From Eledone cirrhosa (taxonomy: Eukaryota): a stretch of 64,000 nt of DNA. The notes under the pieces were generated by a model, which was not told the origin of the DNA, did not search any database, and was given only the letters and a program-made list of their open reading frames with translations. The stretch covers positions 19,096,001 through 19,160,000 of the forward strand of contig OZ024759.1 of assembly GCA_964016885.1 (NCBI GenBank). The letters are read 5' to 3'. Below, one piece after another: positions 1 to 64,000 of the stretch (position 1 is the first letter of the stretch; each line of letters opens with the position of its first letter). Both the position numbers and the translations under genes were made by a program.

Positions 1-1122
<1,122 letters not shown>

Positions 1123-1380
1123 GGTGGCTGCCAACTCGTTTTCGAGTACGGCCACTACCTTATATCCATGTAGGAGAACCCCTACCGATGCGCTAAACAA
1201 GTGTGACTTTTAGTCCAGCCAGCGACTTGAAAACTCTGGTACAAACACTACACCTGTGACAATTATTGACACATAGTGTTGGGCCTTTGGTACCATGTGA
1301 CGACAAGTGTAGAGAGATCTCCAGATACAAAGCAATGCCTGTGCCGTGAAGCTTTTATAGTGAGCAAAGGCACTGCACAA
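1123..1380. mobile_element. Unclassified TA-adjacent repeat, family H copy 1
   Basis: Near-identical to 38890-39148; both start GGTGGCTGCCAACTCG directly after (TA)n; terminal hairpin ACTCG-TTTT-CGAGT. Confidence 0.75.
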
Positions 1381-1923
1381 AGCCAGTCCCACTCTCTTAA
1401 ACCAAGATGATATTTACCAAAAAGAAGAATAAGTCAACATCATTGGATACTATCAGGGTTGCAGGTGTTATATCAGAGTTTTCCTTCTCTTAGAATTCTG
1501 CCTTGACAAAGGCTAAGGGGTCATCTCTCCCGGTGATTTTGGATGGCCATTGACTCTTAAGAGCTCCTTGCCAGGTTTTGTTTTAGTCCTGCAGGATGTC
1601 CAAAGTCACCCTCCTCACCAAGAAACCTTGGTGGGGTTGCCCAGTTTAGTCGCCAACGACCCGACCATGGACAGGTTGTACTGGGATACAGGTTACCAGT
1701 AGCACCAACTGGTGACCTGACATAATATATATATATACATATATATATATATACATATATATATATAATACATATATATATATTTATATATATATATATT
1801 TATATATATATATATATATTATACATATATATATATATACATATATATATACATATATATATACATATATATATATACATATATATATATATACATATAT
1901 ATATACATATATATATATATATC

Positions 1924-1954
<31 letters not shown>

Positions 1955-1969
1955 CATAAATTTATATAC

Positions 1970-2034
<65 letters not shown>

Positions 2035-2097
2035 CATATATATACATATACATATATATATATATACATATACATATATACATATATATATATATAC

Positions 2098-2137
<40 letters not shown>

Positions 2138-2198
2138 CATATATATATATATACATATATATATATACATATATATATATACATATATATATATACAT

Positions 2199-3081
2199 GT
2201 AGAATTATTTTGTATTATGAAATCCAAAAACATTTTATTAAATAACAGAATAGAGCGATCGTTATACTGTAACCATCGCTTAAAATCTACATTTTCATAT
2301 TATAAATACTACCAGATTGAACGCCTGTCTCTATCTCCGTTGATTGTCAAAATAGATATTAACATTCTTTATTAGTCTTAATTCTATCAACTCTTCTATT
2401 ATTTACCTTTCAATATAAACTGCTATAGATAAAATGAGATTTCTGATTTCTTGATTCAATTCCCTAAAGCATATACCCAGCTGGCTACTAGCATTGATGT
2501 TATTCAGTAGCAATCGAAATCTCCCCCTTCCCAATTGACACTTTATAATTAATACTACTACACCAAATGACCAGCCCTGTCCACTGTCCAATTGGTCAAG
2601 TAGAGATTAAAATTGGCACTCCCAAAAATTCTTATTTAGATAAAATGAACCATTTACTCATGGTATTCTCATTAGAAACCCATTATATACTTGTTTAGCA
2701 GTAATTTGATTTACCATCTGTCATATACAATCCCCTCTTTTTCTTCCTCTATTACTAATATAAATACTTCAATTTTTCTGATTTTATCCAATTTATCCAA
2801 AATCTCTGAAGAAGTGACAACTGATTATACATTTGCTATCGAATACTTGCTAACATTATATGATTACACAAGCAGCGATACATAGGTATTCCGTCTGTTA
2901 CAGAAACATATGTCAATACCTAATAAATTCCTTTTTAAAAAAAAGCACTTTCATTTTATATTCATCCTTTCTACATTTTCTCCGGAATATAATTTATACT
3001 CGTTGAGCAAACCTGCACGTACGCTGGTTCATCTCTAACGTAACGATATATTATCACTACATTATCGATAACCTGAAATTT
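2199..3081 (+). mobile_element. PLE-like 3' terminus, family B copy 1, with hammerhead-like motif
   Basis: Flanked by (TA)n; 2806-3081 matches 9067-9434; CTGAAGA 2806-2812 and GAAA-CATATG-TC 2903-2914. Confidence 0.6.
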
Positions 3082-3092
3082 TATATATATAT

Positions 3093-3387
3093 GCCAATAG
3101 CCTGGGATTCAAGGGCCCTCAACTCTTCAACAGGCTGCCGAGGCATCTGCGAGACTTGCATGACGTGGAGGTGGATGTCTTTAAGAAACATCTCGACACC
3201 TTGTTATCCAGGATCCCGGATGAGCCCACAGCAAGACACGAGGGAAACCTAAGGGCAGCAGCAACAAACTCCCTCCTACACCAGTGGCCAATCTATACAG
3301 GCTGGAGATAAAATGTGTAGCAACAAGGGCGGTGCCCCAGCATGGCCTCAGCCGGATGGCTGAAACAGGTAAAAGAGTAAAAGAGAA
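3093..3387 (+). mobile_element. CR1/L2-group LINE 3' end (ORF2 C-terminus plus 3' tail)
   Basis: Translates as [46 protein letters not shown]; tail GGTGCCCCAGCATGGCC..GGCTGAAACAGGTAAAAGAG. Confidence 0.75.
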
Positions 3388-3414
3388 TACATATACATAT
3401 ATATATATACACAC

Positions 3415-3445
<31 letters not shown>

Positions 3446-3478
3446 TATATACACATATATACACACATATATATATAT

Positions 3479-3545
<67 letters not shown>

Positions 3546-3552
3546 CATATAT

Positions 3553-3741
3553 AGGAACGAGTAGGGCCCCGACGGCTGAGCTCAAGCCGTTTCGACGGCT
3601 AATTCTGGGCTAAAATAGCCGTCGAAACGGTTGAGCTCAGCCGTCGGGGTCCTACTCGTTCCTATTACCCACTCTACTACCCTAAGTATTGAGTACTTTG
3701 GTGCGTTATGGTCCACCTGGTTCCTTACCACATTTCCTCCG

Positions 3742-3742
<1 letters not shown>
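3553..3742 (+). mobile_element. Fold-back PLE-like element, family A copy 1 (half hammerhead plus tail)
   Basis: (TA)n on both sides; inverted arms spanning 3553-3664; GAAA-CGG..CCG-TC|GGGGTC; unpaired tail 3665-3742. Confidence 0.8.
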
Positions 3743-3785
<43 letters not shown>

Positions 3786-3837
3786 GTATATATATTCATA
3801 TATACGTATATACATACATACATACGTATATACATAC

Positions 3838-3906
<69 letters not shown>

Positions 3907-3907
3907 C

Positions 3908-3938
<31 letters not shown>

Positions 3939-4327
3939 CATACATACATACATATATATATCTATATATATACATACATACATACATATATACATATATA
4001 TATACAACGACTGGTTGTATGTAGCCTTTCGTCGTGTCGTATATGTAAGATGGCGTCTGTGTTTATCAGTAACCTATTACCCAACTTGTTTATATATACA
4101 TGTGTATGTGTGTATCTGCATCTGTGTTTATATGTAAACATATGTGTATGAGTATGGAAGTATGTGCATATGTATGTATATGTGTATGTGTGCGTGTATG
4201 TGTATGTTTTTTTTTTCTATGCATGTGCATATATGTGTTGGCGTGTATGTCAGTGTGTATATGTAAGTGTATGTGTATCCGTGTGTGTGTATGTATATAC
4301 ATGTGTGCATATGTATATATATGTATC

Positions 4328-4442
<115 letters not shown>

Positions 4443-4489
4443 ATTTGTGGGTATGTGTCCATATGTATTTCTGTGAATGTATATATAAG

Positions 4490-4520
<31 letters not shown>

Positions 4521-6296
4521 ATGTTTTTTTTGTCAATGTATGTGCATATGTGTTGGTGTGTATGTCATTGTTTATATATGTGTAAGTGTATGAGTATCTC
4601 TGTGTGTATGTATATGCATGTGTGCATATATATATATATATATGTATATGTATCTATGTGTATGTATATATATGTATATGTATCTATGTGTATGTATATA
4701 CGTATCTGTGTGTATGTGTATGTATGTATGCATTTGTGGGTATGTGTGCATATGTAATTATGCGTATGTCTGTATATGTAGTAATTGTGCACATGTGTGT
4801 ATGTATTTGCACCAGTATGTGTGGGGGGGGGGGAGCACTCGACCTCAACTTTTGCAGTTGGTTCTTGTTTTCACTTTCATTTCTCTCTAACCTCTCTTTA
4901 GGCTATTCAAATATTTTTTTTTTTTTTACACTTCCTTTTTCATTTTTAACATTCTTTGTGGTTGGTTAGAATGAGATTTATGTTAGATCTTTCATCAGCA
5001 ACAAATGCAACAAATGTCTGAACAATGCAGTAGATTATTCTAGTGAATATGCTATCAAGTCAATATCCTCCTAAATGAGATGAAAAAGTGGAAAAAAAAA
5101 AAATTTTAATTATTCATTACCTTGTCGCAAATGATTTATGTTAAAAGTTGGGTTCAATTTATAATGTAGTGTCAATAAGAAGCTGAAGAAGATTTTCTAT
5201 TTTCTATTCGTAGGCTGCTTTGCATTTGGTAGAAGAAAAAATGAAACGTTAGCTCCCTGTGTAGCTGATAGAAAACGTAATATCTTTGTATCCTAAATGA
5301 AAGGAAGGTTTGTAATTTAGGCCCAAAAAAAGCATTTTTTAGTTAATGAGACGAATGTTGCATAATTCGATCCTAGTACTCGATTAGTAGTTTATTTTAT
5401 CGACCCCATAAGGATTAAAAGTAACGATGATCTGGACAAGAATTGTAGCTGGTAGAAAACATATTGTCTTTGAGGCCCAACAACAGTCTTTTTTTTTAGG
5501 TTAGGAGACGAATGTTGCATAATTTGATCCCTGTACTCAGCTAGTAGTTTTCGACCCCGGAATGATTAAAATCAACGATGATCTGGACAAGAATTGTAGC
5601 TGATAGAAAACATATTGTCTTTGTATCCTAAATGAAAGAATGATTTCTAATTTAGACCGAAGATCAGCACGTTTTGTTTTTTAGGTAAGGAGAAAAATGT
5701 CGCATAATTCGACCCCAATACTCGACTAGTACTTTATTTTATCGACCCCGGAAGGATTAAAAGCAACGATGGTCTGGACAGGAATTTGAAATCAGAACGT
5801 AAAGAATCGGGATAAATAACGTTTTTTCTAATTTAGACACTGAACCAACAATTTTTGGAGAGAGATGGATCGATTAGAGGGGAGAAGAGATGGATTGATT
5901 ATATCAACCCCAGTAAATGACTGGTACATTATTTTGTTGATACTGGAAGAATGAAATGTAATGGTCATTTCGGCAGTATTTGAAATCAGAACTAAATAGC
6001 CAGAAAAAATAATTGTTTCTACTTTTGGCACAAATACCCCAGTGTGTGACTGGTACTTTATTTTATCGACTCCGTAAGGATGAAAGGAAAAGTTAAACTC
6101 GGCGGGATTTGAACTCAGACCGTAAAGAACTCAGAATGTAAAGAACCGTAACCCTTGTCACAGTTCCTCCTATATTTCAATAGGAGCTGTGTATAAATTA
6201 GAGCTTTAATTTTAATATTGAATTTTCGGTAAGTTTGTGATTTATCTACACCGGGATTTTCCTGGCACATGTACTTAATTTTATCGTCCCCAGAAG

Positions 6297-6606
6297 CAGT
6301 GCTCCTCAAACTATCTGATGTGGCAGACCGGCATTTTTTTTTCAAAGTGCCACGTACGGCTAATATTTCGTAGTAATATTAATTTATACCGGAAACGATA
6401 TATATAATGAATATAATAATAGTTGACCATTTTTTTATCTTCTATTTATTTTGTAAACAAATAATACAATATCAAAACATATAAAAAAGTAATAAAAAAA
6501 ATTCCTCAAATGATTCCTTAGCATGGCCTGGATACTGGCCGCGTACCGGTAGCTGATGGCTCGCGTACCGGCACCGGTCCGCGGACCAGCACTTTGAGTA
6601 GCACTG
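6297..6606. mobile_element. hAT (Charlie/SPIN-like) MITE inserted in a SINE
   Basis: TIRs CAGTGCTCCTCAAA / TTTGAGTAGCACTG; 8-bp TSD CCCAGAAG at 6289-6296 and 6607-6614. Confidence 0.9.
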
Positions 6607-8238
6607 CCCAGAAGGATGAAAAGTTAAATTGACCTCGGTGGAATTTGAACTCAGAGCAGAGAAAACCGAAAGAAATGCCACAAAGTTTTTAGTCCAACGT
6701 TCTGATTCGATGACGACTGTTCCAGTTGTTTGAACATCCGAACAGACTGCTCAAGAAATTAACGTAGAAGACACGTGTGTCATTAACATAATTCTCAAGG
6801 AGATTTCAGTGTCACGATGTGTGTAAGTGTATGTGAGAGTATGTGCTTGTGTATGGTGTTTTTGTGTAGTGCGTGCGTGTGTGTGTGTCAAGGTTGTCCC
6901 TTTGAATCACTGATACAACTCGTTTCTTTAGGGTGAGGGTTTTAGTTTCCTAAGTGAAGTGGATCACCGGGAAAATAAAGTGATTTGCTCAATGATACAA
7001 CGTGCCACTAGAAATAGAACTCACGACCTTACTATTGTGAGCCGAACACGCTTAACCACTAAGCTACAGGCCTTTATCACATACGTATACGATAAATGAT
7101 ATCAGATTGTTAAATTATAGTCTGATATAACCATGGATCGTTCAGAAGACTGAAGGAAATAAATTCTTGTACTCACAGTGAAGTTGGTATCGAAAGTTTA
7201 TCTTTAGTCTTAAGCAATCACCGTTTTATTTTTATCGAAAGTAAAATAAGAATGAAAATAGATAAGAAGGTAAAGAACAAGCGTATAGTGTACTGTGAAG
7301 TTGGTGGAATTTATCTAAATGATATGGTTACTAAGAAACTTCTGGAAATTTCTAAAACGGAAGACAAAGAGAGAAAAATAACAGACAAAAGAAAATTAAA
7401 TAGAAACAAAGATATAAACGATATAAGTGCTACTTTCTTTCTTCCATTTCATGTGGTTTGTGGTTCAGAGAATTTGACACATGAAAACTATGCGGCAAAA
7501 TTGGCAACTTTGTCTTTTAATACTTATTTTCATCTCTCTTGCTTTCATTTAAACTCGGTGTGTCCGTGTAATATTAAAATATAGTCATGCTTTTAACAAA
7601 GATGGACTATGGGAAGAAAAAATGTTTTTCTTCTTTTCGTCTATAGAAAAGGAGAGAAGAAGGTTAAAAAAGAAAATCTCTCAAAATGGAAAAGAAAATA
7701 GAAGGAAAATATTTAATGGGATAATGGGTTAGTTTTACCATGACTATCGCATAAAGTAGAAAATGAGAATGGAAAATGAAGCTTTGGCGAAGTAAACTCT
7801 AAGTATAAACGTTAGAGCAGCCTTGGAGAATCTGACGGAAATAAGTAAATGTGCTGTCGAGAGGGAAACCACGTCTTCGCTTGGAAAGAAACAGAAACGA
7901 ATAGAAACCGATATGTGCATACGCCAAATATATATGTGCGCATGCTTAGATGAATAAACGGTCACGTAAACACAAAATATGCACATATGTATGTATATAT
8001 ATATATATATAAGCAAAGAGATATTTATACTGATATATATAAGCAAAGAGATATTTATATTGATATATGTGTGTGTGTGTGTGTGTAAAAGGACGCACAC
8101 AACACAAACGAAAATAGTTACCAAATAAAACTACAACATAATATACAAGAAACTAAACTATCAAGTCATACATACACACACATACATACATATATCTATA
8201 TATATATATGCAATATATGCATACATATATATGCATGA

Positions 8239-8288
<50 letters not shown>

Positions 8289-8334
8289 GCATACGCACAT
8301 ATACATATATACTTACATACGCACATACGCACAT

Positions 8335-8372
<38 letters not shown>

Positions 8373-8680
8373 TTACATACGTGAATATATGTATGTACAC
8401 ATAGCAGATAGCATTCAAAAAGTAATATGAGGGACTGTTTCGATAGAAGCTATGTAATGAGCATGGCTTTGATTTTGATTTTATTTTTTACTCTATTGTG
8501 TCTCAGATTTTATATCATATTTCGTGTCAAGTAGTTTCTGTTGCGAAATATCTTTTCCGGATTATTCTATTTCTTTTGGAGACGAATTGCACTTTTTTCT
8601 CTTTTGAAGTAGGTATAAGGACAAATGCTAAGCACCAGTTCCATTTACCATTCTAAAATAGCCATTCCTATTCCATTCCC

Positions 8681-8723
<43 letters not shown>

Positions 8724-8724
<1 letters not shown>

Positions 8725-8822
8725 GTAATAATAATAAAATTGAAGACTAAAATCCAAAGAGGGCTCGATAAGGATAAATATATATCAAATATACAAGAAC
8801 CGTAGAGCAAATATTTATTTTA
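8724..8822 (-). mobile_element. TA-embedded tail fragment, family G (second copy 31901-31975)
   Basis: Two similar copies in (TA)n; the minus strand of this copy forms a GCTC-TA..TA-TC-GAGC hairpin. Confidence 0.55.
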
Positions 8823-8845
8823 ATAAATATATATATATATATATA

Positions 8846-9037
8846 ACGAAGGAAATGTGGTAAGGAACCAGGTGGACCATAACGCACCAAAGTACTCAAT
8901 ACTTAGGGTAGTAGAGTGGGTAATAGGAACGAGTAGGACCCCGACGGCTGAGCTCAAGCCGTTTCGACGGCTAATTCTGGACTGAATTAGCCGTCGAAAC
9001 GGCTTGAGCTCAGCCGTCGGGGTCCTACTCGTTCCTA
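8846..9037 (-). mobile_element. Family A copy 2
   Basis: Reverse complement of 3553-3742; fold-back centre GGCTAATTC-TGGACT-GAATTAGCC. Confidence 0.85.
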
Positions 9038-9066
9038 TATAGGTATATATATATATATATATATAT

Positions 9067-9434
9067 AGAAAAGGTGAATATAAAATGAAAGTGCATTTAT
9101 AAAGGAATTTATTAGGTATTGACATATGTTTCTGTAACAGACGGAATACCTATGTATCGCTGCTTGCGTAATCGTATAATGTTAGCAAGTATTCGATAAT
9201 CAGTTGTCACTTCTTCAGTTGTCACTTCTTATATGATACATAGGTATTCCGTCTATTACACAAACATATGTCAATACCTAATAAATTCCTTTATAAAAGC
9301 ACTTTCATTTTATATTCACCTTTTCTACATTTTCTCCGGAATATAATTTATACTTGTTGAGCAAACCTACACGTACGCTGTTCATCTCTAACGTGACGAT
9401 ATATTATCACTACATTATTGATAACTTGAAATTT
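9067..9434 (+). mobile_element. Family B copy 2 (fold-back; tail may extend to 9530)
   Basis: Minus arm 9067-~9218, plus arm ~9235-9327, then a tail matching 2974-3081. Confidence 0.75.
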
Positions 9435-9548
9435 ATAGTTAATTTCTTCATTCGTCGGACAATGGCCCGTTGATAAAGTTATTCCGGTCCCTCTTCTCCC
9501 TAGAAGTCTTATATATTTGTATGTGGGCTGATATATATATATATATAT

Positions 9549-9734
9549 AGGAACCAGTAAGACCCCAACGGCTGAGCTCAAGCCGTTTCGACGGCTAATT
9601 CAGAATTAGCCGTCGAAACGGCTTGAGCTCAGCCGTCGGGGTCTTACTGGTTCCTATTATCCACTCTACTACCCTAAGTATTGAGTACTTTGGTGCGTTA
9701 TGGTCCACCTGGTTCCTTACCACATTTCCTTCGT
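9549..9734 (+). mobile_element. Family A copy 3
   Basis: Near-perfect palindrome centred on GGCTAATTC-A-GAATTAGCC plus the same tail; (TA)n flanks. Confidence 0.85.
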
Positions 9735-9751
9735 TATATATATATATATAT

Positions 9752-10156
9752 ATATTGTTATACTTGGGGAGGGTCATATTTGTGTAATAATATTGCCAGA
9801 ATTAATAACAGAACACACTCACTGTTTGGTTGGTTTTCGCTTCTGTAACTTTTATATCGGTTAATTTAATTTATTCGGTCCTCAATGTTGCCATTGACTG
9901 ACCAACGCTCAAAAATACAGACACAATATAGACACAAACACATATATATAGTCTATCAAAGTTCTTTCGTTGCACATCGTCAGTGGTGCTATTATGTTTC
10001 CTCCCGTTGCATTGTATGCTTACGCCAAACTCTGAGTGTGTTCTGTTATTAATTCTGGCAATATTATTACACAAATATGACCCTCCACAAGTATAACAAT
10101 ATTTGTTTCGACACGATTTCATATAAAAAAAACCTCGCAAAGCTAATTCATCGCCG

Positions 10157-10157
<1 letters not shown>
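9752..10157 (+). mobile_element. Fold-back element, family F copy 1, with minus-strand hammerhead-like core
   Basis: Inverted arms 9752-9821 / 10033-10102; tail 10103-10157; minus strand ~9953-9991 reads CTGACGA-TGTGCAAC-GAAA-GAAC-TT. Confidence 0.7.
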
Positions 10158-10191
<34 letters not shown>

Positions 10192-10319
10192 AAAGTTCTA
10201 TTTAAAATTGTTGGGATACAACAAGTAAATATTTTTATAACTAATATAAAGCACTCGACAAGTATTTGGAGTAGATATACGATATTAATAAATTTAAACT
10301 ATATTTATAAAACCATATT

Positions 10320-10384
10320 TATTTCATTATACATATTTCAGGGATACCAAATTAAATTATGGTATGCCTTCATCAGACAAAATA
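10320..10384 (-). ncRNA. Type I hammerhead ribozyme (family C)
   Basis: Reverse complement of 10478-10542. Confidence 0.75.
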
Positions 10385-10477
10385 CAATATATAACAGTTT
10401 TACAAATAAGCTTTGACGTACCCTATTAAAATGCAACCATTATTTTTGGAAGCCATCCGTAAAACTGTTATATATTG

Positions 10478-10542
10478 TATTTTGTCTGATGAAGGCATAC
10501 CATAATTTAATTTGGTATCCCTGAAATATGTATAATGAAATA
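10478..10542 (+). ncRNA. Type I hammerhead ribozyme (family C)
   Basis: Stem I TATTTTGT/ATGAAATA; CTGATGA 10486-10492; stem II AGGCATACC/GGTATCCCT; GAAA 10523-10526; minimal stem III TATGTA; AUA triplet, predicted cut after 10534. Confidence 0.8.
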
Positions 10543-10581
10543 AATATGGTTTTATAAATATAGTTTCCATTTATTAATATC

Positions 10582-10615
<34 letters not shown>

Positions 10616-10618
<3 letters not shown>

Positions 10619-10805
10619 AACCAGTAAGACCCCGACAGCTGAGCTCAAGCCGTTTCGACGGCTAATTCTGTCCAGAATTAGCCGTCGAAACGGCTTGAGC
10701 TCAGCTGTCGGGGTCTTACTGGTTCCTATTACCCACTCTACTACCTCAAGTATTGAGTACTTTGGTGCGTTATGGTCCACCTGGTTCCTTACCACATTTC
10801 CTTCG

Positions 10806-10806
<1 letters not shown>
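10616..10806 (+). mobile_element. Family A copy 4
   Basis: Both arms carry the private GACAGCTG/CAGCTGTC variant. Confidence 0.85.
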
Positions 10807-10837
<31 letters not shown>

Positions 10838-10840
<3 letters not shown>

Positions 10841-11040
10841 AGTAAGTAAGACCCCGACGGCTGAGCTCAAGCCGTTTCGACGGCTAATTCTGTACTGAAT
10901 TCAGTACAGAATTAGCCGTCGAAACGGCTTGAGCTCAGCCGTCGGGGTCTTACTTACTCCTATTACCCACTCTACTACCCTAAGTATTGAGTACTTTGGT
11001 GCGTTATGGTCCACCTGGTTCCTTACCACTTTTCATTCGC
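10838..11040 (+). mobile_element. Family A copy 5
   Basis: Palindrome centred on GAATTC; both arms share GAGTAAGTAAG/CTTACTTACTC. Confidence 0.85.
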
Positions 11041-11081
<41 letters not shown>

Positions 11082-11134
11082 GTATATATGTGTATGTGCG
11101 TGTGCGTGTATATATATATATATATATGTATAGA

Positions 11135-11340
11135 AAGTGCGTGGCTTAGTGGTTAGAGAATTGGATTCGTAATCGTGAGGTTGGGAGTTCAATTCCTGGA
11201 CCGCGCGATGCGTTATGTCCTTGGGCAAGACACTTTATTTCACGATGCTCCTTCTACCTGGAGTTGCGACCGATAGATAGTATTAGCAATTGGAAAGACC
11301 AACGGAAACATTGTTTCCTCGGTCCGACTTGACGAAAGAT
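11135..11340 (+). mobile_element. tRNA-derived SINE with a distinct tail, TA-embedded (second copy 15943-16158)
   Basis: A box TGGCTTAGTGG, B box GAGTTCAATTCC, core TGTCCTTGGGCAAGACACTT. Confidence 0.8.
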
Positions 11341-11436
11341 ATATAGATATATGTGTATAGATATATATGTATAGATGTATATATACATAGATATGTATAC
11401 ATATACAAAGCTGCATACATATATAGATATTTACAT

Positions 11437-11498
<62 letters not shown>

Positions 11499-11501
<3 letters not shown>

Positions 11502-11932
11502 AAAGATTTATTTAAAATTGTTGGGTTACAACGAGTAAATATTTTATAACTGATATAAAAGCACTCAACAGGTTTTGGAGTAGGTTTACGATATTAAACA
11601 AATGGAAACTATATTTATAAAACCATATTTATTTCGTTATATATATTTCTGGGATATCATATTAAAAATATGGTATGCCTTCCTCAGACAAAATACAATA
11701 TGTTTTATAAATAATTTTGACATACCTTAGAATAATGCAACTTCCATTTAAAAAATCAACTTTTTAAATGGAAGTTGCATTATTCTAAGGTATGCCAAAA
11801 TTATTTATAAAACAGCTTATATATTGTATTTTGTCTGAGGAAGGCATACCATATTTTTAATATGATATCCCAGAAATATATATAACGAAATAAATATGGT
11901 TTTATAAATATAGTTTCCATTTGTTTAATATC

Positions 11933-11933
<1 letters not shown>
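11499..11933 (-). mobile_element. Family C copy 2 (long fold-back, hammerheads on both strands)
   Basis: Arms ~11589-11754 / 11761-11933; plus-strand hammerhead 11827-11892: TATTTTGT-CTGAGGA..GAAA-TATATA-TA|ACGAAATA. Confidence 0.8.
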
Positions 11934-11978
<45 letters not shown>

Positions 11979-12124
11979 GTATATACATGCTACTCCCATG
12001 CTGCTTTTATTCCATATTGCTTATGCAACTAAATCTTTTGTGTCGCAGCTTATATTCTTCTTTTCATTCATTTTTGTGCTTTTTTCCATTACCTTTATAT
12101 ATATATAGATATAGATATAAATAT

Positions 12125-12163
<39 letters not shown>

Positions 12164-12227
12164 TATGCGTATGAGGAGAAAGAGAAAGAGGGGAGGGGGG
12201 AGAGAGTTTCTTCTTACATAACCACTG

Positions 12228-12314
12228 GACGTTCTATTTTTAAAACAAAAAGATCTTCAGAAATGTGTAGACCAAACTATAGATATATGCTTGGCATCGA
12301 CGAGATAGTCTGGA
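12228..12314 (+). repeat. TA-adjacent repeat, family E (inverted partner 12691-12772)
   Basis: Two diverged copies in opposite orientation, each ending CTGGA at (TA)n. Confidence 0.65.
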
Positions 12315-12349
12315 TATATATATAGATATATATATATATATATATCTAT

Positions 12350-12382
<33 letters not shown>

Positions 12383-12383
<1 letters not shown>

Positions 12384-12577
12384 CGTAGGTCCCGGGTTGA
12401 GTCGGGGATAACCACAGTAAGTAAGGTACTCAATACATGGCAGAGTAAAAAATTTTTATTTTATAGAAGGAGCTTCTACAGGACTAGTACTGTTTCATTC
12501 AGATGAAATCTTCAGGAAGCTTCCTGAAGATTTCATCTGAATGAAACAGTACTAGTCCTGTAGAAGCTCCTTCTATA

Positions 12578-12580
<3 letters not shown>
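12383..12580 (-). mobile_element. Fold-back element, family D copy 1, with a perfect 122-bp palindrome
   Basis: Tail 12383-12458; palindrome 12459-12580 centred on AAG|CTT. Confidence 0.85.
12518..12568 (+). ncRNA. Type I hammerhead ribozyme (family D), mirrored on the minus strand at 12471-12521
   Basis: AGCTTC-CTGAAGA-TTTCATCTGAAT-GAAA-CAG-TACTAGTC-CTG-TA|GAAGCT; GUA triplet. Confidence 0.8.
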
Positions 12581-12664
<84 letters not shown>

Positions 12665-12832
12665 TATATATATATATATTTATATATATATCCAGATTAT
12701 TTCGACAATGCCAAGCATATATCTATAGTTTGGTCTACACATTTCTGAAGATCTTTTTGTTTTAAAAATAGATATATATATAAATAGTTGCAGAATACAA
12801 ACATATTCATATGTATGCGAAGTACATATTCA

Positions 12833-12907
<75 letters not shown>

Positions 12908-13012
12908 GTACATATATACTGTATATATACACACACACACATGTATATATATATATATACATATATATATATACACATATATATGGGGACACACACACAT
13001 ATATATATATAC

Positions 13013-13055
<43 letters not shown>

Positions 13056-13070
13056 TATATATATACATAT

Positions 13071-13101
<31 letters not shown>

Positions 13102-13502
13102 CACACACACACATATATACATATACACATACACACACACATATATACACATATACACATATACACACACACATATATACACATGTATATATATATACAC
13201 ACACACATACAACAGTATTTCATAATATATATAATATATATATATATATAACCTACATTACATTCTTCTTATAGATTTTGCTACTGTTGATGTGCTTTTG
13301 TTTTACGTTTTCCATATTCTTTCTTCTCCAACATCCTCTACTTCTCTAACAACAACTAATACTAATACTACTACAAAGTTCAAATCCCGTTGAAGTCAAC
13401 TTTACCTTTCAGCCTTCACTAATCTATAAAGTAAAGTATCAGTGGTGAATATGTGTATTTTTAAGTTTCAGGTCATAAACAGTTAACACAACCACAAGGA
13501 TA

Positions 13503-13760
13503 TGGTCCGAACGTGTGAGTGAGTGTGTGTGTGTTGGCTGAACACCCACTGTCATCGCCTCCATCTTTCTCGCCCTCCTCATCTCTCTGTATGGTGAGCA
13601 AACGGGGTTCCACGTACTGGCTTCCCTCACAGCCCCGGCAGACAGAATGGAGAAGGCGTTACCCGCGGGGTAAAGGGAGTTGCACTCGAAGAGCCATTCC
13701 ATCTCGCGAGCCTGACGCCTGCGGCTGTCCAGCTCAGCGCCTATGGCGGTTAGTAGGGAA
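13503..13760 (-). mobile_element. CRE-like LINE 3' fragment
   Basis: Minus ORF EWLF..GNAFSILSAGAVR matches the C-terminus and 3' UTR of 61801-63400. Confidence 0.8.
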
Positions 13761-13909
13761 ACCAGTTAAGTACTAGATCAATATAAGAGTCTTTCCCCTT
13801 CCCCAAATTACTGGTCTTCTGTCATCGTTATAAAGAATCATTATTCTCCATCGGTTGCTTTTTATTCTTTTCCTAATTGTCATCATAATCATCGTTATTA
13901 TCGTTATTA

Positions 13910-14118
13910 TTATGGCAGTATTGTCAGTATCGGTAGAGGGTCGGACGCCATGCTTTGCAGCATAGAGTTACGGCCCTTTATGATCTGAGTTCAAATCCCG
14001 CCGAGGTTAACTTTGCCTTTCATCCTTACGGTGTCGATAAAATAAAGGACCAGTAATATACTGGGGTCGATTTAATCGACTTACCCCTCCCCAAAAATTG
14101 CTTGCCTTGTGCCTAACA
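13910..14118 (+). mobile_element. tRNA-derived SINE family 1 (representative; more than 30 full or partial copies in the window)
   Basis: A-box-like TGTCAGTATCGG, B box GAGTTCAAATCCC, core AACTTTGCCTTTCATCC..GTCGATAAAATAAAG. Confidence 0.85.
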
Positions 14119-14335
14119 CAGAGGAGACTGAGGTTTGCTGAACATGCTCACCGACATTCAGAGTTGACACTGCACTCAGTGTCCTGTGAGAGCCCCTACA
14201 TAGACACACTAGAAGAGGGAGACCGAGGTTGACATATATTGATGCCCTAAGGACAGACACTGGTCTCTGAGAGATGCAGGACATGGCGGTGATAATGAAG
14301 GACAGAAACCGCTGAAGAGAACTCGTCCATGGATC
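14119..14335 (+). mobile_element. RTE-group LINE 3' remnant
   Basis: RRLRFAEHAHRH..RRGRPRLTYIDALRTDTG..MKDR, with stops. Confidence 0.65.
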
Positions 14336-14354
14336 TCAGGAATTTTACCCACCC

Positions 14355-14390
<36 letters not shown>

Positions 14391-14399
<9 letters not shown>

Positions 14400-14572
14400 T
14401 GAGATTCTACAGGACTAGAACTGTTTCATTCTTTAGAAATCATCAGATGATTTCTAAAGAATGAAATAGTTCTAGTCCTGTAGAATCTCATCTATATTAA
14501 AACTTTTATACTCTGCAATGTATTGAGTACCTTACTTACTGTGGTTACCTCCGATTCAACCCGGAATAACGT
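14391..14572 (+). mobile_element. Family D copy 2
   Basis: Arms 14391-14444 / 14446-14499 centred in the CTGATGA core; tail 14500-14572 homologous to 12383-12458. Confidence 0.8.
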
Positions 14573-14592
14573 ATATATATATATATAAATAT

Positions 14593-14874
14593 ACGATATT
14601 AACAAATGGAAACCATATTTATAAAACCATATTTATTTCATTATACATATTTCAAGGACACCAAGTTAAATTATGTTGTGCTTTCATCAGATAAAATATA
14701 GATCAAATATAATATAGATCAGTTTTATAAATAAATATTGACATACCCTTAAAGAATGCAACCATTACTGTTGGAAGCTCCCGTATTTTTACTCGAAATA
14801 TTTGTTGAGTGCTTTATATCAGTTATAAAAATATTTGCTTGTTGTATCCCAACAATTTAAATAGAACTTTTACA
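14593..14874. mobile_element. Family C copy 3 (minus-strand hammerhead arm joined to plus-strand tail)
   Basis: Homology to 10189-10582; (TA)n flanks. Confidence 0.75.
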
Positions 14875-14875
14875 A

Positions 14876-14908
<33 letters not shown>

Positions 14909-15307
14909 GGTGTGGGTGGGTGAGAGTGTGTGTGTGGGGGGGGGGGGGGGAGTGTGTGTGTGTGTGTATGTTACGTTCTAACTATTCCGCCATTTCACTG
15001 CTTATAACGATAATGCTTTCTTTTGAAGACATGGCAACAGTAATGTATTGCTAAATAACATCTAGGATGTTTTAACGTAGAAGCATTTACTGAAAACAAT
15101 AAATCATTTTATAAGGATCACATTACATACACAAGACAAAGACAGAATCGATTTAATCAACCAAAGTAAATTATTTCGTAACCGTTGTCTGCTGCGAATT
15201 AAATAAGTTTTAGTGTGATTGCAAACATGGAACGCTAGGCAAAAAAGAAATAGTAATAAATAACCAACAAAACACCATACAACAATTGTTTATGTAAAGC
15301 TATACAG

Positions 15308-15341
<34 letters not shown>

Positions 15342-15419
15342 CGCGTGTGTGTGTAAGTGTATGTGTACATGTATGTATATATACTCATATACACATAAAT
15401 GTGTGTGTGTATATATATA

Positions 15420-15457
<38 letters not shown>

Positions 15458-15537
15458 TACATATATATATATATATTTATATATATATATATTTATAAAT
15501 ATATATATATATATGTATATATATATAAATATATATG

Positions 15538-15569
<32 letters not shown>

Positions 15570-15609
15570 AATATATATGTATATATATATAAATATATAT
15601 ATATGTATG

Positions 15610-15645
<36 letters not shown>

Positions 15646-15814
15646 TTTATGTGTATAAGAGTATATACACATACACAGACGTGTGTGTGTGTGTCTGTTT
15701 GCAAGCTTGCAATGTAGATATAAAATCAAAGCTATTATCGAAAAAGAAAGCTGAAGTGGTTTGCCTTCTTCAGACTAAAATACAATTTCTAGTCAACACT
15801 TCAAATATCGGTTT

Positions 15815-15944
<130 letters not shown>

Positions 15945-16248
15945 TGAAGGCGTGTGGCTGAGTGGTTAGAGAATTCGCAATCGTAAGGTTGTGAGTTCGA
16001 TTCCTGGACCAGGCGATGCGTTATGTCCTTGGGCAAGACACTTTATTTCACGTTGCTTGTTCTACCTGGAGTTGCGACCGATAGATAGTATTAGTAATTG
16101 GAAAGACCAACGGAAACACTGTTCCCTCGGTCCGATTTGACGAAAGTCGATCATCTCCTATATATATATATATGTATATGTAATGTGTATGTGCTTGTAT
16201 ATATATAATGCATGTGTGCATATATGTATATACATCTTTATACGTGTG

Positions 16249-16281
<33 letters not shown>

Positions 16282-16459
16282 CATCATCATCATCGTTTAA
16301 CGTCCATATTCCACGCTTGCATGGATATATATATATATATATATATATATGTTTATATGCATGTGTATGTATATACAAGTTTATAAGCGCATGTGTGTAT
16401 ATATATGTGTGTATATATATATGTACATATATATATACATACACACATATTTATATATA

Positions 16460-16492
<33 letters not shown>

Positions 16493-16939
16493 TAATAAAA
16501 TAATGAATAAACTAAGAAACAGTTCCTTATATTAAAAAAAATTTCATCATTTTACGATCGTTTCTAGGATATATATGTGTTAGAGTTGGTATGCATATTC
16601 TATAGATCTATGTACAATATTTATACAAACAATCAGAGGGAATATACATACCTACACATATATATGCTGTCTGCAGAAATAATGATATTTGTTTATTGAA
16701 AAAAACAAAGATTCAATACAATAGGTATATATAATGGAATAAAAGATGTTGAACATATGATATAATCTCTTTTCCTTTTCTCATAAATAAATAAATATAT
16801 ACATAAATATGGTCCACCTGGTTTCTTACCACACTTTCTTTGTGAAATACCACCTAATATCAGTCCTCATCGTTGTAACCGACGGAGGCGGCCTAAATCA
16901 CGAAAGAGCCCAACTGCGTGTATCGTATGTTCTGATTAA

Positions 16940-17195
16940 TAAAATACAGATGCTGTTGGATTTACGATCATAAATGTCGTGGGTTCGATTTCTCGACGAA
17001 GTTGTGTGGTCTTGGGCAAAACACTTTTTTTTTTTTTCACGGTGTTCCAGTACACTTAGCTGAACATGATTACCAAGTGTAGCTGGGAATTTAACCCCTG
17101 CAATAGACTGGTGTGCTGTCCAGTCAGAGGGGAGTCTTGTACTCTCAGTCGCTTAACGCTAAGGAAACCAGGATAAACACCGGCCTGATGAGAAG
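16940..17195 (+). mobile_element. tRNA-derived SINE with V-domain-like segment
   Basis: GGGTTCGATTTC B box; CCTGCAATAGACTGGTGTGCTGTCCAG; homologous to 61480-61725. Confidence 0.65.
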
Positions 17196-17976
17196 ATTTC
17201 GGATTTTAAAGTATATACAGTACATGCCTTGCAATACATTACATTGTGTTACGTTGTGTTTCATCGCCCCGTGTATAAACGTCGTTTATATTCCTTAGTA
17301 TCCACTACATTTAGCAGACCCTCGCACATATAAGCTCGAAGTTATTGTTAATGCGTCCTCTAGAATCCACAACTAGGAATCCCAATTGTCAGATTTGTCA
17401 ATGTAGAATTTTACCTTATGCAGAGAAGAGCTCTGCATGTGTACATATTTTCCTGGCTACATTTTTTTGTGTCTTATAACATTAAATAATAATGGTTTCT
17501 ACTTTTGGCACAAGGCCAGCAAATACCCAGTGAATTACTGGTACTTTATTTTATCGACCTCATAAGGATGAAAGGCAAAGTTAACCGCGGCGGGATTTGA
17601 ACTCAGACCGTAAAGGGACGTAACTCAGAATAACTGTTTCTACTTTTGGCACAAGGCCAGCAATTATCCAGTACATTACTGGTACTTTATTTACTGGGTA
17701 ATTGCTGGCCTTGTGCCAAAAGTAGAAACAGTTATTCTGAGTTACGTAACTCAGAATAACATTAAATAATAATGTTTCTTTTTATATAACAATCATTTAT
17801 ATAACATAATCACAACAACTGTTTATGTAAATAAACATTTAATAATGTTTTTCTTTTTCTTTTTTTTTATATAAATCTTTTTTTTCCAGAGAAACACTAA
17901 CGCGATAAACGTTGTCGAACGATTCTACATGCTGCAGAGACACACAAAATTATTTTCAATATATATATATATATAT

Positions 17977-18250
17977 ACGATATTAAATAAATGGAAATTA
18001 TATTTATAAAACCATATTTATTTCATTATATATATTTCAGGGATATCATATTAAAAATATGTTATGCCTTCTTCAGACAAAATACAATATAAACAGTCTT
18101 ATAAATAGATAGATTCGACATACCTTTTCAACTTCGACTTGCATTTGAAAAGTTGATTTGGTAAATATACTCCAAATACTTGTTGAGTGCTTTTATATCA
18201 GTTATAAATATTTACTTGTTGTAACCCAACAATTTAAATATAACTTTCCA
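17977..18250. mobile_element. Family C copy 4 (minus-strand hammerhead arm plus plus-strand tail)
   Basis: Same layout as 14593-14874; tail hairpin 18168-18189. Confidence 0.75.
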
Positions 18251-18256
18251 TATATA

Positions 18257-18603
18257 TTTCGTTTCTGAATTTGTTTAGCAAGATTCTTTATCTGAAATCG
18301 TGTGTTGAAACCGATATTGTTTGACACACAGAAACAAAATGGCGTAGGATAGAAGAAAGAAAAGGCACAGAAACGAAGAAAGGAATCCCCAGTCACTGAA
18401 GAGGTCACAGAGTGTGTGACGAAAGGACTATGACTGTATATATAAACAACTATCTGGTTGTGGAACCAACCAACCAACCAGAAATTTATAAGTTTGTAGA
18501 TTTGTAAATTTATAAATTTATAAATATATAATAAATTGAAGTGAAAGCAACTGGTGCGTGTGTTTCTTATTGGCAACATGACCCTCCCAAAGTATAACAA
18601 TTT

Positions 18604-18605
<2 letters not shown>
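18257..18605 (+). mobile_element. Family F-related element
   Basis: Ends ATGACCCTCCCAAAGTATAACAAT like the arms of 9752-10157; TA flanks; contains a hammerhead. Confidence 0.65.
18390..18436 (+). ncRNA. Type I hammerhead ribozyme (family F)
   Basis: CAGTCA-CTGAAGA-G-GTCACA-GAGTG-TGTGAC-GAAA-GGAC-TA|TGACTG, with perfect 6-bp stems I and II. Confidence 0.85.
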
Positions 18606-18671
<66 letters not shown>

Positions 18672-18904
18672 GACGTCGTCCAAAACTAACATTCAAAACA
18701 TCAGCGATTTTCGAACGAAAGTAAAATAATAAACATCTTGCCAATAAGATTGGACTCGTATATATATCATTTACTTCCTGCTTTCATATACAATGCATCG
18801 ATATCAATTGAAATAAGATTAACATTAAACGATAGCAAGAAAAATATATAGAACAAATAAACAAACACGTTTTCTGATAGATACGTAAGTGGATAGATAG
18901 ATAA

Positions 18905-21009
18905 ATTTCTTTATTAGCCACAAGGACACAAAAGAAAGGGACAAATACAAATGGGGAGTTTACATACAGGTATATGAAAATAAAACTATTAATAAAATAA
19001 CAAATAACAATTGAAATCCCCAATGGGGAGGAGGCGTTACACAGGGGTTGTACACACCCCGAAAAAATGTACAACCCTCATCTCCAGGAGCACCAAGAGT
19101 AAGTACTCCCTTCCTCTCTTCCTCTTTTTCCTCAACCAACAGGCTTATATAGAGAGAAGGCCCAACCACTCGGGCCATCTTTGCCAGATTCCCCCACCTT
19201 TTATAAAATTTGCTGGGGTACAGCACCTCTCTCTACATCCTGATTCTTCTTCCAAAATTATATTTGAAAAAACAAATCAGTTGTTCGCCGGAGAGAAAGC
19301 TGTCTGACCTCAGCCCTTTTAACCTCGTCCACCATAGTCATAACACATAGGAAAACCTCCTCTCCCTCGTTTTTGAAGGAGGGTGGCGGTTTGATCATGA
19401 TAATGGACTCGGTGGTCAACTGGATTGGTCCCACCCGCGACAATAGCCGTTCTACATAGCCCCACGGGTCAGTGACGCCCGGGCAGTGTATGAATGCGTG
19501 CGCGACGGTTTCTTCGTCTCGCACGCAACTCGGACAGATCTTTTTTGCAGGGACCCTGCCCGGGCGCCCATGTCTGTAGAGCTTGTCTCGAACTGGTAGA
19601 GCTCCTCGGTAGCACTGCCAGGCCAGGGACTTTTGGAAGTTGTCCATCGGTCCCCGGCGGAAGGTCCTACCGAACAGACTGGCCAGTTCGTCTTCCTCTA
19701 CGCCTAGAGTTTCACCAAGCGCGTCGTCACACTTGCTGCGGATCAACCCTCTATAGAATGACGAAGTGGAGTCTCCACTGATCGCCGGGTCCGCCTGCCA
19801 GAGAGCTGTGAGCGCCTGAGCACATTCGATGTGCCAGTCGCCCATTTTCCTCGGTCTTTGCTTGACCCAGGACTGCAGCTCGGTCAGCGAGACGAGTCGT
19901 GGGAAGGCTCGCCTCACGAACGGGTCCACACCAGTTGTCCGGTGAGGAATACGTAGAGATGCCGCAGCCTGAGCGCGTGTTTGTGCATCGTCAGCCACGG
20001 CATCCCCAGCCCTCCGTTAGAAGGGTGTTGGCAGCAGATGGATCTTCTCACCAAAGGAGCCCGTCTCTTCCAAAAGAATTGGAAGAGCGCGCGCTCCATT
20101 TTGGTGAGCGTTTTGGCTGGACAAGGCACGACGGTCAAGCAGTAGTAGATGGCGGACGCTATAAAAGTGTTCGCCACCTCCGCTCGACCTTTCAAGGATA
20201 GTTTGCACTCGGCCCACTTCTGGGTGAGTGCAAACACCTTGGCCGTCACTTCGTTCCAGTTCTTCTCCACCTGGAGGTCCGGACCAAACCAGACCCCGAG
20301 CAGCTTTACCGGTCCTTCCGTCCAGCGTCCTACGACGCCATCGGAAGGCATCGGTTTGCCTCTCCACGGTCCGAGTTGCAAACCGATGGACTTGTCTCGG
20401 TTCAGCTTCGCTCCTGTGAAACTTTCGTATTCCTTCAGTAAGGTGCCGACTTCCTCGATATGCGAGGCGCTCGACACCATTACTGTCACGTCGTCGGCGT
20501 AGGCCGACGCCGCTTTCCGCAGCCCCGGTTCCAGAGGGATGCCCTGCAATAGCTCCAACTTCCGCAGTATTGGCTCGAGAGTCAATACGTACAGAAGGGA
20601 GGAGAGAAGGCATCCCTGTCGAATGGATCGCGTAATATGGAACGGCTCCGAGAGGTAGCCGTTCACCTTGAATCTTGAGCAGATGTTGCTGTTATGCATT
20701 GCAGCAATCCAGCCCCTGAACACGGGTCCGAAGCCTGCCGCCTCGAGCACCGCATCCAGGTAACGATGGTCAACCCTATCAAAAGCCTTAGACTGATCCA
20801 AGTTGATCAGGGCCCCAGCGAAGCCGGGTTTACACCCTACCATCTCTATGATATATCGCATGAGGTGAAGGTTGTCGTGTATGGACCTGGTCGGGATTGC
20901 GTATGTCTGCGCTTCTCCCACCAGGTTTTCGACAACAAGCGCCAGCCTCTTTGCCAACACCTTGACCAAAATCTGTAACTCTGTGTTTAGCAGAGTTATG
21001 GGCCGGAAA
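18905..21009 (-). mobile_element. 5'-truncated Tx1-like (L1 clade) LINE: RT plus C-terminal zinc finger, frameshifted
   Basis: FRPITLLNTE, LDQSKAFDRVDH, QGCLLS, YADDVTV, GGLG; CPSC..ETVAHAFIHC; 3' AATAAA; (GATA)n on both sides. Confidence 0.92.
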
Positions 21010-21063
21010 GTGGATAGATAGATAGATAAATAGATAGATTGGTAGGTAGGTAAGTAGATAGAT

Positions 21064-21665
21064 ATTGGGATGGCCAAAAGGTTGGTTCTGGTTTTTAAGA
21101 AAAAATAAGATAAGTCATTTATTCAATCAATCATATAATTACAGTCTCATTCGAGTGTGTTCCGTCATTTTCTAAGCAGATTCATTATTCCACTTTCAAA
21201 GAATTTTTAATTGAATTTTTAAATCCTCTTCGGAATTGAAGGTTTGTCGATTCAACGATTTTTGAGGAGACCGAAACTGGAGGAAATCTGGAAGCGCAAG
21301 GTCGAGTGAATATGGAGGGTTTGACAAAACTTCCCAGTCAAGGCCCAGTAACTTCTGCTGCGTCAGCAAAAAGTGTGGTCTGGCACTGTTGTGCTTACGA
21401 TTAGCTAGTGCTTGATTCTTCTGATGAATCGCTGCGTTTTATTTGTCCAGCTGGTCAGAGTAAACATCCGAATTGATTGTCATGTTCATGGGGAGAAGCT
21501 CGAAAAAAAGATACCCTTTCCACCAAATTGAAAGCATATCCTTCATCGGATGAAGTTCTGCTTTGAAGGTTGTTTGTGATGGTTCACCGCGCCTCCCCAT
21601 GATAGTTTTCACTTCACATTGTTATAGACAATCCATTTTCCGTCCCCCCGATACCATTCTCATTA
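21064..21665 (-). mobile_element. Mariner transposase remnant
   Basis: Minus-strand pieces GDGKWIVYNNVK, GEPSQTTFKAELHP, HNSARPH, WEVLSNPPYSLDLA (compare YSPDLAP); TIR-like ATTGGGATGGCCAAAAG. Confidence 0.85.
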
Positions 21666-22019
21666 AGTAGATGTTTCTTCTCCTACCCAGGTAATTTTCA
21701 CATAAATATCGTCTGTATGTATGAAGTAGACGAAATATCGCTATTTGATATTATATATTATATTTTTCATTAGTCTGACTGTTTTTATTGTACCTTCAGG
21801 CATTAAAAACAATTTTGTTTTCGATTGTTTTGTGTTTGGTTAGGCTGTACTGTTCCTGGCCATCATAGAAGCACGTATTGGAAGGTAAAAATTCAAGACT
21901 AGCGTCAAAGAATGAAACTAGTGGGAGATAACCAACAAAGTCAAACAACGTCCTCTGGCGTGGTAAATCAAAACTAAGGGGACGTAAGTATCTCATGGAC
22001 GGCGAGAGATGTAGATTTG

Positions 22020-22260
22020 GTGGCCATATGTGGTGTGGTGGTGGTGGTGCTGCTGCTGCTGGTGATGGTGTTGGTGATGTTGATTGTGATGATATTGATA
22101 GTAATGACGGTGGTGGTAATGTTGATGGTGGTAGTGGTGGGTGTAATGGTGGTGATGATGATGATGATGAAGACTGTCATGATGTTGATTGTGATGACAG
22201 TTGTGGTAATGTTGATGGAGGTGGTGGCGATAATAATGATGATGATGATGATGATGGTAA
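22020..22260. repeat. Degenerate (GGT/GAT)n triplet repeat
   Basis: Direct reading. Confidence 0.95.
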
Positions 22261-22482
22261 TAATTGTTTCTACTTTTGGCACAAGGCCAGCAATTACCCC
22301 AGTGTATTACTGGTACTTTATTTTATCGACCCCGTAAGGATGAAAGGTAAAGTTAACCTCGATGGGATTTGAACTCAGACCGTAAAGGGACGTAACTATG
22401 CTTGAAAGCATGGCGTCCGACCCTCTACCGATACTGCCAATTCACCGCCCTTGATGGTAATAATAATAATAATGACGATGAC

Positions 22483-22515
<33 letters not shown>

Positions 22516-23137
22516 GGTGGCAAAATCGTTACAACGTCGGATAGAATGCCTTGTGGTATTTGCAGTATTTGTTCCGGCTTTCTACTCTCTGAATTGAAAT
22601 CCCGCCGAGGTCAACTTTGCCTTTGATCCATTCGAGGTTGATAAAAAAAAGTTCCAGTCTAGTAATGAGGATGGTTCTTCCTCTATATCTCTTTCCTATT
22701 TCCATTCTCCCATTTTCTATCCTTCTATATTCAGGCCTGGAGAGGAGATGGGCTCCACCATGTTTTAAAATGCTCTAGAAACGTCTTATGTTAATAGGGC
22801 GCTCCTACAACTCCCTCGGGGGTTACGGGACAAAGAGAAAAAGGAAACCGTTTTGTATAAAGATTGTATCGTACTTATGGGTCCGTAACACCTGATTGAA
22901 CCGTAGGGACGTCGTCTTGGGCATTTTAAACCTGGTGGAGCCCATCCCGTCTCCAAGTCTGAACGCAGCAGATTTCTTCTAGAGAAAGAGTGAGGAGGGG
23001 GGGGGGATATATAGTGAAAGAATCAAGCCCAGCACTGGACTTGTACCTTTTTATCGACCTCGAAAGTATGAAAATCAAAGATGGAATTTGAACTCAGAGC
23101 ACTGAAACATACACCCCAAAGCATTCTACTCAACATT

Positions 23138-23750
23138 CTAACGACTCTGCCAATTCGCCACCTTGTATAAAGATTGTATTCTAAATATGGACCCGTAAAT
23201 CCTGATAAAATCGTAGGGGCGTCGTATTGAGCACTTTAAGCCTGGTGCACAGTACATACCCTCTCCAAGTTTGAACACAACAGATTTGGAGTTTGGGTGT
23301 GCGAAAGTATAGAATGTAAAGCTTTCTGTCCAGCATTCTAACGACTCTACCAATTCGCCGCCTTGTATAAAGATTGTATTCTAAATATGGACCCGTAAAT
23401 CCTGATAAAATCGTAGGGGCGTCGTATTGAGCACTTTAAGCCTGGTGCAGTACATACCCTCTCCAAGTTTGAACACAACAGATTTGGAGTTTGGGTGTGC
23501 GAAAACATACGATGTAAAGCTTTCCGTCCAGCATTCTAACGACTCTATCAATTCGCCGCCTTGTATAAAGATTGTATTCTAAATATGGGTCCGTAAATCC
23601 TGATAAAATCGTAGGGGCGTCGTATTGAGCACTTTAAGCCTGGTGCACAGTACATACCCTCTCCAAGTTTGAACACAACAGATTTGGAGTTTGGGTGTGC
23701 GAAAACATACGATGTAAAGCTTTCTAACGACTCTATCAATTCGCCGCCTT
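23138..23750. repeat. ~200-bp tandem repeat, 3 units, SINE-derived
   Basis: CTAACGACTCT recurs at 23138, 23338, 23536 and 23724 with near-identical intervening sequence. Confidence 0.92.
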
Positions 23751-24972
23751 GTAACTTCTGATGGACAGAATCGTATGGGCGCCGTATTGACATACGGTGT
23801 TTCTTGAGCATTTTGTAATGCCTGGTGGCGTCCATCTCTTTCCAGGTCTGAATACAACAGATTTCTTCTAGAAAAGACTAGAGTGGAAGAATGGTAGTGG
23901 TGGTGAGAAAGAGATATAGAGGAAGAATTGATCCCAGGACTTGACTGGTACTTTTTTTTATCAATCTCGAATGGTGGAATTTGAACTCAGAGTGTAGAGA
24001 GCCGGAAAAGCATTCCACCTGACGTTCTAACGGCGCCTTAATAAAGATTATAAGCATGTTGAATAGAGAATTTTGCGAAATATCATCATGATAATTCCTC
24101 ATAACTCATAAAAGGCAAATTACTTTAGCTGATATGACTTATGTTACATTACAAGTTATTTGAAATAAGTGAGAAATATTGTTGGTTTCAAGTGGTGTTC
24201 CGAGTGATAATTAAGTTGCAAAGAGACATTTATTCTTATTAACATTGCACAACCTGGGAAATTCTTACTATATTAAATTGTTGAAATGAACGTTAAATTG
24301 CTCGCATCAACATAGGAAATTGGTGAAAACAATGCAAGATTGTAGAAAGAATATATTGGTACAAACATTATAAACACGTATATATAAACTTATTTCCTTT
24401 GCTCTAAATATCTGTTGATATTTAAGGGGAAGGCAATGAATTGACAGAGTCGTTAGATAGTCGAATAGAATGCTTTGCGGTATTCGTTTCGGTTCTCTGA
24501 GTTCAAATCCCGCCGAGATTAACTCTTCCTTTCATCTATTCGAGGTCGATAAAAATGAACCAGTCTAGTTCATCCTCTATATCTCTTTCTCACTTCCGTT
24601 CTCTCACCCTATCCTTGTCTGGAAGAAATCTGTTGTATTCCGACCTGGAGAGGAGATGGACTCCGCCAGATTTTTTTTTTTTAATGCCCAAGAAACGATA
24701 TATGTCAACACCGCGCCCTTACGACTCCCTCGGGAGTTACAGGACCATACATACATTTAAGTGTGGGAAATTAGTAGGTAGAGCGTTGAACAAAATATTT
24801 TTTGGTATTTAGTTACGTCTCTTTACGTTCTGAGTTGAAATCCCGCCGAGGTCAACTTTGCCTTTCATGTTTCCGGAGCCAATAAAATAAAATATCAGTT
24901 ATATACTGGAGTCAACATAATCGACTTTTCTCTTACTCTAAAATTCTGTCCTTGCGCCTCAGTTAAAAATGA

Positions 24973-25142
24973 CGGTATTTCCCGGCGCCGAAGACGCTTC
25001 GTCCTCGAGGATGCACCCTAATTTTGACAACCAAAAATTTGAAAAAAAAATAATAAACAACCTTTGGCCTTCAGGACGCATGGCAGATTTGTTAGGCTTA
25101 TTTTAGGGGGAAAAGTAGCGTCTTCGACGCCGGGAAATACGG
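24973..25142. mobile_element. MITE with CCGTATTT-type TIRs (Tc1/mariner-pogo-like)
   Basis: CGGTATTTCCCGGCGCCGAAGACGCT / AGCGTCTTCGACGCCGGGAAATACGG. Confidence 0.8.
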
Positions 25143-25296
25143 CAATATTTACCTCCTTTGTGAGTGGTAGATTGGCAGAATTGTTAGAGCGTCGGATAAA
25201 ATGCCATTGTGGTATTTGTTCTGACTCTTTACATTCTGAGTTCAAGTCCCGCCGAGGTCAACTTTGCCTTTTATCACACCAGGTGTAGATAAAATA

Positions 25297-25502
25297 CGAG
25301 GGCCAGCTGAAAGGATCATAGGCTGACTATGAAGGAGTGAGTGGTACTAGAACTGTGAAATCTTGCATGCATTACGTTCAACTCTACTTATTAATATCTG
25401 CATTGTTTCCTCTAGGGAAGGGCTATTTTGAAAAATTAAGCCTAATTTGGTCATTCCATGAGAGTTTCTTCGTCAGCCTATGAACTTTACAGCCGACCCT
25501 CT
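25297..25502. mobile_element. Mariner-type MITE inserted at TA within a SINE
   Basis: TIRs CGAGGGCCAGCTGAAAGGATCATAGGCTGAC / GTCAGCCTATGAACTTTACAGCCGACCCTC; TA flanks; sibling at 56060-56384. Confidence 0.85.
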
Positions 25503-26124
25503 TAAGTACCAGTCAATACTAGGGATTGATTTAATCAACTTTGCCCTACCCCCAGAATTGTTGGCTTTCTTCCTACATTTGAAATCAATATTTGTCACAG
25601 TTGATCCTGCAAAAGCATTACAAAGTAAAGATATTTTACTTTTAAATCGTGGTGGTGACGCCGTCTCAAACTTGGCAAGAATCAGTCACAAAGACTTGCT
25701 AAGATATTTAGCGATCACACTTTATTTTACAGTTCTTGCAATACCATAGTTTTCTAAGTGTCTGGCAATAAAAATAACCAGAATTTCCATTTAACTGAGG
25801 TTTCACACATCATAAGCAAAGCGTTAAATGTGTTTCAATTCTTCTTTGACGCTTATGAAATTCAATTACGTCACAAATATTTTGGACAATAGTAAAAGTG
25901 TGACTGAAGGTTGCGAATAAACAGAGTCATTAGAACATCTTACAGAATGCTTTGTAGTATTAGTTCAGGTTATTTGTGCTCTGGGTTCAAATCCCACGGT
26001 GGTCAACTTTATCTTTAACCGTTTAGAGGTCGCTAAAATAGTACCAGTCCAATACTGACGTCGATTCTCTTTCTCACTTCTTTTCTCTCACTCTGCCTCT
26101 CTAACCATCTATCTATCTGTCTAT

Positions 26125-26630
26125 CCACCCTCCTTCAAAAACGGAGGAGAGGCGGTTTTCCTTTGTGTGATAGCTATGGCGAAAGAGGTTGTATGGTGGA
26201 CAAGGTTGAAAAGGGCTGAGGTCAGACACCTTTCTCTCCGGCCAACAATTGATTCTTTTTTTCAAATACCACTTTGGAAGAAGAATCAGGATGGAGAGAG
26301 AGGTGCTGTACCCCAGCAAGTTTTATGAAAGGTTGGTGAAAGTGGCGAGAATGACCCGAGTGAATGGGCCTTCTCTCTATATCAGCCTGTAGGTTGAGGA
26401 AAAGGAGGAGGAGAGGAAAGGAGTACAAACTCTTCGTAATCCTGGAGATGAGGGTTTCACATTTTTTCGGGGATATGTGTTACCCATATGAAATGTCTCC
26501 CCCTATTGGGGAAAATCGATTAATTTTTAAATTACATTTGTGATAGCAATTTACACGTTTTTATTGTCTGTAAACTTCCCCCTTTGTATTTGTCCCCTTC
26601 TATTGTGCCCCTGTGGCTAATAAAGAAACA
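26125..26630 (+). mobile_element. Tx1-like LINE 3' fragment
   Basis: Homologous to 18905-19390; (TATC)n on both sides. Confidence 0.85.
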
Positions 26631-26677
<47 letters not shown>

Positions 26678-27742
26678 ATGCTGTTGTGGTATTTATTCAG
26701 GCTCTTTACGTTTTGGGTTCAAATCGACCCGCCGAGGTCTATGCATATTTTCACACGAAGCTAGTTTTCAATTTGCGAAGCTTCCAAGCGATATGTTCCC
26801 CATTTTGAATGTGGGCACGTTATATATGTATGGTCCCGTAACTCTTAATGGAGTCGTAGGGGAGCCGCAGTAACATACGGCGTTTCCAGAGCATTTTTTA
26901 AACCTGGCAGAGACAAATCCTCTCCAGATCTGAACACATATTTCTTCCAGAGAAGAATAGAGATTAAGAGAGTGGAAGTGATGAAGAGATATATAGAGGA
27001 AGAATTGACCCCAGTACTTAACTGGTACTTATTTATCGACCTCTAATGGATGAAAGATAAAGCTGACCTCGGCGGGGTTTCAACTCAGAGAGACAGACAG
27101 CCGAAACGAATACCACAAAGCATTCTATCTGACGCTCTAACGACTCTACCAATTAACTGCCTTGGGCATGTTATACTTATATGTATGACATTATCACCTG
27201 ATATCCATGCGGAGGTTTGCTATTACATTCAGGGTGTTTACTAACAGCATAGAAATTCACATACGAAATCACATGCACTGATGTTTGACTATTTAGGCAA
27301 ATGCAATACAAATATTTATATTTATCACATAACAATTTGATTCATCTAATATACGATATTTTTTTTCTATTTTTTTTTTCTGTTTTTGTTTTGCTTTGTT
27401 TGTTTGTCTTTCTTTGAGTTTTTTTGTTTTTTTTTTAGCATATAATATACTTCTCGAACCATAGCTATTGAGTTTCACACATTTCTAACTATTGCAAAAG
27501 TAGCAGTAAAAAAAAAAACGATGTTGAAATTATGTAAATATCAACAATGCATGCTAAGCAGGTAATGTTTTGTCCAGTGTTGGTGATTCCGAAATACAGC
27601 ATTTAATGTTGACACATTAAATGAAAGGAAAAGCTTGAACAAGAAACCACAAAGTTTTGCAAACATTAATACACACCTACGTACAAGCAAGTACACGAAC
27701 GCACACCAGATTTGTATGCATACATGCATGTATATGTGTGTA

Positions 27743-27786
<44 letters not shown>

Positions 27787-27788
27787 TA

Positions 27789-27840
<52 letters not shown>

Positions 27841-27952
27841 CACACACACAAACATATATCTGTACATATGCATACATATATAAGTATGTGTATTTATATG
27901 TTTATACATGCATCTGTAGGTATATATATATAAATATACATACATATATATA

Positions 27953-27983
<31 letters not shown>

Positions 27984-28019
27984 GTGTATATGTATATATA
28001 AGCACATATGTATACATAC

Positions 28020-28074
<55 letters not shown>

Positions 28075-28096
28075 TGTGTTGATATGTATATATATA

Positions 28097-28136
<40 letters not shown>

Positions 28137-28295
28137 TGTGTGTATGTGTGCGTTTCAACTGAAAATTACGTGACAAGAAAAATAAAACATATGTATTTAA
28201 ATATTTTCCAAGCATGAAAAACGGATTTTTGCAAAAGCGTGATTATGATAATTGCAAGTGTCCAAACGTCCATGTGAATCTTGTTTCTTCTTGAA

Positions 28296-28360
28296 GGGGG
28301 GGGGGGGGGGGGGGGGGGGGAGTATGTGTGTGTATGTGTGTGTGACAGAGAAAGAGAGTC

Positions 28361-28394
<34 letters not shown>

Positions 28395-29318
28395 AGAGTG
28401 AGAGAGATAGTATGTGTGTGAGAGAGAGAGAGAAAGAGTGAGTGTGTGTGTGTGTGTGTGTGACAGAGAAAGAGAGTCTTTGTGTGTGTGTGTGTGTGTG
28501 TATGTGTGTGTATAAGAGTGAGAGAGATAGTATGTGTGTGAGAGAGAGAGAGAAAGAGTGAGTGTGTGTGTATAAGAGTGAGAGAGATAGTATGTGTGTG
28601 AGAGAGAGAGAGAAAGAGTGAGTGTGTGTGTATGTGTGTGTGTGACAGAGAAAGAGAGTCTTTGTGAGTGTGTGTGTGTGTGTGTGTGTAAGAGTGAGAG
28701 ATAGTATATGTGTGAGAGAGAGAGAGAAAGAGTGAGTGTGTGTGTATGTGTGTGTGTGACAGAGAAAGAGAGTCTTTGTGAGTGTGTGTGTGTGTGTAAG
28801 AGTGAGAGAGATAGTATATGTGTGAGAGAGAGAGAGAAAGAGTGAGTGTGTGTGTGTATGTGTGTGTGTGTGACAGAGAAAGAGAGTCTTTGTGTGTGTA
28901 TAAGAGTGAGAGAGATAGTATGTGTGTGAGAGAGAGAGAGAAAGAGTTAGTGTGTGTGTATGTGTGTGAGAGAGAGAGTTAACGTGTGTCTAAAAGAGAG
29001 TGGTTGTGTGTCTGTGTATGAGAGAGAGAGAGAGATAAAGGGTTTGTGTGAGAGAGAGAGAAAGAGTGTGTCAGAGCGATAGAGAGAGAGTTTATATATG
29101 GATGAGTTTGTATGTGTGGGAGAAAGTGATATTGAGATAATGAGTTCGTGTGTTAGATAAAGAGGGAGAGAGAGAGTTTGTGTGTGAGAACGACAGAGAG
29201 AGAGCTTATACGCGTGTGCGTGTGTGTTTGTGTGAGAGTGATTGAGAGAGAGCTTATATGCATGTTGTGTATGTGTTTGAGCGTACTATTGTGTGTGTCT
29301 GTGTGTGTGTCTGTGTGT

Positions 29319-29369
<51 letters not shown>

Positions 29370-29468
29370 TGTGTGTGTGTCTGTGTGTGTGTCTGTGTGT
29401 GTTTGTCTGTGTGTCTGTCTGTGTGTGTCTGTGTGTGTCTGTGTGTCTGTCGGTGTGTCTGTCTGTGT

Positions 29469-29500
<32 letters not shown>

Positions 29501-29524
29501 CTCTGTGTGTGGGTCTGTGTGTCT

Positions 29525-29556
<32 letters not shown>

Positions 29557-29615
29557 CTGTGTGTGTGTGTCTGTGTGTGTGTGTGTGTGTCTGTGTGTGT
29601 GTGTGTGTGTGTGTT
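28296..29615. repeat. G25 run, compound (GT)n/(GA)n minisatellite and (GT/GTCT)n array
   Basis: Recurring GACAGAGAAAGAGAGTCTTTG and TAAGAGTGAGAGAGATAGTAT units. Confidence 0.95.
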
Positions 29616-30140
29616 AAAATATATTTTCTGTAAGCATATATTTTCTGTGTGTGTGTGTTAAAATATAAAAACAGAAAACATAATATCCAATTAGAGTTTT
29701 CGAAGCATATAGAAATTTGAAAATTATGAGAAAAACAGATTCTAGCTTTCAGATGAGCTTCGGGGATAATGAAAACGGAATCATGCGATATTGCATAATG
29801 AAAGACAGAGAAAAAAACTGATATGATGTGAAAAAAAAATGGTCGTGATATAAATGCATTGCATAAGATTATGGATTAAAGCAGACCACGTCAGATAAAA
29901 CTTATTTTATTTTATTATATAATATATGCTTTATATATTTTAAGACATTATGTTATATTTTTATTAGATTTTCTTTATATAATATGATATTATATTATAT
30001 TTTTATATATATATTATAATATATTTTATTTATATATAACTATATATTATAGTATTATATTATATATATTTTATTACATTTAATATATATATATATATAT
30101 ATATGTGTGTGTATATATATTATATTATATTTTATTTATA

Positions 30141-30217
30141 TTGGGTCGTCAAGTATGAAATCTGTAGAGGTTTGTAGAAAAAAAACTAATTTCTACAAAT
30201 TTCATACTTCACCTATT
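30141..30217. mobile_element. Tiny mariner-like MITE
   Basis: Imperfect TIRs AAGTATGAAATCTGTAGA / TCTACAAATTTCATACTT, between TA. Confidence 0.55.
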
Positions 30218-30699
30218 ATATCTAATATATTATATAATATTATATTATATATTATATAATATTATATTATATATTATATTATATTATATCATATTATATT
30301 ATATATATATTTGATTACATTTTATATATTTTATTATATTATATAATATTTTGTATTTTTCATATTTTATTGGTATTATATAATTTCTATTATATTTTAT
30401 TATATTATATTAAATTTTATACCTTTTATTATATTTTATAGTATTATAATTTTATATTATATATTTTATAGTATTGAATTTTCTCTATTATATATTTTAT
30501 ATTAATTTTTATTCTATTTTTATCCTCCTCATAATCCAGATTATATTATGTCACATTCAAATGTTTATTAATAGTTCGACGTATTTCAGTTTCCAATTAA
30601 CGCGTTAAGATATCTCAAAATAAATAAATGAATAAATAAACTTTGAAATATTTTTTCAGTTATATAATCAAAGAAAAGCATTGAAATCTTATAATGGGA

Positions 30700-30755
<56 letters not shown>

Positions 30756-31123
30756 GCCAAGCTGAAAGGTTATATTATATCATATATATATATTTCATAT
30801 TTATATATGTATATATATATATATATATATATTGAAATGTATATATATAAATATATATATAGAATATATATTATATTTATAGATAAGATATATTAACATA
30901 TATATATATACATATATATAATGTACATTATATAAATATATATATATATAAATATATATATATACCAGCACTACTTCTTTACAGAGTGTACTAATAATGA
31001 TTATAGAAATATATATATATATATTTAATTACTATTATAGAACATATTAAAAGTTTAAGCAAACAATTTCTCTTCTTACCCTTTCTCGAGCTCATTTTAG
31101 ATCCTGACAATGTGTGTGTCTAC

Positions 31124-31371
<248 letters not shown>

Positions 31372-31394
31372 TATATGTGTGTGTGTGTATATAT

Positions 31395-31542
31395 AGGAAA
31401 AGAGTCAGGACCCCGACGGCTGAGCTACGACCGTTTTGGTTAGCTAGATACGAACTCTTTTCATATTACCCACACTACTACCCTAAGTATCGAGTACTCT
31501 GGTGCGTTATGGTCCACCTGGTATCTTACCACACCTTCTTTG

Positions 31543-31543
<1 letters not shown>
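31395..31543 (+). mobile_element. Family A copy 6 (internally deleted)
   Basis: Left arm plus tail; (TA)n flanks. Confidence 0.8.
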
Positions 31544-31576
<33 letters not shown>

Positions 31577-31579
<3 letters not shown>

Positions 31580-31893
31580 GCAATCGAAAGGTTGTGAGTT
31601 CAATTCTCAGACCGGGTGATGTGTTGTTTCCTTGAGCAAGACACTTTATTTCACATTGCTCCAGTTTACTCAGCTGTAGAAATGAGATGATAGAGACTGG
31701 GGTCCCTATCATTGCACTGCAAAGTGGTTGTGTAGGTGCCACGGCAAAAAAGCACCCAGCACTCACTGTAAATGAGGTTGGTGTTAGGAAGGGCATCCAG
31801 CTGTAGAAATCAATCCAGAATCAGTTCCCGTCCCACCCTTGCAAGCAGGGAAAAGCGGACGTAAAATGAAATGATGAAAAATGAAATGATGAT
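31577..31893 (+). mobile_element. SINE family 2 (RTE-tailed), 5'-truncated
   Basis: Near-identical to 45984-46328. Confidence 0.9.
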
Positions 31894-31969
31894 ACATATA
31901 TAGTAATAATAATAAATGTGACAACTAAAATCCGAAGAGGGTTCGATAAGGATAATATATATTTAATAA

Positions 31970-32003
<34 letters not shown>

Positions 32004-32196
32004 CCTGACCCTGCAAATATCATTCTGACGCACTCTAATCATGTATAAATAAGACACGCATGCATGCTACACGTGAGATTGTTTCATGCACTGACTACTC
32101 TAAGCTTTCCTCTTGCTTTATCTTCATAGACTGCCAACGCTTCATGTTTATCTTTATTTTCATTCTTGCTTTTATTTTTATTTTTATTTTTATCCT

Positions 32197-32775
32197 GTAA
32201 CCTTTACATGTAAATTGCCATGCTATATCATTTGATGAGTGTCACCCCACTGTTGATCAATATGCGCATATGTTTTATGTGTCTCTTGGGTTGAAAAGGA
32301 GGTCAAGTATGTTATAGATCAGTAAATAGTTGCTCCGAAGAATCCAAACCTCGGTTTGGAGGAAACAATTGTAAGCAAATAAATGACTTAAACTGAACTT
32401 TGATTATTGTAATCTCTATATGTATATATATATATATATTAGTAATGCTGTATTCGATTCTTTGAAGTCACGTGTTATAATTTCATTCAAGAACACCACT
32501 AGCTCTCTCTCACTCGCTCTCTCACAACCACTTTCTCTCTATATATATCTCTTTCTATCTATGTTTCTCTCTCTGTCTATTCATGAAGGAAGAACCCTGG
32601 AAGAACCCCGTATCTCGGGAACCCGTGCTCCGATTTACGTGAAACTTGTTTTATTCCATTTGTTTTCCCATTTCAGGGGCAACTACTTTTCCAAATAGTT
32701 TGCCATTATACGGCGTTTTGGCTGTTTTGAATTACAGACAAGACACAATCACACGGTTTTAGTAGTGTATGTATG

Positions 32776-32820
<45 letters not shown>

Positions 32821-33039
32821 TACATGAATCAAAGTTCTGTTTAAATCATTTATTTGCTTACAATTGTTTCTTCCAAACCGAGGTTTGGAGTCTTTGGAGC
32901 AATTATTCAGTGATTTTTTATGTACTTGACCTCCTTTCCAACACAAGAGACATATAGAAACCTATGTATATATTGACCCACAGTGGGTTGACATCCATTA
33001 TAATAATATAGCATGGCAATTTACATACAAAGATTACAG
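32197..33039. repeat. Diverged inverted pair, family J (32197-32418 / 32815-33039)
   Basis: Shared TCCAAACCTCGGTTTGGA and AAACAATTGTAAGCAAATAAATGA; inner ends abut (TA)n. Confidence 0.8.
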
Positions 33040-33143
33040 TCATATTAAACAAAAAAAATTACTGTCTTTCACTATTTAGGGTTTAAAATATATATAACTA
33101 TAAAAGGTTTTAGTGTATACATAACCATAAATAGTATCCTTAA

Positions 33144-33181
<38 letters not shown>

Positions 33182-33280
33182 GAAAAGATGTCAACACGAA
33201 TGGACCTGTTATTTTTATCTAAAGACATTTTTTTCCAATTCTAATCCGCCTGTCTCTTCAATCTATCTTATTTCTCATTC

Positions 33281-33323
<43 letters not shown>

Positions 33324-33326
<3 letters not shown>

Positions 33327-33629
33327 TCATCATCATCATCATCATCATCATTTTACGTCCACTTTTCCCTGCTTGCAAGGGTGGGACGGGAACTGATTCT
33401 GGTTCGATTTCTACAGCTGGATGCCCTTCCTAACACCAACCTCATTTACAGTGAGTGCTGGGTGCTTTTTTGCCATGGCACCTCCACGACCACTTTGCAG
33501 TGGAATGATAGGGACCCCAGTCCCTATCATCTCATTTCTACAGCTGAGTAAACTGGAGCAATGTGAAATAAAGTGTCTTGCTCAAGGAAACAACACATCA
33601 CCCGGTCTGAGAATTGAACTCACAACCTT
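33324..33629 (-). mobile_element. SINE family 2
   Basis: Near-identical to 45984-46328; (GAT)n tail. Confidence 0.9.
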
Positions 33630-34049
33630 TATATATACATGTATATATATATATATATATTTGTGTGTGTGTGTCAGTGCGTATCTGCGCACGCGCGTAT
33701 ATCTGTGTCTATGTGCATATGTATGTATATATATCTATATATATATATGTGTGTGTGTACATATATATATATGTATCATTAAATCTCATATTTAAGTAGA
33801 TTGTTTTCATGTATCAAACTGCAACAAATTCTTTCCCCGTCCCCCTCATTCCTCCCCCTCCCCCACTCTTCTTGTAAATCTCCCCATTTACGTTTGCAAA
33901 ATTGGCTTTACATCGCTTTCATATTTCTAACATAAGTGCTTCGTTAATGTTTATTCTGAAAGTCTGAAATTTTGAAATATACTAACACTTAACTCTACAT
34001 AAAAATACATGTTTCTGGCCCTTCTACGACCGACAATCCTAACCATTAT

Positions 34050-34860
34050 CTCCACTACTACCACCACCACCACCACTTCCATCACTACTATCACCATAGC
34101 ACCACCACCACCACTATCACTACCACCACTACCAACATCACCCCTTCAACCACCACCATCACTAACACCTCCATCAACATCACCACTACTACCACAACCC
34201 TTACCACCAACACCACCAACACCACCACTACAAGCACAACCACCACCACTACAAGCACAACCACCACCGCTACTACCACCATCACCACCACCACCTCTAC
34301 CATCATCACCCCTTCAACCACCACCATCACTACTACCCCTACCAGCACCACCACTATCACACCACCACCAACACTACCAACACCACCACTACAAGCAGAA
34401 CCACCACCGCTACTACCACCATCACCACCACCACCTCCACTACCATCACTACCACCACCTTTACCATCATCACCCCTTCAACCACCACCATCACTACTAC
34501 CCTCACCAGCACCACCACTATCACACCACCACCAACACCACCAACACCACCACTACAAGCACAACCACCACTGCTACTACCACCATCACCACCACCACCT
34601 CCACTACCATCACTACCACCACCTTTACCATCATCACCCCTTCAACCACCACCATCACTACTACCCTCACCAGCACCACCACTATCACACCACCACCAAC
34701 ACCACCAGCACCACCACTACTAGCACAACCACCACCACCACCACCACCATCAACACTTTCGACACCACTACCATCACCTCCACTACCACCACTATCACCA
34801 TCACCTCTACCACCATTACTATTGCTCCTACCAACGTCACCACTATCACCATCATTAACT
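34050..34860. repeat. Degenerate (ACC/CAT/CAA)n triplet array with internal block duplications
   Basis: Direct reading. Confidence 0.95.
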
Positions 34861-34960
34861 ATCTGAAACCACGACAAAGTACCACTCTGTATGCCCTAAA
34901 AACGCCGTATGACAATATGGCGCCTCTATAACTCCCTCTGGAGTTACTGGTCTATACATA

Positions 34961-35753
34961 CGGGGCAGTCCGAAAGTCTTGTCACTCCTTGTCACATATT
35001 GTTTTAGTATCGGTAGAGAGTCGGACGCCATGCTTTGACGCATAGTTACGGCCCTTGCCATTCTGAGTTCAAATCCTGCCGAGGTTAACTTTGCCTTTCA
35101 TCCTTACGGGGTCGATAAAATAAAGTACCAGTAATGTACTGGGTATTGTTGGCCTTGTGCCTAAAGTAGAAACAATTATTTTGATCTGAGTTCAGCACTT
35201 TATGGTCTGAGTTCAAATCCCACCGAGGTTAACTTTGCCTTTCATCCTTACAGGGGTCGATAAAATAAAGTACCAGTAATACACTGGGATAATTGCTGGC
35301 CTTGTGCCAAAAGTAGAAACAATTAATTATAATATATAATAATAATTGTTTCTACTTTTGGCACAAGGCCACCAATTACCCAGTACATTTCTGGTACTTT
35401 ATATTATCGACCCTGTAATGATGAAAGGCAAAGTTAATCTCGGCGGGATTTGAACTCAGTTCGTAAAGGAACGTAACTCTATGCTGGAAAGCATGGCATC
35501 CGACTCTCTACCGATACTGAATAATAATATAATTTTCTATTTCAGAGCTCCTACAGTTTGGAAGAGAGGTTGCTTGCAAGTGTATGGACACGTGATCATA
35601 TGCATTCTGGCAAGAGCATGGCGGATGTGCGACATGACTTCACTGCAAGATCCAGCAAACCAGCTCCTCCGAAGAGGACGATACTGCGATGGGAACATAA
35701 ACTGTTTCTCATTACTTTTTGGTAGGGGGTGACAAGACTTTCGGACCACCCTG
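34961..35753. mobile_element. Non-autonomous Tc1-like element with three nested family-1 SINEs
   Basis: TIRs CGGGGCAGTCCGAAAGTCTTGTCACTCCT / GGGGGTGACAAGACTTTCGGACCACCCTG; TA on both sides; SINEs at ~35007-35520. Confidence 0.8.
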
Positions 35754-36339
35754 TACATATATTTATTTATTCTATTTAATTTCGGCTCTCTGTGTTCAAA
35801 TCCCGCTGAAGTCAGCTTTGCTTTTCATTCTTCCTGGGTTGATAAAATATAGTCACAGTTAACTACTCGGTTCGATTGATCGATTTTTCCCTCCCCAGGA
35901 AAATTCCTCTCCTTGTAAGTGAATCACAAAGCATTTCTACTGGGTGGTGGAGCAATTTGAACTAACATCCCTTGCTCAAGGACATAACGCCCCACCCGGT
36001 CCAGAAATCGGACTCAAAAGCACCTAAGTGTGAGCCCAACGTTCTAACCACTAAGACACGCGCCTTTATATAGATATACTTCTCTGTGTATGTGTGTGTG
36101 TGTCTATGTTTATGTCTCGTAACTTGGTGGTTTGGCAAAGAAAAGATCGATAAAATAAGAACGAGACTTGAAAAAATATGTACTGAGGTCGATATGTTCG
36201 ACTAAATCAAGTAGGTGCTCCCAGCTTGGCCGCAGTCTAATGACTGAAACCAGTAAAAAAAAATATATACTATCAGTAAAGCTCTTATTGTTTATTTAAA
36301 TTTAATCACACACATACACCTTTTCTCTCTCGTGCTCTT

Positions 36340-36385
<46 letters not shown>

Positions 36386-36433
36386 TGTTTATCTCTCTCT
36401 CACTCTCTCTCTCTATATATATGTATATATGTG

Positions 36434-36464
<31 letters not shown>

Positions 36465-36513
36465 GTTTATCTCTCTCACTCTCTCTCTCTCTATATATAT
36501 ATGTATATATGTG

Positions 36514-36545
<32 letters not shown>

Positions 36546-36562
36546 TGTTTATCTCTCTCTCA

Positions 36563-36594
<32 letters not shown>

Positions 36595-37734
36595 GTGTGT
36601 ATATATATATGTATATATATATATATATGTGTATATATATATGTATATATATATATATATATATGTTTATCTCTCTCTCACCTCTCTCTATATATATATG
36701 TATATATGTGTATATATATATATATATGTATATATATGTTTATCTCTCTCTCTCTGTATATATATATATATATGTATTTTTTCTGTCCTTATCTTTCACT
36801 CTAAATGTAAACACTATTAAAAATTTTAAATTGTAAAAAGAAAACCTGGCACAGCAAGGAATGATCTGAGACACAGTTTCTACAACTGCAGCGAAGACTG
36901 GAGGTTCTTCTTTTTCTTGTATTCGCGATCGTATTCTTTTTATGATTACCCAAGATTCATGACCTTCATTCAGAATTGCAAACATTTAGTTTACGTTGAG
37001 CGGAATTTGGAACTTAGTACACGGTGCATTTTCTAGTGTAGGTTGCTGTGGGCTCTCTCTCCGTCGTTTTCGGTGGCGAATGCTATAGTTTGACTGAAGT
37101 GATGGAACTGCCTGCTCATGTACGTAGCATGGCCTTCCACAGACACGTGTAGTCGTTAAGTAAATGAAGCGTGACACAATGTGTGTGGCGAGGATGGACC
37201 TATGAATTTACAGGTACAACTCATTTTTGCCAGCTAAGTGGACTGAAGGAAGGTAAAATAAGGCGTCAGGCTCAAGGAAGGACAGAACACGCCACCTTTT
37301 AATTGAGACCTTATATACATACCTATTTTGCTTAATTGTTAATCCAGATGTTGTCCCTGCCCTAGGTAAATATTTAGTATTAGACAGTCTCGGAGACGGA
37401 GCTAATTGTAAAATTTTCTTAATTTTAGGAGTAGATAATTTATAAGTGGTGAAATTTACGATTATCTCCATATTATTTTGTTTTAAAAGAGTATGGTCTT
37501 CAAACCCAACGTAGATTATTTGTTTTCTGTGGTTCCCAGCTCCCAGAATTCCATAACAACCGTCTCGGAGACAGGTGGAATCATACCACTTTACCCACAA
37601 TTACTCTCACTTCCTGTTACTTGCTATATCCGTAACCGACATGCAGCCCTCTGGAATTGTCTCCCAACTCAACATATTCCTGCTGAAATCCTTCGATAAA
37701 TGTTCAAAACTGAATATGATATTGTATGTATGTA

Positions 37735-38070
37735 TGGACCCGTAACTTCTGAGGCAGTCGTAGGGGCGCCATATTGATAGATGGCGTTTCTAGGGAATTT
37801 TAAAACCTAACGAAGCCCATCTCCTCTCCAGGTCTGAATACAGCAGATTTCTTCCAGAGAAAGATAACGAGAGTAATTGAGACGAAGTGAGAAAGAGATA
37901 TAGAGCAAGAATCGGCCCCAGTATTGGACTGGTACTTCTTTTCTCTATCTTGAATGGTCGAAAGGCAAAGTTGACCTCAGCAGAATTTGAACTGAGAGAG
38001 AGCAGAAAGTCGAAATGAATACTGCAAAACATTCTATCTGACATTCTAACAACCCTACCGATTCGTCGGA
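37735..38070 (-). mobile_element. SINE family 1 head and core with alternative 3' tail (type I)
   Basis: Tail ..GACCTGGAGAGGAGATGGG..GCGCCCCTACGAC..GGGTCCATACATAC; related copies near 22.5, 22.9, 23.8, 24.4 and 26.8 kb. Confidence 0.75.
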
Positions 38071-38139
38071 AGAATATAAATATTATTTCTTACATAAAAT
38101 ATATATGCATTAAATTCCCCTCCATACACACCCACCCAC

Positions 38140-38203
<64 letters not shown>

Positions 38204-38847
38204 TCACACACAGACACACACGTCAGTCTGGAAAAGAAATCTGCAAAGGTCAAGAATCAGCCGCTTTCCTCATTGGATTAAATAATAAAGACACATTTTA
38301 CTATTTTTATGATACAAATAAACCAGAATTGTCCTAGAGGTAAGTGCAAACACTTTTTACTTAATGTCGCTTTTGAAAAACTATTTAGAAAAATATTTAT
38401 TGTAAAGTTTTATTTTATATCAAATTTTTGTGATAGATAAGAGCATTATTATATTTAGTACGAAAGAGAGAAGGAAAAAACATACTATTTATATTTATAT
38501 TTTACATTCATTAAATAAATTGAATAAAAACTGAAAATTTACAAGTTGAGAAAACTTGGTCGGAAAGCTATTAAAATTGAAGTCTAAAAAATATAAAATT
38601 AAAATAATGACAACAACAAAAATGATAATAATAATATTTTTTGATTTAGGCACAAGGCCAATAATTTGGGGGGGAAGGGGAAAGTCGATCAAATCAACCC
38701 CAGTGTGTTACTGGTGCTTTATTTTATCACCCCGTAAGGATGAAAGGCAAAGCTAACCTCAGTTGGATTGGAACTCAGAACGTAAAATGACGTAACTATA
38801 TGCCGTAAAGCATGATTAATATTTTTACATTAATTTTAATGATAAAG

Positions 38848-38889
<42 letters not shown>

Positions 38890-38891
<2 letters not shown>

Positions 38892-39144
38892 TGGCTGCCA
38901 ACTCGTTTTCGAGTACGGCCACTACTTTATATCCATGTAGGAGAACCCCTACCGATGCGCTGAACAAGTGTGACTTTTTAGTCCAGCCAGCGACTTGAAA
39001 ACTCTGGTACAAACACTACACTTGTGACAATTATTGACACATAGTGCTGGGCCCATGGTACCATGTGATGACAAGTGCAGAGAGATCTCCAGATATAAAG
39101 CAATGCCTGTGCCGTGAAGCTTTTATAGTGAGCAAAGGCACTGC

Positions 39145-39148
<4 letters not shown>
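38890..39148. mobile_element. Family H copy 2
   Basis: Bounded by (TA)n on both sides; matches 1123-1380. Confidence 0.8.
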
Positions 39149-39181
<33 letters not shown>

Positions 39182-40259
39182 TTTGAGGGCCTTCTCTAAA
39201 AAATTTGAGTAGAGAAATTTTTAATAATCAAACAAGATTATTATTTTATATATATTTAGGGCGGTGAATTGGCAGTATCGGTAGAGGGTTGGATTATGCT
39301 TTCCAGCATAGTTATGTCCCTTTACGATCTGAGTTCAATTCCCGCCGAGGCTAACTTTGCCTTTCATCCTTACAGGGTCGATAAAATAAAGTACCAGTAA
39401 TGTACTGGGATAATTGCTGGCCTTGTGCCAAAAAGTAGAAACAATTATTTTGTATATATTTGAAAAAGCAAAACATACCTGAGGAATGCAGAGTCGAGTT
39501 CAATCTGTAACAGATCCTGCCTTGAGCTGATCGTCGAAGATGTTAATAAATATGCTGTAAATAATATGTTAATAAATTATATTTTGATGCATTAGTGATT
39601 CCTCGTTAACTATAATAATTGTTTCTACTTTTGGCACAAGGCCAGCAAATTACCCAGTACATTACTGGTACCTTATTCTATCGACCCTGTAAGGATGAAA
39701 GGCAAAGTTGACCTCGGCGGGATTTGAACTCAGAATGGAAAGGGCCGTAACTCTATGCGTCAAAGCATGGCGTGCAACTCTCTACCGATACTGCCAATCC
39801 ACCAATAATATACTCTGCTCTGTACGAGCATCGAGTGCTCAAACGGCCTACCGCCTACGGACACATTTAATTGCAGCCATACAACAACTATATATATTTA
39901 ATTTTTAATGTCTTTGTATTAAAAATGTTTAAAAAACATTTTAAAAATGAGGTCTTCGGAGGTGTGTGGCCCTAAGCTATAGCTTATACAGTTTATATCC
40001 AGCACTGCAAACTGCTCTCTGTAGCTGCTTCACTCTGATAACAACATATTTGTAAAATGAATGGATATCACTTTGTCTATTTGCCTAACACACTCATTAA
40101 CCTTTGATTGATGTCTCATAAATGAAAAAGGTCATGCAACTGAAATCAATTCATTACACTAAAGCGTGTCTAAGATAACCGATTTTCTCTTCACAGAATG
40201 GCTTCAAATTAACCTATACAATTCGATAAATTAACATTGTCACTCAGTGTGAATTTATA

Positions 40260-42140
40260 ATAATGGCTTCTTAAACAGGCACAAGGCCAGCAATTTGGGG
40301 GGAGGGGAAAGTCGATTAAACCGACCCCAGTGCGTGACTGGTACTTTATTTTACCGAACCCGTAAGAATGAAAGGCAAAGTTAACCTGGGCGGAATTTGA
40401 ACTCAGATCATAAAGGGCCGTAACTCTATGTTGCAAAGCATGGTATCTGACCGTCCGCCGATACTGCCAATCCATTTTATAATAATTGTTTCTACTTTAG
40501 GCACAAGGCCAGCAATTACCCAGTGCATTACTGGTACTTTATTTTATCGACCCCGTAAGGATGAAAGGCAAAGTCAACCTCGGCGGGATTTGAACTCAGA
40601 TCGTAAAGGGACGTAACTATGCTGGAAAGCATGGCGTCCAACCCTCTACCAATACTGCCAATCCACCGCCTAATTTAGGCACAAGGCCAACAATTTTGAG
40701 AAGAGTGAAAGTCGATGAAAGTCAACACCAGTACATTACCGGTGCTTTATTTTATCGAACCCGTAACGATGAAAAGCAAATCTAACCTCGGCGGGATGCC
40801 ATAAAGCCTATTGTCCGATTCTACTGCCAATCTACCGTCCATAGCGAGAATTTATAATAATGGTTTCTGATTTAGACCCAAGGCCAACAGATTTGAGGAG
40901 AGGCAAAGTCGATGAAATCAACCCCAGTGTATTACTGGTGCTTTATTATTATAGTGATACCCGTAACGATAAAAAAGAAGGTGGATCTCGGGGGAATTTG
41001 AATACACAATCATCATCATCATCATCATCATTTCATTTTACGTCCGCTTTTTCCCTGCTTGCAAGGGTGGGACAGGAACTGATACTGGCTTGATTTCTAC
41101 AGCTGGATGCCCTTCCTAACACCAACCTCATTTACAGTGAGTGCTGGGTGCTTTTTTGCCGTGGCACCTCCACGACCACTTTACAGTGGAATGATATGGA
41201 CCCCAGTCCCTATCATCTCATTTCTACAGCTGAGTAAACTGGAGCAATGTAAAATAAAGTGTCTTGCTCAAGGAAACAACACATCACCCGGTCTGAGAAT
41301 TGAACTCACAACCTTTCGATTGCAAGGCCAATACTCTAACCACTAAGCCATGCGCCTCCATGTAAGCATTTAATTCCATCAGTCTAACGAATCTATCTAT
41401 TCCCCACTTTCTAACAATTTATAAGAATTTTAATAATAATTGTTTCTATTTTTGGCACAAGGCCAGCAATTACGACAGTGCATTACTGGTACTTTATTTT
41501 ATCGACCCCATAAGGATGAAAGGCAAAGTTAACCTCGGCGGGATTTGAACTCAGACCGTAAAGGGCCGTAACTCTATGCTGCAAAGCATGGTGACCGACC
41601 CTCTACCGATACTATCAATCCACCGCCCTTATTTTAATAATTGTTTCTACTTTTGGCACAAGGCCAGCAATTATTTCAGTGTATTACTGGTACTTTATTT
41701 TATCGACCCCGTAAGGATGAAAGGCAAAAATGGTTTCTTATATAGACAGGCACAAGGCTAGCAATTTTGGGAGAGGGGGAAGTCGATTAAATTAACCCGT
41801 GTGTGACTGGTACTTTATTTTATTGACCCCGTAAGGATGAAAGGCAAAGCTAACCACGGCGGGATTTGAACTCAGATCATGAAGGGCCATAACTCTATGC
41901 TGCAAAGCATGGTGTCCGACGCTCTATCGATACTGCTCTCCTCTATCGAATAATAATTGTTTCTACCTTTGGCACAAGGCCAGCAATTACCCAGTGTATT
42001 ACTGGTACTTTATTTTATCGACCCCGTAAGGATGAAAGGCAAAGTTAACCTCGGCGGGATTTGAACTCAGGCTATAAAGGGCCTTAACTCTTTGCTGCAA
42101 AGCATGGCGTCCGACCCTCTACCGATATTGCCAATCCACC
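40260..42140 (-). mobile_element. Same-orientation array of about 8 family-1 SINEs plus one family-2 SINE (41010-41359)
   Basis: Repeated TAATAATTGTTTCTACTTTTGGCACAAGGCCAGC..GGCGGGATTTGAACTCAG units. Confidence 0.9.
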
Positions 42141-42593
42141 AATCGAATAATAATGATTTATTTTCGCATACTTAAATTTCATCCCATTTACAAGGAGCAA
42201 CAGAACCATTTGTCATAAATGAATGAATGTTTAATTATGAACGCTTATTTGAAATCCTTCGAGTCTTGTTTTAGCATTAATAATCCCCCTAAACGTTTTA
42301 GTTACTAAAAGCTACAGAAAACATTGCCTTAATATTTTAATAATGAATTGTTTCTGTTGCCTTCGTTAGGCTTACGTGAACATTTAATCCTATACCACAA
42401 GCTATACGAAATATTAGGTTATTTGTCTCAGAGCAAACTAATCTCGAGTATTTGACAGTTAATATATTATTAATATATGAAAATGAAACAGCTTTTGTAT
42501 ATTCAAAAGTATAGTTACATATATAAGTTTTTGATGGTAGTAATCACTTGTATAAAGCTTTCGTTACAGTTTGGTGATTGGAGGGACTTAAGT

Positions 42594-42849
42594 ATATATA
42601 TACTGTACATGTGTATTATTATATACACTGTTTATATTATTTATAGTGTTATTATTTATACTATATTATTATATATACTGTACATGTGTATTATTATATA
42701 TACTGTTTATATTATTTATAGTATTATTATTTATACTATATTATTATATATACTGTACATGTGTATTATTATATATACTGTTTATATTATTTATAGTATT
42801 ATTATTTATACTATATTATTATATATACTGTACATGTGTATTATTATTA
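42594..42849. repeat. 75-bp minisatellite, about 3.3 units
   Basis: TACTGTACAT at 42601, 42676, 42751 and 42826. Confidence 0.95.
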
Positions 42850-43708
42850 TCGAGGTTAACTTTTCATCCTTACAGGGTTGATAAAATAAAGTACTAAAAT
42901 AAAGTACTCTCTAGGAGAGCAAGGATAAAAGGGGAGGAAAGGAGAGCAAGGATGAAAGGAGAGCAAGGAGAAAGGAGAGCAAGGATGAAAGGAGGACAAG
43001 GATAAAAGCAGAGCGAGGAGAAAAGGAGAGCAAGGAGAAAGGGGGGTAGAGGAAGTGGAGAAAGGGGGAAGGGGATGAGAGATAGTATAGGGGAGAGGGG
43101 AGGAAGGTGTGGAAATGGAGGTAGGAGATGAAGGGTGGGAAAGGGAGGAATTGGATGAGGAAGAGGAGAGGAGCATATATATATATATATATATCAGTAT
43201 GTGATTATATATATATATACAAGGTATGTGGTTGGTGTTAGGAAGGGCATCCAGCTGTAAAAAATCTGCCAGAGACACTTCCGTACGAGTGAAACACTGT
43301 CTTCTGACCATTGCCGCATAAAATGGAACAAAACCACCTAACCCATGTTAACGTGGAAGATGGACGTTAAACAATGATGATGATGATGATATATATGTAT
43401 ATATAATCTCAAAGGTAAATATTTAGATAAATAAAGATCTCCAAGCTCAATGTAATACCACAATCAGCAAGATAAGATAAATCTTATCACTATTGGTATA
43501 ATCCGACTTTTTATGAATCAAACTCGCAGTAAAGTAAATCTGACAAGTTGTATAAATGTGGTGCATCAGAAGATAGAGGTTTTTATTTTTTTTTGCCAAG
43601 AAAAGGCAAAGATAAACAATAAAAACACCATGTTTTAAAAAGATGGTCGAAAATAGAATAAATACAGGGAGAAATAAAATAATACAAAAACTTGCTCAAA
43701 CTCCATTA

Positions 43709-43762
<54 letters not shown>

Positions 43763-43763
<1 letters not shown>

Positions 43764-43959
43764 CAAAGGAAGTGTGGTAAGTAACCAAGTAGATCATAAT
43801 GCACCAAAGTACACAATACTTAGGGTAGTAGAGTGGATAATAGGAAAACACTCAGGACCCCGACGGCTGAGCTCCAGCCGTTTCAACAGCTAAGTCTGAA
43901 CTGTTCAGACTGAGCTTTCGAAATGGCCGGAGCTCAGCCGTCGGGGTCCTGACTCTTTT

Positions 43960-43963
<4 letters not shown>
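43763..43963 (-). mobile_element. Family A copy 7 (diverged); further degraded copy at 45808-45900
   Basis: Tail plus fold-back arms; (TA)n flanks. Confidence 0.8.
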
Positions 43964-44008
<45 letters not shown>

Positions 44009-44174
44009 TGTGTAAAGGTATCAATACATATTAAATATGTAACCATCGTGTTTCTAAATAATAAAGCTCATTGGACTTTAATTCAAAGCCTCAATTATAC
44101 AAGTTTAAAAGATATATATATTTAGAGAGAGGAAGGAAAAATGCATGTATCTTTTGATAAACAAAATATATCTA

Positions 44175-44518
44175 TCATCATCATCATCATCATTTTATTT
44201 TATGTCCGCTTTTCCCTGCTTGCAAGGGTGGGACGGGAACTGATTCTGGCTTGATTTCTACAGCTGGATGCCCTTCCTAACGCCAACCTCATTTACAGTG
44301 AGTGCTGGGTGCTTTTTTGCCGTGGCACCTCCACGACCACTTTACAGTGGTATGATAGGGACCCCAGTCCCTATCATCTCATTTCTACAGCTGAGTAAAC
44401 TGGAGCAATGTGAAATAAAGTGTCTTGCTCAAGGAAACAACACACCACCCGGTCTGGGAATTGAACTCATAACCTTTCGATTGCAAGGCCAATGCTCTAA
44501 CCACTAAGCCATGTGCCT
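44175..44518 (-). mobile_element. SINE family 2, full length
   Basis: Near-identical to 45984-46328. Confidence 0.9.
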
Positions 44519-44751
44519 CGATATATATATCATCATCATCATTGTTTAACGTCTATCTTCCACGCTAGCATGGGTTAGACGGGAATTGTCCCACTTGAGG
44601 CAAGATTGATCAGGTGACCGTGTTTCGCTCACATAGGACTATCTGGCAGGTTTTCTACAGCTGGATGCCCTTCCTAACACCAACCACATTTACAGTGTGG
44701 ACTGGGAGCCTTTTTACCATGTCTCCTACACAGTGATGTTTTTGATGATGA

Positions 44752-44820
<69 letters not shown>

Positions 44821-45943
44821 TGTCATCATCAACATCACTGTTTAATGTTCATTTTTCAATGCTAGCAAAGGTTAGGCGAGTTGTCCCATTTGAGACAACC
44901 CAGGTCAGGTGACCCTGTCTTTGCTCATAGAGAACTGTTTCTGTCTTGGATTCTATAGTTGGATGCCTTTCCTAATGTCAACCACACTTACAGTGTGGAC
45001 TGGGTACTTTTTATTGTGGTACTGAAACTTATATCATAGCATGTATCAAGTACATTTTGCATCATACTATGTATTGAGTACTACTCAAATATACCATAGA
45101 TAATATATATCGAAGACACCCTTTGGTCACAAATGACCATGTGACTTGCACCTAGAAAGTTTCCCTCCAAGGAACAAGTTCAGGCAAGGTTGTTTGAGGA
45201 AGACCAGCAGTCACCCATGCACATCAGCCTCCCCTCCACGCCACCAATGATGTCCAAGGGAAAGGCTATAGCCAATACAGCTTGGCTCCAGTGACCTCAC
45301 AACTCATTTCTACAGCTGAGTAAACTGGAGCAACATGAAATAAAGTGTCTTGCTCAAGGACATAACGCATCACGAAAATCAAACTCAAAAACTTTTCATT
45401 GCAAGCCCAATGCTTTAACCACTAAGCCATGAGCCTTCAATAATATTGTTTCTACTTTTGGCACAAGGCCAGCAATTACCCAGTGCATTTCTGGTACTTT
45501 ATTTTATCGATCCTGTAAGGATGAAAGGCAAAGTTAACATCGGCGGGATTTGAACTCAGATCATAAAGTGCAGATGATGCACCTTCAATAATATAAAAGA
45601 TGCTGATATTACATAAATGGCTTATTCATCATAATTATTTCAATGGTTCCCTCGTGCAACCTCAAATGTAATATCAGCATCTTTTTTATCCTTATACTGA
45701 ATCTCCATCGTAATTACACACTATGAAGGAAGAGAGCTTTCTCCTGCTTGCTCCTGCTTTTTCACAAAAACAACTTTTACTGAACACATATATATAAATG
45801 TATATATACCTGAACAGTTCGGATCTAGCTGTTGAAACGGCAGGAGCTGAGCCATCGAGGTCCCAAATCATTCATATTACCCACTCTACTACTCCAAGTG
45901 TGGTGTAACTGGATTTTACTGCATCCATTCTGATATATATATA

Positions 45944-45983
<40 letters not shown>

Positions 45984-45985
<2 letters not shown>

Positions 45986-46328
45986 GAGGCACATGGCTTA
46001 GTGGTTAGAGCACTGGGCTTGCAATCGAAAGGTTGTGAGTTCAATTCTCAGACCGGGTGATGTGTTGTTTCCTTGAGCAAGACACTTTATTTCACATTGC
46101 TCCAGTTTACTCAGCTGTAGAAATGAGATGATAGGGACTGGGGTCCCTATCATTCCACTGTAAAGTGGTCGTGGAGGTGCCACGGCAAAAAAGCACCCAG
46201 CACTCACTGTAAATGAGGTTGGTGTTAGGAAGGGCATCCAGCTGTAGAAATCAAGCCAGAATCAGTCCCCGTCCCACCCTTGCAAGCAGGGAAAAGCAGA
46301 CGTAAAATGAAATGATGATGATGATGAT
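45984..46328 (+). mobile_element. SINE family 2, full length (tRNA head, core, RTE tail)
   Basis: A box TGGCTTAGTGG, B box GAGTTCAATTCTC; tail CCCACCCTTGCAAGCAGGGAAAAGCAGACGTAAAATGA(TGA)n. Confidence 0.92.
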
Positions 46329-46560
46329 TTACTAGCCTTCCATTTGTGTATATATATATATATATACAAATGAAAGGTAGAGTTAATAACTCATACTGCT
46401 ACCCTGTAATTAACAAGCTCAACATTTGTTTGAAATATTCAACCATATATTTCAAACAAATGTGGTTCTTCAACCCTCGTAATATTAGACACACGATTTA
46501 CTGTGTTTATTACTGCATATATTATTTTATATATATATATATTGACTGACAGGAAGGTAT

Positions 46561-46603
46561 ACGATGCTGACTATAGCTAATAAGCTTGAAACTAGTTCAT
46601 TGT
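46561..46603 (+). ncRNA. Variant or decayed type I hammerhead
   Basis: ACGATG-CTGACTA-T-AGCT-AATA-AGCT-T-GAAA-CTAG-TT|CATTGT; G8 replaced by T; lies in a TA-flanked segment ~46543-46720. Confidence 0.6.
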
Positions 46604-46840
46604 TCCTTTGTCAGTATTGAACCAAAGGGCAACGATGGTTGCCGAACACTGTAAGGCGTAATTCAGGCTGTTTCTTTACAAACAAGCCGAACATTATAAT
46701 AAATGTTTGGTAAACCCATACGTACATATATATATATATGTGTGCATGTATGTATATATATATATACATACTACTATACGTCTGTCTACATATGTACGTA
46801 TACATACTTATATATATTTATATATATATATATATATATA

Positions 46841-47010
46841 ACGGAGGAAATGTGGTAAGGAACCAGGTGGACCATAACGCACCAAAGTACTCAATACTTA
46901 GGGTAGTAGAGTGGGTAATAGGAACAAGTAAGACCCCGACGGCTGAGCTCAAGCCGTTTCGACGGCTAATTCTGGCCTGCTTGAGCTCAGCCGTCGGGGT
47001 CTTACTTGTT

Positions 47011-47014
<4 letters not shown>
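46841..47014 (-). mobile_element. Family A copy 9
   Basis: Tail plus arms, with private AACAAGTAAG/CTTACTTGTT in both arms. Confidence 0.85.
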
Positions 47015-47043
<29 letters not shown>

Positions 47044-47046
<3 letters not shown>

Positions 47047-47270
47047 GGAGGTGAGTTTTATTGTAGTACAATAAAGCAATGCAGATATCGGATAAGAAGC
47101 ACTCTACAGTTTGTTGATTTAAAACTGCACTATCCACAAGTGTTTTTTAGCCTTCATATCATGTTCTCCTGTTTTATCTGATGAAAACACAAATATTATT
47201 GCATGATGATGTTTGTTTTTGAAATGTGCATAATAAAATATATGGAACTCCTTTAACCATCTTTTGATCT

Positions 47271-47272
<2 letters not shown>
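47044..47272 (+). mobile_element. Family K element (minus-strand tail-like piece plus plus-strand hammerhead arm)
   Basis: TA flanks; contains the hammerhead at 47170-47240. Confidence 0.7.
47170..47240 (+). ncRNA. Type I hammerhead ribozyme (family K)
   Basis: TGTTTTAT-CTGATGA-(long stem II)-GAAA-TGTGCA-TA|ATAAAATA. Confidence 0.78.
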
Positions 47273-47329
<57 letters not shown>

Positions 47330-48408
47330 TAAGAGAGAATAAATGAGAGAGAGAGAGCTGATCTATATATTGCAATTTGAGCATTGACTCAAGAAATTAG
47401 GTATTAATCTTCTTCATTTGTGTATCATCTGACAAGTTTTGAAATGATTAGATAAGCCGTGTATTGAAATGATTAGATAAACCCGTGTGTTGGCAGACTT
47501 ACGTCAACATAGTTATATGTTATATGATAATTAACATAAAGTGAACATGAAAGAGAAAACTGAAAGAAATACTGTAAGTAATACATTACAGTGTCAACAT
47601 CTGTACGATATCTAACTGAATAAGAAATATTCAAGATGAACACATAGTCGTCTAGTTTAACAACTTCTGATATTGCAACTTGACAGCATCGGTAGAAGAT
47701 TAGACGCCATACCAGCAGAGTTATATCCCTTTACGGTCTGAGTTCAAATTCCACCGAGGTTAACTTTGCCTTTCATCCTTATGGGGTCGATAAAATAAAG
47801 TACCATTGAAATAAAGTACCATTGTGCGAAAAGTAAAAACAATTATATATACACTATATACACCACATATACACCACATATAAACTACACTATATGATAT
47901 CCAATGGACCTTTTGGTAGCCTCTTTCAAAGAGTTTCTCCAGAATGTTCATTCCAGAGGAAATAAAGAGATATGATGTTGATTACATATAAATATACTAA
48001 GACCCACTCCCCCAGCCTATCTGGGAGGTCAGTAACTCCACTTCAATACTGACTTGGTCTATGTAGACCCAACTAACCCTTGGTAGCAGAGAAAACAGGT
48101 GTTAAATGATGGTGTTGGAGATAAAATATGGATATACTAAAATATACAATAGAAATTTAGAGATTACATATGGATATACTAAGACTCTCCCACCAATACC
48201 CCACACCCTGGCCTGTCTGGAGAAACTCTTTGAAAGAGGCTACCAAAAGGTCCATTAGATATCATATAGTGTAGTTTATATGTAGTTTATATGTGGTGTA
48301 TATAGTGTATATATAATTGTTTCTACTTTTCGCACAATGGTTTCTTCAGTACAGACTTGGTCTATGTAAACATTTCTGACCCCTGCCAGCAGGTAAAGCA
48401 TCCATTAA

Positions 48409-48866
48409 CCCTTTAGCATTTAAACCGCCCATATCCGGCCAGCATTCTCTCACCTCTTCCTGTTCAAACCAACCATAACTGGTACAGATATCTTTTATTT
48501 GACAGGAAATACTATGCTACAGATTTCTAGGAAAGTATCACATGATCTACATGACAGGTGTAAAGTAGTGTCCGAACATGGAAGAACCGAACTCCCACTA
48601 TCATCGCCTCCATCTCTCTCACCCTCCCCATCTCTCCGTATTGTAAGCAAATGGGGTCCCACGTGCTGGCCGCCCCACAGCCCTGGCAGACAGAATGGAG
48701 AAGGCATTTCCCCGGAGGATGGTTGTTCATACTGATGTTAAGGTATTGTTCTCAAAATAAATATCAAAATCTCACAGATTTGATCTTATGTGAGATAATT
48801 ATGTGAGGTAAGGCTTTAATCATGAAAATATAATAGTAAATATAGAGTAACATAAATGTTAAAGGG
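48409..48866. mobile_element. piggyBac-like MITE with nested CRE 3' fragment (48568-48720, minus)
   Basis: TIRs CCCTTTAGCATTTA / TAAATGTTAAAGGG; TTAA TSD at 48405-48408 and 48867-48870. Confidence 0.85.
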
Positions 48867-49410
48867 TTAAATGATGATGTTAGAAATGAAATGATATACT
48901 GAAATTTATAATATATTTAGACATTATATATAGATATACTGAAATTTATAATGGTATATTTAGATCTTAAATATGGATATTAGTAAAGTATATAATAGAA
49001 TATTTAGACATTATATATAGATATTAATAAGATATATAATAGAATATGTAGACATTATTATAATTATCATTATCATTCAATGTCCATTTACCACACATAG
49101 AGTAAAATATATAATAAAGAAACGTTGGCTGGTAAGAGAAGCTGAGGCCGGCATCCAAAATGTCACCTTATGGACTGTACTTGATCTTAGCACTTTAAAC
49201 TCTGCTGCTGGGGATCAAACTTTGTGGAGAAAAATATCCGCAGTCTGCAACTGGCGGAGTTTAGCGTCACAAAAGAGACATAATGAAATGTTTAGATATT
49301 ATATACGAATATACTAAAGTATATAATGAAATATTTAGATATTATATATGGATATACTAAAATATATAGAGTAAAATATATAATAAAATGTGTAGATATT
49401 ATATATGAAT

Positions 49411-49995
49411 ATGACCAAATTAACAGCGGAGGTGGGTGTTCTGAAAGTACAGTAACCAGAGTAAGAACGGGATGGAAGAAGTTCAGGGAGCTACTACCAC
49501 TGCAAGCTGCAAAAGGCTTTTCCCTCAAAATAAAAGGCAGGCTGTATGATGTGTGCATACGAACAGCAATGTTACATGGTAGTCAGACCTGGGAACTGTG
49601 TAGAAGACTTGTGTAGATTAGAAAGAAATGAAGTTTGCATGCTCCGATGAATGTGTAATAGTAATATACGCGAACAGCAAAGCATAAACGAATTGAGAGA
49701 GAGACTGAGCATAAGAGGAATCAAATGAAGTGTGCAGAAGAGGAGGTTGCATTGGTATGGACATGTGATGCATATGAAGGGTGATAGCTGCATATAAAGG
49801 TGCAGATCACTAAAAGTCGATGGAAACCTTGGAGTGTGGAGACCCAAGAAGACCTGGGATGAGGTGATAAAAGCCGACCTTGCCCAATTGCACCTCTCAA
49901 AGGCGATGACACAGGACCGTGACCTCTGGCATCATGCAGTAATACAGAAGACCTGACTTCCCACAGGTACAAGCCGAAGCTGAAGCATATAGACA
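49411..49995 (+). mobile_element. RTE LINE 3' part, decayed
   Basis: DQINSGGGCSE..RVRTGWKKFRELLPL..KGRLYDVCIRTAMLHGSQTW..RRLHWYGHV. Confidence 0.88.
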
Positions 49996-50984
49996 ATATG
50001 GCCCTACGCCCCTCCCACTGTAAAGTGGTCGTGAGGTGTCACAACAAAAAAGCACACCCAGACCACACTGTAAAGTGGCCGTGTAGACGTCACGGTAAAA
50101 AAGGACCCAGTACTCACTGTAAATGAGGTTGGTGTTAGGAAGGGCATCTAGCTGTAGAAATCAAGCCAGAATCAGTTCCCATATGAGTAAAACATGGTCA
50201 CCCGACCTGGAATTGCCCACAACAGGACAACCCATTTAACCCATGCTAGCATGGAAGAATGGACGTAAAATGGTGATGATGATGATATATTAAAATATAT
50301 AGAATAAAATATATGATAGAATATTTAGATATATATGAATATACTAAATTATTTAATAAAATATTCAAATATTATATATGAATATACTAAAATATATAAT
50401 ATAATATTTACATATTATATATAGATATACAAAGTATATATAATAAAATGGATATTAATATATTAGAATATTTACAGTGTATATATGGATACAGTAAAGT
50501 ATATAAAATATTTATTTTTCCGAATTTGAAAGTGGTTTTATTGTTTAGAATTTAGACTATTTACATTGAGAAGAATTTACAATTTTCCCCAAAATTTTAT
50601 ACAACAAATTTCAATTAATTTATGTAAGGTTTTCGTTAAAAAATATACAAGTAAAATGAATGTAGCAGTCTAATATATTATTTGTATGGAGATTATTTGT
50701 ATTGAATTTACAATATTTGTAATCAATATATGGAATGTTATCATTTAAACTAGGTAAAGTGGAGAAAGAAAATTTTATTATACTTTTATTAATAACTCTG
50801 TAGTATCTATAGTGAAGGCACATAATTTTGTTGGTTTGAGAGTTGGATTCACCATCACAAGGTTGTGAATTTGATACCCAAACTAGACTGTGTGTTGTAT
50901 CCTCGAGCAAGACATTTTGTTTTAGATTACATCAGTTCACTCAGAAAACACCTTGCCCAGGCTTCTGCCTTAGAAGAGAATTTT

Positions 50985-51602
50985 CTAGAAGAAAAAGCCT
51001 CGATCACTCATGACAGAAGAGGGTCTTCACCCTCTTTAGTAACTATGCTCAGGACAGTAGTTTTTTTTATGAAATAAGTGCAAGTATTACAGAAACTGGT
51101 GCAGTAATATGTCAGCTTCAGCATTCGATCATCAGAAGGGAGGTAAGTGTAAAAGCCAAACTCCCTATCTTCAATTCGGTATTCGTGCCAACCCTTCTCT
51201 ATGGTCATGAATCTTGGATAATGACCGAAAGAATAAGATTGTGAATACAAGCAGCTAAAATGGGATTCCTCTGAAGAGTCTTTGGAGTAACATTACTCAA
51301 TAGAGTACATAGCTCAGTGATCAGAGTGTCACTCCAGGTAGAGCCACTACTTCTTTGAATTGAGAAATCACAACTCCAATACTAGGTGCATGTGGTTAGA
51401 ATGTCTCAGGAAAGAATCGGTGGACAGATTTTACAGGCAAAAATCAACCGACAGGAGTCCCAGGGGTAGATATCAAGCAAGATGGTTGGATAACATGGCT
51501 GGTCTTGGCTGCTTCTGACAGGACCAGCTGGAAATAGTGTTTGAGGACTCTGCCCTTGTGATGTTCTCAGGAATAAGTGGGCAAAGAAGAAGAAGGAGAA
51601 GA
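50985..51602 (+). mobile_element. RTE (Rex3/Expander-like) remnant
   Basis: WIMTERIR..IQAAKMGFL..QVEPLLL*IEKSQL..HVVRMSQER, with stops; (GAA)n-like tail. Confidence 0.75.
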
Positions 51603-52111
51603 TCAAAAAATAACTTTAGAATTGTAGGCAATACCTGGATTCCATAGGAAGGATTACATCAGGTATTCTTATGTCTTCTAATTCTTTTATAAGTAGGTAC
51701 TTGAATTTTATTAGTATCATTTTGGTGAATATTATATATAGTATTAAAATACCTCAGACTGAACTTATTTTCTATAGTAAGAAAAGAGCAGTTGATTGGC
51801 AGTATTGGTAAAGAGTCGGATAACATGCTTTGTGGTATATATTTCTAGCTCTGAGTTCAATTCCAGCTGAGGTTAGCTTTGCCTTTCGTCTATACGAGAT
51901 CAATAAAATAAAGTAAGATACCGGAGCTGATATAATTGTCTTTTACCCCCAACTCCCTAAATTGTTGGCCTTGTGCCTAAATAAACCATTATAGTAGGAT
52001 TGTCTTGGTTTCTTCTCTTCCTCATTACTAAGGGTTGTGTACCATGGACAGTTGCACCAATACTAATCTATATGATTGTAGAGAATTTAATAAAAATTGA
52101 TAGACACATTT

Positions 52112-52759
52112 TTCAAATGCAGACGGGTGCTATAGAAGTAGTTGATAGCTTCCGATACCTAGGAGATCAGATTAGCATGGGAGGGGGGTGTTCCGAGGCC
52201 ATAGTATCTAGAATAAGGACGGGTTGGAAGAAGTTTAGGGAGCTGCTTCCTCTGCTGATGAAGAAGGGTTTATCCCTGCGTACGATAGGCCGGTTATATG
52301 ATGCCTGTGTGAGGAGCGCGATGCTGCATGGTAGTGAGACATGGGCAACAACTGCAGAAGATATGCGACGGCTGGAGAGAAATGAGGCAAGCATGCTATG
52401 TTGGATGTGCAATGTCAATGTGTGTGAACAACCCAACATGGATGTGTTGAGAGAGAAACTGTGTCTGAGAGGGATAGAATGTAGTGTGTGAGAGAGGAGA
52501 CTGCGGTGGTATGGACATGTGATACGCATGGAGGATGGCCGATGGGTGAAGAAGTGCCAGGAAATGCCAGTTGAAGGAAGACGTGGTAGAGGTAGACCAC
52601 AAAAAACATGGGCGGAGGTGGTGAGAACAGACCTCAGATCGCTGAAGCTCACGGTAGAGATGACAAACGACCGTGACAAGTGGAGAGATGCTGTGCTGAA
52701 TAAGACCCGTCCCACCCTAGCAAGCAGGGAAAAGCGGACTTAAAATGATGACGATGATG
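52112..52759 (+). mobile_element. RTE LINE 3' part (one in-frame stop); partner of SINE family 2
   Basis: VVDSFRYLGD..LHGSETW..*ERRLRWYGHVIRM..RGRGRPQKTW..DRDKWR; (GAT)n tail. Confidence 0.92.
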
Positions 52760-53667
52760 CTGTACATCTATGATTCTCATCGAGGGGGAAAACGTGACAT
52801 TGGTGGGTCCTGAATTCTTATCCAACCATTAATTTGAAGCAAATGAGCCACGGACCGGTACCTGTCCACAGCTCGGTGGTTGAGGACCTCTGATATAGAC
52901 CACTAACACTAGGAAGTATGTCATGACAACAGAAAAGTACTTCTAAATCTTTCTTTACAAAGATAATAAAATTATTCTCATTTGGGAAATTATCACTTGC
53001 GTTTTGTTTGGTTTTTTTTTCTAGTTTTTATTAAATTCTCTACAATTAATTCTCCATTTTGGAAATATAAAAAAATATTTTTGAAATTTTTAAGCAATTT
53101 TTAAACAATTAAAAATCTATCTTGTATCCCAAACTTCTCTATCATTAATAAATCAATGTTGAATAATACATTTTTACTTAGGAAATATGTACATGGTTAT
53201 ACACGAATAACAATAATTAAATTAATTGTTTATTTTTGAATATTTATTAATATAATAGATCAATCAATATAATTAGATGGAAAAAAACTCTTATAGAATT
53301 TTTAAAAGATTTTCATCTATTTCCTGATTGGTTTATGATCATATATAGATAATAGTTATTTTCTATTTTAGGAGTTTTTAATCATTATTTAAATATTCTG
53401 TAATTTGAATATTATATACCAGCTGACGCCATGAAAATTCCATGGTTTAATTAGAAAAAAAACGACCAAGCTATTAAAATTGGTATAGTGTTTTATGTGT
53501 TTTATTTATAAGTTATATGTAGGTAAGTAAATAGGTAGGTAGATGTGCAGGTGGTTAGGTGGATAGGTGTGTATGGAGGGAGGGAGATAGATTGGTTGGT
53601 AGGAAGATAAATATGTAAGTAGGTAGGTGGAAAGGTGTGTAGGGTTGGAGGGAGATAGATAGGTAAC

Positions 53668-54312
53668 TTTCTTTTTATTTGCCACCAGGACATCAAAAGT
53701 GGGACAAGTACAATGGGGGGAGTTTACAAAACAAGGCGTCCTCAATAAGGAGGAGGCAATAACAAAATATAAAAATAAAATAAAATATAACAAAATAAAA
53801 TTTATAACAAAATCCTCAATAGAGAGGAGGCACCTTGGGGGGTCGCACACACCACCGAGAAAAGTGTGCAACCCTTCTCCTCAGGAGCACAGAGAGGGGG
53901 TGCTCCCTCGTTCCTTCCTCTTTTCCACCTACAGGCTTATGTAAAGAGAAGGCCCATTCACACGGGCCATTCTCGCCACTTTCACCCACCTTTCATAAAA
54001 ACGACTGGGGTGGAGTACCTCTCTCTCCATCCTGATCCTTCTTCCGAAATGATATCGGAAGAAACGGACCAGTTGTTGGCCAGAGAGAAAGGTGTCTGAC
54101 CTCAGTCCTTTCAGACGCGTCCACCATACAACCTCTTTCGCCATGGCTATTACGCACAGAAACACCGCCTCTCCTTCATTTTTGAAGTGGGGAGGCGGCT
54201 TGATCATTACAATAGACTCGGTGGTCAACCGAATCGGTCCCACCCTTGACAGCAGTTGTTCAACATAGCCCCACAGATCGGCTACGCCCGAGCAGTGTAC
54301 CAATGCGTGTGC
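53668..54312 (-). mobile_element. Tx1-like LINE 3' fragment
   Basis: [26 protein letters not shown]..; flanked by (TAGG/TAGA)n on both sides. Confidence 0.88.
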
Positions 54313-54830
54313 AGGTAGATAGATAGGTCGATAGGTAGGTAGGTAGGTAGGTAGGTAGGTAGGTAGGTAGGTAGGCAGAGAGATAGATAGGTAGGTAAGT
54401 AGGTAGGTAGGGAGGTAGGTAGGTAGGTAGGTAATTAGGTAGGTAGGGAGGGAGATAGGTAGATGGGTAGGTAAGTAGGTAGGTAGGGGGTAGGTAGGTA
54501 GGTAGGTAGGTAGGTAGGTAATTAGGTAGGTAGGGAGGGAGATAGGTAGATGGGTAGGTAAGTAGGTAGGTAGGGGGTAGGTAGGTAGGTAGGTAGGTAG
54601 GTAATTAGGTAGGTAGGGAGGGAGATAGGTAGATAGATAGGTAGGTAGGTAGGTAGGTAGGTAGGTAGGCAAATAGATAGATGGGTAGGTAAGTAGGTAG
54701 GTAGGGAGGTAGGTAGGTAGGTAGGTAGGTAATTAGGTAGGTAGGGAGGGAGATAGTTAGATAGATGGGTAGGTAGAGGGGCAGATATATAGATAGGTAG
54801 GTAGATTGGTAGGTAGGTAGGCAGGTAGAT
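54313..54830. repeat. (TAGG)n array with higher-order repeat
   Basis: GTAATTAGGTAGGTAGGGAGGGAGATAG recurs. Confidence 0.95.
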
Positions 54831-55137
54831 ATTCTAGCTACTGTGCCAAATCGCCACCCATCTTGTTCATTAATGTTACACTAAATCTCCCAAAGAATTA
54901 CATTAAGAGTACATGTGTCTGTGGAATAATTATGAAGACGTGTGGCTAAGTGGTTAGGGCATTCATTTCACAATTGCAAGGGATCTGAGTTTGATTCTCA
55001 GATATGGCAGTGAGTTGTGTCATTGAGCCTGAAACATGACCCAACTGGCTGTTCTGTCATAGGCCAATGATTTTGTTTGAAACCATTCACCTCAAGTCCT
55101 AATTTTTCTATTCTGTTCTATTACTTATATATATATA

Positions 55138-55312
55138 ACGACTGAGGTGTGGTACGGAACCAGATGGACTATAACGCACCAGAGTACTCAATACTTAGGG
55201 TAGTAGAGTGGGCAATAGGAAAATGTTTAACCCGTTTCAACGGCTATTTCTGGAGTCCAGAAATAGCCATCGAAACAGCTTGAGTTCTGCCGTCGGGGTT
55301 AAACATTTTCTC
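55138..55312 (-). mobile_element. Family A copy 10 (diverged)
   Basis: Tail plus fold-back centre GGCTATTTCTGGA-G-TCCAGAAATAGCC. Confidence 0.8.
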
Positions 55313-55335
55313 ATATATATATATATATATATATA

Positions 55336-55636
55336 TCATCATTTTCATCATCATCATTTCATTTTATGTCCGCTTTTTCCCTGCTTGCAAGGGTGGGACG
55401 GGAACTGATTCTGGCTTGATTTCTACAGCTGGATGCCCTTCCTAACACCAACCTCATTTACAGTGAGTGGTGGGTGCTTTTTTGCCGTGGCACCTCCACG
55501 ACCACTTTGCAGTGGAGTGATATGGACCCCAGTCCCTATCATCTCATTTCTACAGCTGAGTAAACTGGAGCAATGTGAAATAAAGTGTCTTGCTCAAGGA
55601 AACAACACATCACCCGGTCTGAGAATTGAACTCACA

Positions 55637-55640
<4 letters not shown>
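55336..55640 (-). mobile_element. SINE family 2
   Basis: Near-identical to 45984-46328. Confidence 0.9.
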
Positions 55641-55679
<39 letters not shown>

Positions 55680-55705
55680 CACTACCTCCTTACGGACAAC
55701 TGATG

Positions 55706-56050
55706 CTGCACACCAGGTCAGAACACAGAAGAGCCGAATTCCCACTGTCATCACCTCCATCTCTCTCTATTATGAGCAAATGGGGTCCCATGTGCTGGCC
55801 GCTCCATGGCCCCAGCGGACAAAATGGAGAAGGCGTTCCTCAGAGGATGGTAAGGGAGATGCGCTGGAAGAGCCATTCCATCTCGCGAGGCTCACACCTG
55901 CAGCTAGCCAACTCTGCGCCTATGGTGGTAGGTAAGTAGGCAGGTAGCCCTAGGGCCAAGGATACCAGACGTCTCCACTGCTAGGGACTAGACTGCAAAC
56001 CTATCTGTTTCCAGTTTGAGTGACCTGGTAGATAGTTGCTTCGTTGTTAG
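55706..56050 (-). mobile_element. CRE-like LINE 3' fragment
   Basis: Homologous to ~63060-63400. Confidence 0.85.
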
Positions 56051-56059
56051 GTACAACTA

Positions 56060-56384
56060 TGAGAGGCAGCTGAAAAGTTCATAGGCTGACCAAGATACTC
56101 TCATGGAATGACCAATTGAGGTTTATTTTTCAACATAGTCCCTGGAAACAAACAATAATAAGAAAAATTTAAATTATTGCATGCAAGATTTCATAGCTCT
56201 AGCATCATTCCTTCATAGGCTGACCAAGATAGGCTCATGGAATGACCAAATGTGGTTTAATTTTCAAAATAGTCCTTGGAAGGACATAATGCAGTTATTA
56301 ATAAAGAGGTGAAATTATTGCATGCACGATTTCACAGCTCTAACACCTTCAAAGTCAACCTATGAATTTTTCAGAATACCCTCG
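56060..56384. mobile_element. Mariner-type MITE
   Basis: TIRs homologous to 25297-25502; TA flanks. Confidence 0.8.
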
Positions 56385-57171
56385 TACATGTACAATAGAT
56401 AGCTGTGGATTGAGGAGACATAGGATATAAAACATTTCAGTAATGACTAAGGCATATTGTTTTCTAAAGATCGTAATGTGTGACACGACGTGAATTTGAC
56501 TGCTATTTCTAACAAAGAGAGCAACGTATTATAGGATTACGGCTAGGAAAATACATGTAGTGAGATCTAGTGGCTGAAATGTCATCACCTACAGATATAA
56601 TTAGTGTGACGGGGGGGGAAATCACAGAGGCTGATATTTCTAACAGAGAAGACAGCCTGTTATAGGACAATAGACAATAACGTACCTGTAGTGACCTCTA
56701 GTGGCCGATATGTCATCAGCTAATGATATAATCAAGGGAGGTAATTAACTGTCATATAGGATCTCTACATACAATCTGGATGTTATTTCCAACTTCGATG
56801 TGAACCTGTTATAGACAACGGACAATAAAATAGATGTAGTGACGTCTGGTATCTGAATTATAATCATCTTAAGATATAAACAAAGGACGTAGTCAGTTAT
56901 TACTTAGTTTCTCTTCATTCAAAGAGAGATTTGTTAAAAAGAATGTCTTCGTTATTTATTCGTCTTTCCGAAGCTAACATTTAAATATTTTTCTGCTTTA
57001 ACACTAATAAATCAATAATAAATCGGCTTCAAGGCGGCAGCGTTGTCCTTGAGCAAGACACCTAATTTCACATTGCTCTAGCTCACTCAGCTGGGAAAAG
57101 AAATGAGTTACAATTTGTTCAAGAGGCCAACTGAGGAATATGTGAGCGAATAAGAAAAAAAAAGAGACATT

Positions 57172-60100
57172 CCTCCGGAGTTAAATCTTCTTGTGTCCAC
57201 ACTTATAACTGTTGCTTATGGTGCTGATAGGATTAGCAATATCTTATCAATACTCTCAGTGCTGCGATGTGGACACGCCTATCTTGACCCCGCAGAGTAA
57301 ATAAAGTACCATTAACGTATTTGGGTCAATTTAATCGACTTTCCCCTCTCCGCAAAATTGTTGGCTTTGTGTCTAAATCTAAAACCATTATTTAATATGA
57401 TATCTTTATTTCACAAAGTAATGTGTAATTTAAGGAATATTTGGAGGCTATGTTGTCTAATTTGAGTGACCAGGTAAATGCCTCCCTCGTCGTTGGATAG
57501 AAATACATCTGAAATATATGGTTGTTGTTTAGTCCCAGGTCAGCTCTGATTGAGGAGACATACGATATAAAACATTTCAGTGATGGCCAAGCCACCGTAT
57601 TTTCAAACAGCTTATATAGATCTACATTTTCCAATGTGTCCTTGTTTCTCAAGATAGTAGTGTATAATATGAGATGAATTTGTCTACAGTTTCTGGTAGA
57701 GACAGCAACCCGTTAAACGACTACAATTGAGTGTTTAAAAATATTACAATAACAAATAAAACAATTCCCATTATACAATAAATAGCTGTTGTTTAATTCC
57801 GATGAGACATACAATATAAAATGGCATTACCTAGAGTTATAATCACGTGAGGCATCCAGCTATCATATATAATGACTTTATGCAATTTGACTGAGGTTTC
57901 TAACAGAGATGACAACCTGTTATAGGATAATGGACAATAAAATACATGTAGTGCCCTCTAGTGGCTGATATGTTGTCAACAAATGTTATAATCAAGGGAG
58001 ATAATCAGCTACCACATAGGATCTCTATATCCAATTTGAACAGAGAAGATAACCTATTATAGGACAGTGGGCAATAAAATACATGTAGTGACCTCTAGTG
58101 GCTGATATGTCGTCAATTAATGTTATAATCAAGGGAGATAATCAGTTATCACGTAGGATTTCTTCATTCAAGAAATCGTATGTGTTAAAAGGAATGTCTT
58201 CGTTATTCATTAGACTGTCTCAAGAAATACTTCAGTATTTTTTTGTCTTAACGAATAAATTAATTCTTTCTACTTTTGGCAGAAGGCCAGCAATTACCCC
58301 AGTGCATTACTGGTACTTTATTTTATCGACCCCGTAAGGATGAGAGGAAAGTTAACCTCAATGTTTAATTGTCAGTGGTAGCGTTGTGTACTTGAGCGAG
58401 ACACCTTATTTGGCATTGCTCTAGTTCACTCAGCTGGGAAAAGAAATGAGTCTTACGATTCGTTTAAAGGGCCAGCCTTGTCTCGCAGAATCTCCCTGAG
58501 AATTAGATTAAGGGGACATGTGTCCTCGGACGTCTTGTGATGGCGTGTGGCTTACTGGTTACGGCGTTTAGCTCATGTTCGTAGAGTCGAGAATTCGATT
58601 TTCGTACCGATCGGTGTGTTGTGTTCTTCAACAAGACACTTTATTTCTCGTTCCAATCAACTTGGTTAGAGGAAAATGAGGTGTACCTGTAATTCAAAGG
58701 ACCCAGATGAATCTCTTTAAGAATTACGTTAAAGCTACAGGCTTTGATCGTGCATTTTGATGCGTTGTATTTCTAAGGTTGTTAGCAATAGTTAATTGTA
58801 TTTATTATATGTTAACTTTGCCTTTCATCCTTACGGGGTCGATAAAATAAAGTACCAGTAATGTACTGGGTAATTGCTGGCCTTGTGCCTAAAGTAGAAA
58901 CAATTATGTTTTATATTTTATTAAGACATAACAATATTACAAATAAAAAAGAGAAATGGAAAGGAAAAAACACACACAAGCAGGTATTACATACATCTAA
59001 GACCACAAACAACAAAAGGGAGGCGTTTGAGGGAGTCGAGCCACTAACTGCGAAGTTCTTGTCTTCACTGGCAGCTCGCTTAACCGGGGTAACTTGTGAT
59101 GTTCGTAAGGGTAATTGGCTGTTCTAGCGCATCAGCCTCGCTATACCCGAGGTAACGCTGCCATCATGCTGGCTTACCTAATGAATTAATCGAGAGGTTT
59201 CCCAGTGTTCCACGCGATATTCTTAACTTTTGCTTTGGCAGCGGTTCGTTTGTCCACACCTTTTGCCTGCCTTTTATATTTTCATTCTGAAAGTATTGGG
59301 AACAATTAATTATATAAGTGTGAATAAAATGTTTAATAAACAATAAAAAAAGAAAAATTCTCGAGATGGCTCATCCGCTGTCCGAGCAACTAAAACGTTC
59401 TTCTTCGAAACCGACAGACATTTAATAATCCTCCACGTCCCATACGTTTTCCGGGGTGAAAAGGTCGATTGCGAGCATCTTGGAGATCGGATTAGTTGAT
59501 AGCGCACGAAAGAAAGAAAAAAAACTTCCATGAGGACGGTTGGTCTCGCTTGGGTATCCAACCGAATCAATTGGAGACGATTGCTTCTGGCAGGACTCGT
59601 TGGAAGGCATATTTAAGGTCTCTCCGGAGTAAATCTTATTGTGTCCACACTTATAACTGTTGCTTGTTGTGGTGATAGGATTAGCAGTATCTTATCAATA
59701 CTCATAGGGCCGCGGCGTGGACGTTCCTATCATGACCCCCACGGAGTAAATAAAGCACCAGTAACGTATTTGGGTCGATTTAATCGACTTTCCCCTTCCA
59801 CGCAAAGTTGTTGACTTTGCGTCTAAATCAAAAACCTTTATTTAATATGTTATCTTTATTTCAAAAAGTAATGTGTAATTTAAGGAATATTTGGAGGCTA
59901 TGTTGTCTAATTTGAGTGACCAAGTAGATGCATCCCTCGTAGAAATACATATGCAATGTATGGTTGTTGTTTAGTCCCAGGTCAGCCCTGATTGAGGAGG
60001 CATACGATATAAAACATTTCAGTGATGGCCAAGCCACCGTATTTTCAAACATAGCTTATATAGATCTACATTTTCCAATGTGTCCTTGTTTCTCAAGATA

Positions 60101-60820
60101 GTAGTGTATAATATGAGATGAATTTGTCTACATTTTCTGGTAGAGACGGCAACCCGTTAAAAGACTACAATTGAGTGTTAAAAAAATATTAAAGAAATAT
60201 ATATATAACAAATAAAAAGAAATTCCCAATATACAATAAATAGCTGTTGTTTAATTCCAGATGAGACATACAATATAAAATAGCATCACCTAGAGTTATA
60301 ATCAAGTAAGACATCCAGCTACACATATAGAAGGATTTTATGCAATTTGACTGAGGTTTCTAACAGAGATGACAACCTGTTATAGGATAATGGACAATAA
60401 AATACATGTAGTGTCCTCTAGTGGCTGATATGTTGTCAACAAATGATATAATCAAGGGAGATAATCAGCTATCACATAGGATCTCTATATGCAATTTGGC
60501 TGTTGTTTCTAACAGAGAAGATTACCTATTATAGGACAGTGGGCAATAAAATACATGTAGTGACCTCTAGTGGCTGATATGTCGTCAATTAATGTTATAA
60601 TCAAAGTAGATAATCAGTTATCATATAGGATCTCTTTGTTCAAGAAATCGTATGTGTTAAAAAGAATGTCTTCGTTATTCATTAGACTTTCTCAAACACT
60701 TCAGTCTTTTTTTGCCTTAACAAATAAATTAATCTTTAATTGTCAGTGGTTGCTTTGTTTCCTTGAGCGAGACACTTTACCTTACATTGCTCCAGTCTGC
60801 TCAGATGGAAAATGAGTTTC
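57172..60820 (+). repeat. Direct duplication ~57172-58450 / ~59622-60820, with 120-150 bp sub-repeats
   Basis: Collinear matches from CTCCGGAGT(T)AAATC onward; motif AAATACATGTAGTGACCTCTAGTGGC repeated about 8 times over 56.5-61.8 kb. Confidence 0.9.
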
Positions 60821-61479
60821 ACCTTTACTCGAAAGAGCTCAGTTACTTATATGTTAATTTCATGTGTTGGCTGTACTGTTGTTCAAACAACTGGGTCATT
60901 CGCCGTCAGTACCGACGGTGGTCCCACAACAACAACAATAACACGATAACTTCTCATCGTTTCCGATGCTTCCTGCGATGAACGTCAGATAAAATATTGT
61001 TTACGGTTCTCTACGATCTGAGTTCAAAGAAATTAATGAAAAAATAACGGTTGAACAATCCATTATTAGACTTATCAATCGTGACTATCCATTTTTTATA
61101 TATTTATTTTCTTTTTGTTTTTTTAGCTTCTTTTTAAAAGTATATGCAGAACCACATTATCTCATATGTTCTATATATTTCAAGACTTAAGGTGTAATTT
61201 GGGGAAGATTTGGCTGATATTTCTTCCAAATTGAGTGACCAAATAAATGCCACACTAGTTGTTGGATAGAAATATATATACAATAGTTATGTTTTTACTC
61301 TAACACAGGTCAGCCTTGATTGAGGAGACATACGATATAAAACATTTCCGTGATGGCTAAGCTACATTGTACATCATCCAATATTTCATTTTTATTATTA
61401 TTAATCAAGATATTAGGGTGTAATATGGGGTAGATTTGGCTGCTATTTCTGGTAGAGATGGCAACCAGTTAGAGGACTA

Positions 61480-61725
61480 AGTCTAAAGTCTGTCTTAAGC
61501 CAGAAGGGTCATTTGGCCGGTGCTTATCCCGGTCTCATGGCGTGAAGCGACTGAGAGTACAAGACTTCCTCCTGGACAGGACGCCAGTCCATCGCAGGGT
61601 TAAACCTCCAGCTATTGCTGGTACTCATTTTCAGCTGAGCAACGTGAAATGAAGTGTTTTGCTGAAGAACACAACACGCAAGCCAGGAATCTAACCCACG
61701 ACATTATGATCGTAAGTCCAATACC
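61480..61725 (-). mobile_element. V-domain-like SINE with TSD
   Basis: TGCGATGGACTGGCGTCCTGTCCAGG on the minus strand; 12-bp TSD GTTAGAGGACTA at 61468-61479 and 61726-61737. Confidence 0.85.
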
Positions 61726-61800
61726 GTTAGAGGACTACAGCTAACAAAATACATGTAGTGACCTCTAATGGCAGAATGGTATAAAGTACTAATTAACCAA

Positions 61801-63400
61801 TTACCTGAATGATGCCACGTTGGGCGGGCCCGTGAAGACTGTCTGTCACGACCTGCAATCGATGGTTCCTGCTCTGGCGAGAATCGATCTCGAGGTCAAC
61901 TCGTCCAAGCTGGAGGTGGTGAATGTCGACCCCGATGGACAGGGCTTTGCAGTCTCCGTCTCCGACGTGGGATCCATACTCCTCCAGGTACAGGTGATCC
62001 CTAAAGAGGATGTCCTCATCCTCGGGTTATCGATCCTCCCGCCGGCCAGCTGCTCCACCATTAGGTCCAGGCTCCAACGCTCAAGACGCTCACGAGAAGA
62101 CTGGGCATGATTGACGCCCACCCAGCCCTCTTCTTGTTGAGGAACTCCTTTGCCATACCGAAGCTCCTTTATACATTTCGAAGCGCGCCTTGCTACAGCC
62201 GCGCATCTCTCCTTGCTGACCTCGACACTTGTATCCGAACGACAGCTGTGGAGATATGCAACGTCAGTTTGATGACCATGGTTGGCAACAGGCCACCTTA
62301 CCTGTTAGAAATGATGACCTTCGCCTCCAGTCGCCGATCTCGCTGGCTTTGCCGGCGTTTCTTTCGTCCGTAACCTCTTGCCGTGTCCTCATCAACAAGG
62401 CTCTCCAAAACACAATTGTACTCACTGTGATCGAGGACCTTCAGGCTGCCTGCGAGACTTGGAACCGGCTCGGACATAACCCAGTAGACGTCCCTTCTCC
62501 ATTTACGCCTGTTGGCGCCAAATCTCCCCCAGAGCATATGGGATGCCATCCAATGCACCCTAGCTTCAGACAGAATAGCGCGCCAGCTCCGCCTCGCATA
62601 TTTTCGCTCGCCCTCGCAACCCCACAGCGGTGTCTGGCTCAATGCCTTACCCTCCTTTTATACTGGCACACAGCTGGACAATTATAGCCTGCGCATCGGC
62701 GTTTCCCTGAGGCTCGGCCTCCGGATCTGTATGCCACACAAATGTCGCTGCGGATCCACCGTAGAGTCTTTCGGCTTCCACCCGCTTTCTTGTCGCTAGA
62801 GTGCCGGCCACCTTCCACGCCATGCTGCTCTGAACGAGGTCATAAAGCATGGCTTCGATGCTGCAGGCTTCCCCTCCGAGCTCGAGCGGTGAGGCTGGAC
62901 CGAGGGGACGGCAAAAGGCCTAATGTCATGACCATCTTCCCGCTTTGCGGTGGTAAACCCCTCGTTTGAGATGCCACATGCAGCGACACACTCCCCAGCG
63001 GCAACTTGGTGCAGTCTGCGACTAACCCAGGCTCTGCTGCACTTCGGGCTGAGAAGGGTAAACTCTCCAAATATCGGTCGCTCGCCGACAGGTTTGCAGT
63101 CGAGCCCTAAGCAGTGGAGACCTCGGGTGTCCTTGGCTCTAGGGCTACTTCCCTACTCATCCCCATAGGCGCAGAGCTGGCTAGCCACTGGTGTGAGCCT
63201 CACGAGCTGAAATGGCTCTTTCAGTCCATCTCCCTCACCATCCTCCTGGAAAACGCCTTTTCTATCCTGTCCGCTGGGGCCGTGGCGCGGCCAGCACAGG
63301 GGACCCAATTTGCTCATAATAGTGAGAGATAGGGAGGGCGGGAGAAACGGAGGCGATGACAGTGGGTGTTTGGTTCCTCTGTGCTCGGACCTGGTGTACA
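61801..63400 (+). mobile_element. 5'-truncated CRE-clade non-LTR retrotransposon (RT, zinc knuckle, restriction-like endonuclease), pseudogenised
   Basis: YLNDATLGG (YLDD), PKLLYTFRSAP, WQQATLPVR, WLNALP..LRLG..CRCG..HPLSC..RHAALN, DGKRPN..DATC, VETSG, LFQSIS..NAFSI; multiple frameshifts. Confidence 0.88.
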
Positions 63401-64000
63401 TGTGTGTGTAATTTTACACTCTGTCTTAATCAAATTTAAATGTTTATAAATTAACGTTTAGACCGTTGAACAACACATTGATGACAAGCAATGAAGCTGT
63501 GATCAAGCAGTTTCTTTGCCAATTAATCAATTACCTCCCTTTCACCGTAATTTTATCGAATTGATTTTTTTTTTCTTATTATGAATGAATTTCATTCAAG
63601 TTCTAACACCATTACAAATTATTTATAATTCTTTCAGAATGAAAATATACACACAAATATAATATATAATATTTTATTACATAAATATAGCACATAATAT
63701 AAAAGCAAAACGAACGAAAATATTAATTCAACACTGTCAATCGTTCACACACCACAAGGAGTTCCGGAGCTTCCTAATACTTTTTGAGGTAGTGTTACCG
63801 GTGGTGATATTGATGCTAAGATACTGGAACAACCAAGTATCCTCTCAGGTACTCACCAAATACCTCGGTAAAGCGAGCCACCTATAATGACAAAAAATTC
63901 GTTGTCAGCGGCCCAGCTCTCCGAAATATCTCGAATGCTACAGGCTGGAACAAATAGCTTGCCGGTAAGTTCAGATATTTTAGAATTTTATTATATTCGG

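Follow-up and report, generated by a model that had tools for sequence, protein, structure and literature searches.

The window, the whole 64,000-nt stretch of Eledone cirrhosa DNA that was analysed, carries within a TA repeat a short insertion of family A composed of an inverted arm, a sense arm and a tail (Table 1). Short inserts with this layout, (TA)n - antisense arm - sense arm - tail - (TA)n, are frequent in the 3.0-Gb genome. The truncated inserts consist of pLTR ends plus the tail and are identified by their sequence as 5'-truncated copies of Hydra-clade Penelope-like retrotransposons (PLEs) within (TA)n; insertion into (TA)n was confirmed for them. The antisense arm of the family A insertion corresponds to cDNA begun at site 1.

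Table 1. Features of the family A insertion and copies of hairpin 1 in the window.
Feature	Position	Strand	Basis or remark
Inverted (antisense) arm, family A insertion	3554-3604	-	starts at (TA)n; palindrome 3553-3663, 89%
Sense arm, 3' half of pLTR hammerhead	3605-3662	+	GAAA 3624-3627; stem I GGGG 3646-3649
Predicted hammerhead cut, family A copy	after C3645	+	sequence; intact unit L164
Site 1, TA where inverted arms stop	3663-3664	+	9 nt ahead of CTC; loose ends at L164:786
PLE tail, 80 nt, site 1 to site 2	3663-3742	+	hairpin 2 missing from truncated copy
Hairpin 1, family A: ACTC-TACT-acccta-AGTA-TT-GAGT, then ACTT	3671-3698	+	string match, alignment
Hairpin 1, family B, outer pair T-C mismatched	2979-3008	+	pattern scan
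Hairpin 1, second family B copy	9333-9362	+	inverted arm at 9067-9151
Hairpin 1, family G, long inner stem-loop	8763-8808	-	pattern scan, tail clusters
Hairpin 1, family A copy	8894-8917	-	pattern scan
Hairpin 1, family A copy	9663-9686	+	pattern scan
Hairpin 1, family C copy with both arms	10253-10272	-	pattern scan
Hairpin 1, family A copy	10735-10758	+	pattern scan
Hairpin 1, family A copy	10969-10992	+	pattern scan
Hairpin 1, family C copy	11563-11581	-	pattern scan
Hairpin 1, family D-like copy	12428-12446	-	pattern scan
Hairpin 1, family D, 28 nt past canonical hammerhead cut site	14510-14528	+	pattern scan
Hairpin 1, family C copy without sense arm	18169-18188	+	pattern scan
Hairpin 1, family E: ACTC-TGCTC-tgtac-GAGCA-TC-GAGT	39812-39836	+	pattern scan; not in initial annotation
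Hairpin 1, family A copy	46889-46912	-	pattern scan
Hairpin 1, family K, 3' half only, at chimeric arm-tail junction	47100-47114	-	pattern scan
Hairpin 1, family A-like copy	55186-55209	-	pattern scan

The complete family A element, reached by extending family A both ways to an intact unit (L164), is a 3531-bp tandem unit with a 717-aa ORF. Read by motif, this ORF encodes an RT (YRDD) followed by a C-terminal GIY-YIG domain (VIY...YIG); Pfam gave no match for ORF pieces or for two whole proteins. The N-terminal motif is RWR in A, C, D, G and CL12 and RWK in L256 (a metagenome contig from another animal), DKG is modified to DKT in A, C, D, G and L256, and the CxCX5C linker reads CNCPDRSIC in A and CSCPKNATC in L256, being out of view in C, D and G. 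In the family A endonuclease (EN), CNLC and CKH are present by eye, one Cys lies within the GIY-YIG core, and CCHH is absent. The parents of C, D, G and CL12 carry the same N-terminal or RT motifs as family A. RT identity is 42-53% among A, C, D and G and 36-39% to L256. Because RT plus GIY-YIG, RWR, DKT, CxCX5C, CNLC, CKH and the lack of CCHH agree with the feature list in the available text of PMC8557442, family A and its allied parents are assigned to the Hydra clade as new members, by motifs and with the published references compared as text. With the Hydra-clade EN+ PLEs described there (Craig et al. 2021) they share a single ORF with RT then GIY-YIG, RW[KR], DKT and CxCX5C, no CCHH, a hammerhead that is canonical in some families, (TA)n targets, and tandem and inverted pLTRs with a tail; the tails are 30-40 nt in that account and 60-165 nt in the families described here. 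A Neptune/Nematis-type PLE was rejected for family A, in which both the CX2-5CxxC linker and the EN CCHH are absent, as was a Naiad/Chlamys PLE, which requires an N-terminal EN whereas that of family A is C-terminal. Long open frames occur in many copies genome-wide (784 codons in A, 758 in D, about 750 in C), some of them in tandem arrays, and family A has dozens of copies with the 784-codon frame. The sequences of families A, D and C indicate recent activity.

A canonical hammerhead is present in family D and L256. In the hammerheads of family A and CL20 (L164:679-769; L051), U3-A8 replaces the C3-G8 core pair (UUGANAAG), a compensatory variant overlooked by standard CUGANGA searches; natural U3-A8 hammerhead variants are known. 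Hammerhead stems I and III were not found in family C, and Rfam at gathering score gave no match in the 64-kb window, SECIS included.

Several other repeats were recorded. CL4 (window positions 9755-10155 and 18258-18620; L305, L302, L311) is a TA-targeting PLE of arm-plus-tail layout that lacks the CTC/GAG hairpin; with a CX4CxxC linker and an EN of the CCHH kind, it is of the Neptune/Nematis type. L031 (minus strand, about 1400-5400) holds a Neptune-like PLE ORF with a 672-aa open stretch, and related copies (L020) carry a minimal hammerhead. A 30-bp satellite array from the CL12 tail lies at G000:C4:80498900-80505600 (L356-L358). An abundant SINE-like repeat of 150-190 nt is present in the window at 5992-6154, 17480-17642, 22252-22448, 35333-35529, 39607-42140 and 45433-45595, and as inverted pairs at 35198-35468 and 17618-17747. 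Non-LTR (LINE) RT coding fragments are located at 19258-21122 (minus), 51985-52491 (plus) and 53929-54300 (minus). The window further includes a MITE-like element with terminal inverted repeats of about 60 bp (47880-48280), a repeat starting directly after (TA)n without an inverted arm (1120-1720 and 38890-39170), and tandem repeats of about 200 and 140-150 bp (23060-23800, 56600-58220, 60360-60700).

Conservation and covariation of the hairpin

The motif is a conserved bulged hairpin, RCTC-stem-loop-stem-TN-GAGY-(RCY), confirmed at the sequence level as real and above chance. The initial annotation had described it as CTC/GAG pairs with a 2-nt bulge; this was borne out, and the motif proved to be longer, usually followed by RCY, with a bulge of T plus any base. 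The strings quoted there were found in place for A (3671-3694), B (2980-3007), C (18168-18189), D (14509-14529) and G (8763-8808, minus). The K string is present at 47097-47125, but its CAGTTT/AAACTG pairing is not the family stem because at this chimeric junction the hairpin loop is interrupted midway by the fused inverted arm; the intact family K hairpin is ACTC-CAGT-cccacaa-ACTG-TA-GAGT (L028). The proposed start of the hairpin within about 15 nt of the arm end in A-D applies to other C copies (10253-10272) but not to the C copy at 18169, where the right arm is missing.

Arm-plus-tail inserts were extracted without reference to the motif from 1.28 Mb in 286 sequences (464 kb of blind tiles, the remainder flanks of searched loci), yielding 195 elements and 30 tail clusters. 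CTC-stem-NN-GAG occurs near the tail start in 16 of the 30 cluster representatives, one of these clusters being a deleted family A copy. In 1000 dinucleotide shuffles of the tails, the check that the initial annotation had named, the mean was 0.28 and the maximum 3. The same motif was found in 1/30 arms and 4/30 reverse complements. The strict motif is missing from the other 14 clusters, among which are CL9 with a compensatory core GTTC/GAAC, CL12 with a 1-nt bulge, CL21 with a point change, two mis-parsed arms, CL4 of the Neptune/Nematis type, and CL10 with a canonical hammerhead. Arm-plus-tail families in which the motif is absent include CL10 (L097, L245), CL6 (L119, L128, L194) and CL23/27 (L105, L131). 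A loose pattern scan of the 64-kb window was less selective: it gave 21 matches, where 30 block shuffles gave 6.5 (maximum 16). Within one 3531-nt unit, the pattern matches at the two hairpin sites only, on the sense strand. Searched with a covariance model, Hydra elements gave the expected sites and nothing was matched inside CL4 parents or a Neptune-like element, the matches at those loci falling in flanking Hydra inserts. A likeness of TCGAGTGC to the Pol III B-box was rejected by eye against the consensus, which the second base pair misfits.

Inner stems that vary between families and yet stay paired, as the initial annotation had claimed, were confirmed. In a pairing-blind test, CTC and GAG were picked in 16 families regardless of pairing; with a 2-nt bulge, inner pairs 1-4 formed in 13, 14, 13 and 8 of the 16, compared with 1-9/16 at bulges of 1, 3 or 4 nt and 6, 14, 3 and 6 at bulge 0, and the total was unmatched by any of 20000 column shuffles. 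In alignment A2 (MAFFT with short flanks, CL29 included, three one-inner-pair hairpin-2 rows excluded), 94.5% of 128 cells are paired against 72.1% in shuffles, none of 500 shuffles being equally high, a statistic that leans towards structure because rows were picked as motif carriers. Double changes number 36 against 12.2 shuffled and affect six of eight pairs, and these cells are not independent events because the families are related (RT 42-53% identical). RNAalifold on A2 gives the identical structure unprompted. The core C-G is swapped for U-A in one family, and inner pairs 1-3 contain five G-U and no A-C cells on the sense strand. In a DNA sequencing run, family A variants of >=10% are located in either of the two loops or after RCY, or convert C-G into U-G. 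Outside the motif, tails are unalignable between families. The exact fold is marginal in RNAfold: core pair probabilities are 0.48 and 0.77 in family A and < 0.35 in 7/16 family representatives (two of these mis-anchored), and hairpins 1 and 2 are able to cross-pair.

Insertion ends and the second hairpin

Uncut elements bear a second copy of the motif just beyond the tail end, overlooked in the initial annotation, and the motif is an element of the 5' UTR, lying upstream of the ATG in all Hydra parents recovered (A, C, D, G, CL12). Past the tail end, uncut family A reads TA-TCTA-GCTC-CTAC-tccc-GTAG-TA-GAGC-ACTT (hairpin 2). Hairpin 2, predicted from family A, was clear in 5/9 other families, so that it is clear in 6/10 testable families (A, C, G, CL9, CL20 and the L256 element) and degenerate in four. 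It has one inner pair in C and one in G, and its loop in G is UUCG in 6/23 and CUCG in 17/23 copies, both being cYNMGg-type RNA loops. Degenerate second sites were seen in single copies of CL5, CL12 and B. Family D, with intact ORFs, has no CTC/GAG hairpin 2 and just GCAC-5 nt-GTGC at that offset; its tail ends are still clustered. Hairpin 2 was never seen in truncated inserts, and read-through copies were scarce in blind pattern searches (C 1/20, D 1/20, K 0/20 and CL12 1/18 examined).

The (TA)n-adjacent 3' ends were mapped onto single-copy references of A, C, G and D, in which 28-44 TA dinucleotides are available. Each family shows two sharp end peaks, insertion ends lying mostly 7-11 nt 5' of a hairpin copy, and 426 of 448 ends fall 3-16 nt before a hairpin (A 159/160, C 123/132, G 68/73, D 76/83). 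The family A peaks lie 9 nt before the CTC of hairpin 1 (51/61 site-1 ends) and 7 nt before that of hairpin 2 (91/98 site-2 ends); site-2 counts are inflated because loci were fetched with tail queries, and blind tiles show the same two peaks. Ahead of hairpins 1 and 2, respectively, the peaks are at 8 and 10 nt in C, at 7/11 and 4/7 nt in G, where the register shifts because the TTA run is variable, and at 6-7 and 6-10 nt in D. In family D, 25/39 site-1 ends lie at 6-8 nt, where the reference is without a TA. Spacing is constant to the junctions, whereas the hairpin lies about 25-90 nt from the ATG and at a variable distance, about 25-56 nt, from the hammerhead cut. In blind tiles and unrelated flanks, 40 two-ended inserts of a single family were scored: 36 combine site 1 at one end with site 2 at the other, four have one unassigned end and none uses the same site twice; the exception among searched loci is one family A insert with a tail at both ends (L002). 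Hairpin 1 is copied in every tail-bearing end.

Two groups of ORF-less tandem repeats, CL9 (period 527 nt; L184, L023, L113, L214) and CL20 (L051, L195), carry a hammerhead and both hairpins. Because they lack ORFs, translation is unneeded for upkeep of the motif. Their sequences mark them as retrozyme-like partners of Hydra PLEs. The metazoan non-LTR retrozymes in the available texts of PMC7229834, PMC7761336 and bioRxiv 10.64898/2026.07.22.740005 are likewise ORF-less tandem units with type I hammerheads. Those of PMC7761336 show, as far as its accessible text goes, no conserved motif indicating a mobiliser, whereas CL9 and CL20 bear both Hydra hairpins.

The motif also occurs in other animals. 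L256 encodes an ORF of 37% identity with two motif copies in the 5' UTR, and the downstream pLTR of this element stops at TATA just before the second hairpin (L257, L258). Five of eight metagenome loci (L259-L263) gave short degraded matches with no motif at element ends. Inspected by eye, File S7 of PMC8557442 shows the motif clearly in 3/6 Hydra consensi, namely Hydra-2_Amil of coral and Hydra-2_Ajap and Hydra-1_Ajap of sea cucumber (the last twice, upstream of the ATG). A variant is seen in Hydra-1_Crog of sea louse, a partial motif in Hydra-1_Amil, and no evident motif in Hydra-1_Obim. Six 9-letter words from the 3' half gave seven matches in the 584,131-character supplement of that paper, four at the Hydra sites just named and three in Naiad or Chlamys sequence where no hairpin is present.

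Proposed positioning of cDNA starts

The clade, the non-coding position, the covariation, the duplication, the fixed spacing and the pairing of one site per end are matters of observation. Two RNA hairpins probably determine where TPRT starts internally, with one start for each target strand, and would thereby make the inverted arm and the PLE tail. The initial annotation had suggested an RNA signal that positions priming on a TA target; PLE ends, sense-strand covariation, non-coding position and fixed junction spacing agree with this, and it was incomplete in missing the second copy. The motif would be bound, as RNA, by the RT or the endonuclease. In the proposed sequence of events, the element protein, probably a dimer, would bind both hairpins on one uncleaved tandem or circular RNA, a template required because the arms run back through the entire hammerhead. 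It would nick both strands of (TA)n, the AU-rich single-stranded stretch 5' of a hairpin would enter the RT site, and the nicked TA end would anneal by 1-6 nt. Priming of one strand at site 1 would give the antisense arm and priming of the other at site 2 the sense arm plus tail, the two cDNAs then being joined head to head. The tail would correspond to the distance between the hairpins, and hairpin 2 would never be copied at the terminus.

A precedent is the anole Poseidon PLE, which in vitro starts at two internal RNA sites matching the tail ends and extends both strands of the target, its enzyme being predicted to dimerise (Frangieh et al. 2024, PMC11167929, available text). As proposed here, two internal starts bound the tail of Anolis Poseidon PAc, and the target is likewise AT-rich; the region differs in lying within the ORF, with initiation inside an AC-rich stem-loop which lacks homology to the target. 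Unlike for the elements studied here, no conserved or duplicated motif is described in that text.

Target-strand priming at two hairpins was weighed against four other explanations. The GIY-YIG endonuclease might instead read the motif in DNA and cut tandem or circular cDNA 7-11 nt 5' of it, the ends then marking resolution and not initiation; this is unlikely. It predicts the same fixed spacing and would fit the sequence conservation of RCTC, TN-GAGY and unpaired RCY, but the inner stems stay paired while varying, and their G-U pairs are confined to the sense strand. The TTCG loop variant is C-GAA-G on the opposite strand, a stable DNA loop, whereas the commoner CTCG variant gives no GNA loop there. 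An antisense arm that starts exactly at site 1 beside (TA)n is expected from target-strand priming. The available text of PMC8557442 ascribes the tail to EN-mediated resolution, and in that of PMC11167929 the D. virilis Penelope EN required the tail for cutting plasmid DNA, while the Poseidon enzyme began cDNA at tail ends in vitro.

It is very unlikely that the hairpin is a stop or template boundary on an antisense template used in self-priming, so that ends mark a halt in synthesis as at the telomerase template boundary. Self-priming on an antisense template accounts for head-to-head inverted pLTRs in the accessible text of PMC3846280, and a stop signal likewise yields a fixed distance. Hairpin 1 is, however, copied through in every tail-bearing end, the G-U strand asymmetry favours the sense strand, and the strict pairing of one site per end is not expected of stochastic stops.

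A role in transcription, translation, binding of a host protein to RNA or codon conservation, with nearness to the junction secondary, is highly improbable. The motif does sit in the 5' UTR, with a 3' half similar to codons for [IV]-E-[YCH], and GAGYRCTC is palindromic. A coding explanation was rejected because both copies lie upstream of the ATG, hairpin 1 being out of frame with an in-frame stop in many copies; against a role in expression, both copies are kept in ORF-less CL9 and CL20, and spacing is fixed to junctions and not to the ATG or the ribozyme. Chance or shared ancestry with no structural role is virtually excluded: the motif is short, the families share an ancestor and loose scans give several chance matches per window, but it occurs in 16/30 clusters against 0.28, the tails are otherwise unalignable, compensatory changes are present, and it is found in coral, sea cucumber and metagenome elements.

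Positioning of TPRT starts by paired hairpins may be compared with other RNA signals. Stringent LINE/SINE 3' stem-loops and the R2 3' UTR are structured RNAs recognised in cis by the cognate RT and kept by non-autonomous partners. They are located 5' of a 3'-terminal start and become copied, whereas the PLE hairpin is found in duplicate, 3' of an internal start. A LINE-type 3' recognition stem-loop was rejected for the motif, which lies 3' of internal ends in a precursor that runs on to the ATG. In the elements flanking the telomerase RNA template and in hepadnavirus epsilon, a bulged stem-loop fixes the register of the RT, and the PLE RT is sister to TERT. The comparison concerns form, and the PLE reading implies neither repeat synthesis nor protein priming.

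The elements are known in kind, as members of the Hydra clade, and the motif and its twin arrangement are undescribed as far as searched, in line with the novelty suggested in the initial annotation. Neither was found in searches of openly accessible full text, including the available texts of PMC8557442, PMC3846280, PMC7229834, PMC7761336 and bioRxiv 10.64898/2026.07.22.740005. The words 'hairpin' and 'stem-loop' are absent from the accessible main text of PMC8557442, although the motif can be seen in File S7 of that paper.

On the formation of the PLE tail and the head-to-head ends, internal initiation has been shown in one enzyme without a defined signal, and the present finding supplies a covarying cis-element at a ruler-like distance. 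With this element and very young source families, the mechanism is testable with the existing in vitro assay. The finding also ties ORF-less hammerhead repeats to the clade that mobilises them. In a broader reading, for which the chances appear evenly balanced, the twin motif would be a phylum-spanning, duplicated RNA 'origin' that loads both halves of an RT-endonuclease dimer, with cDNA begun 7-11 nt upstream on both strands. Such programmed twin priming, if true, would account for the tail of PLEs, for their inverted pLTR and for the choice of retrozymes mobilised by a given PLE, and would provide a portable 20-30-nt tag directing a TPRT start inside any RNA. The finding is relevant also to the setting of register on RNA in the sister group of telomerase.

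What the first reader, a model, noticed from the sequence alone, without database searches (positions are those of the whole stretch)
8724..14874. Ecosystem of (TA)n-targeted fold-back hammerhead elements from at least six unrelated families
Seen: about 25 short non-coding inserts in (TA)n tracts, roughly half of them in this 6-kb stretch and the rest at 2.2-3.7, 18, 31, 43.8, 46.5-47.3 and 55.1 kb. Families A, B, C, D, F and K show little or no alignable sequence by eye. Most copies share the layout (TA)n, inverted arm starting at an internal TA, fold-back, hammerhead (whole or half), unpaired 3' tail, (TA)n. Established: Penelope-like elements carry minimal type-I hammerheads in their pLTRs, often have inverted 5' arms and a 3' tail, and some (Neptune group) favour microsatellites. 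Inference: these are short non-autonomous or heavily truncated PLE/retrozyme-like units that use TA arrays as landing pads and may help generate them. No RT or GIY-YIG ORF for them is visible in this window.
Basis: partly seen in the sequence, partly recalled or inferred. Interest (0 to 1): 0.9.

Follow-up and report, generated by a model that had tools for sequence, protein, structure and literature searches.

The report
Penelope retrotransposon run-off palindromes in (TA)n
These short fold-back inserts in (TA)n tracts are the ribozyme-bearing ends of Penelope-like retrotransposons, at least one with intact copies elsewhere in the genome, and they likely form when two reverse transcripts run off the capped start of the element's own RNA and are joined head to head.

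Summary
Observation confirmed: 12 inserts of six families at 8.7-14.9 kb, 139 in 464 kb around the window. They are not a new non-coding class. Long copies tie A, B, C, D, E and K to ORFs with Hydra-clade Penelope-like (PLE) motifs, and F to a Neptune-type endonuclease. The insert at 10617 is 100% identical to the end of an intact 3,531-bp tandem element with a 717-aa telomerase-like RT ORF. (TA)n targeting, hammerheads, inverted 5' arms and tails are published PLE traits. Added here: the arms' 5' ends pile against a wall 27-31 nt after a TATA box (A, C). Family C carries a likely cap-derived G there (81 of 100, partly confounded; weak in A). 140 of 165 pairs have one tailed and one tailless arm, and 134 of 140 junctions are distinct. 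Best reading: dead-end twin-primed copies of the capped mRNA 5' end, not self-amplifying retrozymes. Family A's 'half' hammerhead is a whole U3-A8 variant in the full element, with the likely start site inside loop II. No RNA data, no cleavage assay.

The parts
8725..8826 (-). Family D (Hydra-type PLE) tail only, no hammerhead in this copy
   Evidence: long D copies run into an RT-EN ORF
8846..9043 (-). Family A fold-back: tailed arm 8846-8987, tailless arm 8984-9038; 3' half of the hammerhead
   Evidence: 95-96% to tandem master
9068..9433 (+). Family E fold-back; GAAA, stem III and stem I present, CUGANGA core degenerate
   Evidence: long copy at 2196-3090 starts with Hydra-type EN C-terminus
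9550..9734 (+). Family A fold-back, tailless arm on the left
   Evidence: 96-97%
9756..10157 (+). Family F (Neptune-type PLE) fold-back: long tailless inverted arm, short tailed arm
   Evidence: long copy joins a CX4CxxC, GIY-YIG, CCHH endonuclease frame
10189..10582 (+). Family B fold-back, tail on the inverted arm; complete minimal hammerheads at 10478-10542 (+) and 10320-10384 (-)
   Evidence: long copies L121, L122 carry a Hydra-type EN
10617..10806 (+). Family A fold-back, both arms 100% identical to the end of the intact tandem element on contig C1
   Evidence: 137/137 and 54/54
10839..11040 (+). Family A fold-back of another subfamily, arms reaching TATA+27
11499..11933 (+). Family B fold-back (second subfamily); hammerhead core visible, not passed by the strict scan
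12384..12585 (-). Family C fold-back, tail on the left
14393..14571 (+). Family C fold-back folded at the hammerhead core
   Evidence: C's outer end runs into a Hydra-type ORF in L107/L123
14588..14875 (+). Family B: long tailless inverted arm with a whole hammerhead (14634-14698, -) joined to a tail-only arm; neither arm contains the other
2196..3090 (+). Long 5'-truncated family E copy: last EN codons, 3' UTR and end
47044..47275 (+). Family K: tail-only inverted arm plus tailless arm with a whole hammerhead (47170-47240)
   Evidence: long copy L125 begins with Hydra-type EN codons (read by eye)

Best explanation
The inserts are the pseudo-LTR ends of Hydra-clade (A, B, C, D, E, K) and Neptune-type (F) Penelope-like retrotransposons inserted in (TA)n, and they likely arise as twin-primed reverse transcripts that run off the capped 5' end of the element's own mRNA. 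Shown: linkage to RT-endonuclease ORFs; two fixed 3' termini per family; one of each terminus per palindrome; a 5' wall just downstream of a TATA box in A and C; distinct junctions. Inferred steps: (1) a tandem unit is transcribed from a TATA/initiator promoter in the upstream pLTR. (2) The protein binds the two internal priming sites, which also lie 60-280 nt from the 5' end of that mRNA, ahead of the ORF. (3) The GIY-YIG domain cuts both strands of a (TA)n tract. (4) One 3' end primes at the inner site and the other at the outer site of the same RNA, the second displacing the first cDNA. (5) Both cDNAs stop at or before the cap, sometimes copying it as an extra G, and are joined head to head by microhomology or filler. 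The product resembles an inserted 'strong-stop' DNA and is a dead end, because it lacks the TATA box. In family A the inferred start lies inside hammerhead loop II, so only read-through RNA at the 3' end of a unit would hold a whole ribozyme.
For: Intact master: four consecutive 784-codon open frames at 3,531-bp spacing, 1 mismatch between neighbouring units. Its model has pLDDT 93.5, and the best Foldseek hit is telomerase RT. Family A 5' ends: 158 of 236 arms at TATA+27..52, 2 at +1..26, 8 in the 200 nt upstream and 50 long; in the unselected stretch only 3 of 62 lie upstream of +27. Family C: 53 of 82 at +30..55, 3 at +4..29. K has a similar wall at an initiator-like site (12 of 55 arms). 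Family C base before the +1 A, excluding the genomic C: G 81, T 10, A 9 of the first 100 of 1,426 hits (counted by hand). Long copies have C there in 16 of 18. With (TA)4 directly upstream, G in 18 of 22. Pairs: 140 of 165 head-to-head pairs are inner+outer, 1 inner+inner, 1 outer+outer, 23 with an irregular end. The tailless arm reaches further 5' in 47 pairs, the tailed arm in 20, tie in 73 (p=0.0013; without B 22 vs 7). Arms of one insert share subfamily alleles: A 1.7% vs 7.2% mismatch, K 1.9% vs 5.5%. In vitro, a PLE protein cuts and extends both strands and starts at two internal sites that bound the tail (PMC11167929).
Against: No transcript data: the start sites are inferred from sequence. 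The cap-G signal is confounded in C: of 22 G-bearing loci read, I judge 13 clearly untemplated and 9 explicable by microhomology with the inverted arm; one search shares that confound. It is weak in A: at TATA+31, direct (TA)n joins show T 85, C 11, G 4, A 0 of the first 100 of 280; at +27 only 2 of 11 arms held show G, the rest share microhomology. A genome-wide count at +27 is lacking. B has a broad 5' distribution, and B and K lack a clear TATA box at -30. The non-nested excess is only 6 vs 4 in the unselected stretch, and later asymmetric deletion at a palindrome centre could mimic it. Arm-to-arm identity is uninformative in B and C. Both termini here sit at TA/AT matches to the target, whereas the Anolis element primed without homology (PMC11167929). 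No compensatory changes in the A hammerhead.
Confidence: 0.62

Rival explanations
1. Same elements and same run-off at the mRNA 5' end, but one cDNA snaps back on itself (self-priming) to make the second arm; the inner terminus is set by an endonuclease nick, and central deletions later make the arms unequal.
For: Explains shared alleles and G on both arms; 73 of 140 pairs are symmetric within 8 nt; many joins overlap by 1-14 nt. Self-priming was proposed for PLE palindromes (PMC3846280, Discussion).
Against: In 47 pairs neither arm contains the other, more than twice the nested class (20), some by over 100 nt. Filler of up to about 30 nt and 1-nt spacers occur at joins. Published in vitro extension is on both strands from two sites (PMC11167929).
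Confidence: 0.22
2. Ordinary random 5' truncation with inversion of 3'-primed cDNAs; the wall reflects RT stalling at hammerhead structure or favoured microhomology rather than an RNA 5' end, or an antisense template as proposed for rotifer PLEs.
For: Short palindromes lie at the A and K walls; in A the wall is inside loop II; B's ends are spread.
Against: In C the wall lies just 5' of the core, outside any helix, at TATA+31 with excess G. In A the 6-8 nt stem-II microhomology just upstream is hardly used (1 arm at -12..0). Single arms joined straight to (TA)n also start at the wall.
Confidence: 0.11
3. Self-amplifying non-autonomous units (retrozymes, or MITEs with terminal inverted repeats) that are copied as palindromes.
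For: Small, non-coding, hammerhead-bearing, very numerous; animal retrozymes are reported to derive from PLE pLTRs (bioRxiv 10.64898/2026.07.22.740005).
Against: 134 of 140 junctions distinct, largest class 4; ends asymmetric; not tandem hammerhead repeats; 100% identity to an autonomous element's end; the short copies lack the TATA box.
Confidence: 0.04

Closest known systems
Hydra clade of C-terminal EN+ Penelope-like elements (Craig et al. 2021, PMC8557442)
   Same: Single RT-EN ORF with DKT, CxCX5C linker, CxxC and CxH, no CCHH; hammerheads; insertion into (TA)n; tandem units, inverted 5' copy, tail at one end.
   Different: RWR in place of RWK; 3.5-kb unit (paper: generally <3 kb); tails of about 65-85 nt (paper: 30-40); very abundant here (about 300 PLE-end inserts per Mb in the 464 kb sampled); U3-A8 or U4A hammerhead cores in A and D; most copies are 150-450-bp palindromes of the pLTR alone.
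Neptune-type PLEs
   Same: Family F: CX4CxxC linker, GIY-YIG with CCHH, (TA)n targets.
   Different: Only the C-terminal part of the ORF was read; the hammerhead stem I is unclear.
Adineta vaga Penelope inverted and solo pLTRs (PMC3846280)
   Same: pLTR with TATA and initiator, head-to-head inverted pLTRs with a palindrome at the join, optional tail.
   Different: There low copy and read as self-priming on an antisense template or as recombination leftovers; here thousands of copies whose joins sit at the sense-strand start site.
Poseidon element of Anolis in vitro (PMC11167929)
   Same: Two internal RT start sites bounding the tail, near the ORF start; both strands cut and extended; hammerhead not needed for insertion.
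   Different: No homology to the target there, 2-3 nt TA match here; the two parts I read do not treat inverted arms or run-off products.
L1 twin priming and the 5' untemplated G
   Same: Inverted 5' arm from a second primer (abstract start of PMC2837659 in a search listing); extra G attributed to the cap (passage in PMC9341517).
   Different: L1's two arms cover adjoining, not overlapping, parts of the RNA (recalled); here both arms copy the same stretch.
Non-LTR retrozymes (bioRxiv 10.64898/2026.07.22.740005)
   Same: Short, non-coding, type-I hammerhead, PLE-related.
   Different: Retrozymes are head-to-tail tandem units; these are single head-to-head palindromes with distinct joins.

Membership tests
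Penelope-like elements (EN+) | Telomerase-like RT in a single ORF | tested here: met
   717-aa ORF with YRDD; model pLDDT 93.5; Foldseek rank 1 is TERT (3du5, E 3e-8), other RTs close behind. Pfam and PDB sequence searches found nothing for it.
Penelope-like elements (EN+) | C-terminal GIY-YIG endonuclease | tested here: met
   YIG motif region read in A. Pfam GIY-YIG passes the cut-off for the top homologue P0001 and is below it for a paralogue in L101; no Pfam hit on A itself; EN fold not searched separately.
Penelope-like elements (EN+) | Tandem units giving pLTRs, inverted 5' copy, one-sided tail | tested here: met
Penelope-like elements (EN+) | Type-I hammerhead in the pLTR | tested here: met
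   B, K pass the descriptor; C core and stems read directly; A is a U3-A8 variant whose minimum-energy fold is the hammerhead, with N7 free to vary; degenerate in E, unclear in F.
Penelope-like elements (EN+) | Hammerhead self-cleavage | not testable with these tools
   needs an in vitro assay
Hydra clade (A, B, C, D, E, K) | CxCX5C linker, CxxC and CxH in EN, no CCHH | tested here: met
   A, C-linked ORF, D, B (read by eye); only CxxC/CxH seen for K and CxH for E
Hydra clade (A, B, C, D, E, K) | RWK and DKT motifs | tested here: met
   DKT exact and RWR (conservative change) in A and the C-linked ORF; N-termini of B, D, E, K not read
Hydra clade (A, B, C, D, E, K) | Insertion into (TA)n | tested here: met
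Hydra clade (A, B, C, D, E, K) | Placement in the Hydra clade on an RT tree | not tested
   no named reference proteins were held; 116 unnamed relatives at 38-52% identity were aligned
Neptune clade (F) | CX2-5CxxC linker plus CCHH in GIY-YIG | tested here: met
   tree placement not tested
Non-LTR retrozymes | Head-to-tail tandem non-coding units, each with a hammerhead | tested here: not met
   single palindromes with distinct joins
MITEs | Symmetric terminal inverted repeats and a fixed internal sequence | tested here: not met
   one inner and one outer terminus in 140 of 165 pairs; variable centres

The most novel reading that the evidence does not exclude
The genome holds a record of hundreds of thousands of PLE integration events. 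It shows that PLEs copy a capped, sense mRNA by priming both cut target strands at two internal sites of one RNA, and that the commonest product is a dead-end palindrome running to the cap. This would explain PLE inverted pLTRs and tails with one mechanism and displace the antisense self-priming model. In family A the promoter inside hammerhead loop II would act as a switch, so that only read-through RNA can self-cleave.
Probability: 0.5. Interest if true: 0.75.

Novelty: new member of a known kind. Interest (0 to 1): 0.55.

Why it matters
How PLEs make their inverted and tandem structures and hit microsatellites is named as open in PMC8557442, and PMC3846280 and PMC11167929 leave the later steps unvalidated. 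This genome offers thousands of junctions with a sharp geometry and an intact, near-identical tandem element with a compact ORF, which makes the question directly testable. In practice these inserts are likely to be misfiled as MITEs, SINEs or microRNA hairpins (Rfam's sub-threshold hits were mostly miRNA models), and each is a potential hairpin-RNA source.

Tried and rejected
Rfam: no hammerhead among the 150 of 239 matches printed. Pfam on the A ORF and PDB sequence search: blank. Single-sequence fold failed (pLDDT 32) and was redone with an alignment. Folding z-scores for the hammerheads are not significant, and covariation in A is nil because the copies are too alike. Sequencing runs: no RNA holder listed, which is no evidence either way; no reads were laid, so empty sites and expression are unexamined. 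I first read A as lacking a catalytic core (no CUGANGA in the unit) and dropped that on finding the U3-A8 core. A first search for D's ORF looked on the wrong side of an inverted arm (corrected). Families J, R, T and the pair at 12234-12313/12692-12771 were not traced to ORFs by a dedicated search. Earlier-findings look-ups returned nothing. Literature: 8 searches showed no paper tying PLE palindrome centres to the start site or a cap G. The library lacks most subscription papers, and I opened no supplements; those of PMC8557442 list Hydra families and hammerheads and may bear on the U3-A8 point.
Full report
Setting. The window is G000:C20:19096001-19160000 of a 3.0-Gb assembly. The host looks like an octopod mollusc; that is recalled from its SINEs and was not tested.

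Observation. Twelve inserts of six families lie between (TA)n tracts in 8725-14875, with more elsewhere in the window. Five complete minimal type-I hammerheads pass a descriptor scan, against 0.03 in shuffles. In 464 kb taken by place, ten families give 139 inserts (A 44, F 22, C 17, B 15, D 15, K 9, J 7, R 4, T 4, E 2). Of 54 fold-backs, 35 have (TA)n on both sides, against 7.7% of random placements. All 30 loci from a genome-wide search with A's 3' part end in (TA)n (two are one locus, one is the window copy).

What they belong to. Three of those 30 A loci extend upstream; one reaches a GIY-YIG-type frame. That frame finds 57,443 first-look candidates, of which 150 were scored, all 96-100% identical. 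On contig C1 four open frames follow at 3,531-bp spacing, with 1 mismatch between neighbouring units. The 717-aa protein has RWR, DKT, YRDD, CxCX5C, CxxC and CxH and no CCHH, which is the Hydra description in PMC8557442 (section 11 read; also passages). Its model's best structural match is telomerase RT. The insert at 10617 is identical to this element's end. B (L121, L122), C (L107/L123, 49% to A), D (most of L246-L264), E (window 2196) and K (L125, by eye) link to similar ORFs, and F to a Neptune-type endonuclease. Both termini of the short A copies lie between the promoter and the ATG of the next unit, at TA dinucleotides.

Hammerheads. B and K carry whole minimal hammerheads, C carries the core at its fold, D a U4A core (read by eye), and E a degenerate one. 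The A master has a U3-A8 core: 25 of 29 distinct regex hits, position 7 free (16 U, 6 C, 3 G), and the hammerhead as its minimum-energy fold. U3-A8 was reported in Schistosoma PLEs (PMC4209133, parts 1-2 of 4 read). Loop II holds a TATA-like box and initiator-like sites, and the short copies keep only the 3' half. There is no covariation support and no activity data.

Geometry. Arms were mapped on natural long copies in 1.07 Mb of held sequence; loci from searches are not a random sample. Each family has two 3' termini. Of 165 head-to-head pairs, 140 have one of each. 5' ends wall up at TATA+27 in A (158 of 236 within +27..52, 2 within +1..26) and at +30..32 in C (53 of 82 within +30..55, 3 within +4..29). 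K has a wall without a clear TATA box; B is spread. Before C's +1 base, G dominates among non-genomic letters (81 of 100; 18 of 22). Only 13 of 22 inspected G loci are free of a microhomology explanation, and A gives little support. Junctions are distinct in 134 of 140 pairs, and arms share subfamily alleles in A and K. The tailless arm reaches further 5' in 47 pairs against 20 the other way, though only 6 vs 4 in the unselected stretch.

Mechanism. PLE promoters lie in the pLTR (PMC2377424, passages). A PLE protein cuts and extends both strands and starts at two internal sites near the ORF start (PMC11167929, parts 1-2 of 4 read). I infer that priming at the 5'-proximal copy of these sites gives two short cDNAs that run to the cap and are joined head to head. 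One RNA used twice, inner site first, accounts for the strict inner+outer pairing, the shared alleles and the shorter tailed arm. Snap-back of one cDNA remains the main rival. The antisense self-priming proposed in PMC3846280 (passages) does not predict a wall at the sense start.

Known versus new. PLE identity, (TA)n targeting, hammerheads, inverted arms and tails are published. A recent octopus repeat annotation lists active Penelope families with no mention of hammerheads or Hydra (PMC13282606, part 1 of 3 and term search). Eight searches did not show the start-site or cap link in print. The retrozyme preprint (part 1 of 5 read) concerns tandem units. PMC3681739, PMC8969392 and PMC9341517 were seen as passages only. 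Whether insertion lengthens (TA)n is undecided: adjacent tracts have a median of 23 vs 15 nt. A figure of hundreds of thousands of inserts genome-wide is an extrapolation from 464 kb.

Verdict. New members of a known kind, with confidence about 0.97 in PLE identity and about 0.6 in the run-off twin-priming mechanism. Interest 0.55.

Noticed in passing
window 12234-12313 and 12692-12771: An 80-bp inverted pair (95%) enclosing TA tracts and a family C insert; no other copy in about 1.15 Mb held.
   Followed up: partly
window 32151-32415, 32819-33057, 33183-33284, 46546-46737: Three more families (R, T, J) with hammerhead motifs in longer copies; R shows a U4C-type core, and one R copy adjoins a Hydra-type RT fragment in L101.
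   Followed up: partly
window 17486-17736, 35062-35459, 39322-42077 and elsewhere: A very abundant short AT-rich repeat that also forms head-to-head fold-backs, not tied to (TA)n; possibly a SINE or DNA element part.
   Followed up: no
L099:548-1342, L032, L123: Other PLE-like ORFs (Neptune-like and Poseidon-like, by recalled motifs) lie next to or nested in the Hydra copies; (TA)n tracts collect stacks of different families.
   Followed up: partly
L042 about 2050-2150 (-) and window family E: An E-like lineage keeps stem I, GAAA and the palindromic stem III but has lost the CUGANGA core, which hints at a non-catalytic role for that half.
   Followed up: no
window 50734-50817 (-): 28-codon remnant similar to the Hydra ORF.
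   Followed up: no
window 11133-11337, 15942-16158: tRNA-like SINE heads next to (TA)n tracts, not part of the PLE families.
   Followed up: no
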